Under the pieces are notes generated by a model. That model had not been told where the DNA came from and ran no database searches. It saw only the letters and a list, made by a program, of their open reading frames with translations. A program made the position numbers and the translations under genes. Shown here piece by piece: positions 1-58,334 of a stretch of DNA of 58,334 bases. The DNA is from Candidatus Woesearchaeota archaeon (GTDB taxonomy: Archaea; Nanobdellota; Nanobdellia; Woesearchaeales; GW2011-AR15): positions 6,430 to 64,763 of the forward strand of contig JAVZBY010000005.1 of the NCBI GenBank assembly GCA_038874655.1. Direction: 5' to 3'. The stretch's first letter is position 1. Every line of letters begins with the position of its first letter.

Positions 1-1189
1 TTGCTGTTTCAGAATTATAAAGTGGCATATACACTAATAAAATAACAGGACTTCCTTGATTTATATAATTTTTTAAAGAATCAAAAGAAATATCTTTTGT
101 GCAATATGAATTAATTGAATCATACTTATTTGCATGTTCTACTATTCTAACTGGGTTTGTATATGATCCTATAGAACTTACGCCAATCCAAAGTTTAAAT
201 AAATCATAATTTCTATTATGGAAACCATCTAAAGCCATTTTTAAAGTTGTTGGTCCACATGCAGCAGAACAAGCTACTATGCCAAAATCACACTGTGCAT
301 AAAAAGGAAGGTTTAATTTTTTATTTCCTGGAGGACATGGTAGATTACAACATATGTTAACATCACATTCAACTGAACTTTCACTAAAGTATTTTTTAAC
401 CAATTGTTTATTGCTTCCACAATAAGAGCAATAATTATTTTTATCAGTTTTTGTATTATCTGTGGATTTTATCTCTGAAAATTTATTGTTTTCTGTACTA
501 GTTTGTGCATATAATTGTGTTTTATCTTTTAAAATATCAGATTCAAGTTTTAAATCTAAATCTGTGTTATCTCCACAAAAATTTCTATCAACTTCAAAAT
601 AATTATAAGCACTGTTAAAATTTAATCCTGTGTTTAAAGAATTACAATCTCCTTGTTCTATCATTATATAAGTTGTTGTCAATCCTGTGGATAATGCGCA
701 GCATTTTCCTGTTATTGGTTTCATTAGTTCTGTTACTAATTTATTTTTTGTTTTTGCATAGATTATTAATTTTTGTTCTTTATTATTTGAATCCTCATTA
801 CTAATAAAATAAAAATCATATCCTGGATATGTTGCATTTAAAAAATAAAATGTTTTCTTTATATCTATCATTTTTATATTATTTAGAGATATTTTACAAG
901 ATTTAGTATTGATTAATTTATAACCAAAATATTCATCCTTACAATCAATATTAAAAGCATTTTCAAAGTTATTGAATAAATTATCATAGAAATTTTGTTT
1001 AATAGAGTTTTCAATATAAAAATTAAATTTTTCAGCTTTTTCGTATGTATTCATTATTTGATAGGATGTTGTGCCAATAACTTCATCAAAAGAATTATAT
1101 TTTGTATATAATCTAACTATAATTGTAAAAATAACTATGATAATAATAATCATTAAAAAAACTGAATATTCTGTTGCTTTTTTTTTCAT
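1..1189 (-). CDS. Prepilin-like (class III signal) protein with C-terminal C39-like cysteine peptidase domain; 3' end outside window
   Basis: Not in ORF track; hand-translated open frame from ATG at 1189 to window edge. MKKKA|TEYSVFLMIIIIIVIFTIIV, Cys-rich middle, then LNLPFYAQ...SAACGPTTLKMAL...INQGSPVILLV (C39-like pattern; catalytic Cys codon 257-259). Confidence 0.8.
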   Translation of the reverse strand, partial: MKKKATEYSVFLMIIIIIVIFTIIVRLYTKYNSFDEVIGTTSYQIMNTYEKAEKFNFYIENSIKQNFYDNLFNNFENAFNIDCKDEYFGYKLINTKSCKISLNNIKMIDIKKTFYFLNATYPGYDFYFISNEDSNNKEQKLIIYAKTKNKLVTELMKPITGKCCALSTGLTTTYIMIEQGDCNSLNTGLNFNSAYNYFEVDRNFCGDNTDLDLKLESDILKDKTQLYAQTSTENNKFSEIKSTDNTKTDKNNYCSYCGSNKQLVKKYFSESSVECDVNICCNLPCPPGNKKLNLPFYAQCDFGIVACSAACGPTTLKMALDGFHNRNYDLFKLWIGVSSIGSYTNPVRIVEHANKYDSINSYCTKDISFDSLKNYINQGSPVILLVYMPLYNSETA

Positions 1190-1228
1190 TTTACCTTAAT
1201 GTGTCCTGATAATTAATCAATGTTATTA

Positions 1229-1657
1229 TCAATCAAATAATTTTACATATAAATATTCGTTATTTACAGGAATTTTTGCATTAGCATCAAAATTTTTTAT
1301 AAATTCAGATATTTTTTTACAATTTTCAGATTCATGAAATAATTTGGTTCCTATAGAAAATTTATAACAAATTTTCTCATCAAAAGCATCAAAAAATAGT
1401 TTGTTCAAATAATGTTTAGATTTTGTAAAATCATTTTCATAATAATCTTGTAAAAGTGTATCTGCAAAAGTGCCCTCTTCTGTTGGATATCTAAGAATAT
1501 TTACTAAAATTAGATCATTGTGCAATTTATCTTGATTTTCATTTAGTTTAAATTCAGAGAGTTTTATAAAATTTAAAGATATTACAAATAAAACTATAAA
1601 AATGAATATAATAAAAAAGGATATTAAATCAGCTTCAAGGTATGCATTTTTTTTCAT
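1229..1657 (-). CDS. Prepilin-like protein (class III signal peptide)
   Basis: MKKNA|YLEADLISFFIIFIFIVLFVISL: basic leader, Ala at -1, hydrophobic helix; C-terminal Cys pair. Confidence 0.7.
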   Translation of the reverse strand: MKKNAYLEADLISFFIIFIFIVLFVISLNFIKLSEFKLNENQDKLHNDLILVNILRYPTEEGTFADTLLQDYYENDFTKSKHYLNKLFFDAFDEKICYKFSIGTKLFHESENCKKISEFIKNFDANAKIPVNNEYLYVKLFD

Positions 1658-1712
1658 TTTTTTGATTTATAGTGTGTATTTTTTAATTTATTAAAACAAT
1701 TATTTATTTATA

Positions 1713-2255
1713 CTATTTTTTCCATACCACTTCAATAAATAGTTTTGCAGGGATTAATAATTCATTTTTCTTTAAAAAGATAAGATAATTATTTGAATAG
1801 GAATCATATTTGTTTGAAAATGTTAAAAATTTGGCGTCTTCATAAAATTCTTTATTAAAAAATAATTCTTTTTCTAAGGGATTATTATTTTCATTATATC
1901 TTATAACAACTTTAAAACCGACTTCTTGTTTTAATGCCAAAGACTCTGTACTTTGTTGATTGCTTTTAGAAAAACATTTATCAAGACTTTCTTGATTTAT
2001 TTTGCTAAAATCAAAAACACCAGGATTATTAATAATGCCATCATTATAAACAAAACAATCATTACTATATAATAACCTAGTTGCAATTGTAAAAAATCTT
2101 GCTTTTTTTATATCAAGATTTTCTTTTATAATGTTATTTAATAAATAAACTATTATTGAAATTATTAATAATGTTATAATTACCCTAACAAACCATAAAA
2201 CCCATGTGCCTGTTTCAGCTTTTTTTGCAAATTTTTTCGAAATGATTAGTTTCAT
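1713..2255 (-). CDS. Prepilin-like protein (class III signal peptide)
   Basis: ...KFAKKA|ETGTWVLWFVRVIITLLIISIIVYLL; two Cys in the globular part. Confidence 0.7.
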   Translation of the reverse strand: MKLIISKKFAKKAETGTWVLWFVRVIITLLIISIIVYLLNNIIKENLDIKKARFFTIATRLLYSNDCFVYNDGIINNPGVFDFSKINQESLDKCFSKSNQQSTESLALKQEVGFKVVIRYNENNNPLEKELFFNKEFYEDAKFLTFSNKYDSYSNNYLIFLKKNELLIPAKLFIEVVWKK

Positions 2256-2296
2256 TTTTAAATTTTTTATTTGAATTATTTTATCTAGGATATATA

Positions 2297-2782
2297 TTAT
2301 TTATTTTCTAATGCTTTCTCTCTTAGATTATAATAATTTATTTTTTTATTTGTCTTTATAATTGCCAATTGTATAGGAATTACTTTTTCATTTTTAGTTG
2401 TTTTTTCTATTATTGGATTAAGTTCTGTTTCACTTATTTTAATAGAAGGATTACCTAAGAAAAAAGAATCTAATTTTGCTTGGTCTTTTTTTATTTGTAA
2501 TTTATTTTCATTAAAAATTAAATTATAATCTTGCAATTCTTTATCATAAAAAAAAACAATATCATTATTGCTGCTTAATATAGCTTCATTTATTAAAGAT
2601 AAATCTGTGGCTATATAGTTTCTTTCAAAGTAATCTGAACTAGTTATCATTAAAACAAAAGCCATTAAAGGAACAAATATTACAAAAAAAGCTATAAATA
2701 GATTTATTATTTTTTCCCATAACATTGAAAAAGCATCATGTGATGCTTTTTTTGATTTAAAAATTTTGAATGGCATATTCAT
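2297..2782 (-). CDS. Prepilin-like protein (class III signal peptide)
   Basis: ...KSKKA|SHDAFSMLWEKIINLFIAFFVIFVPLMAFVL. Confidence 0.65.
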   Translation of the reverse strand: MNMPFKIFKSKKASHDAFSMLWEKIINLFIAFFVIFVPLMAFVLMITSSDYFERNYIATDLSLINEAILSSNNDIVFFYDKELQDYNLIFNENKLQIKKDQAKLDSFFLGNPSIKISETELNPIIEKTTKNEKVIPIQLAIIKTNKKINYYNLREKALENK

Positions 2783-3027
2783 AAAAATTTAATGAATCAC
2801 CCCTATATAAAATTATTTATATTTTGTAAGATAATTCATAAATGAGCATAAAAAAAGATCTATAATAAAAAAATTTACTTATTTTTTAGATATTTATTTT
2901 AATATTGTTTTGTAAAAGACATTTTAGATTAGAAAAATATATTAATCAAATATGTAAATATATTTATATCAAACTATATTTGATATTAAATAAAGTAAAA
3001 AAATCTATATCAATTATTAAATAAAAA

Positions 3028-3168
3028 ATGAAAAAAAATAAAAAATCTGAAATCAGTTCTATTTTAAAGATAATCGGAATTATTATATTAGGTGTTATCT
3101 TTTTGATTATATTAAGTTTAATTTTTAAAGAAAAATTAAATCAACTTTTAATAGATACTTTAAAATGA
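3028..3168 (+). CDS. 46-aa minimal pilin-like peptide
   Basis: Below track cut-off; MKKNKKS|EISSILKIIGIIILGVIFLIILSLIFKEKLNQLLIDTLK*; resembles 4272..4493. Confidence 0.65.
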   Translation: MKKNKKSEISSILKIIGIIILGVIFLIILSLIFKEKLNQLLIDTLK

Positions 3169-3217
3169 TAATTAATAATGTCATAATAAAAAAATATAAT
3201 AAATATTTTTTAATTAT

Positions 3218-4321
3218 ATGGGTTTGCACAAACAAAATAAAAAAATGAAAATTATGAAAAATGAACAAAAAAAAGGTGCATTAGTAATTAGTGAAGTAAT
3301 TGGTGCAATATTGGTAATTGCTGTATTCCTAATATTGTTCATAACAACCGGACTTTATAAGATAATCTTAGGTGAATCAGGAAAAGATTTAATGTGCGAA
3401 GGAAGTTTTATAGCAAGTGCATTAACAAGGCCTTTTTTAAATTATGGTAATTCTGTTATAGATCCAAATTGCGCTGTGAATAAAATTACTGTTGTTAATA
3501 ATAAAAAAGATAATATAGAAAATCAATATGTATTACAACAAGATTATAGAAGTACAATATTAGCACAAAGTTTAGATACATATGAAAGAGTAAAAAATTG
3601 GAATAAAAACCAAGAAATTCCAGAAGAAACAAAATTTAGTTATTTTGAGGATTATTCAAGAGAAATTTTTAGTAATGGTGAAAAAATAACCTTAGATAAC
3701 CCAACTATAGAACAAAAAGAATATGTTAGAGGAAGATATAATTTAGATAGATTATTTGCTGAGGAAATGAAAAGATGCTGGAATATTGTTGGACAAGGAG
3801 AATTGCCTTTATTTGACAATTGGTTTACTTTTGTTGATTGTGATAAAAATCAAAATGGAATACAAAATTGTGAAAATATAGAGAAATGGATTTCTGCAAT
3901 AAAGAATGGTAAAATAAAACCAACTGCTACTTTTTGTGTTTTATGCGCAAGAATAAAGTTTGATGATGAAATAAATAATAAATTTAGTGGAGTTGATAAT
4001 GGTTATTATAGCTCTGTTGCAAGATGGATGGGGAATCATCCAATAAGAAATGATAAAAAAGAAAGTTATTATGATTATGTATATAATACTGATAAAATGA
4101 GTTCATTTGCTGAGATGTTTTTTCCAAAATATAGAACGGATAGAGCATATGCTGTTGTTTTCATGAGGATAAATGACCATGGAGGGATAAATTTTTTTAA
4201 AACTTTAGCTGGATTAAATAAATATAAAAATAGTGATGTTTATTATGCTAATATAATTAAGTTGATACCATATGAAGATATATCAAAAGAGTGTGATTAT
4301 CTTGTCGCATCTGAAGTATAA
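3218..4321 (+). CDS. Prepilin-like Cys-containing protein (367 aa; start may be a downstream Met)
   Basis: KNEQKKG|ALVISEVIGAILVIAVFLILFI; Cys motifs MCEGS, EMKRCW, FCVLCARIKF, ECDYL. Confidence 0.75.
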   Translation: MGLHKQNKKMKIMKNEQKKGALVISEVIGAILVIAVFLILFITTGLYKIILGESGKDLMCEGSFIASALTRPFLNYGNSVIDPNCAVNKITVVNNKKDNIENQYVLQQDYRSTILAQSLDTYERVKNWNKNQEIPEETKFSYFEDYSREIFSNGEKITLDNPTIEQKEYVRGRYNLDRLFAEEMKRCWNIVGQGELPLFDNWFTFVDCDKNQNGIQNCENIEKWISAIKNGKIKPTATFCVLCARIKFDDEINNKFSGVDNGYYSSVARWMGNHPIRNDKKESYYDYVYNTDKMSSFAEMFFPKYRTDRAYAVVFMRINDHGGINFFKTLAGLNKYKNSDVYYANIIKLIPYEDISKECDYLVASEV

Positions 4322-4493
4322 AAATATTAATAAAAATTTAAAAAAAAAAATTAAAAAAAATGCAGAAATAAGTATTGAAACTGCAGCAATTTTAATTATT
4401 GCATTAGCATTAGTTGTGGCTGTATTATTAATTGTTTTTAGAAATAAGTTAGTAATGGAAAAATTGCTTTATCTTTTTAGAGGATTAAGATGA
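4272..4493 (+). CDS. Small pilin-like peptide (start uncertain)
   Basis: KKIKKNA|EISIETAAILIIALALVVAVLLIVF with Glu at +5; stop overlaps next ATG (ATGA, 4490-4493). Confidence 0.65.
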   Translation: MKIYQKSVIILSHLKYKNINKNLKKKIKKNAEISIETAAILIIALALVVAVLLIVFRNKLVMEKLLYLFRGLR

Positions 4494-7400
4494 AAAAAGC
4501 AATTATGCTTTCAAGTGTGATTGTTTTAATTATATCAGTTATAGTAATTTTAGTTGCTTTAAATGGTATTTTAGTCTTAACAAAAGTTGGTGAAGAAGCA
4601 AGAGAATTAATTTTTCCTGAAGAAAGTGAATTCTCACCAACTATTTTTGCTCCGAAAAATGTTCAAGAAATAAATGTTGAAAATTCTGTCAAAGCACTTA
4701 TATGTAGTATTAATGCAATTACTTATTTAGACAAAAATAATATTACTGATGAAAAAAAATTTAACGATATTTATAAAGATAAGGAATTTTGGAAAAAAGC
4801 GTGTGGAGATATAAAACCCTCTTATTATACAAAAGAAATGGAAGATAATGAGGAAAATGAAGATGTAGAAAAAAATAGAAATACTGGGAAATTATGTACA
4901 GAGAAGTTAGGTGTTTGCCTAAGTAAAGATGAAAAGGATAAGCAATATTATGTCAATAAAGCACTAGAAGAAAATTTATTATATTATAAGCCTGCTGAAT
5001 ATAACCCCAATAATAAAGATACTTGCCCAGAAGAAAAACCTTATTGTAGATTAGTTTGTGATCAAGGAGGTTATTTTAAAATAGGCGGCTCTTGTAATCC
5101 AGGGAAAAAAGAATGTGCAGGAATTGGTAATGATATGGCTAGTTATTGTTTAGCAACAGGAGTATGGTGTCAAAGAGATTGTTCACCTGGATTTTTACAA
5201 ACAGGAAAATGCTCCGAAGATAAAAATATTGTATATTGCGAAGATAGTAAAAAAGATATTACTGAGGATTTAAAAATTATTGCTAAACAGGTTGAAGCTT
5301 TAGAAGGAATTGATTGTACAGAAGGGAAAGTTTATGGTAGTAGTTGTGTCAAGTGTGCTTATGATATTAATCCGCCATATTTTAAGTGTTATGTTAATAA
5401 TTTTAATTTACCTCAAGAATTTAACAATGAAAAAGGTTTTTTTGATAAATGGATAGCTGGTTTTGGTGATCCTAAGTATTTAATTTATTATGAGGCATTT
5501 CCTGATGGAGAGGATCAATATTGGAAAGCGGATTATGGAACATTAAGTCCTATTGCATTGTATAGCGGAGCTATTTCTGCAGTACTTTTGCCAGTTAATC
5601 CAAATATAATAAGTAAGGCTATTGCAAAGGCTCCTCTTAGTGAAATTATGGAAGAAACTTTTGCAGGTGGAATTATAAAAAGCATATCCAAACAAAGTAG
5701 TAGAATAAAAAATAGATTATTTTTAGCACAATTTCAAAACAAAGAATTAGTATATAAAATAGAGATGATTCAAGAAGCTGCTGAAAAATTTGGAGGAAAA
5801 TTAAATCCTTTTAAAGAATTTGGTGAGATAGATACAAGTCAGTTTATTCCTATATATAAAAAATATATTGATAATACAGGGAAATTAACCAATGAAGAAG
5901 ATTTATTTATAGAGTTAAGTGAAGAAATAAATAGACAATGGTCAAAAAAATATGCTGGAACTTTAACAAAAAGAGAATTAGAACTACAAGCAGATGAATA
6001 TGCAAGTATTTTAGTAGAAGATTTAATAAAACCTACTTTAAATAGTAAAATTGATGTTGCTGCTGCAAGAATTGCTAGAAACTTTGAAATTCCATTAACT
6101 CATTTCTTTGGAAAAGGTGAACTAAGTGAAGAAGCATTAGATACTTTTTTAAACACAGGTGTAAAAAGAGGTGAAGATTTAAATTATATTATAAATAGTG
6201 GTTTATTAAAAAAGGATTTTGATCTTCAAGGTTATCTAAAAAAAGTAAATGATGCATTGGATAAAAATTTAGATCCTGATCTAAGATTTGGGAATGAGAT
6301 AAAGATTATTTTAGAAAATTTAGAAAAAAGAAACAAATTAGATGTTTATGGGAATCTAATATTTACAAAAACACCTTTAGGGATTCTAACTGATCAAGTC
6401 CAAATAAAAAATAAATTAATAAAAATAGGACTGAGTGCATTTAATACAGAACATAGAGCTTTTACACTAATTTTAATTAGTTGGTTAGGTGATTTAATTG
6501 ATAGTGAAAATCAAAAATTATTGCCGCATGGTGTTAATAAAATTGTCTTAAAGACACCCAATATGTTTGGTTATGGTTATGAATATGATTTAAAAAATGC
6601 TAATCCTTATACCATAATTATTAGAACAAAAGGAAAAGATAATGATGCTTTTAAAAGAATGTATTTTGCAAGTCCATGTAAAGCAGATTTAGAAGTTTCT
6701 AAAGTTGAATTTCATCAAATTTTAACAAGTAATTCTTTTTGGCAATCTGATTTAGGGTATAATAATATTAAAAATTATGATATCTATAATTTTGGTTCTG
6801 GAGATACTTTAGTTAAAAAAAACACATTAGGTTATAAAAAAATAGAATATAATTTTAAATTAGAAGAAAAGGTAAATGATGTTAGTAATTATAGGGATGC
6901 ATTGCAAAAATTAAAAGAAATAGATTCCAGTTTTAATGAGAATACAAAATTAAGTTCTATTTTTAGTTATGCAGAAAAAAAATTAAATGAGGGAGATATT
7001 GAAAAAGCATTAAAAGCATATGTTATTTTAGCAAAATATTATCCTTTATATTCTATGGATGAGGATGTCAAAATTTATGAAAAGATAGATAAAATATTGA
7101 CTGAGCCAAATTTATTTTTAAAAATAGAAAAAGATAAATTAAAAGAAATTGCATTTGAAGAATTAAATACATTACAAGAAAGAGGAGAATTTTTTTATAA
7201 ATATATGAATGATGAAAATTGTAAATCTGTTAATAATTATATAAAAAATAATTGTGATGAACAACTTGATAATTTAGAATTTAGTGGTATGTTTGTTGAT
7301 TCTCCATATATAAAATATCTAATGAATAATTTTAAAAATGAATATATTACCGAATTTTGGAATTATTATCTTGCTTCAGAAGAAAAAACAATAAATTATC

Positions 7401-8200
7401 TAACCAATAAGTATAAAGCCTCACTTTTGTACATAAATAACCCTTATAATTATCAAAACAAAAATGATGAAGAAAAAGAAATATGGAAAGAATATTATTC
7501 TGACTATCCAAGTCTTATGCTTAAAGACTATGGTAATTTTAAAAGTGGAAAAATATTAATTCCTACTCACATAAAATATAAAATAAAATTATTAGATGGT
7601 AAAAAAATTCCAGAATATCCTAATTTTATATCATTTTCTAAATTTTATTTACCCATTTATGTAAAATATAAGGAAGATATAAACTTCAAAGATGATAGTG
7701 ATATTGAATTATTTGAAAAAAAAGAGTATTATGAAGACAAAGCAATTGAGACAGAAAAAGAATATTTTTTTGAAAAAGATGATTTAATTAAATGGATTAG
7801 TATTAGTCAAGAGATTCAAAGGAGAGGATTGGTTGATGCATCTTTTGCTGTTAAAATTGTTGATAACCTTGAATTAAAAGATGACACCAAAGAAGTATCT
7901 TTAAGTTCTTGGGGAATAGAAATAAATGCACACCTACACAAAATAAAAGAACCAAACTATTGTTATCAATCTTATGATCCAACTTTAGCAAATATAATTG
8001 GTAGTGTTTCTTTAGTTTCTATGTTTGTAGATGATGTTGCTGGAAGTTTGGCTGCATTTGGTTGTGCTAGCACAGGTGTTGGTGCTACAGCAACAACTGT
8101 TTGTTATAAAGGAGCTGCTGCATTAACAAATTATGCTAGTGCAAAAGGTGTTGAAGCATTACAAAAATTAAGAAAATGGCCTAGTCGTGGGGACATTTGA
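4490..8200 (+). CDS. Giant (1236 aa) prepilin-like, Cys-rich surface protein with Gly/Ala-rich hydrophobic C-terminus
   Basis: MKKA|IMLSSVIVLIISVIVILVAL; Cys-rich aa ~135-300; TPR-like YAEKKLNEGDIEKALKAYVILAKYYP; C-terminal IIGSVSLVSM...GSLAAFGCASTGVGATATTVC. Confidence 0.75.
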   Translation: MKKAIMLSSVIVLIISVIVILVALNGILVLTKVGEEARELIFPEESEFSPTIFAPKNVQEINVENSVKALICSINAITYLDKNNITDEKKFNDIYKDKEFWKKACGDIKPSYYTKEMEDNEENEDVEKNRNTGKLCTEKLGVCLSKDEKDKQYYVNKALEENLLYYKPAEYNPNNKDTCPEEKPYCRLVCDQGGYFKIGGSCNPGKKECAGIGNDMASYCLATGVWCQRDCSPGFLQTGKCSEDKNIVYCEDSKKDITEDLKIIAKQVEALEGIDCTEGKVYGSSCVKCAYDINPPYFKCYVNNFNLPQEFNNEKGFFDKWIAGFGDPKYLIYYEAFPDGEDQYWKADYGTLSPIALYSGAISAVLLPVNPNIISKAIAKAPLSEIMEETFAGGIIKSISKQSSRIKNRLFLAQFQNKELVYKIEMIQEAAEKFGGKLNPFKEFGEIDTSQFIPIYKKYIDNTGKLTNEEDLFIELSEEINRQWSKKYAGTLTKRELELQADEYASILVEDLIKPTLNSKIDVAAARIARNFEIPLTHFFGKGELSEEALDTFLNTGVKRGEDLNYIINSGLLKKDFDLQGYLKKVNDALDKNLDPDLRFGNEIKIILENLEKRNKLDVYGNLIFTKTPLGILTDQVQIKNKLIKIGLSAFNTEHRAFTLILISWLGDLIDSENQKLLPHGVNKIVLKTPNMFGYGYEYDLKNANPYTIIIRTKGKDNDAFKRMYFASPCKADLEVSKVEFHQILTSNSFWQSDLGYNNIKNYDIYNFGSGDTLVKKNTLGYKKIEYNFKLEEKVNDVSNYRDALQKLKEIDSSFNENTKLSSIFSYAEKKLNEGDIEKALKAYVILAKYYPLYSMDEDVKIYEKIDKILTEPNLFLKIEKDKLKEIAFEELNTLQERGEFFYKYMNDENCKSVNNYIKNNCDEQLDNLEFSGMFVDSPYIKYLMNNFKNEYITEFWNYYLASEEKTINYLTNKYKASLLYINNPYNYQNKNDEEKEIWKEYYSDYPSLMLKDYGNFKSGKILIPTHIKYKIKLLDGKKIPEYPNFISFSKFYLPIYVKYKEDINFKDDSDIELFEKKEYYEDKAIETEKEYFFEKDDLIKWISISQEIQRRGLVDASFAVKIVDNLELKDDTKEVSLSSWGIEINAHLHKIKEPNYCYQSYDPTLANIIGSVSLVSMFVDDVAGSLAAFGCASTGVGATATTVCYKGAAALTNYASAKGVEALQKLRKWPSRGDI

Positions 8201-8222
8201 GTATATTATAAAAAATTTAAAA

Positions 8223-8864
8223 TCACAAAAATCTAATAAAAATAGAATGACTATAATCATTATTTTCTATATCTTCTTTTGTAATTTTTCCTACAAAAAT
8301 AGAGCTTAAATGAATTTTATAATTATTCATAAATCTTTCAGGATCATCTATGATTTTTTCCATATAAATCCCTTTTTGAATCTCATTTTTTTCATTGAAA
8401 GAAAACTTTTTTACATATTGATAATTTTTACCCCATATTATATTAGTGTCTGGAATTTGTTTTTTCCAATCTTCATCTAAAAAAATATAAACAACTAAAT
8501 CTTCGTTTTCTTTTTTCTCAAAAATATATGCATCTGGGATATTATCTTTTTTTAATTGCTCTGAAAATCTTATTTTTATTTGGTTGTTTTCTTCGTAAAA
8601 ACTTTTAAAAGGTTTCCCTAAATAAATACCACTATGTATAAAAACAGTGTCTAAATCAAAAGTTTGTTGACCTATATAATTTTGATAAGAAAGCTTATCT
8701 GTTGCTTTATAAACACTAATATTATTTTTTATAATCCAATTTTTTGGATTATTTTTTGAATTTAAATTATATGCTGTGAAAAAGATAATAAATATTATTA
8801 TAATAGATATAAGTAATAAAAGAATAATTTTATTTTTACCTGAAATAAAATTTTTAAATTCCAT
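8223..8864 (-). CDS. Hypothetical protein with N-terminal membrane anchor
   Basis: 213-aa ORF; KNKIILLLLISIIIIFIIFFTAY; no recognised domain. Confidence 0.7.
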   Translation of the reverse strand: MEFKNFISGKNKIILLLLISIIIIFIIFFTAYNLNSKNNPKNWIIKNNISVYKATDKLSYQNYIGQQTFDLDTVFIHSGIYLGKPFKSFYEENNQIKIRFSEQLKKDNIPDAYIFEKKENEDLVVYIFLDEDWKKQIPDTNIIWGKNYQYVKKFSFNEKNEIQKGIYMEKIIDDPERFMNNYKIHLSSIFVGKITKEDIENNDYSHSIFIRFL

Positions 8865-8990
8865 AACAATTAAATAGAAGATTAGTTTTATATAATTTTC
8901 TAAAAAACAAAAAAATTATAAATCAATTATATAATAGAGTTATATACTTATTTACTTTATTGACTTTTTGATACAACTATTTAAGGTGAT

Positions 8991-11636
8991 ATGATGAAAG
9001 AATTTTATGCTGAAAAAAAAGAAGATATTCTAAAGTTTCTAAAAACTAATGAAAATGGTCTAAGTGAAGATGAAGCTAAAGAAAGATTAAAGAAAAATGG
9101 TTTTAATGAATTAGAGGAATTAAATAAAACTTCCATCTTAAAAATGTTTCTTGATCAATTTGCAAATTGGTTGGTGATGTTATTAGTTATAGCAGGTTTT
9201 ATTTCTTTATTTGTCGGTGAACTAAAAGAATCTATTGCTATTTTTGTGATTATCATGCTTAACACTATATTAGGTTTTATACAGGAATATAACACCGATA
9301 AATCAATAAAAGCATTAGAAAAGATGACTGCACCAACTGCAAAAGTAATACGAGATGGAAAAGAAAAAATTATACCTGCAAAAGAGGTTGTTATAGGGGA
9401 TATTGTTTTATTAGAATCTGGTGATGTAGTACCTGCAGATATTAGGTTAATTGAATCTTATGAAATGAGAGTAGATCAATCTATTCTAACAGGTGAAAGT
9501 GTTCCAGCATCAAAAAAAGTTTGCTTATTAAAAAAAGGAACAGCTATTGATAAAATTGATAATATGGTTTTTAGTGGCACTATTGTAATTTCTGGAAAAG
9601 CAAAGGGTATTGTAGTTTCAACTGGAATGAATACAGAATTAGGAAAAATTGCAGAAACAATACAAAAAACAAGTGAAACTGAAACTCCTTTACAAAAAAA
9701 ATTTGAAATTTTATCAAAACAAATAGGTATTATTAGCTTAGTTTTAGTTGGTATTGTTTTCTTTTTAGGTTTAAGTGAAAAAATAGCATTAGCAGAGATT
9801 CTAATAACATCTTTAACATTAATAGTATCTACTGTTCCAAATTCATTGCCTTTAGTTGTAACTTTAGGTTTAACACTTGGCTCACAAAGATTAGCCAAAC
9901 AAAATATGTTGATTAAAAGACTACCTGCTGCAGAAAGTTTAGGTTCTGTAACATATATTTGTACTGATAAAACAGGAACATTGACAAAAAACGAGATAAC
10001 TGTAACTAATATTTTCTTAAATAATAAAGAGATTAAAGTAACTGGCTCTGGATATAAGCCAGAGGGTGATTTTTTAGTTGAGGACAAAAAAGTAGATACA
10101 AAAGAATTTGAGTTATTATTAAAAATTGGGTTTTTTTGCAATAATGCTAAACTAATTAAAGAAAATAATATTTATAAAATTAGAGGAGATCCTACTGAAG
10201 GTTCTTTAATAGTATTAGCAGAGAAAAGTAAATTAGTAAATTCATTTAAAGAACAATATGAAGTAAAAAAAGAATTTTCTTTTGACTCTGATAGAAAAAG
10301 AATGAGTGTTATTGTTTATAACAAAAAAGAAAAACAAGAATACTCTTTTGTAAAAGGTGCAGCGGATATTTTATTAAAATTGTCTGATAAAATTTACGAT
10401 AATGGAAAAGAAAGAAAAATTAGTGAAGAAGACAAAAAGATCTTTGATGAAAAAATAAAATATTATGCTAGAAATTCCTTGAGAGTTTTAGGAATTGCTT
10501 ATAAGAAATATAAAGAAAATGAGAATCCTGAAAACAATTTGACCTTTGTGGGTATTGTAGGAATGATTGATCCTGCTAGAGAAGAAGTTAAAGATGCTAT
10601 CTTAAAATGTAAAACTGCTGGAATAAAAGTTATGATGATAACAGGTGATCATCCATTAACAGCAGAAGCTATTGGAAAAAATATTGGATTAATTGAAAAA
10701 GGAGATATTGTAATGACGGGTGAAGAACTTGAAAAATTATCAGAAAAAGAATTATTAGAAAAGATTGAAAAAATAAGAGTTGTTGCAAGAGCAATGCCTA
10801 TACAAAAACTAAGAATAGTAGAAATATTGCAAAAAAAAGGACATATTGTTGCTATGACTGGAGATGGTGTCAATGATGCACCAGCATTGAAAAAAGCAGA
10901 TATTGGAATAGCTATGGGTATTACTGGAACAGATGTTTCAAAATCTGTTGCTAAAACAATTTTAGTAGATGATAATTTTGCAACAATAGTTAATGCTATA
11001 GAAACTGGAAGAAATATTTATGATTCTTTAATTAGAAGTGCTAGATTTTTCTTATCATGTAATAGTGGAGAAATATTTACAGTTATTATATCTTTAATGT
11101 TGTATTTTCCATTACCATTAACACCACTTCAAATTTTAATAATGAATTTATTAACTGATAATTTTCCAGCAATCGGATTAGGTTTTGAAAAAGCAGAAGA
11201 TAACATAATGACAAGAAAACCTAGAGATCCAAAAGAAAAACCATTGTCTAATAAAATGCTTTTGTCTATATTATTTTTTGGTATCATAATGGCAATTGGA
11301 ACTATTTTTTTATTTAGTTTATATAAGGACACTGATTTAAATAAATCAAGAACAGTTGCATTTACTACATTAGTTATGTTCCAAATGTGGGCTGTAATTA
11401 GTAGCAGAACATTAAGCCCAGATATCAAACATTTAAATTTATTTACAAACAAATGGCTTTTAGGAGGAATTGTTCTAGCTGTTTTATTTCATATAGGTGT
11501 TATTTACATTCCTTTTTTACAAAATATATTTAAGACTGTTCCATTAAGTTTTACAGAATGGCTAATAATCTTAGCAGTTTCAAGCACGGGCTTTATCATA
11601 ATGGAAATTAGTAAATTTTTTACAAAACCTAATTAA
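8991..11636 (+). CDS. Cation-translocating P-type ATPase, P2A (Ca2+/PacL-like) with atypical TM4 motif
   Basis: TGES, DKTGTLT, KGA, TGD, GDGVNDAPAL; TM5 SCNSGE, TM6 NLLTDNFPA; TM4 VPNSLP; AGGTGA SD upstream. Confidence 0.93.
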   Translation: MMKEFYAEKKEDILKFLKTNENGLSEDEAKERLKKNGFNELEELNKTSILKMFLDQFANWLVMLLVIAGFISLFVGELKESIAIFVIIMLNTILGFIQEYNTDKSIKALEKMTAPTAKVIRDGKEKIIPAKEVVIGDIVLLESGDVVPADIRLIESYEMRVDQSILTGESVPASKKVCLLKKGTAIDKIDNMVFSGTIVISGKAKGIVVSTGMNTELGKIAETIQKTSETETPLQKKFEILSKQIGIISLVLVGIVFFLGLSEKIALAEILITSLTLIVSTVPNSLPLVVTLGLTLGSQRLAKQNMLIKRLPAAESLGSVTYICTDKTGTLTKNEITVTNIFLNNKEIKVTGSGYKPEGDFLVEDKKVDTKEFELLLKIGFFCNNAKLIKENNIYKIRGDPTEGSLIVLAEKSKLVNSFKEQYEVKKEFSFDSDRKRMSVIVYNKKEKQEYSFVKGAADILLKLSDKIYDNGKERKISEEDKKIFDEKIKYYARNSLRVLGIAYKKYKENENPENNLTFVGIVGMIDPAREEVKDAILKCKTAGIKVMMITGDHPLTAEAIGKNIGLIEKGDIVMTGEELEKLSEKELLEKIEKIRVVARAMPIQKLRIVEILQKKGHIVAMTGDGVNDAPALKKADIGIAMGITGTDVSKSVAKTILVDDNFATIVNAIETGRNIYDSLIRSARFFLSCNSGEIFTVIISLMLYFPLPLTPLQILIMNLLTDNFPAIGLGFEKAEDNIMTRKPRDPKEKPLSNKMLLSILFFGIIMAIGTIFLFSLYKDTDLNKSRTVAFTTLVMFQMWAVISSRTLSPDIKHLNLFTNKWLLGGIVLAVLFHIGVIYIPFLQNIFKTVPLSFTEWLIILAVSSTGFIIMEISKFFTKPN

Positions 11637-11690
11637 TTTTTATTTTTTATTTAAAAAAATATATAAATACTAATTTTAATACTTATATTG

Positions 11691-12005
11691 ATGAAAAAAA
11701 TTTTGTATAATAAAAAAGGAATTGAAATTTCTCCTATGAGTTTAGCAGTAGCTATAGTTTTATTATTAATTGTAATGGTAATATTATTATTTATATTTGG
11801 TAAATCAAGTAATAACTTTTTCACATTTATAACTGATATTTTTAAACAAACTAAAGGGGAAAAATGTGTAAGTCCTTTTTTACAGAGATATTGTAATGAA
11901 TGTCCTAGTGGAGATTATGCTAAAAAGGATGTCATAAATCCACCTAAAGATGGGTGGAGTGATTGCAATGGTGAATGTATAGAATGTGTGTATAACAAAA
12001 TTTAA
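11691..12005 (+). CDS. Prepilin-like protein with Cys-rich C-terminus
   Basis: YNKKG|IEISPMSLAVAIVLLLIVMVILLFIFG; six Cys in C-terminal half. Confidence 0.75.
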   Translation: MKKILYNKKGIEISPMSLAVAIVLLLIVMVILLFIFGKSSNNFFTFITDIFKQTKGEKCVSPFLQRYCNECPSGDYAKKDVINPPKDGWSDCNGECIECVYNKI

Positions 12006-12102
12006 GATTATAGAGTTAGATTTATAAATTAATTTTAATTTTAGAATATAAAAATTTGTCAGTTTTAAAATTTATAATCTTTAAAACATAGGAGGGGGCA
12101 AA

Positions 12103-12849
12103 ATGAAATTAGTTTTGGCTGATTCAAAAGCACTAAAAGATAGTGTTTCAATTATTTCTGATTTAGTAAGTGAAGCAAGATTTCATATTACAAAAACATC
12201 TATTGATTTAATTGCTATGGATGCTGCAAATGTTGCTATGGTTATTTTTAAATTACTTAACACTAGTTTTACAGAATATATTGTTGAAAAAGACATAAAA
12301 ATTGCATTAAATTTGAATAATTTAAAAGATGTTTTGAAAAGAGCTGGCTCTAATGATGTCGTTGAAATGGAAGTTGTTGATAATAAATTCAAGATTGTTT
12401 TGAGATCAATTACAACAAGAACATTTTATCTGCCAATACTTGATATGGATGAAAAAGAACAAAAAGAACCTTCTTTGAATTTTCCATTGACTATAAAATT
12501 AAATCCTAGTTCTTTAAATGATGCTATAGAAGACGCTTCAAGTATAAAGGCAGAATCAATTAAATTTATATGTGATAAAAAGAAATTTTCCCTACATGCT
12601 GAAAGTGATTTATCACAAGTAAAAATTGAGATTCCTGCTGACGAAAACACAATAATAACAAAAGACGGTGATGATGTAGTAAAGGCAAAGTTTTCAATTG
12701 AATACTTAAAGAAAATGATACAAGGAAGTAAAGTAGCTAATGAGTTAATAGTTAGATTCAACAATGATTATCCCTTAAGATTAGAGTATAGAGCAACTGA
12801 TAAATTGATGTTAAGTTTTATATTGGCTCCAAGAGTGGATAATGACTAA
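12103..12849 (+). CDS. pcn: PCNA, DNA polymerase sliding clamp
   Basis: AMDAANVAMV, KFSIEYLKKM, DYPLRLEY, FILAPRV; 248 aa; GGAGG SD upstream. Confidence 0.97.
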   Translation: MKLVLADSKALKDSVSIISDLVSEARFHITKTSIDLIAMDAANVAMVIFKLLNTSFTEYIVEKDIKIALNLNNLKDVLKRAGSNDVVEMEVVDNKFKIVLRSITTRTFYLPILDMDEKEQKEPSLNFPLTIKLNPSSLNDAIEDASSIKAESIKFICDKKKFSLHAESDLSQVKIEIPADENTIITKDGDDVVKAKFSIEYLKKMIQGSKVANELIVRFNNDYPLRLEYRATDKLMLSFILAPRVDND

Positions 12850-13437
12850 CAAAAATACAAATAAGTCCTTTCCAAAAAAATAAATAAATTTACTTTTCCA
12901 AACTCAAGCAAATTTATCTTTTTCAGCAAAAAAAAACTTTATTCAAAACTTTTTTTTAAAGTTAATGCTTGATATTTTTCTGGTTTCTTTAAATCATTAA
13001 GATATTTTGAGATACTTATTATTGCTAAAGCATCATATTGCTCTATGATTACAATATATCCTGAAATTAACCTTTCTCTTCTATTTTTATATACTATTAA
13101 ATAAAAATCACTACTATCCTTTAAAGAATCCATATTATCTTTAATTATAACTCATTTTGATATATTTAAATTATTTTTTTGTAAGAATATTTTAACTCTT
13201 TTTTTAATGCATCCTAATTGTATTTTCAAAAATTAAGATTTTTACAATTGAATTATGCTTATGTGAAGATAGAATCTTAATTTTCTTTTCAATAGTTTCA
13301 ATTAATTCTCTCCCCCTATTGATTTTTAATAATAGTAATCTAATAAACATATATAATACCTTATAAGATGCTAAATGCAAAACTTTTTATATAGAATTAG
13401 TATAATTTAATAATTATTATGAGAAAAATGTGATATA

Positions 13438-14601
13438 ATGAAAAAAACATTTTTTTTAATCCTATTCATTTTATGTGCTTCATATATTAATGCATACGAC
13501 TTTAAACTAATTCCTAAAATAATTAAAAGCCAAAGTCATCCTGGATATTATTCAAAAATACCCTTAGGTGAAATGGTCGTAAAAGATGGAAAATTAGATT
13601 TTTATGTTCAAAAAGGATATGATTACATAAGTTTTGAAGGAGACTATAACGAAAAAAAGGGAGAACTAAAAGGGATTTTAAAAGTTGCAACAGAATATTC
13701 TGAAAATAAAGCTTACATATTTTATTGTGAGTTTTCTGCTATAATTCAAAAAGATAAAAAAACAACAGAATTTGTTTTTGATGGATCATCTGTTGAAAAA
13801 TGTAATTCAAGAATTGTTTTTGATATACAAAAAAATAGTATGAGCCAAAAAGATTTGTGGTGGCCAGATAATTTAGTTTTTGAAGTAGTAGAAATTGAGG
13901 GATTAGAAGATTCTGGAATAAGGTTTTCAGATATCTCAGGTGAAGTTGAAATTCTTTTGCCTACAGGTTATAACGAAGATGGAGAGCCCTTATTTGAAGA
14001 TGAAGAAGGTTGGAATCATGCTAAACTAGATATGAAATTGCCATATGGAGCAAAAATAAGATTAAAAGAAAGAAGCTCTATAATCCTATCTTTACCAACT
14101 AGCGAACCCTATGAAATGAGAACACCTGAAAATTTATATCCTTATGATGAAACAATTGTAATGCTTCCTTTAAAGCAAAAAAAGGAAAGTATATTAAAGC
14201 TAATGTCTGGTCAGCTTTATAATAATGTTAAAAAAATAATAAAAGATGGAACAATGGATATAGAACTTGGGCAGGCTGTGGCAGGAATTAAAGGAACAAC
14301 TTTTATTTTAGAAGAAGACGGAAAAAAATCAACTATAAAAGTAATAGAAGGAGAAGTTGAATTCAGAAGCAAAATGAATAATCAGAAAGAATTTATAAAA
14401 CAAGGGGAAATGATTACAGCAAATGAAAAAGGATTAAATGAAAAAACAACTTTTTCAATAGAAGAAGAATCTAAAAAATGGAATTATCATAAGGGGATTT
14501 CACCTGTTTTTATCATCTTATCTATGGTTGTATTAGTTTTTATAATTGGTTTTTTATTTATAGGTAAAGTCAAAGTTGCAAAAAATAAGAGACATAATTA
14601 A
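13438..14601 (+). CDS. Exported FecR-domain protein with C-terminal membrane anchor
   Basis: N-terminal signal peptide; AVAGIKGTTFILEEDGKKSTIKVIEGEVEF (FecR core); C-terminal TM with basic tail. Confidence 0.8.
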   Translation: MKKTFFLILFILCASYINAYDFKLIPKIIKSQSHPGYYSKIPLGEMVVKDGKLDFYVQKGYDYISFEGDYNEKKGELKGILKVATEYSENKAYIFYCEFSAIIQKDKKTTEFVFDGSSVEKCNSRIVFDIQKNSMSQKDLWWPDNLVFEVVEIEGLEDSGIRFSDISGEVEILLPTGYNEDGEPLFEDEEGWNHAKLDMKLPYGAKIRLKERSSIILSLPTSEPYEMRTPENLYPYDETIVMLPLKQKKESILKLMSGQLYNNVKKIIKDGTMDIELGQAVAGIKGTTFILEEDGKKSTIKVIEGEVEFRSKMNNQKEFIKQGEMITANEKGLNEKTTFSIEEESKKWNYHKGISPVFIILSMVVLVFIIGFLFIGKVKVAKNKRHN

Positions 14602-14851
14602 ATATATTTTTCATAAAAAAATTATTAAGAAATTTTTGTGAAAAAGGAATTATGTGCTTAAAATTTTATTGGGAAAAGCATTATGTTGAACTTTCTAGAG
14701 ATGAAATAACAATAATAGGAAAAGGACAATGATTAATAATTCCTAATTATAAATTAAAAAATTTTAAAGAGTTTATGCATTTAATTGATTATAATGAAAA
14801 AAATTTAAAAATAAAAATAAATATTTAAATCCATAAATATTTTTTCTAAAT

Positions 14852-15112
14852 ATGACAAATAAGATAGCAAAATTAGATATTCTAAAAGCTTTAGCAGATG
14901 AAACAAGATTAAAGATAATTGAAGCATTGAAAGATAAAGAGATGTGCGCTTGTGAATTAGTGCCTTTAGCAAAAAAAAGCCAACCCAATGTTTCTCTACA
15001 TTTAAAAAAACTTGAGGAAAATGGCATATTAAAATCAAGAAAAGAAGGAACAAAAGTTATTTATTCTATAAAAGATAAAAGAGTTTTGAAGATATTAAAT
15101 GCACTTGAATAA
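14852..15112 (+). CDS. ArsR/SmtB-family metalloregulator
   Basis: KALADETRLKII, EMCACEL (alpha3 CxC), SQPNVSLHLKKLEENG. Confidence 0.95.
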   Translation: MTNKIAKLDILKALADETRLKIIEALKDKEMCACELVPLAKKSQPNVSLHLKKLEENGILKSRKEGTKVIYSIKDKRVLKILNALE

Positions 15113-15241
15113 TTTTTTATTTTAATCTTCTTATAAAAAAGATAAATATTTAAATATACAAATATTTATAAAAATAAATATTTAAAAAAACATAAATATT
15201 ATACCTAAATAAAAATTAAAAAATAATAAAAAAGTGAAATT

Positions 15242-16414
15242 ATGATTAAATTTATAAAAAAAGTTAAAGAATTTTTTAATAACAATTGGGTTTTGTTTTT
15301 GTTGTTTTTTTCTTATTTGATTGTTTTTTTAGGCCAAAAACAAATTGGAAGTTTTTTAGCACAAGAAGATATACAAAAAATAATTGGTCAAGGAATTTAT
15401 AATGGCTGGCTCTCTCTTGTTGATTATTTGTCTGCTCATGTTTTAATGTGCTTAATTCCTGCTTTTTTTATTGCTGGTGCAATAAACAGCTTAATTGGCA
15501 CAAATACTATTCTAAAATATTTAAGTGGAAAAACAAAAAAACACCTTGCCTATATAATTGCTGGAGTTGGCGGTTTTTTCTTAGAAGTTTGTTCCTGTAC
15601 AATTTTACCTTTGTTTGCAGGAATCTGGAAAAAAGGTGCTGGTTTAGGAATTGCTGTTACTTTGCTTTATGCAGGGCCCTCTAATAATGTTGTTACTTTG
15701 ATGATGACAGGTCAAAGAATAGGTTGGCAATTTGCCTTTTTCAGATTATTGTTTTCAATAAGCTTTGCTATTTTAATTGGCTTAATAATGGACTTTCTTT
15801 TTAGAAATGAAAAGCACGAAAAAACAGATTTAATTATTTCTGAATCAAAATTGTCTCTAAAAGGCATTAAATCTAAAATTTTTTGGGTTTTGCTTTTTAG
15901 CATTTTAATTATAGGAACTGCTCCAATTCCAAATAATATAAAAACATATTCTGTTTTAGGATTGACTTTATTTGAAATAATATTAGCTTTTAAATGGCTT
16001 ACAAGAGAAGAAAGAAATGCTTGGTGGCAAGAAACAATAAAGTTTACCTCAGATATAATCCCTTTGTTATTATTTGGTGTTTTTTTGGCAGGAATGTTTA
16101 CTCATTTTATTCCAAAAGAGGAATTTCAAAAAATTGCAGGACAAAATACAATTACATCAAATTTAATTGCTGTTGCTTTTGGTGCAATTGCTTATTTTCC
16201 TGCATTAGTGGAAGTTCCTATTGCAGAAAATTTTATGAAGCTAGGAATGAATAAAGGGCCATTAATGGCTTATATGCTTGCTGATCCTGTATTGTCATTG
16301 CAAGGGCTATTGATAATTTCAAAAATGATTGGAAAAAAGAAAACTTTTATTTACTTAATGCTAATTGTAATTTTAACAACAAGTGCTGGATATTTATATG
16401 GTTTATTTGGCTGA
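15242..16414 (+). CDS. ArsP/DUF318-family permease
   Basis: Multi-TM; HVLMCLIPAFFIAGA, LEVCSCTILPLF, YFPALVEVPI; downstream of ArsR. Confidence 0.9.
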   Translation: MIKFIKKVKEFFNNNWVLFLLFFSYLIVFLGQKQIGSFLAQEDIQKIIGQGIYNGWLSLVDYLSAHVLMCLIPAFFIAGAINSLIGTNTILKYLSGKTKKHLAYIIAGVGGFFLEVCSCTILPLFAGIWKKGAGLGIAVTLLYAGPSNNVVTLMMTGQRIGWQFAFFRLLFSISFAILIGLIMDFLFRNEKHEKTDLIISESKLSLKGIKSKIFWVLLFSILIIGTAPIPNNIKTYSVLGLTLFEIILAFKWLTREERNAWWQETIKFTSDIIPLLLFGVFLAGMFTHFIPKEEFQKIAGQNTITSNLIAVAFGAIAYFPALVEVPIAENFMKLGMNKGPLMAYMLADPVLSLQGLLIISKMIGKKKTFIYLMLIVILTTSAGYLYGLFG

Positions 16415-16419
16415 TAAAA

Positions 16420-17658
16420 ATGGGTTTAATAAAATCAATTAAAGAATTTTTATCTGAAAAATTTAATTTGTATTTAGTTTTATTTTTAATTTTATTAGGC
16501 ACAATTGCTTATTTTAAAGATTTTGATTTATCTAAAAAATCTGTTTCAGAAGAAATTGAAATTCATTTTTTTTATTTACCAACATGTCCTCATTGCAATG
16601 AACAAAAACCCATTTATTATGCAATAAAAGAAGAGTTTAATCAATTAGAGAACAAAAATATAAAATTTTTTGAGCATGATGCATCTACTTCAGAAGGAAG
16701 TTCTTTATTTTATAAAATGGCTTCTGAGGCAGGTTTAGATACAAAAAGATTAGCTGTTCCTACGATTTTTGTAAACAATAGGTTTGGAAAAAATGCTTTG
16801 ATTGGTGTTCAGTCAAAAGAGAATTTATTAAATGCAATAAACCAATGTGTAAATCAATGCAAAAATGAGCAATATCAAAATAAGCCAAGCCAGAATTTAA
16901 CAGATGAAAATTCAATAAAAAATTTTGATCTGCCTTTTTTAGGAAAAACAGACTTAACGAAATATAGTTTATTAAGCCTTTCAATAATTTTAGGATTAAT
17001 TGATGGTTTTAATCCTTGTGCGATGTGGGTTCTAGTTTATTTAATTGGGATTTTAATTGGCTTAAATGATAAAAAGAAGATTTGGATTATTGTTGGAAGT
17101 TTTGTTTTTGCTTCTGGTGTTTTATATTTCTTATTTATGACTGCATGGCTCAATGTTTTTTTGCTTTTAGGATATATGAAATTAATTACAATAATTATTG
17201 GAATGATTGCATTAGGTGGAGGTATTTTAAGTTTAAAAGAATATATTACAACAAAAGGAGAATTAGTTTGTAAAGTTGGTGATGTTAATGATCATAAAAA
17301 AACAATGAAAAAAATAGATAAAATCGCTTTACAGCCTATAACTATTGGAGTAGTTATCTCAATTATAGGTTTGGCTTTTGTTGTTAATTCTGTTGAATTT
17401 ATGTGCTCTGCTGCAATTCCTGCTGTTTTTACACAAATTTTGGCTTTAAGCAATATCTCAACTTTAATGAATTATTTGTATATAGCAATTTACACATTTT
17501 TCTTTATGTTAGATGATTTAGTAGTTTTTGGAATGGCTGCTTTTGCTGTAAACAATAGTTTTGGAGATAAATATGCTAAATATTGCAAATTAATTGGTGG
17601 AATTATCATGACTGTTTTGGGTTTTATTTTATTATTTGCACCACAATTATTAAGATAA
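16420..17658 (+). CDS. Thioredoxin (CPHC) domain fused to CcdA/DsbD-like transmembrane domain
   Basis: FFYLPTCPHC; TM domain DGFNPCAMWVL...VEFMCSAAIP with two membrane Cys. Confidence 0.85.
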   Translation: MGLIKSIKEFLSEKFNLYLVLFLILLGTIAYFKDFDLSKKSVSEEIEIHFFYLPTCPHCNEQKPIYYAIKEEFNQLENKNIKFFEHDASTSEGSSLFYKMASEAGLDTKRLAVPTIFVNNRFGKNALIGVQSKENLLNAINQCVNQCKNEQYQNKPSQNLTDENSIKNFDLPFLGKTDLTKYSLLSLSIILGLIDGFNPCAMWVLVYLIGILIGLNDKKKIWIIVGSFVFASGVLYFLFMTAWLNVFLLLGYMKLITIIIGMIALGGGILSLKEYITTKGELVCKVGDVNDHKKTMKKIDKIALQPITIGVVISIIGLAFVVNSVEFMCSAAIPAVFTQILALSNISTLMNYLYIAIYTFFFMLDDLVVFGMAAFAVNNSFGDKYAKYCKLIGGIIMTVLGFILLFAPQLLR

Positions 17659-17705
17659 TTTTAAAATTAAAATAACAAAAAATTAATTAGAATTTGGGTG
17701 AAAAC

Positions 17706-17939
17706 ATGAACATAAAAGTTATAGGAAGCGGTTGCCCTACTTGTAAAAAGTTGTATGAAAAAGTTAAAAAAATTAATGAAGAAAAAAAATTAGGGGCTGA
17801 AATTGAATATATAACGGACTTCAATGAGTTGATAAAAAGAGGAATAATGGGAAGTCCTGCTTTATTAATAAATGAAAAGGTTGTTTGTGTAGGTATGCCT
17901 AGTGATGAAAAACTTAATAAATTATTAAATAATTCTTAA
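17706..17939 (+). CDS. Small redox-active disulfide protein (MTH895/thioredoxin-like)
   Basis: IKVIGSGCPTCKKL...GIMGSPALLINEKVV; GGGTGA SD before ATG 17706. Confidence 0.9.
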   Translation: MNIKVIGSGCPTCKKLYEKVKKINEEKKLGAEIEYITDFNELIKRGIMGSPALLINEKVVCVGMPSDEKLNKLLNNS

Positions 17940-17980
17940 AAAATAATATTAATCCTAAGATTTAGTTAATACTAATGTTA

Positions 17981-18031
17981 GGCAATGAAGTCTGCCTTCC
18001 TTATGGAAAACTGCTTCAGCTGATGACTTCT
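17981..18031 (+). ncRNA. Fluoride riboswitch (crcB motif)
   Basis: GGCAATGAAGTCTGCC...AACTGCTTCAGCTGATGACTTCT: P1 GGCA/TGCC, pseudoknot GAAGTC/GACTTC, conserved GCTGATGAC; extra hairpin TTCC-TTAT-GGAA; GC island in an AT-rich 5' leader. Confidence 0.92.
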
Positions 18032-18087
18032 TATATGAAAAAATTGAATTAAAAAGGATTGTAAATAAAAAACCAGTATAAAATAAA

Positions 18088-18303
18088 ATGGAAAATCCAA
18101 TAACCTTTCCTTTTATGATATTTGCTGGAATAATTGTTTTTATGTTTGTTTTTTTAGAGACGTATAGACATTTTCCTAAAATGGAAAAACAAAAAAGAAT
18201 TGAATATTCATTAAGTATAGCAATAATAATGGCTTTGGCAATAATGGCTATCTTATATTTTGCTTTAAATTATTTTATGGCGATTATATTAAATAGCAAA
18301 TAA
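18088..18303 (+). CDS. 71-aa two-TM membrane protein, first gene after fluoride riboswitch
   Basis: Two hydrophobic helices flanking ETYRHFPKMEKQKR. Confidence 0.75.
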   Translation: MENPITFPFMIFAGIIVFMFVFLETYRHFPKMEKQKRIEYSLSIAIIMALAIMAILYFALNYFMAIILNSK

Positions 18304-18346
18304 AAAAATTTCAATATTAATAATAAAATATACATAATCAAAAAAA

Positions 18347-18775
18347 ATGAATAAAAAAGCAAAACAAAAAAATGATCTTGAAAGAGAGTATTTATTAGAT
18401 TTTTTAATGAAAAGCAATAGCCTAAAAGAATTGTTAGAAATTTTGTCAAATATATGCAAAAATTTAGATTTAAGTTATTTAAATCCTAAGTTAAAGCATT
18501 TTAGATATTTTCAGTTTACTTTTTTCGGCTTAATGGCAAAATCAAAAACCTTGATTGAGCTTATGATATATAGAGCAGATTTTTTAAAAAATAAAATAGA
18601 TGAATTTAACGAAATTTATTTTGAATTAATAAAATTAAAAGATGAGATAGAGAATGCATTTGCATTAATTAAAAAAAATAAAATGATTGAAGGAAAAAAT
18701 AAAATTGTTGAATTGAATAAAAAATATAGTCTATTATTTGAAAATATAAGTCTTAAAATTAAGATTTTAATTTAA
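18347..18775 (+). CDS. Hypothetical helical protein
   Basis: 142-aa ORF co-oriented with neighbours, short gaps; no motif recognised. Confidence 0.6.
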   Translation: MNKKAKQKNDLEREYLLDFLMKSNSLKELLEILSNICKNLDLSYLNPKLKHFRYFQFTFFGLMAKSKTLIELMIYRADFLKNKIDEFNEIYFELIKLKDEIENAFALIKKNKMIEGKNKIVELNKKYSLLFENISLKIKILI

Positions 18776-18797
18776 ATTAATTAAAAAATTTAGAAAA

Positions 18798-20000
18798 ATG
18801 GCTAAAAAAAAAGGATGGCTTAATAGAAATGTGTTTTTGTTTGGATTAGCTAGTTTATTTAGTGATATGAGCCATGAAATGGCTACAGCTATATTGCCAA
18901 TTTTTTTATCAGTTGAATTAAAAAGCGCTGCTGCAATTCTTGGTATAATTGAAGGAATATCTGATTTTTCTTCCAGTTTCATAAAAACTTTTGCAGGCTG
19001 GTTTAGTGATAAGTTAGGAAAAAGAAAGCCTTTTGTTATTATTGGCTATATTATGACTGGTTTCTTTATTCCCTTGATAGGATTTGCAACACATTGGGTT
19101 CATGTTTTAATTGCAAGAACATTTGGCTGGATAGGAAAAGGTATGAGAAGCCCTGCAAGAGATGCTTTATTAACTGAGTCTGTTGATAAAGAAACAAGAA
19201 GTAAGTCATTTGGTTTTGAAAGAATGATGGACATGTTAGGCGCAATTTTAGGCCCTGGAATTGCTTTTCTTATGCTGACATTAATAGGAATAAGAAATGT
19301 TTTTTTCCTTTCTTTTATTCCTGGTTTGTTTTCAATTTTTTCAGTAGTCTTCGTAAAAGAGAAATATATTAAAAAAAATAATAAAATTGATTTTTTGAAA
19401 ACTTTAAAAAATATGCCAGTTGAGTTTAAAAAATTTTTAATTGCTGCTTTTGTTTTTGGAATTGGAAATTTTGCAAACACTTTTTTAGTTTTAAGAGTCA
19501 TGGAAGCATTAAAACCTAATCTTGGAATTATAGTTGCTGGCAGCATTTCAACAGGACTTTATGTTTTTCTAAATTTCGGAGCTGCAATTTTTGCTTATGT
19601 GTTTGGAAATTTAGGTGATATCCTTGATAAAAAATTATTATTAGGATTAGGTTATTTAATATTTGCAATTTATTGCTTAGGATTTGTTTTTTTACCATCT
19701 ACATTAATTAGTTTTTTAATATTATTTTTGTTAGCAGGAGTAGAAACAGGGCTTATAGATGTAATGGAAAGAGCTTATGCTGCAGATTTATTAACAAAAA
19801 ATATAAGAGGAACTGGTTTTGGATTATTAAATACAATAAATGGAATAGGTGATTTTGTATCAAGTATAATTGCTGGATTTTTATGGACACTATTATCTTA
19901 TAAAGGTTCATTTATTTATGGAGCAATCTTTTCTATTTTAGCAACAATAATTTTATTTTTAAATAAAAAAAATTCTGTAAAAGGAATGAAAAATGTCTAA
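18798..20000 (+). CDS. MFS transporter
   Basis: About 12 TM; motif A GWFSDKLGKRK; GLASLFSDMSHEM; second-half GNLGDILDKK. Confidence 0.95.
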   Translation: MAKKKGWLNRNVFLFGLASLFSDMSHEMATAILPIFLSVELKSAAAILGIIEGISDFSSSFIKTFAGWFSDKLGKRKPFVIIGYIMTGFFIPLIGFATHWVHVLIARTFGWIGKGMRSPARDALLTESVDKETRSKSFGFERMMDMLGAILGPGIAFLMLTLIGIRNVFFLSFIPGLFSIFSVVFVKEKYIKKNNKIDFLKTLKNMPVEFKKFLIAAFVFGIGNFANTFLVLRVMEALKPNLGIIVAGSISTGLYVFLNFGAAIFAYVFGNLGDILDKKLLLGLGYLIFAIYCLGFVFLPSTLISFLILFLLAGVETGLIDVMERAYAADLLTKNIRGTGFGLLNTINGIGDFVSSIIAGFLWTLLSYKGSFIYGAIFSILATIILFLNKKNSVKGMKNV

Positions 20001-21042
20001 GAGATATTCTCAAGATATAACATTTGATTTAGTAAAAAAGAATGAAAAAAGCATTTATTTAGGCAAGATAGCAGAATCTGGAATTTTTAAAGAAAAAGAT
20101 TTTTATTTTAATATTGATGAATTTACAAAACATGCATTTATTGCTGGTTCAACTGGTGGTGGAAAAACAATTACAGCACAAATTATTGCAGAAGAAGCTT
20201 TTTCAAAAGGCATTTCCATTTTAGTTATTGACCCTACAGCACAATGGACAGGATTTATAAAAAAATTAGATGATAATATGTTATTTAAAAGATACAGATA
20301 TTTTGATATGAAAAAAGAAAAGGCTAAAAGTTATCCAACAAATATAATAAAATTAAAAAAAGATTCTAAATTTTGTGAAAATAATTTTTTTGAAGAAAAT
20401 TCAATAAATGTTCTTATAGCTAATGACTTAACAGAAAAAGAGATAGATGAAAAAATAACAGAATTAATCGATTTGTTTTTTAAAAAAACACCTGAAGAAA
20501 GCCAAGAGCTTAAATTGTTATTGTTTTTTGAAGAAGTTCATAGAATTTTGCCTAAGTATGGTGGCTCTGGAAACGGTTTGATTGCTTTAGAGAGAGCTGT
20601 TAGGGAGTTTAGAAAATGGGGTATTGGAATTATTTTAATTAGCCAGATTTTAGAAGATTTTGTTGGTGAAATTAGAGCAAATATTGGAACAGAATTCCAG
20701 CATAGAACTGTGTATGAAGTTGATCTTGAAAAGATTAAATTAAAATATGGTGATGAAATTGTAAAAGCTGTTGTTAGATTAGAAACAGGAACCTTAATGT
20801 TTCATAATTCTAGTTTAAATATTGGAAAACCATTGTTTATTAAAATTAAACCTCCATTGCATAATGTCAATAGGTTAAATGATACTGAATTAAAGGAATA
20901 TCTTAAGATTAAAGAGATTATTATGATGATTGAAAAATCTGAAAAATTAAAAAATTTTGAAAAATTAAAACTTGCTAAAAATGAACTTATAAAAGGTAAT
21001 TTTCAGATTGCTGAAAAATATTTAAAAGAATTGAATATCTAA
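19993..21042 (+). CDS. HerA/FtsK-superfamily (DUF87-like) ATPase
   Basis: HAFIAGSTGGGKT (Walker A), VIDP, LLFFEEVH (Walker B), REFRKWGIGIILISQ; overlaps MFS by 8 nt. Confidence 0.88.
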   Translation: MSKRYSQDITFDLVKKNEKSIYLGKIAESGIFKEKDFYFNIDEFTKHAFIAGSTGGGKTITAQIIAEEAFSKGISILVIDPTAQWTGFIKKLDDNMLFKRYRYFDMKKEKAKSYPTNIIKLKKDSKFCENNFFEENSINVLIANDLTEKEIDEKITELIDLFFKKTPEESQELKLLLFFEEVHRILPKYGGSGNGLIALERAVREFRKWGIGIILISQILEDFVGEIRANIGTEFQHRTVYEVDLEKIKLKYGDEIVKAVVRLETGTLMFHNSSLNIGKPLFIKIKPPLHNVNRLNDTELKEYLKIKEIIMMIEKSEKLKNFEKLKLAKNELIKGNFQIAEKYLKELNI

Positions 21043-21044
21043 AA

Positions 21045-21332
21045 ATGATATTAGAAAGTGAAAAGATAAAAAATTTTATATTAAGCAATAAACAAAAAGA
21101 TGGCGGCTTTAGTTTCACAAAAGAAAGCTCTCCTTGTTTTATAGAACAAATATATTTAGCAAGTGAAGCACTATGTGAATTAAAATCCAAACCAAAAGAT
21201 ATTAATAATTATGTAAAATTAATCCAATCTTTTAAAGCTAATAATGATGCTATGAAAGACAAATTTCTACTGTTCCAACTTTGGAATCAACCTATTGCTG
21301 TTTTTTGTTTGATTAGATTAAGTCAAAAATAG
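21045..21332 (+). pseudogene. Prenyltransferase/squalene-cyclase-repeat gene fragment, probably frameshifted
   Basis: FILSNKQKDGGFS repeat; second repeat continues in another frame from 21251 (YERQISTVPTLESTYCC). Confidence 0.6.
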
Positions 21333-21371
21333 GATAAGAAATTTTTTAGTATTAATTAAATAATATAAAAA

Positions 21372-23921
21372 TTACATATAACCATATTTTTTAACAAACC
21401 ATTTTTTAACAAATTGAACTATAATTAAATAAGATGAAACTATTAAAAATAATGCAATAAAATAAGTTGGTGGAGGAATAACAAATCCAAAATATTTATC
21501 TAAAGGTGAAAAAGGAATGATTAATGCTGAACAAATTATTATTAAGGAAGTTAAAATTAAAAATTTGCTTGGCTTGCTTTCAATAAAAGGGATTTTTTCT
21601 GTTCTTATAACATGGATTACCAACGTTTGAGTTATTATGGACTCCCAAAACCAACCTGTATGAAAAATTTCCTCCGGTGCTTGAAATATAAATAATAAAA
21701 CACCAAAGGTTATAAAATCAAATACTGAACTTATTGGGCCAAATACTAACATAAATCTTTTTATTCCATTGATATCCCAAGGTCTTGATTTTTTTAAATA
21801 TTCCTCATCAACATTATCAGTTGGGATTGCTACTTGTGATAAGTCATATAAAAAATTGTTTAATAATATCTGCAAAGGAGCCATTGGTAAAAATGGTAAA
21901 AATAAAGAAGCGCCTGTTAAACTGAACATGTTGCCAAAATTTGAACTAGATCCCATTTTTATGTATTTTATAATATTTCCAAAGGTTTTTCTACCTTCTT
22001 TGACGCCATCTGCTAAAACTCTTAAACTTTTTTTTAATAAAATTATATCTGCAGATTCTTTTGCAATATCAGCTGCATTATTTACAGAAATGCCTACATC
22101 TGCTGCTTTTAAAGAGGGTGCATCATTAATACCATCACCTAAATAACCGACAACATGATCTTGTTTCAAAAGTTTAATAATCCTTTGTTTTTGAATTGGA
22201 TTTAATCTTGCATAAACATTTACATTTTTTGCTAAATTCTTTAAATCATCATCACTTAAACCGTCTATTTGTTCACCTGTTAAAATCAATTCAGTGTTAA
22301 TACCAACATCAGAACAAATTTTTTTTGAAACTAATTCATTGTCACCTGTTAAAACTATTATTCTTATGCCCAATTCTTGTAAATCTTTTATTGTTTTTTT
22401 TGCTGTTGGCTTTGGAGGATCTAAAAATGCTGTAAAACCTAATAAAATTAAATCGTCTTCATCTTCTTTTGAATAAGATTTTTGCGTTTTTTCAAAGTTT
22501 TTATATGCAATTGCTAATACTCTAAAACCTTGTTTACTTAATTCTAGATTTTGATTTACTATTTTTTCTTTTATTTTTTTGTCAATTTTTTTTATTTTTC
22601 CATTTAATTCGTATTTAGTACATTTAGGTAAAATTGATTCTGGAGCACCTTTAGAAATTAGTTTATGATTATTTTCCATATCTATAATAACAGACATAAT
22701 TCTTCTTGAAAAATCAAACGGAATCTCATCAACTTTCTCATAGTTTTGTACATGCAAAACTTGATGTTTTAATATTGCTTTATCTAACAAATTTCTTAAA
22801 CTTGTTTGATAATAACTATTTATATAAGCTAATTTTAGAACATCTTCATTTTCTTTTCCTTCAATATCAATATGTTTTTCTAGAATTACTTCTCCAAGAG
22901 TGATTGTGCCTGTTTTGTCTGTGCAAAGTATATCCATAGCACCTAAGTTTTGTATGGCATTTAATCTTTTTACAATAACTTGTTTTTTTGACATAGAGAT
23001 TGCGCCTTTACTTAAATTTACAGTTACTAACATTGGCAACATCTCTGGTGTTAAACCTACTGCAACTGCTAATGAAAATAATAATGCTTCTAAGATGTGC
23101 CTTTTTATTAATGCATTAATTAAAAATATTACTAAAACAAGAATAATTGTAAATTTAATCATTAACCACATGTAAGATTTTATGCCTTTTTCAAAACTAG
23201 ATTCATATTCACCAGCTTCCGAAATCTGTTTTGAGAGTTCCCCAAATTTTGTATATGACCCTGTTTTTATTACTATTCCTGTAGCTGAGCCAGAATCTAC
23301 AGATGTACCCATAAACGCAATGTTTTTCAGCTCTTCTATAGTATCGTTTTTTGGATCAATTGAATCAGAAATTTTTTCAACAGGAAAACTTTCACCTGTT
23401 AAAACAGCTCTATTAATAAAAAAATCTTTTGTTGTTATCAATCTAATATCTGCTGGAATTATATCCCCTGATGAAAGAAAAACAATGTCTCCTGGAACTA
23501 ATTCTTTTATAGGAATTTCTTTTTTTTCTTTGTTTCTATAGACTGTTGCAGTGGATTTAACCAGTTCTATTAATTTTTCTGCTTCTTTTCCTGATTTAAC
23601 TTCCTGTATAAAATCTAAAATAACACTAACTAAAATCATAATTGAAACCATTACTGAGCTAATTACATTTTCAAAAAAATAACTAATAATTGCAATAATC
23701 AATAAAATTAAAATTAAAGGATTTAGAAATTTTAAAAAAAATTTTATTATTAGATTGTGTTTTTTTGGTTTTTCAGGTTGATTATAGCCAAAAAAAGATA
23801 ATCTTTTTTTTGCTTCTTTTTCACTTAAACCTAAGGATTCTGTTTCATATTCTTTAAATAATGTGGAAACATTAGATTTAGCAATTTCTATATAAGATTT
23901 TTTTAAAATATTTTTATCCAC
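21372..23921 (-). CDS. mgtA: Magnesium-translocating P-type ATPase (P3B)
   Basis: VGLTPEMLP, DKTGT, GDGINDAPSL, SSNFGNMFS, NNFLYD; GTG start. Confidence 0.93.
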   Translation of the reverse strand: MDKNILKKSYIEIAKSNVSTLFKEYETESLGLSEKEAKKRLSFFGYNQPEKPKKHNLIIKFFLKFLNPLILILLIIAIISYFFENVISSVMVSIMILVSVILDFIQEVKSGKEAEKLIELVKSTATVYRNKEKKEIPIKELVPGDIVFLSSGDIIPADIRLITTKDFFINRAVLTGESFPVEKISDSIDPKNDTIEELKNIAFMGTSVDSGSATGIVIKTGSYTKFGELSKQISEAGEYESSFEKGIKSYMWLMIKFTIILVLVIFLINALIKRHILEALLFSLAVAVGLTPEMLPMLVTVNLSKGAISMSKKQVIVKRLNAIQNLGAMDILCTDKTGTITLGEVILEKHIDIEGKENEDVLKLAYINSYYQTSLRNLLDKAILKHQVLHVQNYEKVDEIPFDFSRRIMSVIIDMENNHKLISKGAPESILPKCTKYELNGKIKKIDKKIKEKIVNQNLELSKQGFRVLAIAYKNFEKTQKSYSKEDEDDLILLGFTAFLDPPKPTAKKTIKDLQELGIRIIVLTGDNELVSKKICSDVGINTELILTGEQIDGLSDDDLKNLAKNVNVYARLNPIQKQRIIKLLKQDHVVGYLGDGINDAPSLKAADVGISVNNAADIAKESADIILLKKSLRVLADGVKEGRKTFGNIIKYIKMGSSSNFGNMFSLTGASLFLPFLPMAPLQILLNNFLYDLSQVAIPTDNVDEEYLKKSRPWDINGIKRFMLVFGPISSVFDFITFGVLLFIFQAPEEIFHTGWFWESIITQTLVIHVIRTEKIPFIESKPSKFLILTSLIIICSALIIPFSPLDKYFGFVIPPPTYFIALFLIVSSYLIIVQFVKKWFVKKYGYM

Positions 23922-24010
23922 CTAAATATAAAAAGTAAGGTAGTTTAAATTTATTACTAAAAAATTTAATTAAAAAAGTTATAACATAAATTTATAAATA
24001 AAAATTAGTA

Positions 24011-24505
24011 TTAGTTTGTGCTAATTTCTGTTTTTTCGTTGTTTTGTGTTGTTTGCTCCTTTAATTGATTTTTCATTCTTTGGAATCTTTTTCCTTTCCT
24101 TTGCCTAAAACCAAAACTTAATGGCTTTAAAATATCAGATGTTTGTTCTTGACAATTTCCTAACCCTCTTCCGGTTTTAGGGCCTCTACCTAATGGACCT
24201 GTTCCATCTTTGTTTGGCATTTTATAATTACCTCCTTCAATTTTTATGGCTTTTCCATTTACAATAGCATCAGCAACTTTTTTTCTTGCTTCATTTAAAA
24301 TTCTGCTAAATGTTGGTTGTGAGATATTCATTTTTTCTGATGCTTTAATTTGTTCTAATTCTTCATAATCTATTAGTCTAATTGCTTCTAGTTCTTCTAA
24401 ATTTAAATTTACTACAGCTAATTGATTTATTGATATTCCTTTAGGTTTGAAATAATTACATTTTGCTTCATTCCAAATATATCTAAACCTTTTCGGTCTA
24501 ACCAT
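24011..24505 (-). CDS. DUF134 HTH regulator fused to DUF5320-like Gly-rich tail
   Basis: MVRPKR...YFKPKG...EELEAIRLIDYE...SQPTFSRIL..AR.K.ADA..NGKAIKIEGG, then MPNKDGTGPLGRGPKTGRGLGNC. Confidence 0.9.
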   Translation of the reverse strand: MVRPKRFRYIWNEAKCNYFKPKGISINQLAVVNLNLEELEAIRLIDYEELEQIKASEKMNISQPTFSRILNEARKKVADAIVNGKAIKIEGGNYKMPNKDGTGPLGRGPKTGRGLGNCQEQTSDILKPLSFGFRQRKGKRFQRMKNQLKEQTTQNNEKTEISTN

Positions 24506-24524
24506 TATGAATATGTATTCATAA
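24505..24524. promoter_or_regulatory. Perfect inverted repeat, probable DUF134 operator
   Basis: TTATGAATA-TG-TATTCATAA between a TTTATAAA TATA-like box (~24529-24536, - strand) and the start codon. Confidence 0.7.
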
Positions 24525-24605
24525 CTTATTTATAAATTTATCTTTTTACACAATAAATAAAAAACAAAAAAAGAATTTATAAACTAAAAATATTTTTTTA
24601 ATAAT

Positions 24606-25061
24606 ATGAAAATTAAAAAAACAAGATTTATATATGCTGTTTTTGAAAGTAATATTTGTAAGATTGTATTTTTAATAAGTTTGTTGATAGGATATTTTTT
24701 AACCCCTAAAAGAATATTCTATGGTGTTTATACATTATTGGGCATATTTTATATTATTTTGTTTGCAATGGTTATGACATGTATGGTTAGAGTTATAAAA
24801 GAAAAAGTCATTAATTTAAAACATACTGGAGCAAGTTTTTTTTCAATAATATTGTCTTTATTTGGTTTTGGCGCTCTTAATATGTGCGGAATAGGTGCTC
24901 CTGTATGTACTGCTGGGATTTCTATTGGTGTTGCATCATTATTTCCTGGATTTTTTCATGATTTTTTTCATAATTATGGTATTTTAGTGTTAGTGATTAG
25001 CATAATACTACAAATAATCGCTTTATTGTATATGGGCTGTTTTAAAAAATGTTTATGCTAA
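24606..25061 (+). CDS. Hypothetical 4-TM membrane protein with Cys motifs
   Basis: Hydrophobic helices; MTCMVR, NMCGIGAPVC, C-terminal CFKKCLC. Confidence 0.75.
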   Translation: MKIKKTRFIYAVFESNICKIVFLISLLIGYFLTPKRIFYGVYTLLGIFYIILFAMVMTCMVRVIKEKVINLKHTGASFFSIILSLFGFGALNMCGIGAPVCTAGISIGVASLFPGFFHDFFHNYGILVLVISIILQIIALLYMGCFKKCLC

Positions 25062-25115
25062 AAAATTGAATATATATTTAAAGATAAACTTATTACTTAA
25101 AGTAAGGTGATTAAT

Positions 25116-25604
25116 ATGGGTACAACAGCGCCAAAAATTATAAAAATTGATTCAAAAGAGTTAATCGAAATGCTTAATAAAGCATTGGCAGATGAATGGC
25201 TTGCTTATTATCAATATTGGGTTGGATCAAAAATTGTTAAAGGACCAATGAGACCAAATGTTGAAGAAGAATTAATTGAGCACGCTAAAGAAGAGTTTGA
25301 ACATGCAAATATGTTAGCTAATAGGATTATTCAATTAGGAGGAAAACCTATTTTAAATCCTGATGAATGGAAAAAAATGTCTACTTGTGGTTATGATGAA
25401 CCAACAAATGAACATGTTAAAGAGATTTTAAAACAAAATATTAGAGGAGAAAGGTGTGCTATTGGTGTTTATCATAAAATGTTAGAAAAGATAAAATTAG
25501 GTGATGATCCAATAACATTTAATATGATTAGAAAAATTATGGAAGATGAAGTAAAGCATGAAGAGGATTTAGAGAATCTATTAGAAGATATTAATATGAT
25601 TTAA
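25116..25604 (+). CDS. DPS-like (DpsL/thioferritin) ferritin-superfamily protein
   Basis: LNKALADEWLAYYQYW, EEFEHA, EVKHEEDL ferroxidase ligands; Cys pair STCGY/ERCAI; AGGTGA SD before ATG 25116. Confidence 0.9.
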   Translation: MGTTAPKIIKIDSKELIEMLNKALADEWLAYYQYWVGSKIVKGPMRPNVEEELIEHAKEEFEHANMLANRIIQLGGKPILNPDEWKKMSTCGYDEPTNEHVKEILKQNIRGERCAIGVYHKMLEKIKLGDDPITFNMIRKIMEDEVKHEEDLENLLEDINMI

Positions 25605-25636
25605 TTTAAAAAAAATAGTTTTTAAAAAAAATAGTT
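25605..25636. repeat. Perfect 16-bp tandem duplication
   Basis: TTTAAAAAAAATAGTT twice, immediately after the dpsL-like stop codon. Confidence 0.75.
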
Positions 25637-25662
25637 ATAAATTAAAGATAAAATTAACAAGT

Positions 25663-25929
25663 TTATTCGAATTTTAAAATTTTATTTTTATTTTTTAATC
25701 CATAAATTATTTTAACTTTTTTTCCAGATAATTTTGAAAAAAATTTAATTATTTCAATGTTTGCTTCATTATTTTCTGGAGAAGCTTTTATTGAAACTCT
25801 TAATGCTTTTTTATTTTGATCATATCCAATAATTTCATTTTTTTTGCTATTTGGTTTTACAATTATAGATAAATGATCATTGCTAATGTAATCATTCAGG
25901 TTATATATATTATGATCCATTTTAATCAA
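25663..25929 (-). CDS. DUF167/YggU (UPF0235) protein
   Basis: VKPNSKKNEI...IKASPENNEANIEIIKFFSK...G.KNKNK. Confidence 0.9.
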   Translation of the reverse strand: MIKMDHNIYNLNDYISNDHLSIIVKPNSKKNEIIGYDQNKKALRVSIKASPENNEANIEIIKFFSKLSGKKVKIIYGLKNKNKILKFE

Positions 25930-25940
25930 AAATTATTATT

Positions 25941-26759
25941 TTAAAAAAGATTTTTTATTTTATTAAAACCAAATCTAATGTATTCACCATATTTTCCAAA
26001 ATCTGTTTCTGTGCCAATAACAAAATTTTTTTTGTTTTTTATTGAATCTAAAAATTCTTTTAGGTTTTTTGCCTTTGCACAAGTAATTGTTTTTCCTAAT
26101 GAATAAATTGAATGACCATCACTTCCACTAGTAAAACCTTTTTTATTTTTTCTTGCTAAGTTTATTGCTTTTATATTATCCTCTCTATTATTACCACCAT
26201 TTATAACTTCTATGTTTGGGAATTTCAAAAGTATTTCTCTAAATTCATTGAATAGATTTTTTTTTGCTCTTAAGTTATAACCATATGGGTGAGCTACACT
26301 TGTGATACATTTATAGTTGTCTTTAAGTTTTAAAAGTTTAACTAAGTTTATTTTTGTTTTTGTACTATGAAAATAGTTTATTCTGTTTTTTATTATTTCT
26401 TGTTCAAAAAATTTTTTTAATTCTGATATATTATAAAAATAAAATAATATATCTATGTTTTCTTGACTTTTTACTTCAATTCCAGGAACCAAAAAAAGAT
26501 TATTTTTTTCTATAACTTTATTTAATTCAAAAACGCCTTTTATTTCATTATGATCTGTTAAAGAAATTCCTATTTTGAGATCTTTTAATTTTTTAACTAT
26601 TTCATTAATAGTTGCTGCACCATCTGAAAAAGTTGAATGATAATGCATATCAACACAAACATAACCTTGATTAATCAATTTAGTATAATTAGGTTTTTCA
26701 AATATTATTTTTTTTTTATAAAATGCATCTGACATTTTTTTTATTTGTAATCTCTCCAA
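25941..26759 (-). CDS. PHP-domain phosphoesterase
   Basis: DMHYHSTFSDG, LTDHN, PGIEV, VAHPY, GSDGH. Confidence 0.9.
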   Translation of the reverse strand: MERLQIKKMSDAFYKKKIIFEKPNYTKLINQGYVCVDMHYHSTFSDGAATINEIVKKLKDLKIGISLTDHNEIKGVFELNKVIEKNNLFLVPGIEVKSQENIDILFYFYNISELKKFFEQEIIKNRINYFHSTKTKINLVKLLKLKDNYKCITSVAHPYGYNLRAKKNLFNEFREILLKFPNIEVINGGNNREDNIKAINLARKNKKGFTSGSDGHSIYSLGKTITCAKAKNLKEFLDSIKNKKNFVIGTETDFGKYGEYIRFGFNKIKNLF

Positions 26760-27061
26760 ATATGCTTACATTTCGTGCATTTTAAAAATTTTGTAGCAGG
26801 TTCATCACTAGCTCTTGTTTGTACTTCCCAAAAAAATGCTTCATTATTTCCGCATTTTGGGCATTCTTCTTTTATTATAGGATGTATCTCAATTTCTTTT
26901 TCTATAGTTGAAATTTCTTTTTTTTCTTTAATTTTTTCTTTAACATTTAAAGTATCTTTATTTGTGTTTTCACTATAACCACATGCACATTTAAAAAATA
27001 TAGTATTATTATCTTTTTTGGGTAATAGGATTGAACCACATTTTGGGCAAAATTTTATCAT
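26741..27061 (-). CDS. tfs: Transcription factor S (TFIIS/RpoM-like)
   Basis: FCPKCGSIL...CACGY; CPKCG...QTRASDEPAT.F.KCTKC with acidic DE hairpin; start 27061 or GTG 27070. Confidence 0.95.
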   Translation of the reverse strand: MIKFCPKCGSILLPKKDNNTIFFKCACGYSENTNKDTLNVKEKIKEKKEISTIEKEIEIHPIIKEECPKCGNNEAFFWEVQTRASDEPATKFLKCTKCKHIWRDYK

Positions 27062-27128
27062 TTTTATCACATTTTTTAAAAAAATATATAATAATTGTTA
27101 ATATATTTAGGATTTTTAGTTGCCTTAT

Positions 27129-27860
27129 TTAATTAAACAACCTTGCTACTGAATTACCTAAACCAATAAAATTTAAAAAATCAACAAACCAAATTTTAAT
27201 ATACCCTAAGTAAGGAATTCTAAAAACTGCTTTTCCAATAATTTGGGATTCTGTTATTTCGGTTTCATAAATACAACCATCTCTTTCACATCCATTTATA
27301 GAATCTGAGTTATGATCTCCTTTTGTATGAAAAATTAAACCATTGGTTGTATTTTTTATTTCTACAATTCTATGTATTATTGGGTCAGGTTTTGGATTAA
27401 ACCTCGAACCTCTGAAAACTATGACATCTCCTATTTTTAAAGAAGAGGGTTTTTTTCCAAATAAAACAATTATATCGCCAGTATTAAAACCATTTGAAAA
27501 TTGAAATTTTTTAAAGGTTTCTTTATCTATGTTAATTTTTTCATAATAAGAACCACATGTTTCCCAATAAGAATCAAAGTTGTTCTGATAATTTTCTGGA
27601 AATTTTCCACAAATAAAACCATTACTTAATTTGTGTTCCATACTGCCAGAAACAACTGCAACAACAGGATATGTTGTTCCAAATATTAAACCTAATCCTG
27701 GATAAATAATATATTTTATCAAAACATATGCTAATATAATATTTACAATCCAACTGAGAATTGAATCATCTTCCCAAACAAAATACCATATCTTTTGTAA
27801 TAAATTTTTATTATTTTTTGCCTTATTGTTTGTATCTTTTTCTTTATTTGATTTAAACAT
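27129..27860 (-). CDS. Signal peptidase I, archaeal Sec11/S26B type
   Basis: VVSGSME, GDII, PIIHRIV, TKGDHN, IIGK..FRIPYLGY. Confidence 0.92.
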   Translation of the reverse strand: MFKSNKEKDTNNKAKNNKNLLQKIWYFVWEDDSILSWIVNIILAYVLIKYIIYPGLGLIFGTTYPVVAVVSGSMEHKLSNGFICGKFPENYQNNFDSYWETCGSYYEKINIDKETFKKFQFSNGFNTGDIIVLFGKKPSSLKIGDVIVFRGSRFNPKPDPIIHRIVEIKNTTNGLIFHTKGDHNSDSINGCERDGCIYETEITESQIIGKAVFRIPYLGYIKIWFVDFLNFIGLGNSVARLFN

Positions 27861-28037
27861 TTTATTTTAGCAATAGATTAAGTTATATAAAATTTTGGGT
27901 ATTTATTTTTGAATTAATAATTAAAACTTAATTTTGTAGCAAATTTTAACTATACCTATTGAAGATTTTTTTTATAATTTTGTTTTATTAAACTTTTACT
28001 CTATTAGTTATTCTTATTTTATTAAGAAAAATTATAA

Positions 28038-28706
28038 TTATCTTTGAATATATTTTTTTCCAATTTTTACATTTTTAGGAAAAATAATAATTTCCCTATA
28101 AAATCTTTCTTTACTTACATAAAATCTTTTTTTTTCTATATCTTTAGAAAGAATTGAAAACATTTTTACATTTGAAGATTCCTTATCAATTTTATAAATC
28201 TCTTTATTATGATATATCCATTTATCCCCTTTTAAATAATATGGAAGTGAATATCTTCTTAAAGTTAATTCACCATAAAAATTAAAATAATGTTCATAAT
28301 AACTCATAACTAATTCTTTAATTGTTTTATAAACTGGTTTTCTATCTCTTAATCCTAAAAATTTGCTTTGTGCTAAAGAGCCATATCTATTTTTTTCTTT
28401 ATAAACACAAATAAAATGATCTTCATCTCTAACAGCTTCTAATGTGATTAAAAAATTTTTTATATTATGTATCGATAAAACAAATGATGCAAAAATCGCA
28501 GCTTCTACACAATCAGCTTTTCTTAGTCTTAAAACTTTTAAAACACATAACCTTTTTCCTGTGTTATAATCTAAAGTATTTATATAGTTTTGAATTTTTT
28601 CAGGGGTATTTAATTTTTTCAAAAAATTTATTTCTTTGTATGTAAATTTTTTTTTTAATATAACATCTTTTATCATTTTTATCTTATTAATATAATTTCT
28701 ACTCAT
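28038..28706 (-). CDS. Transglutaminase-like/cysteine-protease-fold protein
   Basis: LNTPEKIQNYI, ADCVEAAIFA, RDEDHFICVY; overlaps upstream permease by 8 nt. Confidence 0.65.
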   Translation of the reverse strand: MSRNYINKIKMIKDVILKKKFTYKEINFLKKLNTPEKIQNYINTLDYNTGKRLCVLKVLRLRKADCVEAAIFASFVLSIHNIKNFLITLEAVRDEDHFICVYKEKNRYGSLAQSKFLGLRDRKPVYKTIKELVMSYYEHYFNFYGELTLRRYSLPYYLKGDKWIYHNKEIYKIDKESSNVKMFSILSKDIEKKRFYVSKERFYREIIIFPKNVKIGKKYIQR

Positions 28707-29931
28707 ATCTTAATGCATCTACGGGCTTTAAATTTGATGCTTGTCTAGAAGGCAATATACCTGAGATACTACCTACAAAAGTAGCAAATAAAATACAACC
28801 TATTGTAAGTTCTAATGGGAATATTGGTTGCAATGATGAATATCCTGAAACTCTTGCTATATGCCCACCTAATGAAGCAACTAAGTATCCTAAAAAAACA
28901 CCTATTATTCCGCCTATAAAACCTAATAATGCACTTTCAACTAAAAATATTTTTAATATTTCTGAATTTCTTGCGCCTATTGCTTTCATTATTCCAATTT
29001 CTTTTGTTCTTTCTAAGACATTTGTATACATTGTATTCATAATATTAACTGCTGCAACTACAACAGAAATAAAAGAAATCAAAATTAAAACACTATTAAT
29101 TATATTTATAATTGAACCAAAAGTTTCAATTAAATCAGCAAATGTTTGAATAAAAAAGTCTTCTTGACCCTCTTTTTGATTTCTATATCTTCTTAATTTA
29201 TCTTGTAGTGTTTCTGCTAATTTTTCAGGATCAATATTTCTTTCACTTCTAATTATTGCAAAACTGTATCTTTCTCTTTTTTCTGGAAACAAAGATAAAA
29301 ATGTTTCCTCATTCATGTAAATTTGTGCATCATCATTTGGATTACCAATTTCACTATAAAAACCAACAACTTCATATTTTTGACCGTTGATTTCTACATT
29401 ATCACCTAATTTTACTGGTTTTGAAAAAATCTTATTTTCAAACTGATAATTATATCCCAAAACAACCTTGTTTTTATCTGTACTTTTTAAATTTCTTCCT
29501 TTATAAACTTCCATGTTTCCTGTTTCTAACATTAGTTGTGATTTATCTGAGTCAAATCCGGATAAAAAAGCAAACTTTCTTTGATTGTTAAACTTTATTT
29601 GAACTGGAGCAATATAAACTCCTAATATTTCTTTTACACCTTGTCTTTTTTCTAAAAAATTAAGTTCTTGTTTTGTCAAAAAGAAATTTTGATCTGTTCC
29701 TGGTGCACCAAAACCTTTTGCTGTTATGAATAATTTATCTGCACCAGATTCATAGGCTAAATTTGTTATGTAATGTTGAATACCTAATCCAAAACTCATT
29801 AAAGCATATACTGCTGCTATTCCAATTAAAATAGATAGAACTGTTAAAAAGCTTCTAATTTTTTTCATATAGATATTTTTAAGTCCATATTTAATGTCTT
29901 CTATAGTCGTATCTATATGTTTTCTAATCAT
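28699..29931 (-). CDS. ABC transporter permease, MacB/FtsX family
   Basis: RSFLTVLSILIGIAAV; NIMNTMYTNVLERTKEIGIMKAIGA; LKPVDALRYE. Confidence 0.95.
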   Translation of the reverse strand: MIRKHIDTTIEDIKYGLKNIYMKKIRSFLTVLSILIGIAAVYALMSFGLGIQHYITNLAYESGADKLFITAKGFGAPGTDQNFFLTKQELNFLEKRQGVKEILGVYIAPVQIKFNNQRKFAFLSGFDSDKSQLMLETGNMEVYKGRNLKSTDKNKVVLGYNYQFENKIFSKPVKLGDNVEINGQKYEVVGFYSEIGNPNDDAQIYMNEETFLSLFPEKRERYSFAIIRSERNIDPEKLAETLQDKLRRYRNQKEGQEDFFIQTFADLIETFGSIINIINSVLILISFISVVVAAVNIMNTMYTNVLERTKEIGIMKAIGARNSEILKIFLVESALLGFIGGIIGVFLGYLVASLGGHIARVSGYSSLQPIFPLELTIGCILFATFVGSISGILPSRQASNLKPVDALRYE

Positions 29932-31157
29932 TGTCTTAGTGCCTCCACAGGACTTAATTTTGAAGCTCTATAAGCAGGTAATAAACCAAAGATTGTGCCT
30001 AATATAAATGAAAACATTAATGAACCAATAATCAAAAATAAACTAATTTCTGCTCTTATTAATCTACTACTTAAAAACATTTTACCTAATTCAGCTAAAC
30101 CAAAAGCTATTCCACTTCCTAATAAAACACCAATTAACCCTCCAACCATTCCTAAAAAACCTGACTCAATAAAAAATAAAAAAAATATTGTTGAATTTCT
30201 GGCTCCTATTGATTTCATTATTCCAATTTCCCTTGTTCTTTCTAAAACTGCTGTATACATAGTGTTCATAATACCTATGCCACCAACTGCTAATGAAATC
30301 CCTGCAATTATATAAACAAACAATTGAACTGCAAATAATGCTGAATTCAAGGATTTTAAAGCTTGTTCTGGTGTAGAAATTCTAAAATCTTCTTCACCTA
30401 CTTTTACCTTTCTCTCTTTTCTTAAAACTCTTTCAACATTTTCTTTAACCTTTTTTATTTCTTTTTCATCTTTAACTTTTATTGTTATTATACTTGTTGT
30501 TCCATCATCTGGAAAAACATCTGAATCTTCATTAAAGAACAATATATTATCAACTATGAAAGAACCTTTTTTTGCTAATATACCTACAACTTTATATGAT
30601 TTACCATTAACAAAAATAGTATCTCCTAATTCAAGAGGTTTTCCAAATTTTGTTTTACCTAAACTTGGAACTGCTTTGCTTGAATAACTATAGCCAATTA
30701 AAACAGATTTTGGTTCATTATCTTTTAAAAATCTTCCTTCGTCTATTTTTAAGTTTAACATTTTATAAAAAACTTCTTTGTCTTTTCCTAATGGAACGGA
30801 AGCTGCAAAACCAAAATTTCTTTTATCATTAAAGTCTAATGTCACTTGTTTAATCTTTCTGTTAAATGCTGTGTCAACTCCATTAACATTTTTTATTTTA
30901 TCTTTTAAAGTATCTTCTAATGGCTTAACTGCCCCAGTTCCTGGAGCACCAAAATTTAAACCTTCTGCTTGAACACTCATTATATCTGTTCCTAAAAATC
31001 CAAATTGTGATGTTATAGCAACTCTAAGTCCTTCACCTAAACCAATTAAAGAAACAACAGCAGCAATGCCTATAAAAATACCTATCATTGTAAGCCAACT
31101 TCTCAATTTTCTATGGCTTAAATTTGTAAATGCTAATTTAATATAATCTCTTATCAT
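29928..31157 (-). CDS. ABC transporter permease, MacB/FtsX family
   Basis: RSWLTMIGIFIGIAAVV; GIMNTMYTAVLERTREIGIMKSIGA; LSPVEALR. Confidence 0.95.
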   Translation of the reverse strand: MIRDYIKLAFTNLSHRKLRSWLTMIGIFIGIAAVVSLIGLGEGLRVAITSQFGFLGTDIMSVQAEGLNFGAPGTGAVKPLEDTLKDKIKNVNGVDTAFNRKIKQVTLDFNDKRNFGFAASVPLGKDKEVFYKMLNLKIDEGRFLKDNEPKSVLIGYSYSSKAVPSLGKTKFGKPLELGDTIFVNGKSYKVVGILAKKGSFIVDNILFFNEDSDVFPDDGTTSIITIKVKDEKEIKKVKENVERVLRKERKVKVGEEDFRISTPEQALKSLNSALFAVQLFVYIIAGISLAVGGIGIMNTMYTAVLERTREIGIMKSIGARNSTIFFLFFIESGFLGMVGGLIGVLLGSGIAFGLAELGKMFLSSRLIRAEISLFLIIGSLMFSFILGTIFGLLPAYRASKLSPVEALRQ

Positions 31158-31218
31158 TTTTTTATTTTTGATTTGAATTAATTTTTAATTTAGTAAAAAG
31201 AAAAAAGTAAAAATTTGT

Positions 31219-32511
31219 TTATTTCTTTCTTTTAATTCTTCTATATATGAAGAATCCTGCAATAGCCAATAATAATAATATTATTATATTTGACATACTA
31301 TTGCTTTTTGATTCTGTTAATTTAGATTGACTTACTATTGGTAAATCTAAATCATATTCATCTGAGTAAAAGTTATTATTTGCGTCTCTATATTCTACTT
31401 TTACAGGAAATTTTATAATTTGTTCTTTTTTTGTGTCTAAATTTCCATTTGTGTAAACTTTAAATTCTGCTGTCTCATAATCATCTGAATCTACATTTCC
31501 TATATATACTTCTTTAGAAGATAAAATTTGTAATTTATCTGTATCTTTAGCAACCACATCTAAAAACTTTATATCTGAGAAACCTTTGTTAATTATTTTT
31601 ATAGTAACTGTTCCTGTCTTTTTACCAACATATAAATCTGTTTCATCAATTATAACACTCATATCTGGTTTTGAACCAACAATCAAACCAATAATATCTG
31701 TTTTTGTGTATTGATTACCTTTATTATCAAAATAATTTAATATTATTGGCACTTTATATATTTTTGAGCTTGCATCCGGATATGAGATTATCTTGTATGA
31801 AAAAGTATGCTCTTCACTTGGAGACAATGTATAAATTTTTTGTTCTGAGGAACTTCCTAAAGGTACAAAAGGCATTGCATTAAAAGCATTTATTGAATCT
31901 GTTGTTGATAAAGTTGTTGATTTCATGAATGAAGACATTGTTAAATCTAGCTTTAGAGTTATATCTTTTATAGGTGTTGTTGCCATATTTTTAATTTTGA
32001 CATTAACAACTGCTTCTTGTCCCGGTTTTATTTTTTCTGGATTTGTTTCAACAGAAATTATTGCTAGATTTGCATCTTTTGTTTGTACATCAACATAAAA
32101 TTCTTGTGAAAACCAATCTAAGTTATCATGTTTATATTTTAATATTATCGGATTTTTTCCCTCAACTGCTTTTTCATCTACCCTTACTTTATATTTTACT
32201 ATTTGAACATTTCGACTATTTCCATAACCTAAAAGAGTGCCCAAGTTTTTTACTGCTTCTTCATTTGGGTCCAATGAAAAAGGATACTTTGGATCTAACA
32301 TAACTTGGAAATTATTTGCTTCTGTGTCTGCTCTGTTGTTAAAAATTTTGAATCTTAATTCAACATAATTTCCTGGACTAACAGGATCTGGTTCTTGGTT
32401 TAATAAAGTTATATTTATTGCTGGAACTTTTTGTGCATTTACCAAGTTAAATGCAATAACAAAAATTAAAAAAAATGTTGTTGCATACATAGTTTTTTTC
32501 ATAAAATTCAT
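31219..32511 (-). CDS. COG1361 S-layer-domain protein associated with ABC operon
   Basis: Signal peptide, NQEPDPVSPG, PEKIKPG Ig-like repeats, C-terminal TM + RRIKRKK; GGAGGT SD (32519-32524) favours ATG 32511 over TTG 32526. Confidence 0.85.
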   Translation of the reverse strand: MNFMKKTMYATTFFLIFVIAFNLVNAQKVPAINITLLNQEPDPVSPGNYVELRFKIFNNRADTEANNFQVMLDPKYPFSLDPNEEAVKNLGTLLGYGNSRNVQIVKYKVRVDEKAVEGKNPIILKYKHDNLDWFSQEFYVDVQTKDANLAIISVETNPEKIKPGQEAVVNVKIKNMATTPIKDITLKLDLTMSSFMKSTTLSTTDSINAFNAMPFVPLGSSSEQKIYTLSPSEEHTFSYKIISYPDASSKIYKVPIILNYFDNKGNQYTKTDIIGLIVGSKPDMSVIIDETDLYVGKKTGTVTIKIINKGFSDIKFLDVVAKDTDKLQILSSKEVYIGNVDSDDYETAEFKVYTNGNLDTKKEQIIKFPVKVEYRDANNNFYSDEYDLDLPIVSQSKLTESKSNSMSNIIILLLLAIAGFFIYRRIKRKK

Positions 32512-32596
32512 TTTAATAACCTCCAATATAGTTTTATTAATTTTTATTAATTTATCTTTTAAGAGCGTAATTTTTTATTTTAATTTATATTTTAGT

Positions 32597-33277
32597 TTAT
32601 TTTGATATTATTTGACCATCTTTTAAGTAAATTATTCTTTGTGCTTTTTTTGCCAATTCATCATCATGTGTAACCATAACAATTGTTTTTTTCTTTTCCT
32701 TGTTTAATTTTTTTAAAAAATCTAAAACATTAGATCCTGTTTTTGAATCTAGATTTCCTGTTGGTTCATCTGCCAATATAACTTCGGGATCAACTGCTAA
32801 TGCTCTTGCAATTGCAACTCTTTGTTGTTGGCCACCTGACAATTCTTTAGGCTTATGATGCATTCTTTCTTTTAACTCAACCATTTCTAATAATGATGTT
32901 GCTATTTTTTTTCTTTCATTATAAGGAATGCCTTGAAAAATTAAAGGCAACATTACATTTTCCAATGCTGTTAATGTGTTAATTAAATTAAATTGTTGAA
33001 AAATAAATCCTATTTTTTTGCCTCTTATTTGTGCTAAATCAGATTCTCTTAATTTTGAAATGTCTTTTCCTGAAAGATAAATATTTCCTTTTGAAGGTAG
33101 ATCTAAACAACCAATTAAATTCATTGCTGTACTTTTACCAGATCCTGAAGGACCTTGAATTGCTAAAAATTCTCCTTCTAAAACTTCTAAGCTAATACCT
33201 CTTAAAGCATGTACTTCTACATCACCCATTTTATAGGTTTTCCATACATTTTCTAATTTAATTATTGATTTTGCCAT
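32597..33277 (-). CDS. ABC transporter ATP-binding protein (LolD/MacB-like)
   Basis: GPSGSGKST, LSGGQQQRVAIARAL, ILADEPTGNLD, VTHD; likely start MAKSIIKL at 33277. Confidence 0.96.
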   Translation of the reverse strand: MAKSIIKLENVWKTYKMGDVEVHALRGISLEVLEGEFLAIQGPSGSGKSTAMNLIGCLDLPSKGNIYLSGKDISKLRESDLAQIRGKKIGFIFQQFNLINTLTALENVMLPLIFQGIPYNERKKIATSLLEMVELKERMHHKPKELSGGQQQRVAIARALAVDPEVILADEPTGNLDSKTGSNVLDFLKKLNKEKKKTIVMVTHDDELAKKAQRIIYLKDGQIISK

Positions 33278-33744
33278 TTGATCATCATCTTTTCTAAATC
33301 CTTTTTCCATGAATCAACAATTTGACTAAATTGAAGTAATTGTTTATAATAATTATCTATTATTTTCAACTTTTCTTTTGTTGATTGATCTTTATTTTTT
33401 GAATATTTATGCATAATAAAGGGTAATTGTGTTAAAACCTCTTTGATATATGAAGACATATATTTAATTTTTTGTAAATTAATTTTTGCTAAATCTTTAT
33501 CCATGTAAAAATAAACTTTTTTAGTTTTTGGTTTTCTTATTCTTTCAACAAAACCATAATTTTCAAGAGTTTTCATTGTGTTTGAAATTGAAGCTAAACT
33601 ATAACCTGTTCTTTTTGCAAGTTCTTCTAAGGAAATTTCTTTTGGTTCTAAGTAAAGGATTGTGATTACATCTAAAAAAGGTTCTTTTTCATAGGACATT
33701 GTTTTACATAACAATGATTTCATATCTTTTTCTAATTCATCCAT
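33262..33744 (-). CDS. GbsR/MarR-like HTH regulator
   Basis: ILYLEPKEISLEELAKRTGYSLASISNTMKTLE..GFVERIRKP..KKVYF; heads the ABC operon. Confidence 0.85.
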   Translation of the reverse strand: MDELEKDMKSLLCKTMSYEKEPFLDVITILYLEPKEISLEELAKRTGYSLASISNTMKTLENYGFVERIRKPKTKKVYFYMDKDLAKINLQKIKYMSSYIKEVLTQLPFIMHKYSKNKDQSTKEKLKIIDNYYKQLLQFSQIVDSWKKDLEKMMIKWQNQ

Positions 33745-33958
33745 TTTAAGCCTTTTTTTAATTATTTAATAAAATTTTGCTGTTTATTTGTTTATTTTTA
33801 CAATTTTTAATATTTTTTAAAAATTATAAATATTTATAAAGTTTTTGTTTAAGTATTTTTGAATTTTTATTTTTAAAAAATCATTTTTATCGTCTATAAA
33901 GAATACCACAATCTTTATATAGATACAGAATTTCAAAGGTATAGAGGGCAATAGAAAA

Positions 33959-36460
33959 ATGAGTGAAGATAATAACAATCAAAATAATAAAAGTAATGTA
34001 AGTCTAAATAATGAAGATATTAAAAATCTAAATAACAACCCTGAAAAAGAAGTTGATAAAATAATCCCTGTTGTTATAGAAGATGAGTTAAAAAAGAATT
34101 TTCTAGATTATGCAATGTCTGTTATTGTTTCAAGGGCTTTGCCTGATATAAGAGATGGTTTAAAACCTGTTCAAAGAAGAGTTCTTTACACAATGTTAGA
34201 ACTTGGTTTGGAATATGGTAAGCCATATAAAAAATCAGCTAGAATAGTAGGTGATTGTTTAGGTAAATGGCATCCTCATGGTGATACTTCTGTTTATGAC
34301 GCATTAGTTAGAATGGCACAACCCTGGGTTTTAAGATATCCTTTAATAGATGGACAAGGTAATTTTGGAAGTATTGACGGAGATAGCCCCGCTGCAATGC
34401 GTTATACTGAAGCTCGTCTAGCAAAAATATCTAATGAAATATTGGCTGACATTGACAAAGAGACAGTTAATTTCCAACCAAATTTTGATGGCTCTCTTGA
34501 AGAACCGGTTATTTTACCAAGTAAAATTCCAAATCTTTTGATTAATGGCTCATCTGGAATTGCTGTTGGCATGGCTACATCAATCCCACCACATAATTTA
34601 AAAGAAATATGTAGAGCTGTTATCATGACTATAGAGAATCCTGAGATTTCTATAAATGAGTTGTGTAATGTTGTTAAAGGACCTGATTTTCCTACTGGAG
34701 GTTTATTACTAGGATATAATGGAATTAAAGAGGCTTATGCAACTGGAAAAGGGAATATAAAAGTTAGGGCTAAAATAGAAATTGAAGAAAAAAAAGGCAA
34801 AGTTTCTCTAATTGTAAAAGAGATTCCTTATATGATTGATAAATCACAATTAATAGAAGAAATTGCTAATTTAATAAAAAACAAAGTTATAACTGAAATT
34901 GCTGAACTGAGAGATGAATCTGACAGAGATGGGATGAGAATTGTGATGACTTTGAAAAAAGATTCAAATTATGAAGTTGTTTTAAATCAATTATATAAAC
35001 ATTCTAGGTTAGAAAGCAGTTTTAGTGTTAGATTTTTGGCACTAGTAAATAATGTTCCAAAAACTATGAATTTAAAAAGATTAATAGAGCATTTTATTGA
35101 ACATAGAGTTGATATTATTACAAGAAGAACTCAATTTGAACTAAAAAAAGCAAAAGCAAGAGCACATGTTCTAGAAGGATTAATTATTGCTCTAAATGAT
35201 ATTGATAATGTTATCCAAAAAATTAAAAAAAGTGTTGATAGTGAAGATGCTAAAAATGTTTTAATAAATGACTATAATTTAACAGATGAACAAGCAAAAG
35301 CTATATTAGACATGACTCTAAGAAGATTATCTTCATTAGAACAAAAAGCAATAAAAGATGAACATACTGTATTAATAAAATTAATCGGAGAATTAGAAGA
35401 AATCTTAGCTGATAAAAGAAAAGTGTTGAATTTAATAATTAAAGAACAAGAGGAATTAATTGAAAAATATGGTGATGAAAGAAAAACAGAAATTATAGAT
35501 TATCATGAGGATATAGAAATAGAAGATCTAATTGAAAAAGAAGATGTTGTTGTAACAATAAGTCATTCTGGATATATAAAAAGAATGCCCTTGGAGGAAT
35601 ATAAACAACAAATGAGAGGAGGCAAAGGAATTATTGGTGCAGAAACTAAAGAAGAAGATTTTTTAGAACATTTATTTATTGCAAATACACATTCTTATTT
35701 ATTGATATTTACAAACAAGGGAAAAGTACATTGGCTTAAAGTATATAAAATAAATGAAAACTCAAGATATAGTAAGGGACAAGCAATTGTAAATTTAGTT
35801 GAAATAGAAAAAGATGAAAAAATATCTGCAGTAATTCCTGTTAATGTGTTTGATGATTCTTATTTAGTTTTTGCTACAAAAAAAGGGTTGGTTAAAAAAA
35901 CACATTTAAAAGAATATAGTAATCCAAGACAAGGAGGAATATGGGCAATTTCATTAAATGAAAATGACGATGTTGTTGATGTTGTTAAAACAAAAGGAAA
36001 TAATCAATTAATTATTGCTACTGCTAATGGAATGGCTGTCAGGTTTAATGAAACAGATGTAAGAGCTGTTAGCAGATATTCACAAGGCGTTATTGGAATA
36101 AGATTAAAAGATAATGATGAAGTTATTGGAATGGTTGTTGCTGATGAAAATAAAACTTTATTAACTATTACTGAAAATGGTTATGGAAAAAGGACTCCAA
36201 TTCAGGATTATAGATTAATTAATAGAGGCGGCTATGGTGTTATTAATATTAAAACAAGTGAAAGAAACGGAAAAGTTATTTCCATTATAGAAGTTAGTGA
36301 TGAAGATGAGATAATGCTTATTAGTATTAATGGCCAAATAATTAGAACAAGTGCTAAGTTTATTTCTGTTATAGGAAGAAACACACAAGGTGTTAGGTTA
36401 ATGAGATTAGAACAAAATGATAAAGTTGCAGACGCTGCTAAAATTGTTTATAATATATAA
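33959..36460 (+). CDS. gyrA: DNA gyrase subunit A
   Basis: [37 protein letters not shown] (catalytic Tyr), GyrA-box QMRGGKG, C-terminal pinwheel repeats. Confidence 0.97.
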
Positions 36461-36509
36461 TTGTTCATAAAATATAAGTATATTTTTTTCACTAGGAACT
36501 CTCAAAAAA

Positions 36510-37688
36510 ATGAAAGCATTTATTACCACAAACAAATATTTAGAAAAAATTTCTGAAATAGAGATTAAAGAACTTATAAATTGTCAAAATTTTGAAATTT
36601 ATGAAAGTGTTGTTTCTTTTGATATAAAAAATTATGTTGAGTTAGCAAAAATTACCTATTATTCACAATCTATAAATAGAGCATGCTTATTATTAGAAAA
36701 ATTCAAAATTGAAGAAAATAAGGAAATAAATAATCTTTTTAAAAAAATAGAAAAGAAAATAGAAGAAATTAACTTTTTAAACCTAAAAGAATTAATTAAT
36801 AATAAAAGTTTTAAAGTTGAATGTGAAAGACATGGAAATCATGATTTTAAAAGTACTGATATTGAAATATTAGTTGGAAAAAAATTAAATAATATTTTTA
36901 AAGATATAAATATAAAGAATAATGTTGATTATGATAATCCTGAAGTTATATTCTTTTTTTATATTTATAATGAATATTGTTTTTTTGGTTTAGACTTCTC
37001 AGGTTTTGATTTATCTAAAAGACAATATAAAATATTTAATCATCCTGAGTCATTAAAAGGAAATGTTGCTTATTCTTTAATAAGGTTAAGTGAGTTTAAA
37101 AAAAATGATTTTTTATTGGATCCTTTTATGGGCTCTGGAACAATAGTTATTGAAGCTGCATTATATGCAACTGGATTTCCTGTTCAATATTATAATAAAG
37201 ACAAATTAGCTTTCACAAGATTAATTAATACAAAACTATTTGATAAAGAAAAAGAAAAAATAGAAAATATCAAAGAGAAAAAAACTAACATTTATGGATA
37301 TGATTATCAAATGAAATATTTAAAAGCAGCACAAAAAAATGCGAAATTAGCAGGTATTGATAAAACTATTAATTTAAGTAGATGTGAAATAGAATGGCTT
37401 GATACAAAAATAAAAGAAAAAAGTTTTGATTTTATTATAACAGATATGCCTAGATATTCAAAAAATAAACCTGAAAAGGAATATGAAAAATTGTATGATG
37501 AATTTTTTTACCAAGCAAAATATATTTTAAAAAATAAAGGTAGAATTGTCTTATTAACTAAAGAAAATGAAATATTAAAAAAATCTAGTGAAAAACATAA
37601 CTTTAAAATAGTAAATAAATATTTTGTAAGTCAAGGACAAGAGGTTTTTGATGTCTTTTGTTTTGAAAAGGAGATAAGACAAAATTAA
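36510..37688 (+). CDS. THUMP-domain RNA methyltransferase (Trm14/RlmL-like)
   Basis: SFKVECERHGNHDFKS (THUMP), LSKRQY, LLDPFMGSGTIVIEAA; motif IV reads TDMPRY. Confidence 0.88.
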   Translation: MKAFITTNKYLEKISEIEIKELINCQNFEIYESVVSFDIKNYVELAKITYYSQSINRACLLLEKFKIEENKEINNLFKKIEKKIEEINFLNLKELINNKSFKVECERHGNHDFKSTDIEILVGKKLNNIFKDINIKNNVDYDNPEVIFFFYIYNEYCFFGLDFSGFDLSKRQYKIFNHPESLKGNVAYSLIRLSEFKKNDFLLDPFMGSGTIVIEAALYATGFPVQYYNKDKLAFTRLINTKLFDKEKEKIENIKEKKTNIYGYDYQMKYLKAAQKNAKLAGIDKTINLSRCEIEWLDTKIKEKSFDFIITDMPRYSKNKPEKEYEKLYDEFFYQAKYILKNKGRIVLLTKENEILKKSSEKHNFKIVNKYFVSQGQEVFDVFCFEKEIRQN

Positions 37689-37745
37689 ATATAAATTAAG
37701 AAATAAAAAAATAATAACTACCCAAAAGATAGAAAAGGTGAAAAA

Positions 37746-38207
37746 ATGGCTTCTTGTGAAATGTGCGGAAAAGAAGATATTTTAGTTATTGCTTTAATTG
37801 AAGGAGTTGAACTAAATGTTTGTAATAGTTGTGCTTCATTTGGAAAAATTGTAAAAAAACAAAGTCCTGAAAAAATAAATGAAAAAAAAGAATTAAAAAA
37901 AGAAAAAAAGGTTGAAGAAAGAGAAGTTATAATGGTTGTTAGAGAAGATTTTTCTTCTATAATAAAAAATAAAAGAGAAAAAATGGGATTAAAACAAGAT
38001 GAATTTGCTAAATTTTTAAATGAAAAAGAATCTATTGTGCAAAAAATAGAAAATGGCACTTATATTCCAAGTATAGAGATGGCAAGAAAATTAGAAAAAC
38101 AATTAAATATTAGTTTAATTGAAGAAAGGGTTGTGGAACCACAACACATAAAAGCAAAAAACGAGACACTTACTATAGGTGATATGATTAATCTAAAAAA
38201 TAAGTAA
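37746..38207 (+). CDS. Archaeal multiprotein bridging factor aMBF1
   Basis: CEMCG...IEGVELNVCNSC Zn ribbon, HTH (REKMGLKQDEFA...KIENG), TLTIGD; AGGTGA SD. Confidence 0.93.
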   Translation: MASCEMCGKEDILVIALIEGVELNVCNSCASFGKIVKKQSPEKINEKKELKKEKKVEEREVIMVVREDFSSIIKNKREKMGLKQDEFAKFLNEKESIVQKIENGTYIPSIEMARKLEKQLNISLIEERVVEPQHIKAKNETLTIGDMINLKNK

Positions 38208-38222
38208 AAAATAATGAAGAAA

Positions 38223-41200
38223 TCAAAGATTTTTAAATGCTATGTCTATGGTTTCATCTGGCCATCCAACACTTTTTAATTTTTCTTTAATTTTATTATC
38301 ATCTGTTGTTTTTCTCATTTCTATAATGTATTTTTTTATTTTATCTAATTCTGTAACTGGAATTTTTATTTCTGATAATGCTAAATTAACAATATTTTCA
38401 GGCCATCCTACTTTTAAAAGAGCATTTTTTATTGATATTGAATCAATTCCCTCTTCTCTGCATTTCAAAATGTAATTTTTTAGTTCTGTTAAATCTTGAT
38501 CTTTGTTAATTGAAACTGTTTTCTGAGAAATAGTTAAAATTAGTATAATAGAAATTATAGAAAATATAAAGATTCCAATTAAATAAGGCAGTATATTAAA
38601 ATTTTTTTCGTTAGTTTTTGAATTATTTTGTGTATTAATTTGTTTAGGACTTTCTCTTTTATCTTCTATGTTTTGATTATTTTGTGTATTAATATTTTGA
38701 TTGTTATTAGAAGAAGTTTGACTATTTTGAGTTTCTTGATTTGTGTTTATTGGGTTTTGTTGCTGAGTTTGAGTTTGTTCTTGTAAATTTTTCTCACCAG
38801 CAATTGAAAAATAACTAAATCCTGGAGTAATTGCTTCATAATAAGTATATGAATTATCACTACCTAATTTTGAGGTTTGTAGTTGTTGCCATTCATTTTT
38901 ATATCTATAAAGTTTTATTTTTGTTGAATCTATATTATTTAAATTTATCCAAGTATTTTCAACTCTAAACTTAATCTTTATAGAAGATAAATTTGCTTGC
39001 GTATAATCTATTTTTATATAATCATAAAAATTTGTAAGATTGACTATTGTAGAAGGTAATTGATTAATTTTTTCAACTGAGATTTGTAAATTTGTTGTCA
39101 TATTATTATCTAAGTTAAAAATAATCTGTAATATAGGTATTTGTGAATTAGGTATGTTTAAAACATATTCTCCTTTAGTGGGTTTTATCCAAACTTTTGT
39201 AAATTTGTATATATTATTTTCGGGTTCTGAATTACTTGAACTAGTGCTTGAGCTACTTTCTTCATAATTATAATTTTGTAATGTTTTTATTGAATCTCTT
39301 ATTGTATTACAATTTCCTAGTTGATCACATGCTGTTATGTTGAAGTAATATGTTGTGTCTTGATCTAAGTCAATGAATTTAGCTGAACTAATATTTGCAT
39401 AATAAGGATAATAAATTGTCTGTTTATCAATTAGTTTGAAAGTCCAATTACTAGGCTCATTTGTTGAAAAAGTAATATTTATTGTATCATTTGTGGCTTG
39501 CTTTTTAATGATTGTAATTAATGGTTTTTCTGTATCATTAATAGTAAAATTAATAATAAATAATTTTGATATGCCATAGTATTCTGTGCAATTTATTTTT
39601 ATTGAATGATTATTATTTGAATAAATGCTAAAGTTTGTTAAAAAGGAAGTAGAATATTGAAAATTATTCAAATTAATATAGTTTTGATTATTAATAGAAT
39701 ATTTACATTTGGAAGTTTCATTTAAAGTAAAGGCTAGTGGAATCTGAAAACTCTTATTAATTGTGGATTTATTTTGTGGTGAATTTAAAAATATCTCTAA
39801 ATTAGGTAAAGAAATTGTTTGTAGAGTTGAATTAATTGAACTAAAATAAGATGTTTCATTATAAAAAGAACATTCTAATTTTATGGTGTCTTCAAATTTT
39901 AAATCTGGATTCATTAAAATGTTTGTGGTATTATAATTAGAAATAAAAGGTATTTTAAAAGGAGAAATAAGTTCCAATGCTTGCTCAATATCAGACTCCA
40001 AACTTAGAATATATGCTGCTAAAATACCTGATGTAAAAGTACCCCAACACACAGGTGTTTTATTTAATAATATACCACATGTAGCTAATATGTCTGCATC
40101 AATATCTAATAATTCTGAAATATTTACTGCAACTGGCAAAGTTGAATTTTTTAAAGAACCATTGCCTAATTGTCCATAATTATTTTTACCCCAACAATAA
40201 GCAGAATTGTTTATTAAAAGACCACAAGAATAATCATAACCTAAACTAATTTTTTTAAAAAGATAATTTTCAATAGCAAATGGATTTGAAGAATTATCTA
40301 AACTGCCTATGCCCAATTGACCATGATCATTATTACCCCAACAATATAAAGAACCATTATTTAATAAACCACAAGTATGAGAAAATCCTGCTGAAATATC
40401 AATGAATTTATTTGAAAAATTAACTGCTACAGGACTTGAATAATTTTTAAAATCTCCTGTTCCTAAATTACCATAAATACCTAATCCCCAGCAATATGCA
40501 CTACCATTTACTAATATTCCACAAGTATGAGAAAATCCTGCACTTACATCTTTAAATAAGAAGCTTGAATTTACAAGTGTTGGCAAAGTTCTATTTGTTA
40601 TGTTTAAATCTGCATAACCAATGCCTAACTGACCATAAATATTAGAACCCCAACAATATAAAGAGTTATTTTCTGAAATTGCACAAGCATGCTCATAGCC
40701 AACACTAATCTTTGTGAAATTAATATTTGATTTTATTGGATAAGGAATTGTTTTATTTTCATAATTACCTATGCCTAATTGACCATAATCATTATTACCC
40801 CAACAATATAAAAAATTATTTTCTAGAATTCCACAAGAAAACATATATCCAGAAGATATCCTCTTGAATTTACTGCTTATATTAATTTTAGCTGGTTCTC
40901 CTTCATTAGTAATTGTTTTATTATCGCCTAATTGACCATAATCATTATAACCAAAACAATATTCACTAGTGCAAAAAAATAAAAAACCTACTGAAATAAA
41001 ATAGGGTGTGTAATAATCATAGACTTCTGCATTTTTGTATAATTTTGCTGTAAAAACATAATTATCATTATCTATATCATCATAATAACAGTTGCCATAT
41101 AAAATAGAATCATTTCTAAATCTGTTTTTTGTGAATTTTTCTGAGGAATTAAGTTCAGAATAAAAAATGGGCAAAGAATCTTTGACTTCAACAACTGTAG

Positions 41201-41891
41201 AATTAAAATTTGAATAATCTATGTCGAAAGCCCTTATAGTTAAGTTGAATATTTCTCCTTTTTTTAAATAATTAATAGTTAAATTTTTTATTAATGCAAA
41301 AGAATTATTCTGTATACTTATATTTCCTGAGAATATTAAATCATTTTGATTAAATTTGGTTTGATTATAAATATAATATTCCAAAATTAAAGTTTTATTA
41401 TAATCATCTTTTACAGAGATATTAAAAGTTATATTTGTTGTTTTATTTATATTATTGGGTATAACTTCTAACTTGGTTATTTGGGGTTTATTATCTTCTA
41501 ATAAACTAAAATTCCAAATTCCTACAGAAACAAAACCTGTCTCATCTGTCAAATTAACAATCCATTTTAAATTATCACCTGGATTTAAAAAAACTTGACA
41601 AGAAACAGCTGTATTGTTATATATTGACTCATTATAACACAAGGTTGTATTGCTAGAATAATTAATAAATCTTACTGAACCAGTAGCGTAAGAATCTAAC
41701 TCCTCACTAATATAAAAAGTAATATTTAATAAAATGTTGGTATAAGGTTCTATTTGAGTATTATTTAAAGGATAATTTAGTGATGCATTTAAAGAAATAA
41801 CATTTTTAAAAGATAAAATAAAGATAAAATTTAATATTAATAATATTAGTATTTTAGATCTTTCTTTAAAATATTTATTATGAAAAAGCAT
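38223..41891 (-). CDS. Large surface protein: RCC1 repeats, Ig-like domains, PGF-pre-PGF domain, TM, cytoplasmic GWP repeats
   Basis: Repeated S.G..H.CG....G.LYCWG.N.YGQLG; EAITPGFSYFSI; Q/N-rich linker; TM; LLKVGWPENIV and LKSVGWPDETI. Confidence 0.88.
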   Translation of the reverse strand: MLFHNKYFKERSKILILLILNFIFILSFKNVISLNASLNYPLNNTQIEPYTNILLNITFYISEELDSYATGSVRFINYSSNTTLCYNESIYNNTAVSCQVFLNPGDNLKWIVNLTDETGFVSVGIWNFSLLEDNKPQITKLEVIPNNINKTTNITFNISVKDDYNKTLILEYYIYNQTKFNQNDLIFSGNISIQNNSFALIKNLTINYLKKGEIFNLTIRAFDIDYSNFNSTVVEVKDSLPIFYSELNSSEKFTKNRFRNDSILYGNCYYDDIDNDNYVFTAKLYKNAEVYDYYTPYFISVGFLFFCTSEYCFGYNDYGQLGDNKTITNEGEPAKINISSKFKRISSGYMFSCGILENNFLYCWGNNDYGQLGIGNYENKTIPYPIKSNINFTKISVGYEHACAISENNSLYCWGSNIYGQLGIGYADLNITNRTLPTLVNSSFLFKDVSAGFSHTCGILVNGSAYCWGLGIYGNLGTGDFKNYSSPVAVNFSNKFIDISAGFSHTCGLLNNGSLYCWGNNDHGQLGIGSLDNSSNPFAIENYLFKKISLGYDYSCGLLINNSAYCWGKNNYGQLGNGSLKNSTLPVAVNISELLDIDADILATCGILLNKTPVCWGTFTSGILAAYILSLESDIEQALELISPFKIPFISNYNTTNILMNPDLKFEDTIKLECSFYNETSYFSSINSTLQTISLPNLEIFLNSPQNKSTINKSFQIPLAFTLNETSKCKYSINNQNYINLNNFQYSTSFLTNFSIYSNNNHSIKINCTEYYGISKLFIINFTINDTEKPLITIIKKQATNDTINITFSTNEPSNWTFKLIDKQTIYYPYYANISSAKFIDLDQDTTYYFNITACDQLGNCNTIRDSIKTLQNYNYEESSSSTSSSNSEPENNIYKFTKVWIKPTKGEYVLNIPNSQIPILQIIFNLDNNMTTNLQISVEKINQLPSTIVNLTNFYDYIKIDYTQANLSSIKIKFRVENTWINLNNIDSTKIKLYRYKNEWQQLQTSKLGSDNSYTYYEAITPGFSYFSIAGEKNLQEQTQTQQQNPINTNQETQNSQTSSNNNQNINTQNNQNIEDKRESPKQINTQNNSKTNEKNFNILPYLIGIFIFSIISIILILTISQKTVSINKDQDLTELKNYILKCREEGIDSISIKNALLKVGWPENIVNLALSEIKIPVTELDKIKKYIIEMRKTTDDNKIKEKLKSVGWPDETIDIAFKNL

Positions 41892-41937
41892 AAATAAAAA
41901 TAATAAGATAGAATTTATATACTTTACTTAGATTATT

Positions 41938-42513
41938 TTAAAAAAACTGTTTAAAAAAATTAAAAAGATTTAATATAAAATTAAATCCGTCAAATCCAGG
42001 AAAAGGAATCATATTAAAAATAAATAGGAATAAATTTAATTTTCCAATAATTGCTAATGTTTTATAGTATTTTCTTTTTACTAATTTGAATTTAACTAAT
42101 AAAATGGATAAAGTATAAAAAATTAAATTGGTTAGTGGACCAGAAATTGAAACTATTGCAGATTCTAAAAAAGGCAATCTTGTATGAGAAACATAGCCCC
42201 CTACTAAAAAGAATATTGGCGCATTAATTAATCTTAATACAATTGCAATAATATACCAATCTATTGGAGCATGTAAAGTTGCTGTAGCACCAAAAGCCAT
42301 TGCTGTAAATTTATGTGCTAATTCATGAAAAACTATTGCTGGAGCAGCTATTATAGTTGCATATTTAAAATTTTCAAAAATAGAATTTTTTTTATAAAAA
42401 TTTATAGGGTCATATTCTTCATCTGGTTCTTTTTTTATAAATGTTGAGAATATAAAACCTATTGCAAATACCATTATGATTAAATCTATTATCTCTCCTA
42501 TAGTAAATAACAT
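41938..42513 (-). CDS. M50 (site-2) intramembrane metalloprotease
   Basis: FHELAHK, SGPLTN, FNMIPFPGFDG. Confidence 0.92.
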   Translation of the reverse strand: MLFTIGEIIDLIIMVFAIGFIFSTFIKKEPDEEYDPINFYKKNSIFENFKYATIIAAPAIVFHELAHKFTAMAFGATATLHAPIDWYIIAIVLRLINAPIFFLVGGYVSHTRLPFLESAIVSISGPLTNLIFYTLSILLVKFKLVKRKYYKTLAIIGKLNLFLFIFNMIPFPGFDGFNFILNLFNFFKQFF

Positions 42514-42603
42514 AAGTTTTTTTGAAATAAAAATATTTTATAAAAGTTTTGAAAATTTAAAAAAAACAAGCATTTTAAAAACTAATTTGTTTTTTAAGTT
42601 TTT

Positions 42604-42957
42604 ATGACAGAATTAATAACAATTTTATCAACTGGAAAAGGAACATGGACAGATGTAATTAAATTAATGAATTCCTATGATTGGGAAAAAGTAATTATAA
42701 TAACAAATCAATTTGGAAAAGAAACATTTAGAGCAAAAGAAAATATGGAATTTATTGTGGTTAATTTTGATGATACTATTGAAAATTTAATTGAAGCATT
42801 TAAAAAAAACCTTAAAGATAAATTAACAGGAACAGAAGTTGCTTTGAATTTCATTTCAGGACAAGGAAAAGAGCACATGGCTTTACTATCTGCTGTTTTA
42901 AAATTGGGATTAGGGATTAGATTAGTTGTTTATAGTAATGAAATTAAAGAAATTTAA
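42604..42957 (+). CDS. Stand-alone CARF-like Rossmann-fold protein
   Basis: LITILSTGKGT; EVALNFISGQGKEHMALLSA resembles CARF motif II; 117 aa with no effector domain. Confidence 0.55.
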   Translation: MTELITILSTGKGTWTDVIKLMNSYDWEKVIIITNQFGKETFRAKENMEFIVVNFDDTIENLIEAFKKNLKDKLTGTEVALNFISGQGKEHMALLSAVLKLGLGIRLVVYSNEIKEI

Positions 42958-43916
42958 TCAATATTTTTTATATCTTCCATAAGGTTTATTATTTCTTTGT
43001 AATCTTTTGCTTTTGATATTTTATCTCTTAGTAAAGATGCTCCTGTAAATTCTTTTGCAAAGTTTGTTGCTTGAAATTTTATATAAGTTATGTTCAAATA
43101 ATTGTATTTTTCACAAAGATTTACAAATTCTTTGAAATCATTAATTTTATCTGTAAATGTTTGTTTTGGCAATTTTTTTCCTGTTTCTAAAAAATAGTTT
43201 ATTCTTTTAAATACAAACGGATTGCCAATTGCTGCTCTACCTATCATTAATGCATCTACATTTGTTTCTAATGCTTTTTTTGCTGATTCTTCATCTTTTA
43301 CATCGCCGTTTAAGATCACAGGAATTTTTAATAGGGATTTTATTTTTTTTATTATCTGCCAATTTGCTTTTCCACTATAACCTTGCTTTTGTGTTCTACC
43401 ATGAACTGTTAATGCTTTTGCTCCATTTTTCTCTATTAATTTAGCGATTTCTATTGTTTCTTTTTCATCATTTAAAATTCTTATTTTACATGTTAATGGT
43501 ATTTTTATTGAAGACGAAATTTTTGAAACAATTTCTTTTATTTTATTTTTGTCTTTTAATAATTCTGAGCCAGCACCACATTTTATAACAGAATAAGCAG
43601 GACATCCAATATTTAAATCTATTAAATCAGGTTTCAAAATTTTTTCAACTTTTTTTGCGGCTTTGACTAATGAATCTACACATGAACCTGACAATTGAAC
43701 ACCAATAGGTTTTTCTTTGTTTAAAAAAAATGCTTTTTTATAGGATTTGTCTGATTCCTGTAAAAATGCTTCACTATGAATCATTTCAGAATAAACCAAT
43801 GATGCACCATATTTTTTACATATTAATCTAAAAGGTAATGAAGTTACATTACACATTGGTGCTAAAATTAAAATGCCTTTTATTTCTAAATTTCCAATAT
43901 AAAAAGTTTTTTTCAT
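42954..43916 (-). CDS. dus: tRNA-dihydrouridine synthase (DusB-like)
   Basis: LAPM, IDLNIGCP, GAGSELL, TVHGRT, NGDV, MIGRAAIGNP. Confidence 0.95.
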   Translation of the reverse strand: MKKTFYIGNLEIKGILILAPMCNVTSLPFRLICKKYGASLVYSEMIHSEAFLQESDKSYKKAFFLNKEKPIGVQLSGSCVDSLVKAAKKVEKILKPDLIDLNIGCPAYSVIKCGAGSELLKDKNKIKEIVSKISSSIKIPLTCKIRILNDEKETIEIAKLIEKNGAKALTVHGRTQKQGYSGKANWQIIKKIKSLLKIPVILNGDVKDEESAKKALETNVDALMIGRAAIGNPFVFKRINYFLETGKKLPKQTFTDKINDFKEFVNLCEKYNYLNITYIKFQATNFAKEFTGASLLRDKISKAKDYKEIINLMEDIKNID

Positions 43917-43960
43917 TTTTTTATTATAAAAATAGAAGTTTATTTAATTAATTTTTTTAA

Positions 43961-44560
43961 TTAAATTTTTTCACTCAAATAAATTTTATACCCTGATTTT
44001 TGTGCAATTACTTTTAAATTACCAAAAACATCCATCATTTTTTTTGATAAAGTAATGCCACCTTTTTTATGCCTAGCTACTATTTGAAATATACCATTTT
44101 TATTAAGATGTTTATAAGATTCTTCAATCATCATGAAACAAATTTCTTTACCTGCTGTTTGTGGAGGATTTAATAAAATAATGTCAAAAGTTTCATTAAT
44201 ATGAGAAAAAATATTGCTTTTTCTTGCTTCTATATTTTTATTTAATAAATTATGCAATTCAATATTTTTTCTTGCTAAAAAAACAGCTCTTTCATTTATA
44301 TCTGACATAATAACTTTTGTATTGGGGTATAATAATTTCACATAAATACCAACAACACCAATTCCACAACCTAAATCTAAAACAGAAGAATTATCATAAA
44401 TAATTGCTTCATTTAACAATAATTCTGTTCCTTTATCTAAATGATCCTTAGAAAAAACACCATTAGAAGAATATAAGTCAAATGAAATTTTTCTTGTTTT
44501 TATTATAATTTTTTTCATTAAAAAACTTGAATCTTGTTTTTCTGAAAAATAATGTGGCAT
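43961..44560 (-). CDS. Small class I SAM methyltransferase (RsmC/MJ0882-like)
   Basis: HYFSE, GVFSK..LDKGTELL, LDLGCGIG, LNPP..AGK. Confidence 0.9.
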   Translation of the reverse strand: MPHYFSEKQDSSFLMKKIIIKTRKISFDLYSSNGVFSKDHLDKGTELLLNEAIIYDNSSVLDLGCGIGVVGIYVKLLYPNTKVIMSDINERAVFLARKNIELHNLLNKNIEARKSNIFSHINETFDIILLNPPQTAGKEICFMMIEESYKHLNKNGIFQIVARHKKGGITLSKKMMDVFGNLKVIAQKSGYKIYLSEKI

Positions 44561-44623
44561 AATCTTTAGTTTAATTAGTTATTATAAAAAGTTATCTTAA
44601 TTATAATAGTAAGATTTAATTGT

Positions 44624-45166
44624 TTATAAAAAACTTAAAACAATATCTTTAAAAACTAAATAAATAAAAAGATTAAAAGAAACATTTGTAGTTAAATAAA
44701 GAATTGTTTCTTTATTTGGAAAACCTAATAAAAATTTATATATTGTTAAATTTATGAAATTATAAAAAAAGATTGCTAAAAACCAAACTATAACAGGTGA
44801 AAATATCCTAAAAAAGTTCAAGACTATTGCTAATAAAAAATAAGAAATAATTGCAAATATACTTTCTGATGAAAAATCTCTATTAGTTATCATCGCTGCT
44901 AAATTACTGATAAAACCTGCTAAAATACCAAAAAATAAATTATATTTATAGGTTATAAAAAAAACATTGAATGTGGTTAATTCTAAATCAATAGGTAAAT
45001 CAAAATATCTTTCATAAATCAAGATAAAAGAATTAAATATTGATAAAATAAGAATAAATAATAAAGGTTGATAATGTTTAATTAAAGGAATTATAAATGC
45101 TATTAATGCTAATATAGACAAAATTATTTTAAAATTTTCACTTTTAAAAAATCTTGATATTTTCAT
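44624..45166 (-). CDS. Integral membrane protein, ECF S-component-like (paralog B)
   Basis: About 6 TM; LPIDLELTTF....TYKYNLFFGILAG. Confidence 0.6.
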   Translation of the reverse strand: MKISRFFKSENFKIILSILALIAFIIPLIKHYQPLLFILILSIFNSFILIYERYFDLPIDLELTTFNVFFITYKYNLFFGILAGFISNLAAMITNRDFSSESIFAIISYFLLAIVLNFFRIFSPVIVWFLAIFFYNFINLTIYKFLLGFPNKETILYLTTNVSFNLFIYLVFKDIVLSFL

Positions 45167-45226
45167 TTTGAAATTAATAAATTAATTTAAAATAAATTTT
45201 TTGAGACATCTTAAAATTATGTAAAT

Positions 45227-45802
45227 TTATATCATTATACTTAATAAAGGTTCTGAAAAAGCAATAAAAAGTATGAAATTGAAAATTGTATTACTTAAAC
45301 CATAAGTCATTATTTCATAATCAGTTAACATTGTTATGTATTTAGAAACAAAGATTGTATAAATGTTAACAACTATTGTTGCTATTATACCTATTAAAAC
45401 AATTGGTAAAGCTTTAAGAAAATTAGATATAATTGCTGAGATAACATAACCAATTATCATAAAAATATGATCTACTCTAAAATTTCTATTATAGACAATT
45501 GCTGCAAATTTAGTTAAGATTGCTGTGAATAACCCCCATTTAAAACCATATGCTATAGTCATTAATGATGCTGTAAATGTTGAAAATTCAACATCAATTG
45601 GCAAAGAAACATATCTATCTATTGTTAATAAAAGTGCATTTGAAACACAAAAAATAGATAAATAAATTAAAGGCATTATTGGAATCTTTAAAAAAAATGT
45701 AAAAATATAAATTATTAAACCTAAAATAAGCCATTTTCTATCAATAGGTAATTTAGTATATTTTTTTCTAACCTCTGAAATTGGAACTTTTTTAATAGGC
45801 AT
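45227..45802 (-). CDS. Integral membrane protein, ECF S-component-like (paralog A)
   Basis: About 6 TM; LPIDVEFSTF....TIAYGFKWGLFTA. Confidence 0.6.
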   Translation of the reverse strand: MPIKKVPISEVRKKYTKLPIDRKWLILGLIIYIFTFFLKIPIMPLIYLSIFCVSNALLLTIDRYVSLPIDVEFSTFTASLMTIAYGFKWGLFTAILTKFAAIVYNRNFRVDHIFMIIGYVISAIISNFLKALPIVLIGIIATIVVNIYTIFVSKYITMLTDYEIMTYGLSNTIFNFILFIAFSEPLLSIMI

Positions 45803-45910
45803 TAATGATAAAATTTTTTTTATATTTAAAAAATTAATTAATATAACATAATGTTAAAAAAATAACTTGAATAATTAATTTTTAGATTTTTAATGAATTT
45901 TTTTAATAAA

Positions 45911-46000
45911 AGCCCCTGGGGAGACTTGAACTCCCGACTTGCAGTTTTTTTGCTTAAAAAGAGATACGAAACTGCCACTCTACCACTGAGTTACAGGGGC
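45911..46000 (-). tRNA. tRNA-Thr(CGT) with 18-nt intron at 37/38 (45947-45964)
   Basis: GCCCCTG/CAGGGGC acceptor, ACTC/GAGT D-stem, GCAGT/ACTGC anticodon stem, GGGAG-TTCAAGT-CTCCC T-arm, U discriminator, CCA not encoded. Confidence 0.95.
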
Positions 46001-46030
46001 TTTAATAGATTTATTGATTAAAATTCTAAA

Positions 46031-46189
46031 TTACTTTATTTTTAACAATATCTCTTCTTTTGTTTTATATCTCTTTTGACATTCATTACAAATTGGATAA
46101 AGTTTAGCATTTTTTTTTACATATGTGCCTAAAATTTTTCCAAGAAAGGTGTATTCTATTTTTTTATTACATATTGAGCATTTTACCAT
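46031..46189 (-). CDS. 52-aa zinc-finger-like microprotein
   Basis: Below track cut-off; MVKCSICNKKIEYTFLGKILGTYVKKNAKLYPICNECQKRY...; two CxxC; between lig and tRNA-Thr, same strand. Confidence 0.8.
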   Translation of the reverse strand: MVKCSICNKKIEYTFLGKILGTYVKKNAKLYPICNECQKRYKTKEEILLKIK

Positions 46190-46262
46190 TTTTTTATTGA
46201 ATTTTTTCTTTTTTAAAAAGATTAATGTTTGTTTTTTCTAATTTTCAATTTTAATTATTTAT

Positions 46263-48026
46263 TTAGTTTTTAGTTTCTCTCCCTTTTTGTGTTTGATATA
46301 AGTTTTCTATATAATTTAGATCACTAATTTCATCAATGTTTTTATCTTGTCTTAATCTTATAAATCTTGGGAATCTTAAAGCATAACCAGATTCATATGT
46401 GGGTGATTTTTGAATTTCTTCATATCCTACTTCTATAACAATTTCGGGTTTTAATTTAACATATTTACCTTGTTTTTTGATTATTAATGGCTCTAATAAC
46501 TTTGTTAATTCTTTAAATGAAAATCCTTGTTCTTCTAATTCTTTTAATCCTGTAGAAACTTTACCAATTTCCAAAAAATTATTATTTTCATCAATGCATG
46601 CAATGTAGAAGGTTGATAAAAATCCTGATCTTTTACCTTCACCATATTCTGCAGCAGTTATTACTAAATCTAATGGCTCCATTATTGGTTTTATTTTAAC
46701 ACCTGTTCCTATTTTTCTACCTGGTTTGTAAAAGCTTTTTAAATTTTTAGCCATTATGCCTTCAAAACCTAAAGAAAGTGCTTTTTTATAAAATATTTCT
46801 GCCTCTTTTTCATCTGAAGTGATAATTTGCTCTGCTAAAGTTATTGTATGCTCTTCTTGAGGGATTATTTTTTCAAGAAGTTTTCTTCTATCTTCAAAAG
46901 GTTCATTAATTAAGGTTTTATCTTCAAAAAAAAGAATGTCAAAAACTTTGATCTCTACTGGAAATTTTTCTGCCATCTCTAATATATTATATTTTCTTTT
47001 TATTCTCTGAGAAATTTGTTGAAAAGGAATATTTTTTAATGTTTTTTTATCATATGCTATTGCCTCTGAATCCAAAATTATTTTTTCTACTTTGATTTTT
47101 TCTAGGTATTTTATAATTTCTGGGAATTGTTCTGAAACATCTTCTAAATTTCTAGTATAGAGCTTTATTTCATTTTGATTTTTATGAATTTGTAATCTAA
47201 AACCATCGTATTTATATTCAAATGCTAACGGCTTTCCCAAGACACAAAAAGCTTCATTTATATTACTTGCTTTGTAGAAAAGCATTAAATTTATAGGTTT
47301 TCCAGGTTGAATTTGTATATTATCTAGACTATGATTTTTTGCTAACATTAAAGATATTTCACCATAATCATTTAAAATATCATAAGCAAATTGAATTTTA
47401 TCAATTAATTTTCTATATTCGGGATTTGCTTCTAATTCATTTTCTTCTATATTATAATTTAAGTTTAATTTTTCAGAGAAAAATGCCCAAATCAATGAAT
47501 CTCTTATCGTGCTTTTCCCAAAACCTAATCTTAAATTATCTAATAAAGTTCTTATTATGTATTTTGCTTCAATTGGCTCTGCATTTATTAATAATTCTGA
47601 AATTATTGTAATTTTATTTTCTATGCTGCCTTTGCCTTCGTATTCAGAGAGATTTTTTATTGCATCATAAACTTCTTTTATTGTTAGTTTTCTAGGAAAT
47701 AATGATGCTTGTTTTTTTTTGTTTAGCAAATAATAACCGACATCTCCTAAATCACCTAATTCTTTTAATTTTTCAATTATTTTTTGTTCTTGCATTAGTG
47801 AGGCTTTACTTATTGCCTTTATTACTAATTTGTCTGCAATACCTATTTTTTTTTGAGAAAAATCAGGAAAAACTTTTCCTTGGATAAGCATTACTGCTAT
47901 TGGTAAAAGATCAAATTCTTTTTCTGAAATTTTTTTTATGAAATTAGCAATTAAAAAAGTTTTTTCTAATCTCTTATTTGTTTTTGACAAAGATTCATAT
48001 AACTCAACTAATTCTCTGTAATCCAT
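46263..48026 (-). CDS. lig: ATP-dependent DNA ligase
   Basis: EYKYDGFRLQIH, EGIMAK, LDLVI, YALRFPRFIRLRQDK. Confidence 0.97.
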   Translation of the reverse strand: MDYRELVELYESLSKTNKRLEKTFLIANFIKKISEKEFDLLPIAVMLIQGKVFPDFSQKKIGIADKLVIKAISKASLMQEQKIIEKLKELGDLGDVGYYLLNKKKQASLFPRKLTIKEVYDAIKNLSEYEGKGSIENKITIISELLINAEPIEAKYIIRTLLDNLRLGFGKSTIRDSLIWAFFSEKLNLNYNIEENELEANPEYRKLIDKIQFAYDILNDYGEISLMLAKNHSLDNIQIQPGKPINLMLFYKASNINEAFCVLGKPLAFEYKYDGFRLQIHKNQNEIKLYTRNLEDVSEQFPEIIKYLEKIKVEKIILDSEAIAYDKKTLKNIPFQQISQRIKRKYNILEMAEKFPVEIKVFDILFFEDKTLINEPFEDRRKLLEKIIPQEEHTITLAEQIITSDEKEAEIFYKKALSLGFEGIMAKNLKSFYKPGRKIGTGVKIKPIMEPLDLVITAAEYGEGKRSGFLSTFYIACIDENNNFLEIGKVSTGLKELEEQGFSFKELTKLLEPLIIKKQGKYVKLKPEIVIEVGYEEIQKSPTYESGYALRFPRFIRLRQDKNIDEISDLNYIENLYQTQKGRETKN

Positions 48027-48090
48027 AATGCATCAATAAATTTAAGAATTAATAAATTTATTTTTTTTTATTTTTTTAAATTTATTTTTT

Positions 48091-48543
48091 TTATAATTTA
48101 AGCTTTTTTTCCTTTTTTGCAAATTTTTTTAATGAGGATATATCTGTTTTTTTTAATTTTGCTTCATAAATAGCATTTTCCCATGTTTTGAAATATTTTT
48201 TATAAGTAGAATATGAACCTGCCCATTTTCTATTTTTTAAATCTTTTGGCTGAGGAATTCTGTTTAATTCCTTATATAGAATTTTTAAATTTTCAATTAG
48301 TTCTTGTTTTAAAAACTTTTTTTGATTAATTATTAAAGAAGCTTCTTTTAGTGCATTATTCCATGAACCAAACCTCTTAATGTATGTTGTTGATGAAGGA
48401 ATAGGATATTTTTTATTTTTTTGTATTTCTAAAAGATTATTTTTTTTATTTAAATCACTTATCTTTGGTGTTCTATTTATTTTTTTACTAAGTTCTTTTA
48501 AAAAGAATATAAGCTGTTCTTTTGTGTATTTAGTTTTATACAT
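48091..48543 (-). CDS. Protein made of two homing-endonuclease-associated repeats, no nuclease domain
   Basis: YTKEQLI..LKEL....RTP...SSTTYIKRFGSWNNALKEA and KQELI..LK.L....RIP...SYSTYKKYFKTWENAIYEA. Confidence 0.8.
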   Translation of the reverse strand: MYKTKYTKEQLIFFLKELSKKINRTPKISDLNKKNNLLEIQKNKKYPIPSSTTYIKRFGSWNNALKEASLIINQKKFLKQELIENLKILYKELNRIPQPKDLKNRKWAGSYSTYKKYFKTWENAIYEAKLKKTDISSLKKFAKKEKKLKL

Positions 48544-48651
48544 AAGATTATAGTATTTTGCTAATATTTATTATTTTCTATAGATTTAATTTATTATTAA
48601 TTATTTTTTATTAAAAAGTTTTTTAAATATATTTAAAATATTAAAAATTAT

Positions 48652-50520
48652 ATGATTCAATACGATAATTTAGATTATGAAAAATTAGGTTTTAAAGCTG
48701 GTTTAGAAATACATCAAGAATTAAATACTAAAAAATTGTTTTGCAATTGCGAAAGTAAATTAGAAGAAAAAGATTTAATTTGTGAGATAAAAAGAAAGAT
48801 AAGAGCTTCTGCTGGAGAAATTGGTGAGATTGATGCTGCTTCTTTATATGAACAACTAAGAGATAGAACTTTTATTTATCATGGCTATAAAAAAGAGGTT
48901 TGCTTAGTTGATTTAGATGAAGAACCCCCCCATATGATTAATGAAGATGCTTTTGAAATTGCTTTACAAGCTGCAAAAATTTTCAAATTAGATGTTCCAG
49001 ATACTATATGTACTATGAGAAAAACTGTTTCTGATGGGTCATCTGTTTCTGGTTTTCAAAGAACTATTTTAATAGGAAGTGAAAGTGAGAATTCATATTT
49101 AGAAACAAGTAAAGGAAAAGTAAAGATAGTCCAGCTAAATTTAGAAGAAGATTCTTGCAAAATTGAAAAAAAAGAAAATATAAATGAAAAAAATATTGTT
49201 TATTATTCTTTATCTAGACAAGGTATTCCATTGCTAGAGATTGGAACAGATGCTTCATTAAAAGATCCTGAACATGTAAAAGAAGTTGCTTTAGAAATTG
49301 GAACAATTTTAAGGTCTCTAAATGTAAAACGAGGTTTAGGAACAATTAGACAAGATGTAAATATTTCAATTAAAGATGGAACGAGAATTGAAGTAAAAGG
49401 TTGGCAGGATTTAAAAAAATTAGATTTATTAGTTAAAAATGAAGTTTTAAGGCAATATAATTTAATAGAAATAAAAAAAGAATTAGAAAAGAGAGGTTTA
49501 AAAAAGTTTGAAAAATTTGAAAAAGAGGTTACAAATATTTTTGAAAAAACGGAATTTAGGGTAATTTCTGACCTAATTAAAAATAATGGAAAAGTTTTTG
49601 CTTTGTTATTGCCAAAATTTTCAGGTTTGTTAAAAAGAGAAATATGCATAGGAAAAACTTTTGGTAAAGAATTAAGTGAATATGCAAAAGCATATGGAAC
49701 AAAAGGAATGATACATAGTGATGAGGATTTAATAAAATATAAATTAGAAAAAGAATTTATTGAATTAAGAAAACTGTTTAATGCTAATGAAGATGATTTG
49801 ATATTAATAGTGGCAGAAAAAGAAGAAATATGTAAAAAAGCTATTAATTCTGTTTATGAAAGAGCTCTTTATTGTTTAAAAGGTGTTCCTAATGAAACAA
49901 GAGTGCCTAATCATAATGATGCAACTTCTAGTTATGCAAGACCTTTGCCAGGAAGCCATAGAATGTATCCTGAAACAGACATACCATATATAAAGATAAC
50001 TAAAGAGATTATTGAAAATATAAAAATACCAGAATTATTAAAAGATAAAATTGAGAGATATCATAATAGCTATGGCATTGATAAGAGTATGGCAAAAGAA
50101 TTAATAAGAGAATATGATTTTGATTATTTTGTTTCTAAATATAAACATATTGACCCAAAATTTTTGGCTTTTGCATTATTAGATTACCCTAAAGAAATAA
50201 GAAAAAGATTTGGAAAAGAACTAGAGATTGAAAATAATCTTGATAAAATTGAAAAGGTTTTAGAAAAATTAAATAATAATGAAATAAGCAAAGATGCTGT
50301 TTTTGAGATTTTTGTTGAGATTTGTGAAAATAAAGAAATTGATTTTTTAAAATATAAAAAGATGGATGAGAATGAATTAAGAAAAGAAATTTCTGAAATA
50401 ATAACACAAAATAAAGGATTAAATTATAATGCAATGATTGGAAAAGTAATGGCTAAATTAAAAGGAAAAGCAGATGGAAAAAAGATTGTAGAGATTATAA
50501 AAGAGATTATGAATGAATAA
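48652..50520 (+). CDS. gatE: Glu-tRNA(Gln) amidotransferase subunit E
   Basis: GLEIHQEL..KKLFC, DEEPPH, SGFQRT, LEED, RGLGTIRQDVN, IHSDE insertion, RPLPGSHRMYPETD. Confidence 0.96.
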   Translation: MIQYDNLDYEKLGFKAGLEIHQELNTKKLFCNCESKLEEKDLICEIKRKIRASAGEIGEIDAASLYEQLRDRTFIYHGYKKEVCLVDLDEEPPHMINEDAFEIALQAAKIFKLDVPDTICTMRKTVSDGSSVSGFQRTILIGSESENSYLETSKGKVKIVQLNLEEDSCKIEKKENINEKNIVYYSLSRQGIPLLEIGTDASLKDPEHVKEVALEIGTILRSLNVKRGLGTIRQDVNISIKDGTRIEVKGWQDLKKLDLLVKNEVLRQYNLIEIKKELEKRGLKKFEKFEKEVTNIFEKTEFRVISDLIKNNGKVFALLLPKFSGLLKREICIGKTFGKELSEYAKAYGTKGMIHSDEDLIKYKLEKEFIELRKLFNANEDDLILIVAEKEEICKKAINSVYERALYCLKGVPNETRVPNHNDATSSYARPLPGSHRMYPETDIPYIKITKEIIENIKIPELLKDKIERYHNSYGIDKSMAKELIREYDFDYFVSKYKHIDPKFLAFALLDYPKEIRKRFGKELEIENNLDKIEKVLEKLNNNEISKDAVFEIFVEICENKEIDFLKYKKMDENELRKEISEIITQNKGLNYNAMIGKVMAKLKGKADGKKIVEIIKEIMNE

Positions 50521-50610
50521 TAATTCAATGTATACTAAAACATAAATATTAAGTTTTATAAATTATTAATTTTTCTTTTAATTTATAATGCATCTATTTT
50601 TATAAATAAT

Positions 50611-50743
50611 GGGGACATAGTACAACCTGGCTAGTATAGGCGGCTCCAGTCATGGAGCGATGAGCTGAAAAGCAATGAATTATTGGCGGTAAGTCAATCG
50701 AGGAAGTTACCGCCGGATCAGGGTTCAAATCCCTGTGTCCCCA
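50611..50743 (+). tRNA. tRNA-Trp(CCA) with 59-nt intron at 37/38 (50650-50708)
   Basis: GGGGACA/TGTCCCC acceptor, GGCGG/CCGCC anticodon stem, CT-CCA-G loop, CAGGG-TTCAAAT-CCCTG T-arm, A discriminator. Confidence 0.95.
50650..50708 (+). ncRNA. Intron-encoded, degenerate box C/D-type guide RNA
   Basis: TGGAGC complementary to anticodon region GCTCCA; GGCGGT complementary to ACCGCC; k-turn-like ATGA-GCT-GAAA-AGC-AATGAAT. Confidence 0.7.
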
Positions 50744-50910
50744 CTTTCTAAATTTTAAAAAATAATTCTCAAAAAATTTTATTAAAACTATAAAAATAAA
50801 TAAATTTAAGAATCTTGAATCTAATTATTTTTATACTAACTACTTAAAAATGAAAACATTTATATTTACCTTTTTATTTTAATATTTAAAAAGTATTTGG
50901 GGTGATTTAC

Positions 50911-51276
50911 ATGGCAAAAAAAGAAAAAACTTTACTACAAAAGATTGGACCATGGGCTTTTATTTTAGGTTTGGTTATAGCAATTGTTTCTGCATTAACA
51001 GGACAATTATTCTGGGGCTTAGGTTTATTGGGTTTAGTTGTAGGTTTATTGAATATAACTGAAAAAGAAAGTTCAATGTATTTATTAGCAAGTTTAACAT
51101 TTTTGTTAAGTGCTAATAGTTTATCTGTAACTTTAACAAAGGTTGTAAGTTTTATTCCTTTTGTAGGAGAATGGTTAAAAATAATTGATCCATTATTAGC
51201 TAATATAACATTATTTGTAGCGCCTGGAGCTGCTGTTGTTGCATTAAAAGCTTTATATAGCTTATCAAAAGATTAA
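50911..51276 (+). CDS. Hypothetical small multi-TM membrane protein
   Basis: GPWAFILGLVIAIV, GLVVGLLNITEKE, FVAPGAAVVALK; GGGGTGA SD before ATG 50911. Confidence 0.8.
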   Translation: MAKKEKTLLQKIGPWAFILGLVIAIVSALTGQLFWGLGLLGLVVGLLNITEKESSMYLLASLTFLLSANSLSVTLTKVVSFIPFVGEWLKIIDPLLANITLFVAPGAAVVALKALYSLSKD

Positions 51277-51313
51277 ATAGAAAAAATTTTTTGTTTTTTA
51301 TTTTTAAAATTTT

Positions 51314-52021
51314 TTATTCTATTTTAAAATAAACTCTTCTGTTATTTTTTCCTTTATTAACTGCTTCTAAAAAAACAATTTTTCCTATTTCTTTTAAAGA
51401 TTTAACATGACAACCTCCATCAGCTTGTGCATCAAAATTTTCTATCTCTACAATTCTAATTTCTTTTATATCATGCGGAAAACCTATTGCTAATTTAAAT
51501 AAGCTAGGATCTTTTTCTGCTTCTTCTCTTGATTTATAGTAAATTTTTATAGGTAAATCTTTTTTTATTAGAGAATTTGCTTTTTCAAATGCTTCTTTTA
51601 TTAAATTTAAATCCATTGTTTCCATGTCAAAATCAATTCTGCCTTTCTCTGTTGTTAATTGGTTTCCTGTTATCTTTAAATTATAATCTTTATTAAAAAT
51701 TCCACTTAAAACATGTGCTGCTGTGTGATATCTCATTAATAAATATCTTCTATCCCAATCAATTATACAATGAACTTCATCTTTTTCTTTTAATCCTTCT
51801 TCATCAACTTCGTGTGAAATAAAACCATCAAACTTACCAACAAAAATTACTTTAAATTGCTTATTATCTGATTTTCTTGTAATTACGCCTGTATCATTAT
51901 CAACGCCACCGCTTTTTGGAAAAAATGCTGTTTTATTTAGAATAATGTATTTTCCATTTGCTTTCTCTACAATAGCATCAAATTCTTTAAGATATGAATT
52001 ATCCATAAACAATGGAACCAT
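51314..52021 (-). CDS. alaXM: Alanyl-tRNA editing protein AlaX-M
   Basis: TAFFPKSGG, IDWDRRY..MRYHTAAH, DGGCHV; 235 aa. Confidence 0.93.
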   Translation of the reverse strand: MVPLFMDNSYLKEFDAIVEKANGKYIILNKTAFFPKSGGVDNDTGVITRKSDNKQFKVIFVGKFDGFISHEVDEEGLKEKDEVHCIIDWDRRYLLMRYHTAAHVLSGIFNKDYNLKITGNQLTTEKGRIDFDMETMDLNLIKEAFEKANSLIKKDLPIKIYYKSREEAEKDPSLFKLAIGFPHDIKEIRIVEIENFDAQADGGCHVKSLKEIGKIVFLEAVNKGKNNRRVYFKIE

Positions 52022-52096
52022 TCTCTCACCTTTAAAGTTAATTTTTATGATTATAAAGAAAAGATTTAAATTTATAAAAATAATCTCATATGCGAA

Positions 52097-52246
52097 ATGG
52101 CAGAACTTAATTATGTTGAAGAAGAAGTAACTTGTGTTGAATGCGGAAAAGTAATGAAAATTGTAACTATAGAAGGAACAGATAATTCTGAATATTTGTG
52201 TCCTAAATGTAGTTCCGGAGAATTTGTTGAGGAAGAAGAAGAATAA
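52097..52246 (+). CDS. 49-aa acidic zinc-ribbon microprotein
   Basis: Below track cut-off; MAELNYVEEEVTCVECGKVMKIVTIEGTDNSEYLCPKCSSGEFVEEEEE*. Confidence 0.8.
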   Translation: MAELNYVEEEVTCVECGKVMKIVTIEGTDNSEYLCPKCSSGEFVEEEEE

Positions 52247-52264
52247 AAAAACTCAAAAATTAAC

Positions 52265-52528
52265 TTATCTTTTTTTTATGTAACCTGGCATAGGTTCATA
52301 AATAATGTTTTCTTTTATTAATTCATTTATATAATTGTTAACTTCTCTTTCAGAAAAACCTCTGTTTTGTGCTTCTACTAAGATTAATTCTTTTTGAACA
52401 ATGTTTTTAGGTCCAAAAGTAAGTTGATTTATGATTGTGAGTAATTCTATTTTTCTATCTATTTGAACTTCTTTTCTAAGTGATTTTTGAAGCATATTTT
52501 GATATGCTAAAAGTTCATCTATATCCAT
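52265..52528 (-). CDS. Small winged-helix protein resembling archaeal MCM C-terminal WH domain
   Basis: ELILVEAQNRGFSEREVNNYINELIKENIIYEPMPGYIK. Confidence 0.7.
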   Translation of the reverse strand: MDIDELLAYQNMLQKSLRKEVQIDRKIELLTIINQLTFGPKNIVQKELILVEAQNRGFSEREVNNYINELIKENIIYEPMPGYIKKR

Positions 52529-52673
52529 TATGATCCCTATAAATAATTATGTCTTTTGTATATATAAAGTTTGTCCTAGTAAATAGTAAATATTTTTATA
52601 ATTGTTTTTTTTATAAAAAGGAGAGTTTAGAAATTCACAAAAAATATAAAATACAAAAGATTAATTTTTTTTA

Positions 52674-53870
52674 ATGAATAAAAGCATTAATTTTTTATCT
52701 GAAGAAAATTTAGAGAATATTAAAAAAGCTTTTGAGATTGCAAAAAACAATCTTAGAGATTGTTATGGAGATTTGGGAATTTATGCTGGATTGCATCATT
52801 TTAAGGATTATTGGGCAAGAGATGGTTTTTTTGCATCTTTTGGATCTTTAATTTTAAAGGATTATAATATAGTGAAAAAAAATTTAGAGCTTTTTTTAAA
52901 AAATGTAAATAAAGAGGGACAATTGCCTTTAAGAATTGGAAAGAGTTCTTTTGAAATTGCATTATCTTATATTATGAGAAGATACGATTCTAAAAGAAAA
53001 CCAATTTATTTTATAGATAAAAGTAATAAAAAACCTGTAGATCAAAACTCTCTTTTTATAATTTCTTTTTATGAATATATTAAAGAAACAAAAGATATTG
53101 ATTTTTTAAAAAACAATATAACAAAAATTGAAAAGATTATGGAATGGAATTTTAATCAAGATAAAGATAATGACTATTTGATTGAAGAAGACGAATTTTG
53201 TAATTGGGCTGACAGCATAAAAAAAAGGGGTAAAGTTCTTTATACAAATGTGTGTTTTTGCTATGCTTTAAAATGTATGGAAAATTTATATAGAATATTA
53301 AATAACGAAAAAAAAGAAATTGTATACAATGAGAAATATAAAATTGTGAAATCTAAGATTAATGAAAGATTTTGGCAAGGTGAATATTATTTAGATTGGA
53401 TAATTGATGAAAAAAATTTGAAAAAAACATTTGATTATTTTTCTAGTGATGGTAATTTTTTAGCAGTTATTTGGGATATTGCTGATAAAGAAAAATCTAA
53501 AAAAATAGAGGAAGCAAGCCATATTTTTGACATACATGAAATACCTTCAAAATGCGTTCATCCTAATTATTCAAATAAACTTGTTTCTTTTCAAACTAAA
53601 TTAATTGGTTTAAAAGATTATCATAATGGCTTATCTTGGTTATGGCTTGGTTGTATAAATGCAATTTCAAAAAATAAGGTAAATATGAAAAAAGAGGCTA
53701 TAGATATTTTACTAAAAATGTCAAATCTTATTATAAAGTATAATGGTGTTTATGAGGTCTATGATAAAGAAAAACCAGTAAGAAGATTAATATATAATGC
53801 AGAAATTCCTTTTGCTTGGAGTTCTGGAATGTTTTTATATGCATGTAATGAAATCTTAGGATTAAAATAA
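52674..53870 (+). CDS. (alpha/alpha)6 glycoside hydrolase (amylo-alpha-1,6-glucosidase/GH100-like)
   Basis: YWARDG, NWADS, YHNGLSWLWLG, YEVY, FAWSSG. Confidence 0.85.
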   Translation: MNKSINFLSEENLENIKKAFEIAKNNLRDCYGDLGIYAGLHHFKDYWARDGFFASFGSLILKDYNIVKKNLELFLKNVNKEGQLPLRIGKSSFEIALSYIMRRYDSKRKPIYFIDKSNKKPVDQNSLFIISFYEYIKETKDIDFLKNNITKIEKIMEWNFNQDKDNDYLIEEDEFCNWADSIKKRGKVLYTNVCFCYALKCMENLYRILNNEKKEIVYNEKYKIVKSKINERFWQGEYYLDWIIDEKNLKKTFDYFSSDGNFLAVIWDIADKEKSKKIEEASHIFDIHEIPSKCVHPNYSNKLVSFQTKLIGLKDYHNGLSWLWLGCINAISKNKVNMKKEAIDILLKMSNLIIKYNGVYEVYDKEKPVRRLIYNAEIPFAWSSGMFLYACNEILGLK

Positions 53871-53921
53871 AATGTTTAAGAATAAACTATAATAACTAAA
53901 AACCTGATAAAAAATTAAAAT

Positions 53922-54917
53922 TCAAAAATATTCAAATATGCTTAATACTTTTTCCCAGAATGTTTTTTCTTGATTTAATACATGGAAATAAAATACTTTT
54001 GTTGTTTTACCTCCTTTAGAATCCTCTGCTGTAAAAGCTATTTCTTTTGCACCATACCAATTTTTATTTGGTTTTATATAAGCTATGTTCTTTTTTATAA
54101 TTATTTCAAAATTATCTGGATTATTTGAAGTAAATGTTAGTTTATCTCCATCTGGATCGTAAAACCATTTTGATAAATCTATTTTATAGATACTATTTTT
54201 TTTTAATTTGATATAAAAAGCTGATTGACATAATTCAGAATCATAATAAAATTCACAATTATTTTCATCAACAATGTTTGTTGAAATTATTTTAATTTGT
54301 AAAGACAATAATGCTTCTTCTTTATTTGTTTCTACAACTACAAATGGATTAAAATTGCCTATATCTTTACAATCAGGGACTAATTTTAATTTTATTATTC
54401 TATATTCATTTGGATTTAAAACTAAGTTTTGTGTCATAAAAGCAGAACCTTTAAAATTTTTTATTTTGAATGAATACATCTCTTTATTAGAAGAGGGATT
54501 TGTTAATTTAAAGGAAAAATTAGCTTCGTTGCATTGTAAAATTTCTTGATTTGTTAAAATTGGCTCTATTTTTATAGCTGTTTTAAGATATTCTTTGTTC
54601 TCTTCTTTTCTTTCATCTGTTTTATTAGGATAATAAATATTTACTTCAAAGGAATGTTTTATTTCTTGTGTATTTTGTGTTTTTTGTATTTCTTTTGAGT
54701 CCTGCATTAAAATTAATTCTTTATTATCATAATTATTTTTTATTAATAATGCTTCTTTATCATCATAGCCTAAATTTATTTGGATTTCAGCTTTTATGTT
54801 TTTAGAAGATAAGAGTAATATTGAAAGAATAATTGAGAAGATTACAAATATTTTAAAAACTATTAATAAAGGGTTTTTAAAAATTAATTCTCTTTTTTTA
54901 TCGTATAGATTTATCAT
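53922..54917 (-). CDS. Membrane-anchored/secreted protein with Ig/cadherin-like domains
   Basis: N-terminal hydrophobic helix; IDLSKWFYDPDGDKLTF...KPNKNWYG...FTAEDSKGG. Confidence 0.75.
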   Translation of the reverse strand: MINLYDKKRELIFKNPLLIVFKIFVIFSIILSILLLSSKNIKAEIQINLGYDDKEALLIKNNYDNKELILMQDSKEIQKTQNTQEIKHSFEVNIYYPNKTDERKEENKEYLKTAIKIEPILTNQEILQCNEANFSFKLTNPSSNKEMYSFKIKNFKGSAFMTQNLVLNPNEYRIIKLKLVPDCKDIGNFNPFVVVETNKEEALLSLQIKIISTNIVDENNCEFYYDSELCQSAFYIKLKKNSIYKIDLSKWFYDPDGDKLTFTSNNPDNFEIIIKKNIAYIKPNKNWYGAKEIAFTAEDSKGGKTTKVFYFHVLNQEKTFWEKVLSIFEYF

Positions 54918-54990
54918 TTAGATTACCCTTTATGGAGATATTCTTTATAAATAGTTAATTATAAAAAATTTAATTAAAAAAATAAAAAAT

Positions 54991-56349
54991 TTAATAATAT
55001 GTTTGTCCAGAAACTTCTTCTGGTTCTTTGCCTTTCATTTTACCAAAGCCAACTACTAAACCTAAAATTACTAATAATACTACTAAGACAATTAATCCAA
55101 TTATTAATCCTTGTCTTAAATTACTTAAATCCATTGAAGGATTTTGTGTTTGTGTTTGACTTTCTATAACATTTGCTGTTAATGCTATTTGTTTTTTATC
55201 TCCTGATGTTTCTACTGTTACCATAAATACTTTTTCTCCTGCTGTTGCATCTTGTTTAGCTGTTACATATAAGTATGCTGTTTCTGTTTTACCTGCTTTT
55301 ACTAAAACTAATGTACTAGGTTCAACTCTATAGGTTGCCCAAGAATCTAAACCACTAACTGATAATTGGTAAGCTTTATCAGTAACGCCGTTATTGGATA
55401 TAATTATTGGATAAACTGTGCCTTGTGTTCCTTTTAAAACATCTTGCTTTCCAGGCATTGTTACTATTGTTTTTTCGTTTTGTGTTATAGGTGAAATTTC
55501 ACAAGAGTTATCTGCTGTTACTTTTATGTATGTTTGTTTTAATGTTTCTTCATCTCCATCTGCATATTCAACTGTTGCTTTTACCATATAATTTCCTGGT
55601 TGAGCACAAGATGGAATTTTTAAAAACATATCTTCTGAGCTTGTTGCTTCATTTGCTTCTAATTCATCTATGTATTCTGTTGCTTTTATATTCAATTCTG
55701 GGATGCTTATTGTAATTTTTATACTTTCTTCTGCTTCTTCACCCATGTTCTTTATTCTTACATTTGCAAATAAACCTCTTCCTGCTTGTACACTATCACT
55801 TGGATCTAAAACAATATCTTGTATTACTAAATTGTGTTCAGGTGCTTCAACTTTTAAGTTATATTCTCTAACAAAGGTATGACTATATTTATCTGAGATC
55901 ATTATTCTTAATTTTAACTCATCTCCAGTTTCTACTTTGAAATCATCTGGTAATCTAACTTTTAAGTTCTTTTCATAAGAAACATTTGCTTTTACATCAA
56001 ATGTAGAGGTTATATCAAATATTTGATCTCTAAATTTGCTTCCTCTGTGATAACCTGTAATAACAGCCATTATTTGTACATCATCCGCATCTTGTAAAGA
56101 AACAAATTCCACTCTAACATTTAGATCTTGTCCTCTTTCAAATGCTTTTAATGTTGTAACATCATTTTTTACAATTCTATCATTAACTCTAACTAAACAC
56201 TCTTCTATGTTTAATGCTGCTGAGTTAGCACTATTTCCATAACATACTCCATTTGAGCAACAATCAACACATTCTGTTTGTGCAAATGCACCAAATATTG
56301 ACATTATCAATACTAACAAACCAAATATAATTGTTATTTGTTTTTTCAT
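54991..56349 (-). CDS. CARDB/Ig-like cell-surface protein, S-layer-like, C-terminal TM
   Basis: Signal peptide (GAFA|Q), VRIKNMG...ITISIPEL, C-terminal TM and EEVSGQTYY tail; perfect SD. Confidence 0.8.
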   Translation of the reverse strand: MKKQITIIFGLLVLIMSIFGAFAQTECVDCCSNGVCYGNSANSAALNIEECLVRVNDRIVKNDVTTLKAFERGQDLNVRVEFVSLQDADDVQIMAVITGYHRGSKFRDQIFDITSTFDVKANVSYEKNLKVRLPDDFKVETGDELKLRIMISDKYSHTFVREYNLKVEAPEHNLVIQDIVLDPSDSVQAGRGLFANVRIKNMGEEAEESIKITISIPELNIKATEYIDELEANEATSSEDMFLKIPSCAQPGNYMVKATVEYADGDEETLKQTYIKVTADNSCEISPITQNEKTIVTMPGKQDVLKGTQGTVYPIIISNNGVTDKAYQLSVSGLDSWATYRVEPSTLVLVKAGKTETAYLYVTAKQDATAGEKVFMVTVETSGDKKQIALTANVIESQTQTQNPSMDLSNLRQGLIIGLIVLVVLLVILGLVVGFGKMKGKEPEEVSGQTYY

Positions 56350-56356
56350 TCTTTTT

Positions 56357-56362
56357 ACCTCC
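56357..56362 (-). promoter_or_regulatory. Shine-Dalgarno site GGAGGT
   Basis: TAGGAGGTAAAAAGAATG on the - strand, 7 nt before the ATG at 56349. Confidence 0.75.
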
Positions 56363-56586
56363 TATTTAATTGACTTTGTTAACATGCTAGACTAATATAA
56401 ATTTGAATTATTTTAGGTTATATTTAAATTTGCTTATTTTTATCATTAATTAGTTAATATAAATTTTTATTATTATATAATAGTTATAAAATTAAAGTAC
56501 TATATAAATTTTTCTATTTTTACTATCAATAAGTAATAAATTTTATTTTATAAATTAATATTAAATTAATACTAAATTACTAAAAA

Positions 56587-58334
56587 TTAATTCCTTAATT
56601 GGACTTCTCTATATATAACTCTCTTATAATCTCCTGAAGTAATTGTAACTCTTAAATATTCATATCTATTAGCATTTTCATCTATGTTAAATTTGAATAA
56701 CTTTGTTATTTTTTGCTCTGGCTCTAGTAAATAAATAAATTTTTGTTGATTTTGTTGTAAATTTGGAAGTGTTGCTTTTATGTCAATATTTTTTAGATTT
56801 TTATCTGCCATGTTTGTTATTGAAACCATTACATTTAATTCATTATCATAAATTTCATCAGTTATCACATTAACATAAAAAATTTCTCTAGGGGTGCTTG
56901 CAACTCTATCTTCTGTATTTGGATTACAATCATCATCAATGCCATTGTTTAATATTTCCTTCATTCCTGGGTTTATTTTTGGATTCCAATCATTACAATC
57001 TATATCTGCTGTATAACCATCATTATCTCTATCATTATCACATTCATCACCTAATCCATCATTATCTGTATCAATTTGATTTGGATTATAAGTATATACA
57101 CAATTATCTTTGTCATCACATATACCATCTTTGTCAGCATCTATACATGTATCACATCTATCATCTATTTTATCATTATCTTTATCTATAGTTGGTAAAA
57201 CTAGATATTTACATTGACCAGAACCGCAATAATATTGCCTATATTCTTTTCCTGTTCTTAGGCAATCTGTTTTCTTACAATTGCCAAAATCATCTGGGCA
57301 ATATACACACTGAGTATAATTAAAATCATAACAACCACTTAAAGTTGAGCAATCAAATTGTTCAAATGAATGATCATTGCCTTTACAATAAACTTGATTT
57401 AAAAGATTATCATTAATACATACATCATAAATTCTACCTGGATCAAAATTACAATATGAATTTCCTTCTGTGCAACTTTCAAGGTCATCAACATATTCTT
57501 GTATGAATATATCTTTTTTAGTATTTGAGATACAACTATCTTCGCCGCAATTTTCTTTTAATTTTATTTTTGTTTCTGTTGATGCATAACATTTACCATT
57601 AGTTAAATCACAACCTTTTAGATTACATCTTTCTATTTCAAAAATATTGTCTTGTCTACATTCATTTGTTTTAGTGCAAAAGGATTTACCACAATTCTCA
57701 CTTGAAACTATAATCTTAGTTGTTTTTGAATCACAATAATCATTATTTCCAAATACACCTTTACAAAAACCTTCTTCTAAAAATTTATATGCAACAGAGA
57801 CATCATTTTTACACTCGTAGTTTAAAGGTGTTTCTTTTTTATAAGAACAATCTTTTTTTAACCCCCATTCAAAGCAAATATCAGAATCAAAATTACCACA
57901 TTCATAAAGCACATTTCCTATGCATTTTGTTTCTCCTAATTTACATTCATCTGTACATATTGTTTTATATTCACAACCACAATTTGTATTACATATATCT
58001 TGTGTTTTAGGATTATTATCATTACAATCGCTATCTACAGAACATTGTGCACCGCATGAACCTTTTATACATTTAAAATTAAACTCATCATAAGTACAAC
58101 CACATTGAGAATTACAATTTCCATATGCATCTCTTATTCCTGTTTTTTTTCCTGAACATGTTTGTGTTGTTTGTGGACAATTCTGGTTATTTTGAGAATT
58201 TGGTGTTTCACATTGCTCTTTTCCTGTCCATATAAAAGAATCTCCACATTTTGCTAATTTGCAAGTATTTAAACAACCATCATTATTGTTTGAATTTCCA
58301 TCATCGCATTCTTCTGTTGGTTGATTTACTTTTC
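56587..58334 (-). CDS. Cys-rich surface protein (Myxococcus-type Cys repeat, thrombospondin type-3 repeats, MopE-like motif); 5' end outside window
   Basis: Frame stays open past track start 57912 to window edge (EECDDGNSNNNDGCLNTC); DKDGICDDKDNCVYTYNPNQIDTDNDGLGDECD; DCNDWNPKINPGMKEILNNGIDDDCN. Confidence 0.85.
   Translation of the reverse strand, partial: KVNQPTEECDDGNSNNNDGCLNTCKLAKCGDSFIWTGKEQCETPNSQNNQNCPQTTQTCSGKKTGIRDAYGNCNSQCGCTYDEFNFKCIKGSCGAQCSVDSDCNDNNPKTQDICNTNCGCEYKTICTDECKLGETKCIGNVLYECGNFDSDICFEWGLKKDCSYKKETPLNYECKNDVSVAYKFLEEGFCKGVFGNNDYCDSKTTKIIVSSENCGKSFCTKTNECRQDNIFEIERCNLKGCDLTNGKCYASTETKIKLKENCGEDSCISNTKKDIFIQEYVDDLESCTEGNSYCNFDPGRIYDVCINDNLLNQVYCKGNDHSFEQFDCSTLSGCYDFNYTQCVYCPDDFGNCKKTDCLRTGKEYRQYYCGSGQCKYLVLPTIDKDNDKIDDRCDTCIDADKDGICDDKDNCVYTYNPNQIDTDNDGLGDECDNDRDNDGYTADIDCNDWNPKINPGMKEILNNGIDDDCNPNTEDRVASTPREIFYVNVITDEIYDNELNVMVSITNMADKNLKNIDIKATLPNLQQNQQKFIYLLEPEQKITKLFKFNIDENANRYEYLRVTITSGDYKRVIYREVQLRN

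Follow-up and report, generated by a model that had tools for sequence, protein, structure and literature searches.

The window analysed here, a stretch of 58,334 nucleotides (contig JAVZBY010000005.1, positions 6,430 to 64,763), comes from a Candidatus Woesearchaeota archaeon, a DPANN archaeon with a tiny genome. A preliminary description of its first 12,005 nucleotides had placed nine prepilin-like ORFs in two divergent arrays around the spacer 2783-3027, and all of them were found in the ORF list at the starts given there. Eight genes in succession have a class III site, exact or approximate. The genes of the locus, including neighbours outside the window, are as follows:

ORF1, 2..1189, minus strand: 396 aa, 3′ end open at the window edge; last gene of the minor-pilin-like row.
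ORF2, 1229..1657, minus strand: 142 aa, minor-pilin-like; N-terminus MKKNA|YLEAD...; family A3.
ORF3, 1713..2255, minus strand: 180 aa, minor-pilin-like; ...KKA|ETGTWVLWF...; family A4.
ORF4, 2297..2782, minus strand: 161 aa, minor-pilin-like; ...SKKA|SHDAF...; family A5.
Divergent spacer, 2783..3027, no strand: intergenic, separates the two arrays.
ORF5, 3028..3168, plus strand: 46 aa, tiny class-III-like; hydrophobic helix and short amphipathic tail.
ORF6, 3218..4321, plus strand: 367 aa, class-III-like; conserved C-terminal domain at ~173-366.
ORF7, 4272..4493, plus strand: 73 aa from the listed ATG, tiny class-III-like; ...KKNA|EISIETAAIL...
ORF8, 4490..8200, plus strand: 1236 aa, class-III-like N-terminus.
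p213, 8223..8864, minus strand: single-pass membrane protein, not class-III-like; extra conserved cluster member.
P-type ATPase gene, 8991-11636: between p213 and ORF9.
ORF9, 11688/11691-12005, plus strand: 105/104 aa, small Cys-rich pilin-like; ...NKKG|IEISPMSLAV...
143-aa protein, G000:C5:2850-3281, left of the window: extra conserved cluster member.
Gene next to ORF1, G000:C5:4007-6205, outside the window: SLT-like and HExxH parts.

ORF6 probably starts at M13 (window position 3254) rather than at 3218. The start of ORF7, which overlaps the start of ORF8 in ATGA, is uncertain because its relatives measure only 42-58 aa. A scaffold gap of 10 N immediately left of the window interrupts ORF1, of which 71 aa more are encoded at G000:C5:6205-6417.

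All nine N-termini had been described as a Lys-rich leader ending in KK(N)[G/A/S] and followed by a hydrophobic helix. With a strict site defined as [KR][GAS] at most 14 aa ahead of the first hydrophobic 15-mer, this holds for 7/9 window ORFs, the exceptions being ORF2 and ORF7, which have only KKNA with N at position -2. A hydrophobic helix of ~20 residues lies directly behind the putative cleavage site in the cluster ORFs. Among orthologues of the nine families, taken from 11 loci and sharing roughly 15-40% identity, the site was present in 77/85 (ORF3 10/10, ORF4 10/10, ORF5 7/8, ORF6 11/11, ORF7 6/8, ORF9 8/8); in the ORF4 family, K and G hardly vary within the K-[KR]-G site, and 41/48 members of the ORF1 family carry the site. 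The p213 family, used as a control from the same operon, has it in only 4/10, and the base rate of the genome by our own ORF call is 80/1272 ORFs, equivalent to 80/346 of those with an N-terminal hydrophobic segment. Judged from sequence, the N-termini thus fit the class III signal pattern, as had been proposed, and the fit is conserved across orthologues more than by chance. The residue at +1 in the cluster proteins differs from the Gln of this genome's canonical pilins, and the copy of the 143-aa protein in this genome has no leader at all. Many of the 80 site-bearing ORFs belong to other pilin-like clusters of the same genome.

In profile searches, no cluster protein exceeded the threshold of PF04021 (Class_IIIsignal) or PF07790 (Pilin_N). 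The best PF04021 match in the genome (19.4 bits against a cut-off of 23.7) lies outside the cluster, and PF07790 matched ORF6 below threshold (E 0.335). This test has low power, because the canonical KKAQ pilins of this genome also miss both thresholds. Taken at face value, the lack of a Pfam pilin or class III match would favour ordinary signal-anchored (type II) membrane proteins, whose Lys-rich stretch reflects the positive-inside rule in a genome of 24% G+C and which form a surface complex using neither prepilin peptidase nor type IV filament machine. Departures from the motif in several cluster members point the same way, as does the presence of [KR][GAS] in 23% of the genome's N-terminally anchored ORFs anyway. 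Simple anchoring is nevertheless unlikely in our judgement: a small residue follows K/R at the helix boundary far more consistently in the orthologues than in the p213 family, and the leaders are just 3-12 aa long.

Gene order gives further evidence. Ten relatives' loci, fetched around ORF6 matches, share the recurring order tiny-ORF6-tiny-ORF8-p213-ORF9-143-ORF4-ORF3-ORF2-ORF1 with overlapping stops and starts, and the row adjoins 2-3 small KKAQ pilins, four KKAQ/KKSQ minor pilins and a giant Sec protein. By this synteny, the window cluster is one half of a conserved pilin-like super-operon of ~15 genes in this archaeal order. Conservation in relatives, which the preliminary description had asked to be checked, was therefore found, and contiguity with KKAQ pilins argues against simple membrane anchoring. 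In L036, L038 and other loci, all cluster genes are co-directional; the divergent spacer arises solely from inversion of the ORF4-ORF1 half in the family of this archaeon, and the P-type ATPase splits ORF9 from the other cluster genes in this genome only.

In relatives, ORF9 directly follows p213 and heads the 143-ORF4-ORF3-ORF2-ORF1 row. It matches its orthologues at E 1e-13 and the KKAQSISINTI pilin of L033 at E 1e-5, and by these matches it is paralogous to the small ‘major-type’ pilins with KKAQ; the Cys-rich KKAQ pilins of this genome are located on contig C9. The preliminary description had instead assigned the filament shaft to the 46- and 73-aa peptides, and delivery of a membrane-active effector to the 1236-aa protein. 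The tiny peptides do have a Flp/EpdE-like build without globular head, the Epd major pilin being likewise headless (as described in PMC13705601), and weak sub-threshold Flp1_like matches were obtained for ORF5 (E 0.21) and ORF9 (E 0.011). However, in relatives the tiny ORF5 and ORF7 types pair one-to-one with ORF6 or ORF8, each coupled to its large partner by overlapping stop and start, and ORF5 is kept immediately ahead of ORF6. The shaft is better sought in ORF9 and the small Cys-rich KKAQ pilins.

ORF8 likewise gives little reason to expect a membrane-active domain. Neither Pfam, NCBIfam nor the Atlas returned a match for it, no Pfam family matched seven of its homologues, and among these searches no pore-former or toxin family appeared. 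Past its N-terminus, there are just two weakly hydrophobic stretches. Its conserved Gly/Ala-rich hydrophobic tail, the feature in favour of membrane activity, reaches a hydropathy of only about 1.5 over 19 aa and ends in a [KR]WP motif found in 10/10 aligned homologues. The protein further contains a Cys-rich region (136-300) and cores conserved around 280-400 and 650-750; we infer only that it may act in host contact or as an adhesin. Altogether, a shaft of tiny peptides with a membrane-active giant is improbable. As for the neighbours of ORF8, p213 is kept beside it in 9/10 loci of relatives. ORF6, with homologues in 42/301 genomes by a single-query search, has no Pfam or NCBIfam family match, and the Atlas clusters closest to it consist entirely of unnamed Nanobdellota/Woesearchaeota proteins.

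On the other side of the spacer, the ORF2 family was seen in 10 loci and aligned with a canonical KKAQ minor-pilin family by hhalign over 91 columns (probability 92%, E 6.6e-7), an alignment that extends beyond the hydrophobic helix. The ORF2 family can thus be regarded as a distant paralogue of canonical minor pilins, and such paralogy beyond the helix is a further argument against simple anchoring. Relatives of ORF4 range from 147 to 343 aa. When parts freed of the membrane helix were submitted to complex prediction, ORF4, ORF3, ORF2 and the N-module of ORF1 were predicted to join, each chain taking part through its N-proximal helices, with ipSAE of 0.83/0.83/0.85 compared with 0.00 for the best of 3 controls. 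In calibration, this mark was reached by 58/80 solved complexes and 2/110 mismatched pairs, which serves as a rough guide only, given our own alignments and the use of four chains. The runs have at least 65% of contacts in common, and ORF2 is predicted to touch the ORF1 module; the pLDDT of the partner is 43-46, so that its own fold is uncertain (<50). Both the paralogy of ORF2 and the predicted helix joining lend weight to the earlier assignment of the 140-180 aa proteins as minor pilins. Foldseek against the PDB returned no pilin (best E 0.73 for the ORF1 N-module and 1.3 for whole ORF1), and PDB profile searches with four cluster families gave nothing significant; this lack of structural matches to pilins counts in favour of ordinary membrane anchors.

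In ORF1, residues 1 to ~165 form a pilin-like carrier module, which is joined to a papain-like Peptidase_C39_2 head. The preliminary description had placed a peptidase on a large protein, which agrees with the match of PF13529 (Peptidase_C39_2) to residues 292-387 (E 6.5e-6); this match is modest (27.2 bits against a cut-off of 24), and the AF2 model of the C39 head is poor. The sequence shows a CGPT Cys motif, and the piece after the gap, with the His-bearing end, matches PF13529 positions 122-143 (E 0.014), the join across the 10 N being putative. We know of no murein activity of C39_2.

AF2 models the carrier module at pLDDT 76, with helix 5-32 (pLDDT above 90), helix 40-76 and then strands; its helix is broken at the invariant Gly39 instead of forming one alpha-1 helix of roughly 50 residues. 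We call the carrier pilin-like because of its signal motif, synteny and predicted helix bundling, and not because of its fold. The module is present in 231/301 genomes of the order and in 245/301 genomes of a phylum sample; worldwide, 2167 cluster representatives match it at E<=0.001, and it is N-terminal in 150/150 among the matches listed.

The C-terminal parts attached to this module vary. Among 48 members of the ORF1 family, the heads are SLT (13), M23 (10), VanY (3), NlpC/P60 (2), Amidase_2 (1), 3D (1) and C39_2 (1), and a domain of murein-hydrolase type is present in at least 20/48, probably 27-28. In 115 global carrier representatives, the heads are M23 (15), VanY (11), SLT (10), Amidase_2 (4), M15_3 (3), NlpC/P60 (2), CHAP (2), Amidase_3 (1) and Glucosaminidase (1), with no enzyme class besides murein hydrolases. 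Together, the heads represent at least nine murein-specific families, among them MurNAc-L-Ala amidases and D-Ala-D-Ala peptidases. The ORF1 orthologues of G067 and G236 (1178 and 1226 aa) bear SLT domains; a Pfam search found no SLT in ORF1 of the window. The adjacent gene at G000:C5:4007-6205 matches the SLT region of these two orthologues (local HMM, E 4.5e-27), although Pfam SLT at E<=0.01 was not found in it, and the SLT-like and HExxH parts that it encodes are fused to ORF1 in relatives. At the sequence level, a two-module build of the ORF1 family, with constant N-module and variable heads, is clear, and the peptidase claim can be refined: the C-terminus of ORF1 would be an exchangeable murein-hydrolase cargo slot, occupied here by a C39-like peptidase.

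As the preliminary description had noted, profile searches found no assembly ATPase, TadC or prepilin peptidase in the window, and in the ten loci of relatives neither an ATPase nor a platform gene occurs closer than 20 kb to the cluster. This lack of adjacency would suit membrane anchors without a filament machine. Elsewhere in the genome, where such genes had been proposed for search, one A24 prepilin peptidase was located (PF01478 at C11:11322-11690, E 7.7e-14). PF00437 (T2SSE ATPase) was above cut-off in five places and PF00482 (T2SSF platform) in six, the latter as three pairs, each beside an ATPase, giving at least three ATPase-plus-two-platform sets, all on contigs other than that of the cluster. 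None of the three findings named beforehand as contrary to a pilus (ordinary anchors, absent machinery and unconserved clustering) was obtained. The observation made in the preliminary description is thus confirmed, and its interpretation is partly supported.

Searches of the 97% complete genome for Mur ligases, PBP transpeptidases and SEDS genes found none, and control genomes gave the expected matches. The substrate of the hydrolases should therefore be the wall of another organism, and the cargo points to a bacterial host. The text of the preliminary description names no host. Many bacterial trans-envelope machines are accompanied by specialised lytic transglycosylases, and by analogy with those of VirB1/BfpH type, the hydrolases here might remodel the archaeon's own wall for filament passage. 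This is very improbable, considering the missing murein synthesis genes and the murein-specific families of the heads.

We regard it as somewhat more probable than not that the window contains half of a conserved accessory operon of a type IV filament, by which wall-cutting enzymes are displayed to bacteria. In such a model, the single A24 prepilin peptidase would trim the short Lys-rich leaders after membrane insertion. The 143-aa protein together with ORF4, ORF3, ORF2 and ORF1 is predicted to form a priming or tip complex, with contacts through the helices that follow the hydrophobic segments. Small pilins, for which ORF9 and the Cys-rich KKAQ pilins on contig C9 are candidates, would polymerise below this complex, powered by one of the ATPase-plus-two-platform sets. 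ORF1 would act as a modular carrier, whose 165-residue N-module is phylum-wide and whose murein hydrolase head is exchanged. The resulting pilus or short pseudopilus would put the wall-cutting enzymes at its distal end, where they would serve in attachment to a bacterial host or prey and in opening its peptidoglycan locally. ORF5, ORF6, ORF7, ORF8 and p213 constitute a second conserved module of the operon, in which two tiny helix proteins are each tied to a large one and which probably supplies host contact.

How far such a structure extends from the cell is a separate issue. The processed class-III-signal proteins might build a bindosome-like or type-II-secretion-like pseudopilus, that is, a short membrane-proximal stalk and no long fibre, which would keep hydrolase and giant proteins at the surface of the archaeon or in its contact zone. 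The signals of class III and the predicted bundling of helices speak for this as much as for a filament, the set of ORF9, 143, ORF4, ORF3, ORF2 and ORF1 has a one-major-plus-several-minor layout, and archaeal class-III-signal proteins that are not pilins exist, such as the Sulfolobus sugar-binding proteins described in PMC13705601. Against it, the cluster in relatives is contiguous with 2-3 tandem small pilins, a kind usually made in bulk, and no sequence feature restricts filament length. We hold the short stalk to be rather unlikely, though the strongest competitor of a filament displaying hydrolases.

The cluster points to a filament or surface device that grips and opens bacteria. Tentatively, and with less confidence than for the accessory operon itself, most Woesearchaeales and related Nanoarchaeia may possess a dedicated type IV filament with a tip complex of four or five minor pilins, whose terminal subunit is a universal carrier of interchangeable murein hydrolases, in effect a pilus-borne ‘drill’. 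Woesearchaeota/Nanoarchaeota represent a large share of archaeal diversity. Earlier literature reported large murein hydrolases in some such genomes and, separately, scattered pilin genes; the cluster joins both, and the vague idea that these archaea may degrade bacterial walls becomes a set of specific, testable claims. If true, bacteria and not archaea would be the main partners or prey of a very large uncultured archaeal group, and an archaeal pilus armed with enzymes would have a first example here. Moreover, the head type (M23, SLT, amidase, LAS peptidase or papain-like) would track host wall chemistry, and we suggest it as a predictor of host wall type in metagenomes.

Tip complexes of minor pilins or pseudopilins are formed by GspH-I-J-K in T2SS and by FimU-PilVWX with PilY1 in T4aP. 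Similar to these, the present row comprises one major-type and four or five minor subunits, the largest of which carries an extra domain and comes last, and association is predicted via N-proximal helices. In contrast to them, it is archaeal, has no sequence or detectable structural homology, lies unlinked to its machinery genes and bears an enzymatic cargo, not an adhesin or cap. Such tip complexes are mentioned in the discussion of PMC8179133.

Within archaea, the closest layout is that of system 1 (Epd/Tad-like) filaments, for which an ATPase followed by two platform genes, with scattered pilins, is described as typical of Nanobdellati (PMC13705601). The genome studied here shares with them the ATPase plus two platform genes, diverse pilins away from the machinery and tiny pilins without globular head; unlike in system 1, no cluster protein matches PF04021. 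In the passages of PMC13705601 consulted, a 15-gene pilin super-operon with a hydrolase-bearing member was not found. Ultrasmall episymbionts that find and bind bacterial hosts by type IV pili are known from Saccharibacteria (PMC9894109, PMC11623550), but those pili belong to bacteria, and a wall hydrolase borne on a pilin is not mentioned in the abstracts.

Peptidoglycan hydrolases that archaea secrete and that kill bacteria are reported in PMC12352652, namely Sec/Tat-secreted halophile enzymes with PG-binding domains. The ORF1-type proteins resemble them as archaeal murein hydrolases directed at bacteria; that source tallied Sec and Tat signals only, with ‘class III’, ‘pilin’ and ‘type IV’ occurring 0 times in its text. 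Degradation of bacterial peptidoglycan by wall-less DPANN archaea was inferred in PMC8204110 (2021) and by Vigneron et al. 2022 (PMC9723730; GH23). Large murein-like lytic transglycosylase proteins of Woesearchaeota/Pacearchaeota (fam00969) come from the same lineage, and SLT is found in the G067 and G236 orthologues of ORF1. However, the proteins in these two papers are treated as free-standing extracellular enzymes (‘Pili’ and ‘pilin’ have 0 occurrences in the main texts), whereas the ORF1 type sits on a class-III-signal carrier that closes a pilin-like operon. Unlike in the published SLT/GH23 proteins, SLT is here just one head among at least nine, and ORF1 of the window is C39-like without SLT. 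Murein hydrolases of these archaea are thus already published, and their pilin-operon context was not found in the literature searched.

The build of ORF1 itself is best compared with modular type IV pilins, exemplified by Streptococcus sanguinis PilB (vWA module) and PilC (lectin module) (Raynaud et al. 2021, PMC8179133). That paper, whose main text contains neither ‘hydrolase’ nor ‘archaea’, gives 264 modular-pilin architectures and also names a peptidase module. ORF1 differs in being archaeal and in its lineage-specific 165-residue carrier, which has no match to IPR012902-type pilins and whose pilin fold is putative. As in modular pilins, a small N-terminal pilin-type module has a grafted module that is expected at the filament tip (PMC8179133); unlike in them, all grafts are murein hydrolases, and these are exchanged among orthologues.

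The nine ORFs that the preliminary description had read as pilin-like (ORF1–ORF4, minus strand, 2-2782; ORF5–ORF9, plus strand, 3028-12005) were all confirmed in place. Proteins at the ORF1 position have in common a module of ~165 residues at the N-terminus (the N-module) with invariant Gly39, Cys83 and Cys98, and they differ in their C-termini, here called heads. In a profile search of the order, the N-module was found in 231 of 301 genomes (172 of the 223 of high quality), a tally that includes seven unpublished genomes (G208, G210, G121, G112, G206, G245 and G183) of which no sequence was used. A phylum-wide sample gave 245 of 301 genomes, including other orders of the class, in which the proteins are mostly of 233-295 aa; two unpublished genomes (G210 and G421) are counted here, again with no sequence used. 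Moreover, a library of 1.84 billion proteins contained 2167 cluster representatives with E≤0.001, 347 of them with E≤1e-30, and for every one of the 150 matches listed of these 2167, the module begins no later than residue 41.

The head of ORF1 in the window was assigned to Peptidase_C39_2, the sole match when Pfam and NCBIfam were searched with the nine ORFs and p213, a membrane-protein gene at 8223-8864 on the minus strand. The Pfam heads of relatives are NlpC/P60 with SLT in G067 and G236, Peptidase_M23 in G041 and Amidase_2 in G009. A set of 48 members was assembled, eight from synteny loci and 40 from the best-scoring places of the order-wide profile search; places that the set already contained were skipped in choosing the 40, as were two unpublished genomes and two hits where a contig begins, and G273 was taken in place of G098, the ORF of which was uncalled. 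Pfam counts in this set were SLT 13, M23 10, VanY 3, M15 2, NlpC/P60 2, Phage_lysozyme2 2, SLT_2 2, Amidase_2 1, 3D 1, C39_2 1 and fn3 3. Single scans of 25 of the 48 found a wall-hydrolase domain in 10 and none in 15; among the other 23, a local HMM found nine M23 and a motif scan, which is imperfect since it missed L080, found eleven SLT candidates, two members being common to both. By these matches, at least 20 of the 48, and probably 27-28, carry a wall-hydrolase domain, and seven of the members without one are shorter than 300 aa, some of these being cut by contig ends. An independent sample, the best 115 of the 150 listed library representatives, gave M23 15, VanY 11, SLT 10, M15 10, fn3 8, Amidase_2 4, M15_3 3, Lysozyme_like 3, NlpC/P60 2, CHAP 2, M15_2 2, Amidase_3 1, M15_4 1, Glucosaminidase 1 and 3D 1. 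Other enzyme classes were found as heads neither in the 48-member set nor in the best 115 of the 150 listed.

No Mur ligase, PBP transpeptidase or SEDS protein was detected in the ~97% complete genome, and control genomes scored as expected. Because murein synthesis genes are absent, the substrate of the heads must be foreign murein, and remodelling of the archaeon's own wall by the hydrolases was rejected for the same reason. Our favoured reading, which we hold to be somewhat probable, is that the cluster is an accessory or tip operon of a type IV filament, the terminal subunit of which would carry interchangeable murein hydrolases against bacteria. A short pseudopilus or bindosome-like assembly is an unlikely alternative. 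The interpretation in the preliminary description is partly supported; the membrane-active domain that it placed in ORF8 finds no support (see below).

Gene models around ORF1 were corrected as follows, with coordinates on contig C5 of the studied genome, where the window spans 6430-64763.

C5:6420-6429 and C5:3997-4008, scaffold gaps that interrupt ORF1 and the next gene
C5:4007-6205, crossing the second gap and resuming at C5:3297-3995, gene next to ORF1, with a Sec-like signal (locus L017)
C5:2850-3281, left of the window (L017), 143-aa operon member starting MSEATDWS...

ORF1 enters a gap of 10 N, the last base of which is one base before the window; past it, 71 further residues can be read in frame before a stop, and they fit the end of the C39_2 model. 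A single gap-broken gene made of ORF1 and the 732-aa ORF upstream was rejected because ORF1 stops after these 71 residues and the start of the next ORF abuts that stop. The protein of C5:3297-6205 combines hydrophobic segments in its interior with an SLT-like region and, at the C-terminus, a HEITH (HExxH) region. Homology is to the parts with SLT and HExxH in the ORF1 orthologues of G067 and G236, single proteins of 1178-1226 aa. As this protein corresponds to their C-terminal two thirds, the gene has been split in the studied genome, where a C39-like head replaces the NlpC/P60 head of G067 and G236. The 143-aa protein starts exactly at the predicted mature part of its relatives (after MYKKAQ, at ATSWS...), and neither a leader nor an in-frame upstream alternative was found for it; without a leader, this pilin-like protein would need no prepilin peptidase. 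ORF6 begins at M13 in the Atlas. From its listed ATG, ORF7 would have 73 aa and overlap ORF6; relatives have 42-58 aa, and the true start may be non-canonical.

With ORF6 as the only query, 42 of the 301 genomes sampled in the order had homologues (including one flagged unpublished, G208, its sequence not used). Up to 20 kb was examined around ten of these hits, in ten genomes of nine families; as the loci were chosen through ORF6, its presence in them is by construction. Families were assigned by synteny and single-pass BLAST, iterative HMM building having drifted through the shared N-terminal helix. Clustering across relatives was borne out, since BLAST and gene maps of the fetched loci gave one recurring order: tiny, ORF6, tiny, ORF8-like giant, p213, ORF9, 143-aa, ORF4, ORF3, ORF2, ORF1. 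Many stops and starts overlap within this row, all genes lie on one strand in several loci (L036 and L038), and p213 is present in nine of the ten, the tenth contig ending just past ORF6. Beyond ORF5, relatives have two to three small Cys-rich pilins in tandem (KKAQ-S/G-I/M-S-L/I-N...), followed by four genes of minor-pilin-like type, their sites being KKAQ or KKSQ, and by a giant protein with a Sec signal. This second half sits on contig C9 in the studied genome. Hence, half of a super-operon of ~15-17 genes lies in the window, and the arrays there are divergent because the ORF4–ORF1 block is inverted in this family. An inserted P-type cation ATPase (8991-11636, plus strand) separates p213 from ORF9 in the studied genome; relatives have no gene at this point, and p213 is immediately followed by ORF9 in them. 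This ATPase has 33% identity to a second one at 21372-23921 (minus strand).

All nine ORFs have a short Lys-rich N-terminus, after which comes a strongly hydrophobic segment. When a motif of [KR][GAS] at most 14 residues ahead of the first 15-mer with mean hydropathy of at least 2.2 was used, it was found in seven of the nine, and ORF2 and ORF7 have KKNA. In the genome (1.26 Mb, 17 contigs, 24% G+C, completeness estimated), a crude ORF call (from ATG, minimum 40 aa, longest taken first) gave an N-terminal hydrophobic segment in 346 of 1272 ORFs and the motif in 80 of these, many of them in clear pilin clusters on C1, C3, C4 and C9, the sites of which are KKAQ or KKSQ. At this base rate, eight consecutive genes with the pattern are far above chance. 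Among 85 proteins of the nine pilin-like families in eleven loci, 77 keep the site, some of the eight misses probably being start miscalls of the ATG-first rule; in the internal control p213, only four of ten members have it. No paralogues of the cluster proteins inside the genome were found by blastp. ORF9 is similar to KKAQ pilins (E 1e-5), and hhalign aligned the ORF2 family with the KKAQ(M/T)EI(M/V)G minor-pilin family over 91 columns, well past the hydrophobic helix (probability 92%, E 6.6e-7); with the KKAQLQIMEN family, only this helix aligned (probability 49%).

Structural searches were blank. No Pfam pilin or class III signal model reached threshold on the cluster proteins, the canonical pilins of the genome being missed too, and PDB profile searches with four families, those of ORF2–ORF4 among them, stayed at chance level (geopilin N-terminus E 0.51, archaeal flagellin N-terminus E 1.8). 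In the AlphaFold2 model of the N-module (pLDDT 76, pTM 0.57), a break separates helices 5-32 and 40-76, and a small sheet comes next; Foldseek against the PDB returned no pilin for it (best E 0.73) and no significant match for whole ORF1, the model of which is poor beyond residue 160, including the C39 part. Accordingly, the carrier is pilin-like by motif and context, and a pilin fold is unsupported. That the ORFs encode plain signal-anchored proteins is an improbable alternative; the motif, the short leaders, contiguity with KKAQ pilins and the similarities of ORF9 and ORF2 are in favour of a pilin-like nature.

Complex prediction was performed without membrane helices (ORF4 49-161, ORF3 42-180, ORF2 38-142, with the ORF1 module 34-165 as scored partner) and gave ipSAE of 0.83/0.83/0.85; the best of three controls scored 0.00. 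Of solved complexes, 58 of 80 reach the mark for this score, as do 2 of 110 mismatched pairs; this calibration holds only roughly for a run with four chains and alignments of our own. At least 65% of contacts agreed between runs, the confident ones joining the first helices of all four chains as a bundle; with a pLDDT of 43-46, the fold of the partner itself is uncertain. The prediction supports, short of proof, binding of ORF4, ORF3, ORF2 and the ORF1 module to each other, and is a further point in favour of pilin-like proteins.

The tiny proteins ORF5 and ORF7 have the build of Flp/EpdE pilins, and each precedes one large gene, with overlapping stop and start in relatives; they may be subunits of the shaft or may each pair with one large protein. 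ORF6 and ORF8 have no family in Pfam, NCBIfam or the Atlas: ORF6 reached only Nanobdellota clusters without protein names in the ESM Atlas, ORF8 had no usable match there, and Pfam had none for seven ORF8 homologues. ORF8 has a single strong N-terminal hydrophobic helix, a Cys-rich stretch at 136-300 and two conserved cores. In all ten aligned homologues, its C-terminal ~70 residues contain a Gly/Ala-rich hydrophobic stretch and then [KR]WP a few residues ahead of the stop. With hydropathy of ~1.5, this tail is too weak to be called membrane-active; it looks like a sorting or docking signal, its elements being in the opposite order to those of PGF-CTERM-type signals.

Archaeal markers are close by, with PCNA at 12103-12849 and RadA and RPA left of the window; relatives and the closest Atlas clusters bear the names Nanoarchaeota, Nanobdellota and Woesearchaeota, and the runs listed for 1-8900 are all DNA runs of hot-spring metagenomes, with no RNA run among them. 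Bacterial-type envelope proteins also occur in this archaeon, namely a FecR-domain protein (13438-14601, plus strand, E 3.9e-10) and two tandem MacB-type FtsX permeases with periplasmic core domains (28038-31157, minus strand). Another large and probably surface-located protein has 1222 aa (38223-41891, minus strand), with a signal-like segment at the N-terminus and six RCC1 repeats (E 5.6e-62).

In the accessible part of PMC8204110, large murein-like lytic transglycosylase proteins (fam00969) were described in Woesearchaeota and Pacearchaeota and bacterial hosts were proposed, and that of PMC9723730 proposed 'vampiristic' Woesearchaeota with GH23 enzymes; the words 'pili' and 'pilin' do not occur in the two main texts. 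Archaeal peptidoglycan hydrolases of halophiles kill bacteria, and Sec and Tat signals alone are considered in the part of PMC12352652 at hand. We found no literature linking DPANN murein hydrolases to a pilin operon, and supplementary family tables may list some of the proteins.

The preliminary description was correct that no assembly ATPase, TadC or prepilin peptidase lies in the window; all are encoded in other parts of the genome. Peptidase_A24 is encoded by one gene, on C11 (10797-11720, E 7.7e-14). The +1 residue is Gln in the canonical pilins of the genome (KKAQ, KKSQ, KKGQ) and T, Y, E, S, E, A, E, I and I in the nine window ORFs, so both types of site would have to be substrates of this single enzyme. 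A separate pilin cluster on C1 (260877-278023, locus L018) has five genes with the class III motif, among them giants with 1264 and 1209 aa, and borders at its end on a 757-aa T2SSE ATPase; unlike the cluster in the window, it is ATPase-linked. T2SSE was above cut-off at five places in the genome and T2SSF at six, which form three pairs, each adjoining an ATPase. This layout agrees with system 1, defined by an ATPase with two platform genes in the portion of PMC13705601 available. Modular pilins have been defined in bacteria (PMC8179133, in part), and both they and DPANN murein hydrolases are already known kinds.

Follow-up and report, generated by a model that had tools for sequence, protein, structure and literature searches.

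A riboswitch and five co-oriented genes

In the window, that is, the whole 58,334-nucleotide stretch of Candidatus Woesearchaeota DNA analysed here, a match to the fluoride riboswitch aptamer family RF01734 (positions 17,972–18,039, plus strand; 35.3 bits by cmscan) is followed by five genes on the same strand, with the open reading frames arranged as an earlier note on this DNA, made from the sequence alone, had described them. The first gene, c0 (18,088–18,303, plus strand), encodes a 71-residue membrane protein with two helices, and the second, c6 (18,347–18,775, plus strand), a 142-residue soluble four-helix-bundle protein; neither product belongs to a Pfam or NCBIfam family. The third, c1 (18,798–20,000, plus strand), encodes a 400-residue MFS transporter, which matches MFS_1 (PF07690) in two stretches with 150.8 bits against a cut-off of 33.4 and reaches the cut-off of no NCBIfam subfamily model. 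The fourth gene, c31 (19,993–21,042, plus strand), shares its first 8 nt with the end of the MFS gene. Its 349-residue product carries HerA_C (48.6 bits) and DUF87 (36 bits) domains, both above the Pfam cut-offs, and these domains identify it as a P-loop ATPase of the HerA/FtsK kind. We rejected its assignment as a HerA orthologue, as the NCBIfam models for HerA and CedD gave 17–55 bits against cut-offs of 600–970. The last open reading frame (21,045–21,332, plus strand; 95 residues) has no Pfam match, clusters with the c16 proteins in BLASTP comparisons and weakly matches (E 0.003) a 318-residue protein of another locus (L005) that has PF00432. It is too short to form an alpha/alpha toroid and is probably the remnant of a prenyltransferase-type alpha/alpha-toroid protein (c16). 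The spacers of the operon are AT-rich and could conceal promoters.

The aptamer is a variant member of the fluoride riboswitch class

The aptamer, whose 3′ end lies 48 nt before the start codon of c0, is the only RF01734 match in the whole genome. Its score exceeds the gathering score of 34 by only 1.3 bits (E 4.3e-6 for the window). In the alignment, the second stem consists of 2 bp closed by a 4-nt loop, the pseudoknot carries compensatory G-to-A and C-to-U changes, and a small hairpin lies between P1 and the linker, the insertion that marks the archaeal variant. Both the short second stem and the pseudoknot changes recur in a very similar, 43-bit aptamer from the same order (genome G022, locus L002), which stands before a canonical 126-residue CrcB and a 122-residue partner. 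Sister aptamers stand before crcB, enolase and a Na+/H+ antiporter-like gene.

We then assessed covariation in an alignment of 29 distinct aptamers, over the 18 pairs of P1, the second stem and the pseudoknot. Paired cells amounted to 94.3%, a level reached in none of 500 shuffles, whereas slid controls of the alignment gave 30–58%. Compensatory changes on both sides were seen at 13 of the 18 pairs, including 4 of the 6 pseudoknot pairs, and the row of the window agrees with P1, with the pseudoknot and with the 2 bp of the second stem. The covariance model and the covariation together argue that the RNA is a genuine member of the fluoride riboswitch class. The earlier proposal of a fluoride aptamer thus withstood the Rfam model, but its description as ‘near-consensus’ was overstated, given the narrow score, the 2-bp stem and the altered pseudoknot. 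Two of the six genomic aptamers associated with c0 (see below) score under the cut-off, at 23.9 and 26.4 bits. No expression platform was recognised: the leader folds no better than shuffled sequences (z −0.72), and no terminator-like site was found near the leader of the operon.

c0 founds a family of small membrane hairpins

At E ≤ 1e-3, the c0 family comprises 40 representatives among 1.84 billion proteins. It has no relative in Pfam, NCBIfam or the PDB, where a search with the c0 profile returned only chance matches (E ≥ 0.041). The AlphaFold model (pLDDT 94.2) is a two-helix hairpin made of residues 6–28 and 34–69; its look-alikes in the ESM Atlas, with scores of up to 0.90, are unnamed small hairpins and are uninformative. 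The nine residues F22, Y26, H28, F29, P30, M32, R37, S41 and A45 are conserved in at least 90% of 44 aligned members (consensus FLETYRHFPKMEK..RI..S), conservation being highest in the cytoplasmic loop and the helix ends. In the clade of the window itself, the Asn and Thr of the NAT consensus of helix 2 are missing. By the bias of Lys and Arg, 42 of the 44 members have the loop inside, which indicates a fixed topology. The dN/dS ratio relative to the congener copy is 0.24. Judged from its sequence, c0 is a real protein-coding gene and the founder of an undescribed family of membrane proteins of about 70 residues. Longer, fused forms did not appear among the 8000 candidates scored, which speaks weakly against their existence.

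A complex prediction for four copies of c0 (alignment A2) gave a median of 0.34 against a mark of 0.42, the individual runs yielding 0.34, 0.00 and 0.59 and the controls 0.00. The idea that c0 might be a ‘half-Fluc’ was rejected: hhalign of the 44 c0 sequences against nine archaeal CrcB sequences returned a probability of 0.2%. Fluc/CrcB proteins have about 120–130 residues, four helices and dual topology, against the 71 residues, two helices and fixed topology of c0.

c0 lies behind fluoride riboswitches almost wherever it occurs

The gene is rare, being found in 3 of 401, 1 of 401, 1 of 31 and 1 of 31 sampled genomes. Each of the six genomes that have it (G000, G001, G041, G042, G173 and G316) contains a single RF01734 match, and in all six this sole match lies directly upstream of c0 or its operon. 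The aptamer and c0 are preserved together in a congener of the window archaeon. In G001 and G173, c0 is the only gene of the module behind the riboswitch, followed by RNase HII-like and thioredoxin-like genes, and in G316 the riboswitch unit consists of c0 and c6. Metagenomic c0 loci were gathered with a motif pattern drawn from an 8-row alignment, the 44-row alignment being without a conserved stretch. A same-strand riboswitch lies upstream of c0 in 21 of these 28 loci, with 15 distinct aptamer sequences, and in 20 of the 20 loci whose upstream sequence extends over 640 nt or more; since many of the 28 are near-duplicates from one sample series, they do not count as 28 independent events.

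Because c0 is very rare and yet linked to the riboswitch in all six genomes and in 21 of the 28 metagenomic loci, chance adjacency is implausible. The recurrence of homologues of the 71-residue protein behind fluoride riboswitches, which the earlier note had proposed as a check, is thus borne out, and the linkage contradicts the scenario in which the original regulated gene was deleted and unrelated genes were left behind. These results make a strong case for c0 as a candidate new component of the fluoride defence.

Partner genes vary from locus to locus

All five genes behind the aptamer have homologues in other riboswitch-bearing loci. The homologues of c6 fall into 110 clusters, all of them unnamed or ‘hypothetical’ except for P0149, which bears the JGI name IscX/YfhJ regulator. 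The c6 model (pLDDT 89.5) has four helices, and Foldseek retrieved with it only generic or designed bundles from the PDB (best E 0.015). The gene follows c0 in the window and in L009, L029, L032, L033 and L039, and lies behind a divergent riboswitch in L007. A second helical protein of about 140 residues, c2, may share ancestry with c6 (hhalign probability 22.5%, E 9e-4). A helical protein of this size accompanies c0 in most loci.

Homologues of the c1 MFS transporter were found in 14 of the clustered loci, and in several (L008, L020, L022/L024 and L027/L030/L031) the MFS gene stands directly behind a riboswitch of its own, so that its anticipated recurrence behind such switches was observed as well. 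The pairing of the transporter with a HerA-like ATPase, which had been pointed out for the window, is also found elsewhere: an MFS–ATPase pair with a 4-nt overlap follows a riboswitch in L022/L024, and in L022, from a distant archaeon, the two proteins share 49% (MFS) and 32% (ATPase, E 1e-60) identity with those of the window. The c0 genomes G173 and G316 contain no match to the window MFS at E ≤ 1e-10, and the comparison indicates that an MFS transporter is not obligatory beside c0. In L005/L014 and L032, the c0 operon includes full-length c16.

Archaeal c0 loci contain up to three fluoride riboswitches each, and these fluoride islands also hold enolase, a 407-residue Na+/H+ antiporter-like protein, named from sequence alone, and a dynamin-like GTPase (PF00350, 98.8 bits). 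In L006/L015/L016, L009, L010, L017 and L023/L026, GTPases of this type adjoin c0 and follow either its riboswitch or a divergent one. Comparison of the loci shows c0 to be the conserved core of the module, the gene that remains tied to the riboswitch even between distant archaea, with c6, the MFS transporter, the HerA-like ATPase and the prenyltransferase-like protein as optional modules of the same regulon.

CrcB and CLC in the genomes concerned

In the window genome (1.26 Mb, 97.3% complete), searches with CrcB (PF02537) and CLC (PF00654) found no match anywhere; the same searches gave matches in 11 and 12, respectively, of 14 control genomes. By tblastn, CrcB was absent from every fetched locus except L002. 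These results extend to the whole genome the earlier description of the system as ‘Fluc/CLC-F-less’, but the argument built on it carries little weight, as only 2 of the 40 relatives from the order, 2 of the 30 of G041 and 5 of the 30 of G042 gave a CrcB match; because CrcB is rare in these lineages anyway, its absence from the window genome proves little. A CLC, assigned at the family level, is present away from the riboswitch in two of the six c0 genomes (G041 and G173); comparison with a few filter motifs gave no decisive subtype for either protein.

A probable fluoride-response module independent of Fluc and CLC

Taken together, these findings lead us to favour, at a probability of roughly 70%, the reading that a functional fluoride riboswitch heads the five-gene operon and that the operon is a fluoride-response module independent of Fluc and CLC. 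A rise of cytoplasmic fluoride would make the aptamer fold around Mg-F and turn expression on; c0 would then act at the membrane, lowering either the cytoplasmic fluoride or the damage that it causes. The MFS transporter may be a second exporter, one that is not universal, with the overlapping ATPase energising or regulating it. Export by c0 or by the MFS transporter is our inference.

Provided that the module is real, self-assembly of c0 into a fluoride-conducting pore is our tentative first choice for its role; a role as a small subunit that regulates or stabilises a transporter comes second, as a possibility; participation in membrane protection, together with a helical partner and dynamin-like GTPases, seems improbable; and the remaining weight goes to something else. 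In its most specific form, which we put forward as a doubtful proposal, c0 would represent a third and structurally minimal class of fluoride exporter, serving archaea that have neither Fluc nor CLC-F: a parallel homo-oligomeric pore whose cytoplasmic mouth would deal with fluoride through the conserved Phe, Tyr, His, Arg and Ser found there, the four-helix protein being its cytoplasmic partner. Because c0 has no CrcB homology and a fixed topology, such a channel would be of a new design.

The alternative that survives best, although we regard it as unlikely, is that c0 is no channel and instead regulates or stabilises the MFS transporter, a cation/proton antiporter or another housekeeping transporter under fluoride stress; in loci that have the MFS protein, this would be the actual exporter. 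With only 71 residues and two helices, c0 has a size compatible with this role, and its most conserved part, the cytoplasmic loop, would fit an interaction surface; moreover, it adjoins MFS genes in 14 loci and the Na+/H+ antiporter-like gene in L005/L014, and the MFS gene has its own riboswitch in several loci. However, no one transporter family was found beside c0 at every locus: in G001 and G173 it is the sole module gene behind the only riboswitch of the genome, and G173 and G316 have no MFS match at the threshold given above.

It is very unlikely, by our estimate, that c0, the helical proteins of about 140 residues (c6 and c2) and the dynamin-like GTPases form a fluoride-induced module that protects or remodels the membrane and moves no fluoride. 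The GTPases adjoin c0 in several riboswitch loci and a helical protein does so in most, but no dynamin-like gene adjoins c0 in the window, G001, G173 or G316, c6 resembles generic helical bundles only, and the available text of PMC11139923 offers no link between fluoride and membrane damage. That the riboswitch match is a product of chance or decay, and the genes are unrelated to fluoride and driven by promoters of their own, is hardly credible: the 1.3-bit margin, the unrecognised expression platform and the room for promoters in the AT-rich spacers are outweighed by the joint retention of aptamer and c0 in the congener and other genomes, the strong covariation across 29 distinct aptamers and the presence of homologues of five out of five downstream genes at other riboswitch-bearing loci.

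Relation to known systems

The operon resembles the Fluc/CrcB operons under RF01734, including that of G022, in that the same aptamer class occupies the 5′ leader of co-oriented genes. It differs from them in having neither CrcB nor CLC, and its first gene encodes the 71-residue two-helix c0. Fluc is of dual topology, according to the accessible part of PMC3755343, in contrast to the fixed topology of c0. Should c0 transport fluoride, no smaller fluoride channel would be known, and its selectivity for anions would rest on a new design; should it not, it still points to a part of the fluoride response that is as yet unexplored. E. coli without crcB is a standard assay strain.

AcrZ, KdpF and MgtS are single-helix small membrane proteins that modulate transporters. 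c0 resembles proteins of this type in size, in membrane location and in being encoded beside transporter genes. In contrast to their single helix, it is a hairpin with a conserved loop; it is also found without an adjacent transporter gene, and it has no sequence relation to any described family.

The 2024 review PMC11139923, in its accessible text, names two families of microbial fluoride exporters, Fluc and CLC-F, and states that no other proteins occur behind fluoride riboswitches as often as exporters do. In place of these, the c0 loci carry a recurring group of unnamed proteins, with a membrane hairpin of 70 residues at its centre. None of the terms ‘MFS’, ‘major facilitator’, ‘dynamin’ and ‘uncharacterized’ occurs in that text of the review. 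The gene lists of Baker et al. 2012 may name MFS genes. The recognised fluoride super-regulon, as given there (PMC11139923), consists of Na+/H+ antiporters, enolase, pyrophosphatase, HAD phosphatases and formate hydrogen lyase; none of c0, c6, c2, c3, the MFS transporter, the HerA-like ATPase or the prenyltransferase-like protein falls into a class that this text names, whereas the enolase and the Na+/H+ antiporter-like gene of the c0 islands correspond to members of it.

A covarying fluoride aptamer heads the operon

The fluoride aptamer proposed in the earlier note passes the Rfam fluoride riboswitch (crcB motif) model RF01734 by a small margin (positions 17972–18039, + strand; 35.3 bits in cmscan against a gathering score of 34). 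It was one of three Rfam matches at or above the gathering score in the whole window, the others being two tRNAs with apparent introns, and it was the sole RF01734 match in the home assembly, G000 (1,263,075 bases in 17 contigs, 97.3% complete). Public names of the closest homologues assign the organism to the Woesearchaeota. Because the score is marginal, we sought relatives of the aptamer. Of the 42 RF01734 hits from all fetched loci, 29 were kept as distinct aptamers, the other 13 sharing their first 60 nt with one of them, and a structure written by hand, consisting of P1, a six-pair pseudoknot, an optional inserted hairpin and a second stem, was scored on their alignment. Standard pairs occupied 94.3% of the cells versus 82.4% in shuffles, 13 of the 18 pairs had changes on both sides, and on four of five measures the observed values were reached by none of 500 shuffles. 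Sliding the partners by 1–3 columns lowered the pairing to 30–58%. In the pseudoknot, one pair is U-A in 15 rows and C-G in 14, and the next is U-A in 16 and C-G in 9.

Three traits lower the score of the window aptamer: its pseudoknot has A-U for G-C, its second stem is very short, and a small hairpin stands between P1 and the linker. The first two are shared with a 43-bit aptamer that precedes a canonical crcB gene in the same order (L002), and an insert between P1 and the linker is present in 20 of the 29 distinct aptamers. This extra hairpin (A7, columns 20–36 of the alignment) had compensatory changes in all four scored pairs, yet only 79% pairing. The covariation, together with the recurrence of the score-lowering traits in relatives, argues that the window aptamer is a genuine, lineage-typical fluoride riboswitch.

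The ORF list bore out the proposed array of five co-oriented genes 3′ of the aptamer, all on the + strand: a 71-aa ORF (18088–18303; its family is hereafter c0), a 142-aa ORF (18347–18775; c6), a 400-aa MFS protein (18798–20000; c1; MFS_1, 150.8 bits), a 349-aa HerA_C/DUF87 ATPase (19993–21042) whose gene overlaps the MFS gene by 8 nt, and a 95-aa ORF (21045–21332; c16, prenyltransferase-like). The 71-, 142- and 95-aa proteins had no Pfam match above cut-offs and no NCBIfam family. The leader fold had no stability beyond that of shuffles (z = −0.72), with no recognised expression platform and no terminator-like site near it. T-runs are too frequent in the AT-rich DNA of the window to be informative; the first intergenic one 3′ of the aptamer lies after the fifth gene (21342), and the 43- and 22-nt spacers have none, a placement that fits a single transcription unit.

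The 71-aa protein is the constant companion of the riboswitch

The recurrence of the 71-aa protein behind fluoride riboswitches, named earlier as a check, was found in genomes and metagenomes alike. Among 40 relatives, RF01734 was positive in two. One, the congener G001, has a 23.9-bit aptamer followed by a 69-aa c0 homologue and an RNase HII-like gene, with no MFS gene at this locus; in the other, G022, the aptamer precedes crcB. Pattern scans and whole-genome searches located c0 in six genomes (G000, G001, G041 with locus L005, G042 with locus L006, and G173 and G316, further members of the window's order), each of which had exactly one RF01734 match; it lies directly 5′ of c0 or, for G041, opens the operon containing it. 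Two of these six aptamers score under the gathering score (G001, 23.9 bits; G173, 26.4 bits). The G173 aptamer (L040, 1727–1790, − strand) seemingly lacks the whole second stem-loop, which would make it a minimal variant or a switch in decay.

Among 28 metagenome loci, 21 had a same-strand riboswitch 5′ of c0, one of them at 30.7 bits; these loci are non-independent, since they were found with one motif pattern, come in many cases from one sample series, and contain 15 distinct upstream aptamers. The riboswitch was present in each of the 20 loci whose upstream sequence reached 640 nt or more. The seven loci lacking it have at most 459 nt upstream each; in four, c0 follows genes that elsewhere space it from the riboswitch, and one is a partial match. 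The family is rare: c0 occurred in 3 of 401 sampled genomes of the window's phylum and in 1 of 401 of G041's phylum, and among 31 relatives each of G041 and G042 it was confined to the centre genome.

A profile built from five close homologues and searched against 1.84 billion representative proteins retrieved 40 c0 proteins (E ≤ 1e-3), of which 37 are 50–99 aa long. No relatives were found among longer proteins, PDB sequences or the ESM Atlas, and comparison with nine archaeal CrcB sequences detected no relation (hhalign probability 0.2%). The 44-member alignment has the consensus FLETYRHFPKMEK..RI..S..NAT, and conservation reaches 90% or more at F22, Y26, H28, F29, P30, M32, R37, S41 and A45. 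AlphaFold predicts a hairpin (pLDDT 94.2) of helix 6–28, loop 29–33 and helix 34–69, and Lys+Arg counts place the loop on the cytoplasmic side in 42 of the 44 members. The dN/dS between the window gene and that of the congener is 0.24. Two tandem c0 paralogues followed by c6 occur in L029 (163–975) and L033 (362–822), an arrangement that would fit a hetero-oligomer.

Partner genes recur but are optional

ORFs of 55 aa or more from the fetched loci were clustered, with L001 and L003 left out as duplicates of the window and L004. All genes of the window operon had counterparts in other riboswitch-bearing loci. The c6 gene follows c0 in L009, L029, L032, L033 and G316, where the unit comprises riboswitch, c0 and c6 and nothing else; in L007 it lies behind a divergent riboswitch. 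The c6 family has 110 clusters, one of them named (IscX/YfhJ regulator, JGI) and the rest unnamed or 'hypothetical', and the structure predicted for c6, a four-helix bundle modelled with confidence (pLDDT 89.5), matched only generic PDB entries. In other loci the riboswitch is separated from c0 by c2, another helical protein of about 140 aa, and c3 (110 aa), both without a Pfam or NCBIfam family, or, in L019, by a distinct 137-aa helical protein.

The recurrence of the MFS behind fluoride riboswitches, likewise proposed as a check, was also observed: homologues occur in 14 loci, directly behind a riboswitch of their own in L008, L020, L022/L024 and L027/L030/L031. The L022 MFS is 49% identical to that of the window, and the next gene, overlapping by 4 nt, encodes a HerA-like ATPase that shares 32% identity with its window counterpart. 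For c16, the c0 operons of L005/L014 and L032 encode longer proteins, of 318 aa (PF00432) and 248 aa respectively; the window 95-aa ORF matches these longer proteins weakly and looks like a remnant of one. These fluoride islands further contain enolase, dynamin-like GTPases (PF00350) and a 407-aa protein read from its sequence as Na+/H+ antiporter-like. In L007 (817–1836) and L019 (10–1031), as many as three aptamers are packed into about 1 kb: one is divergent and faces a c6 homologue, one comes ahead of a 137-aa helical protein and c0, and one ahead of enolase.

Distribution of Fluc, CLC and MFS

The absence of Fluc and CLC stated for the window extended to the whole of G000, where the CRCB (PF02537) and Voltage_CLC (PF00654) profiles had no match (controls matched in 11 of 14 and 12 of 14 genomes). 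CRCB matched in none of the six c0 genomes, and a tblastn search with one archaeal CrcB query (E ≤ 10) found CrcB in the fetched loci only in L002. Because CrcB is scarce among relatives in all three backgrounds (2/40, 2/30 and 5/30), its absence from c0 genomes is the norm and no evidence of replacement. G041 and G173 have a match to the CLC family, at family level, on contigs other than that of the riboswitch. MFS homologues are located elsewhere in the genomes of G001, G041 and G042, and G173 and G316 have none at E ≤ 1e-10; the MFS is therefore not a universal effector.

Possible roles of the regulon

The comparison yields a covarying aptamer, a conserved, selected, membrane-embedded c0 as its constant companion, and recurring, optional partners. 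The observation of the earlier note is confirmed and its interpretation supported in part: the regulon is real and new in content, with the microprotein, not the MFS, as its conserved core. The microprotein or the MFS may, as the note proposed, export fluoride.

In the fluoride riboswitch class, according to passages of PMC11139923 and PMC7266159, fluoride switches expression on, and by this behaviour it would turn the present operon on, with c0 as the putative core effector. Because c0 is the sole module gene behind the sole riboswitch in G001 and G173, the simplest reading is that it would by itself be useful under fluoride stress; such usefulness in a two-helix protein would suggest an oligomeric pore. 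At the cytoplasmic ends of its helices, conserved aromatic and hydrogen-bonding residues would be suited to handling anions, in a way that presumably resembles Fluc chemistry. About as plausible as a pore are two other roles: c0 could be a small subunit modulating a transporter, or it could be part, along with the helical partners and dynamin-like GTPases, of a module for membrane protection.

Passages of PMC11139923 name Fluc, CLC-F, Na+/H+ antiporters, pyrophosphatase, HAD phosphatases, enolase, formate hydrogen lyase and chorismate mutase as fluoride-regulon classes, and passages of PMC2864571 name mutS, K+ and Cl− transport and formate hydrogen lyase. The riboswitch is of a known class; the effector set described here is absent from the classes named in either text. 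Full-text literature searches returned no paper tying fluoride riboswitches to MFS genes, DPANN archaea or such a small membrane protein.

Surroundings of the fluoride islands

A four-gene cluster lies immediately upstream of the window riboswitch (14852–17939, + strand), encoding an ArsR-type regulator, an ArsP_1-type permease, a 412-aa membrane protein with a thioredoxin-like N-terminus and an MTH895/ArsE-type thioredoxin. Homologues of the regulator, thioredoxin and permease, with a ferredoxin, are found right downstream of c0 in L026/L027/L030 (3322–5148), so that adjacency of such Ars-type genes to the riboswitch or c0 was seen repeatedly (window, L026, L027 and L030). In G173, a thioredoxin-like gene follows c0, with a membrane protein adjoining. 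At the end of the window operon, a convergent 849-aa gene (21372–23921, − strand) encodes a magnesium-translocating P-type ATPase (TIGR01524, 1025 bits), possibly relevant here, given that the sensed and toxic form of fluoride is its magnesium complex.

Near the islands, Fic/DOC-domain proteins (PF02661, 69 bits) turn up repeatedly (L011, 4780–5673; L030, 2–394; L031, 5083–6027). L012 and L013 are opposite ends of a single 840,504-base metagenome contig; both contain the same c2-c0-MFS region, which points to a small genome assembled as a circle with overlapping ends, broken at the fluoride island. In the two window tRNA genes, at 45911–46000 (−) and 50611–50743 (+), the model alignment shows insertions of 20 nt and 63 nt around the anticodon loop, probably archaeal tRNA introns. 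The sequencing runs listed as containing the stretch are all labelled hot springs metagenome.
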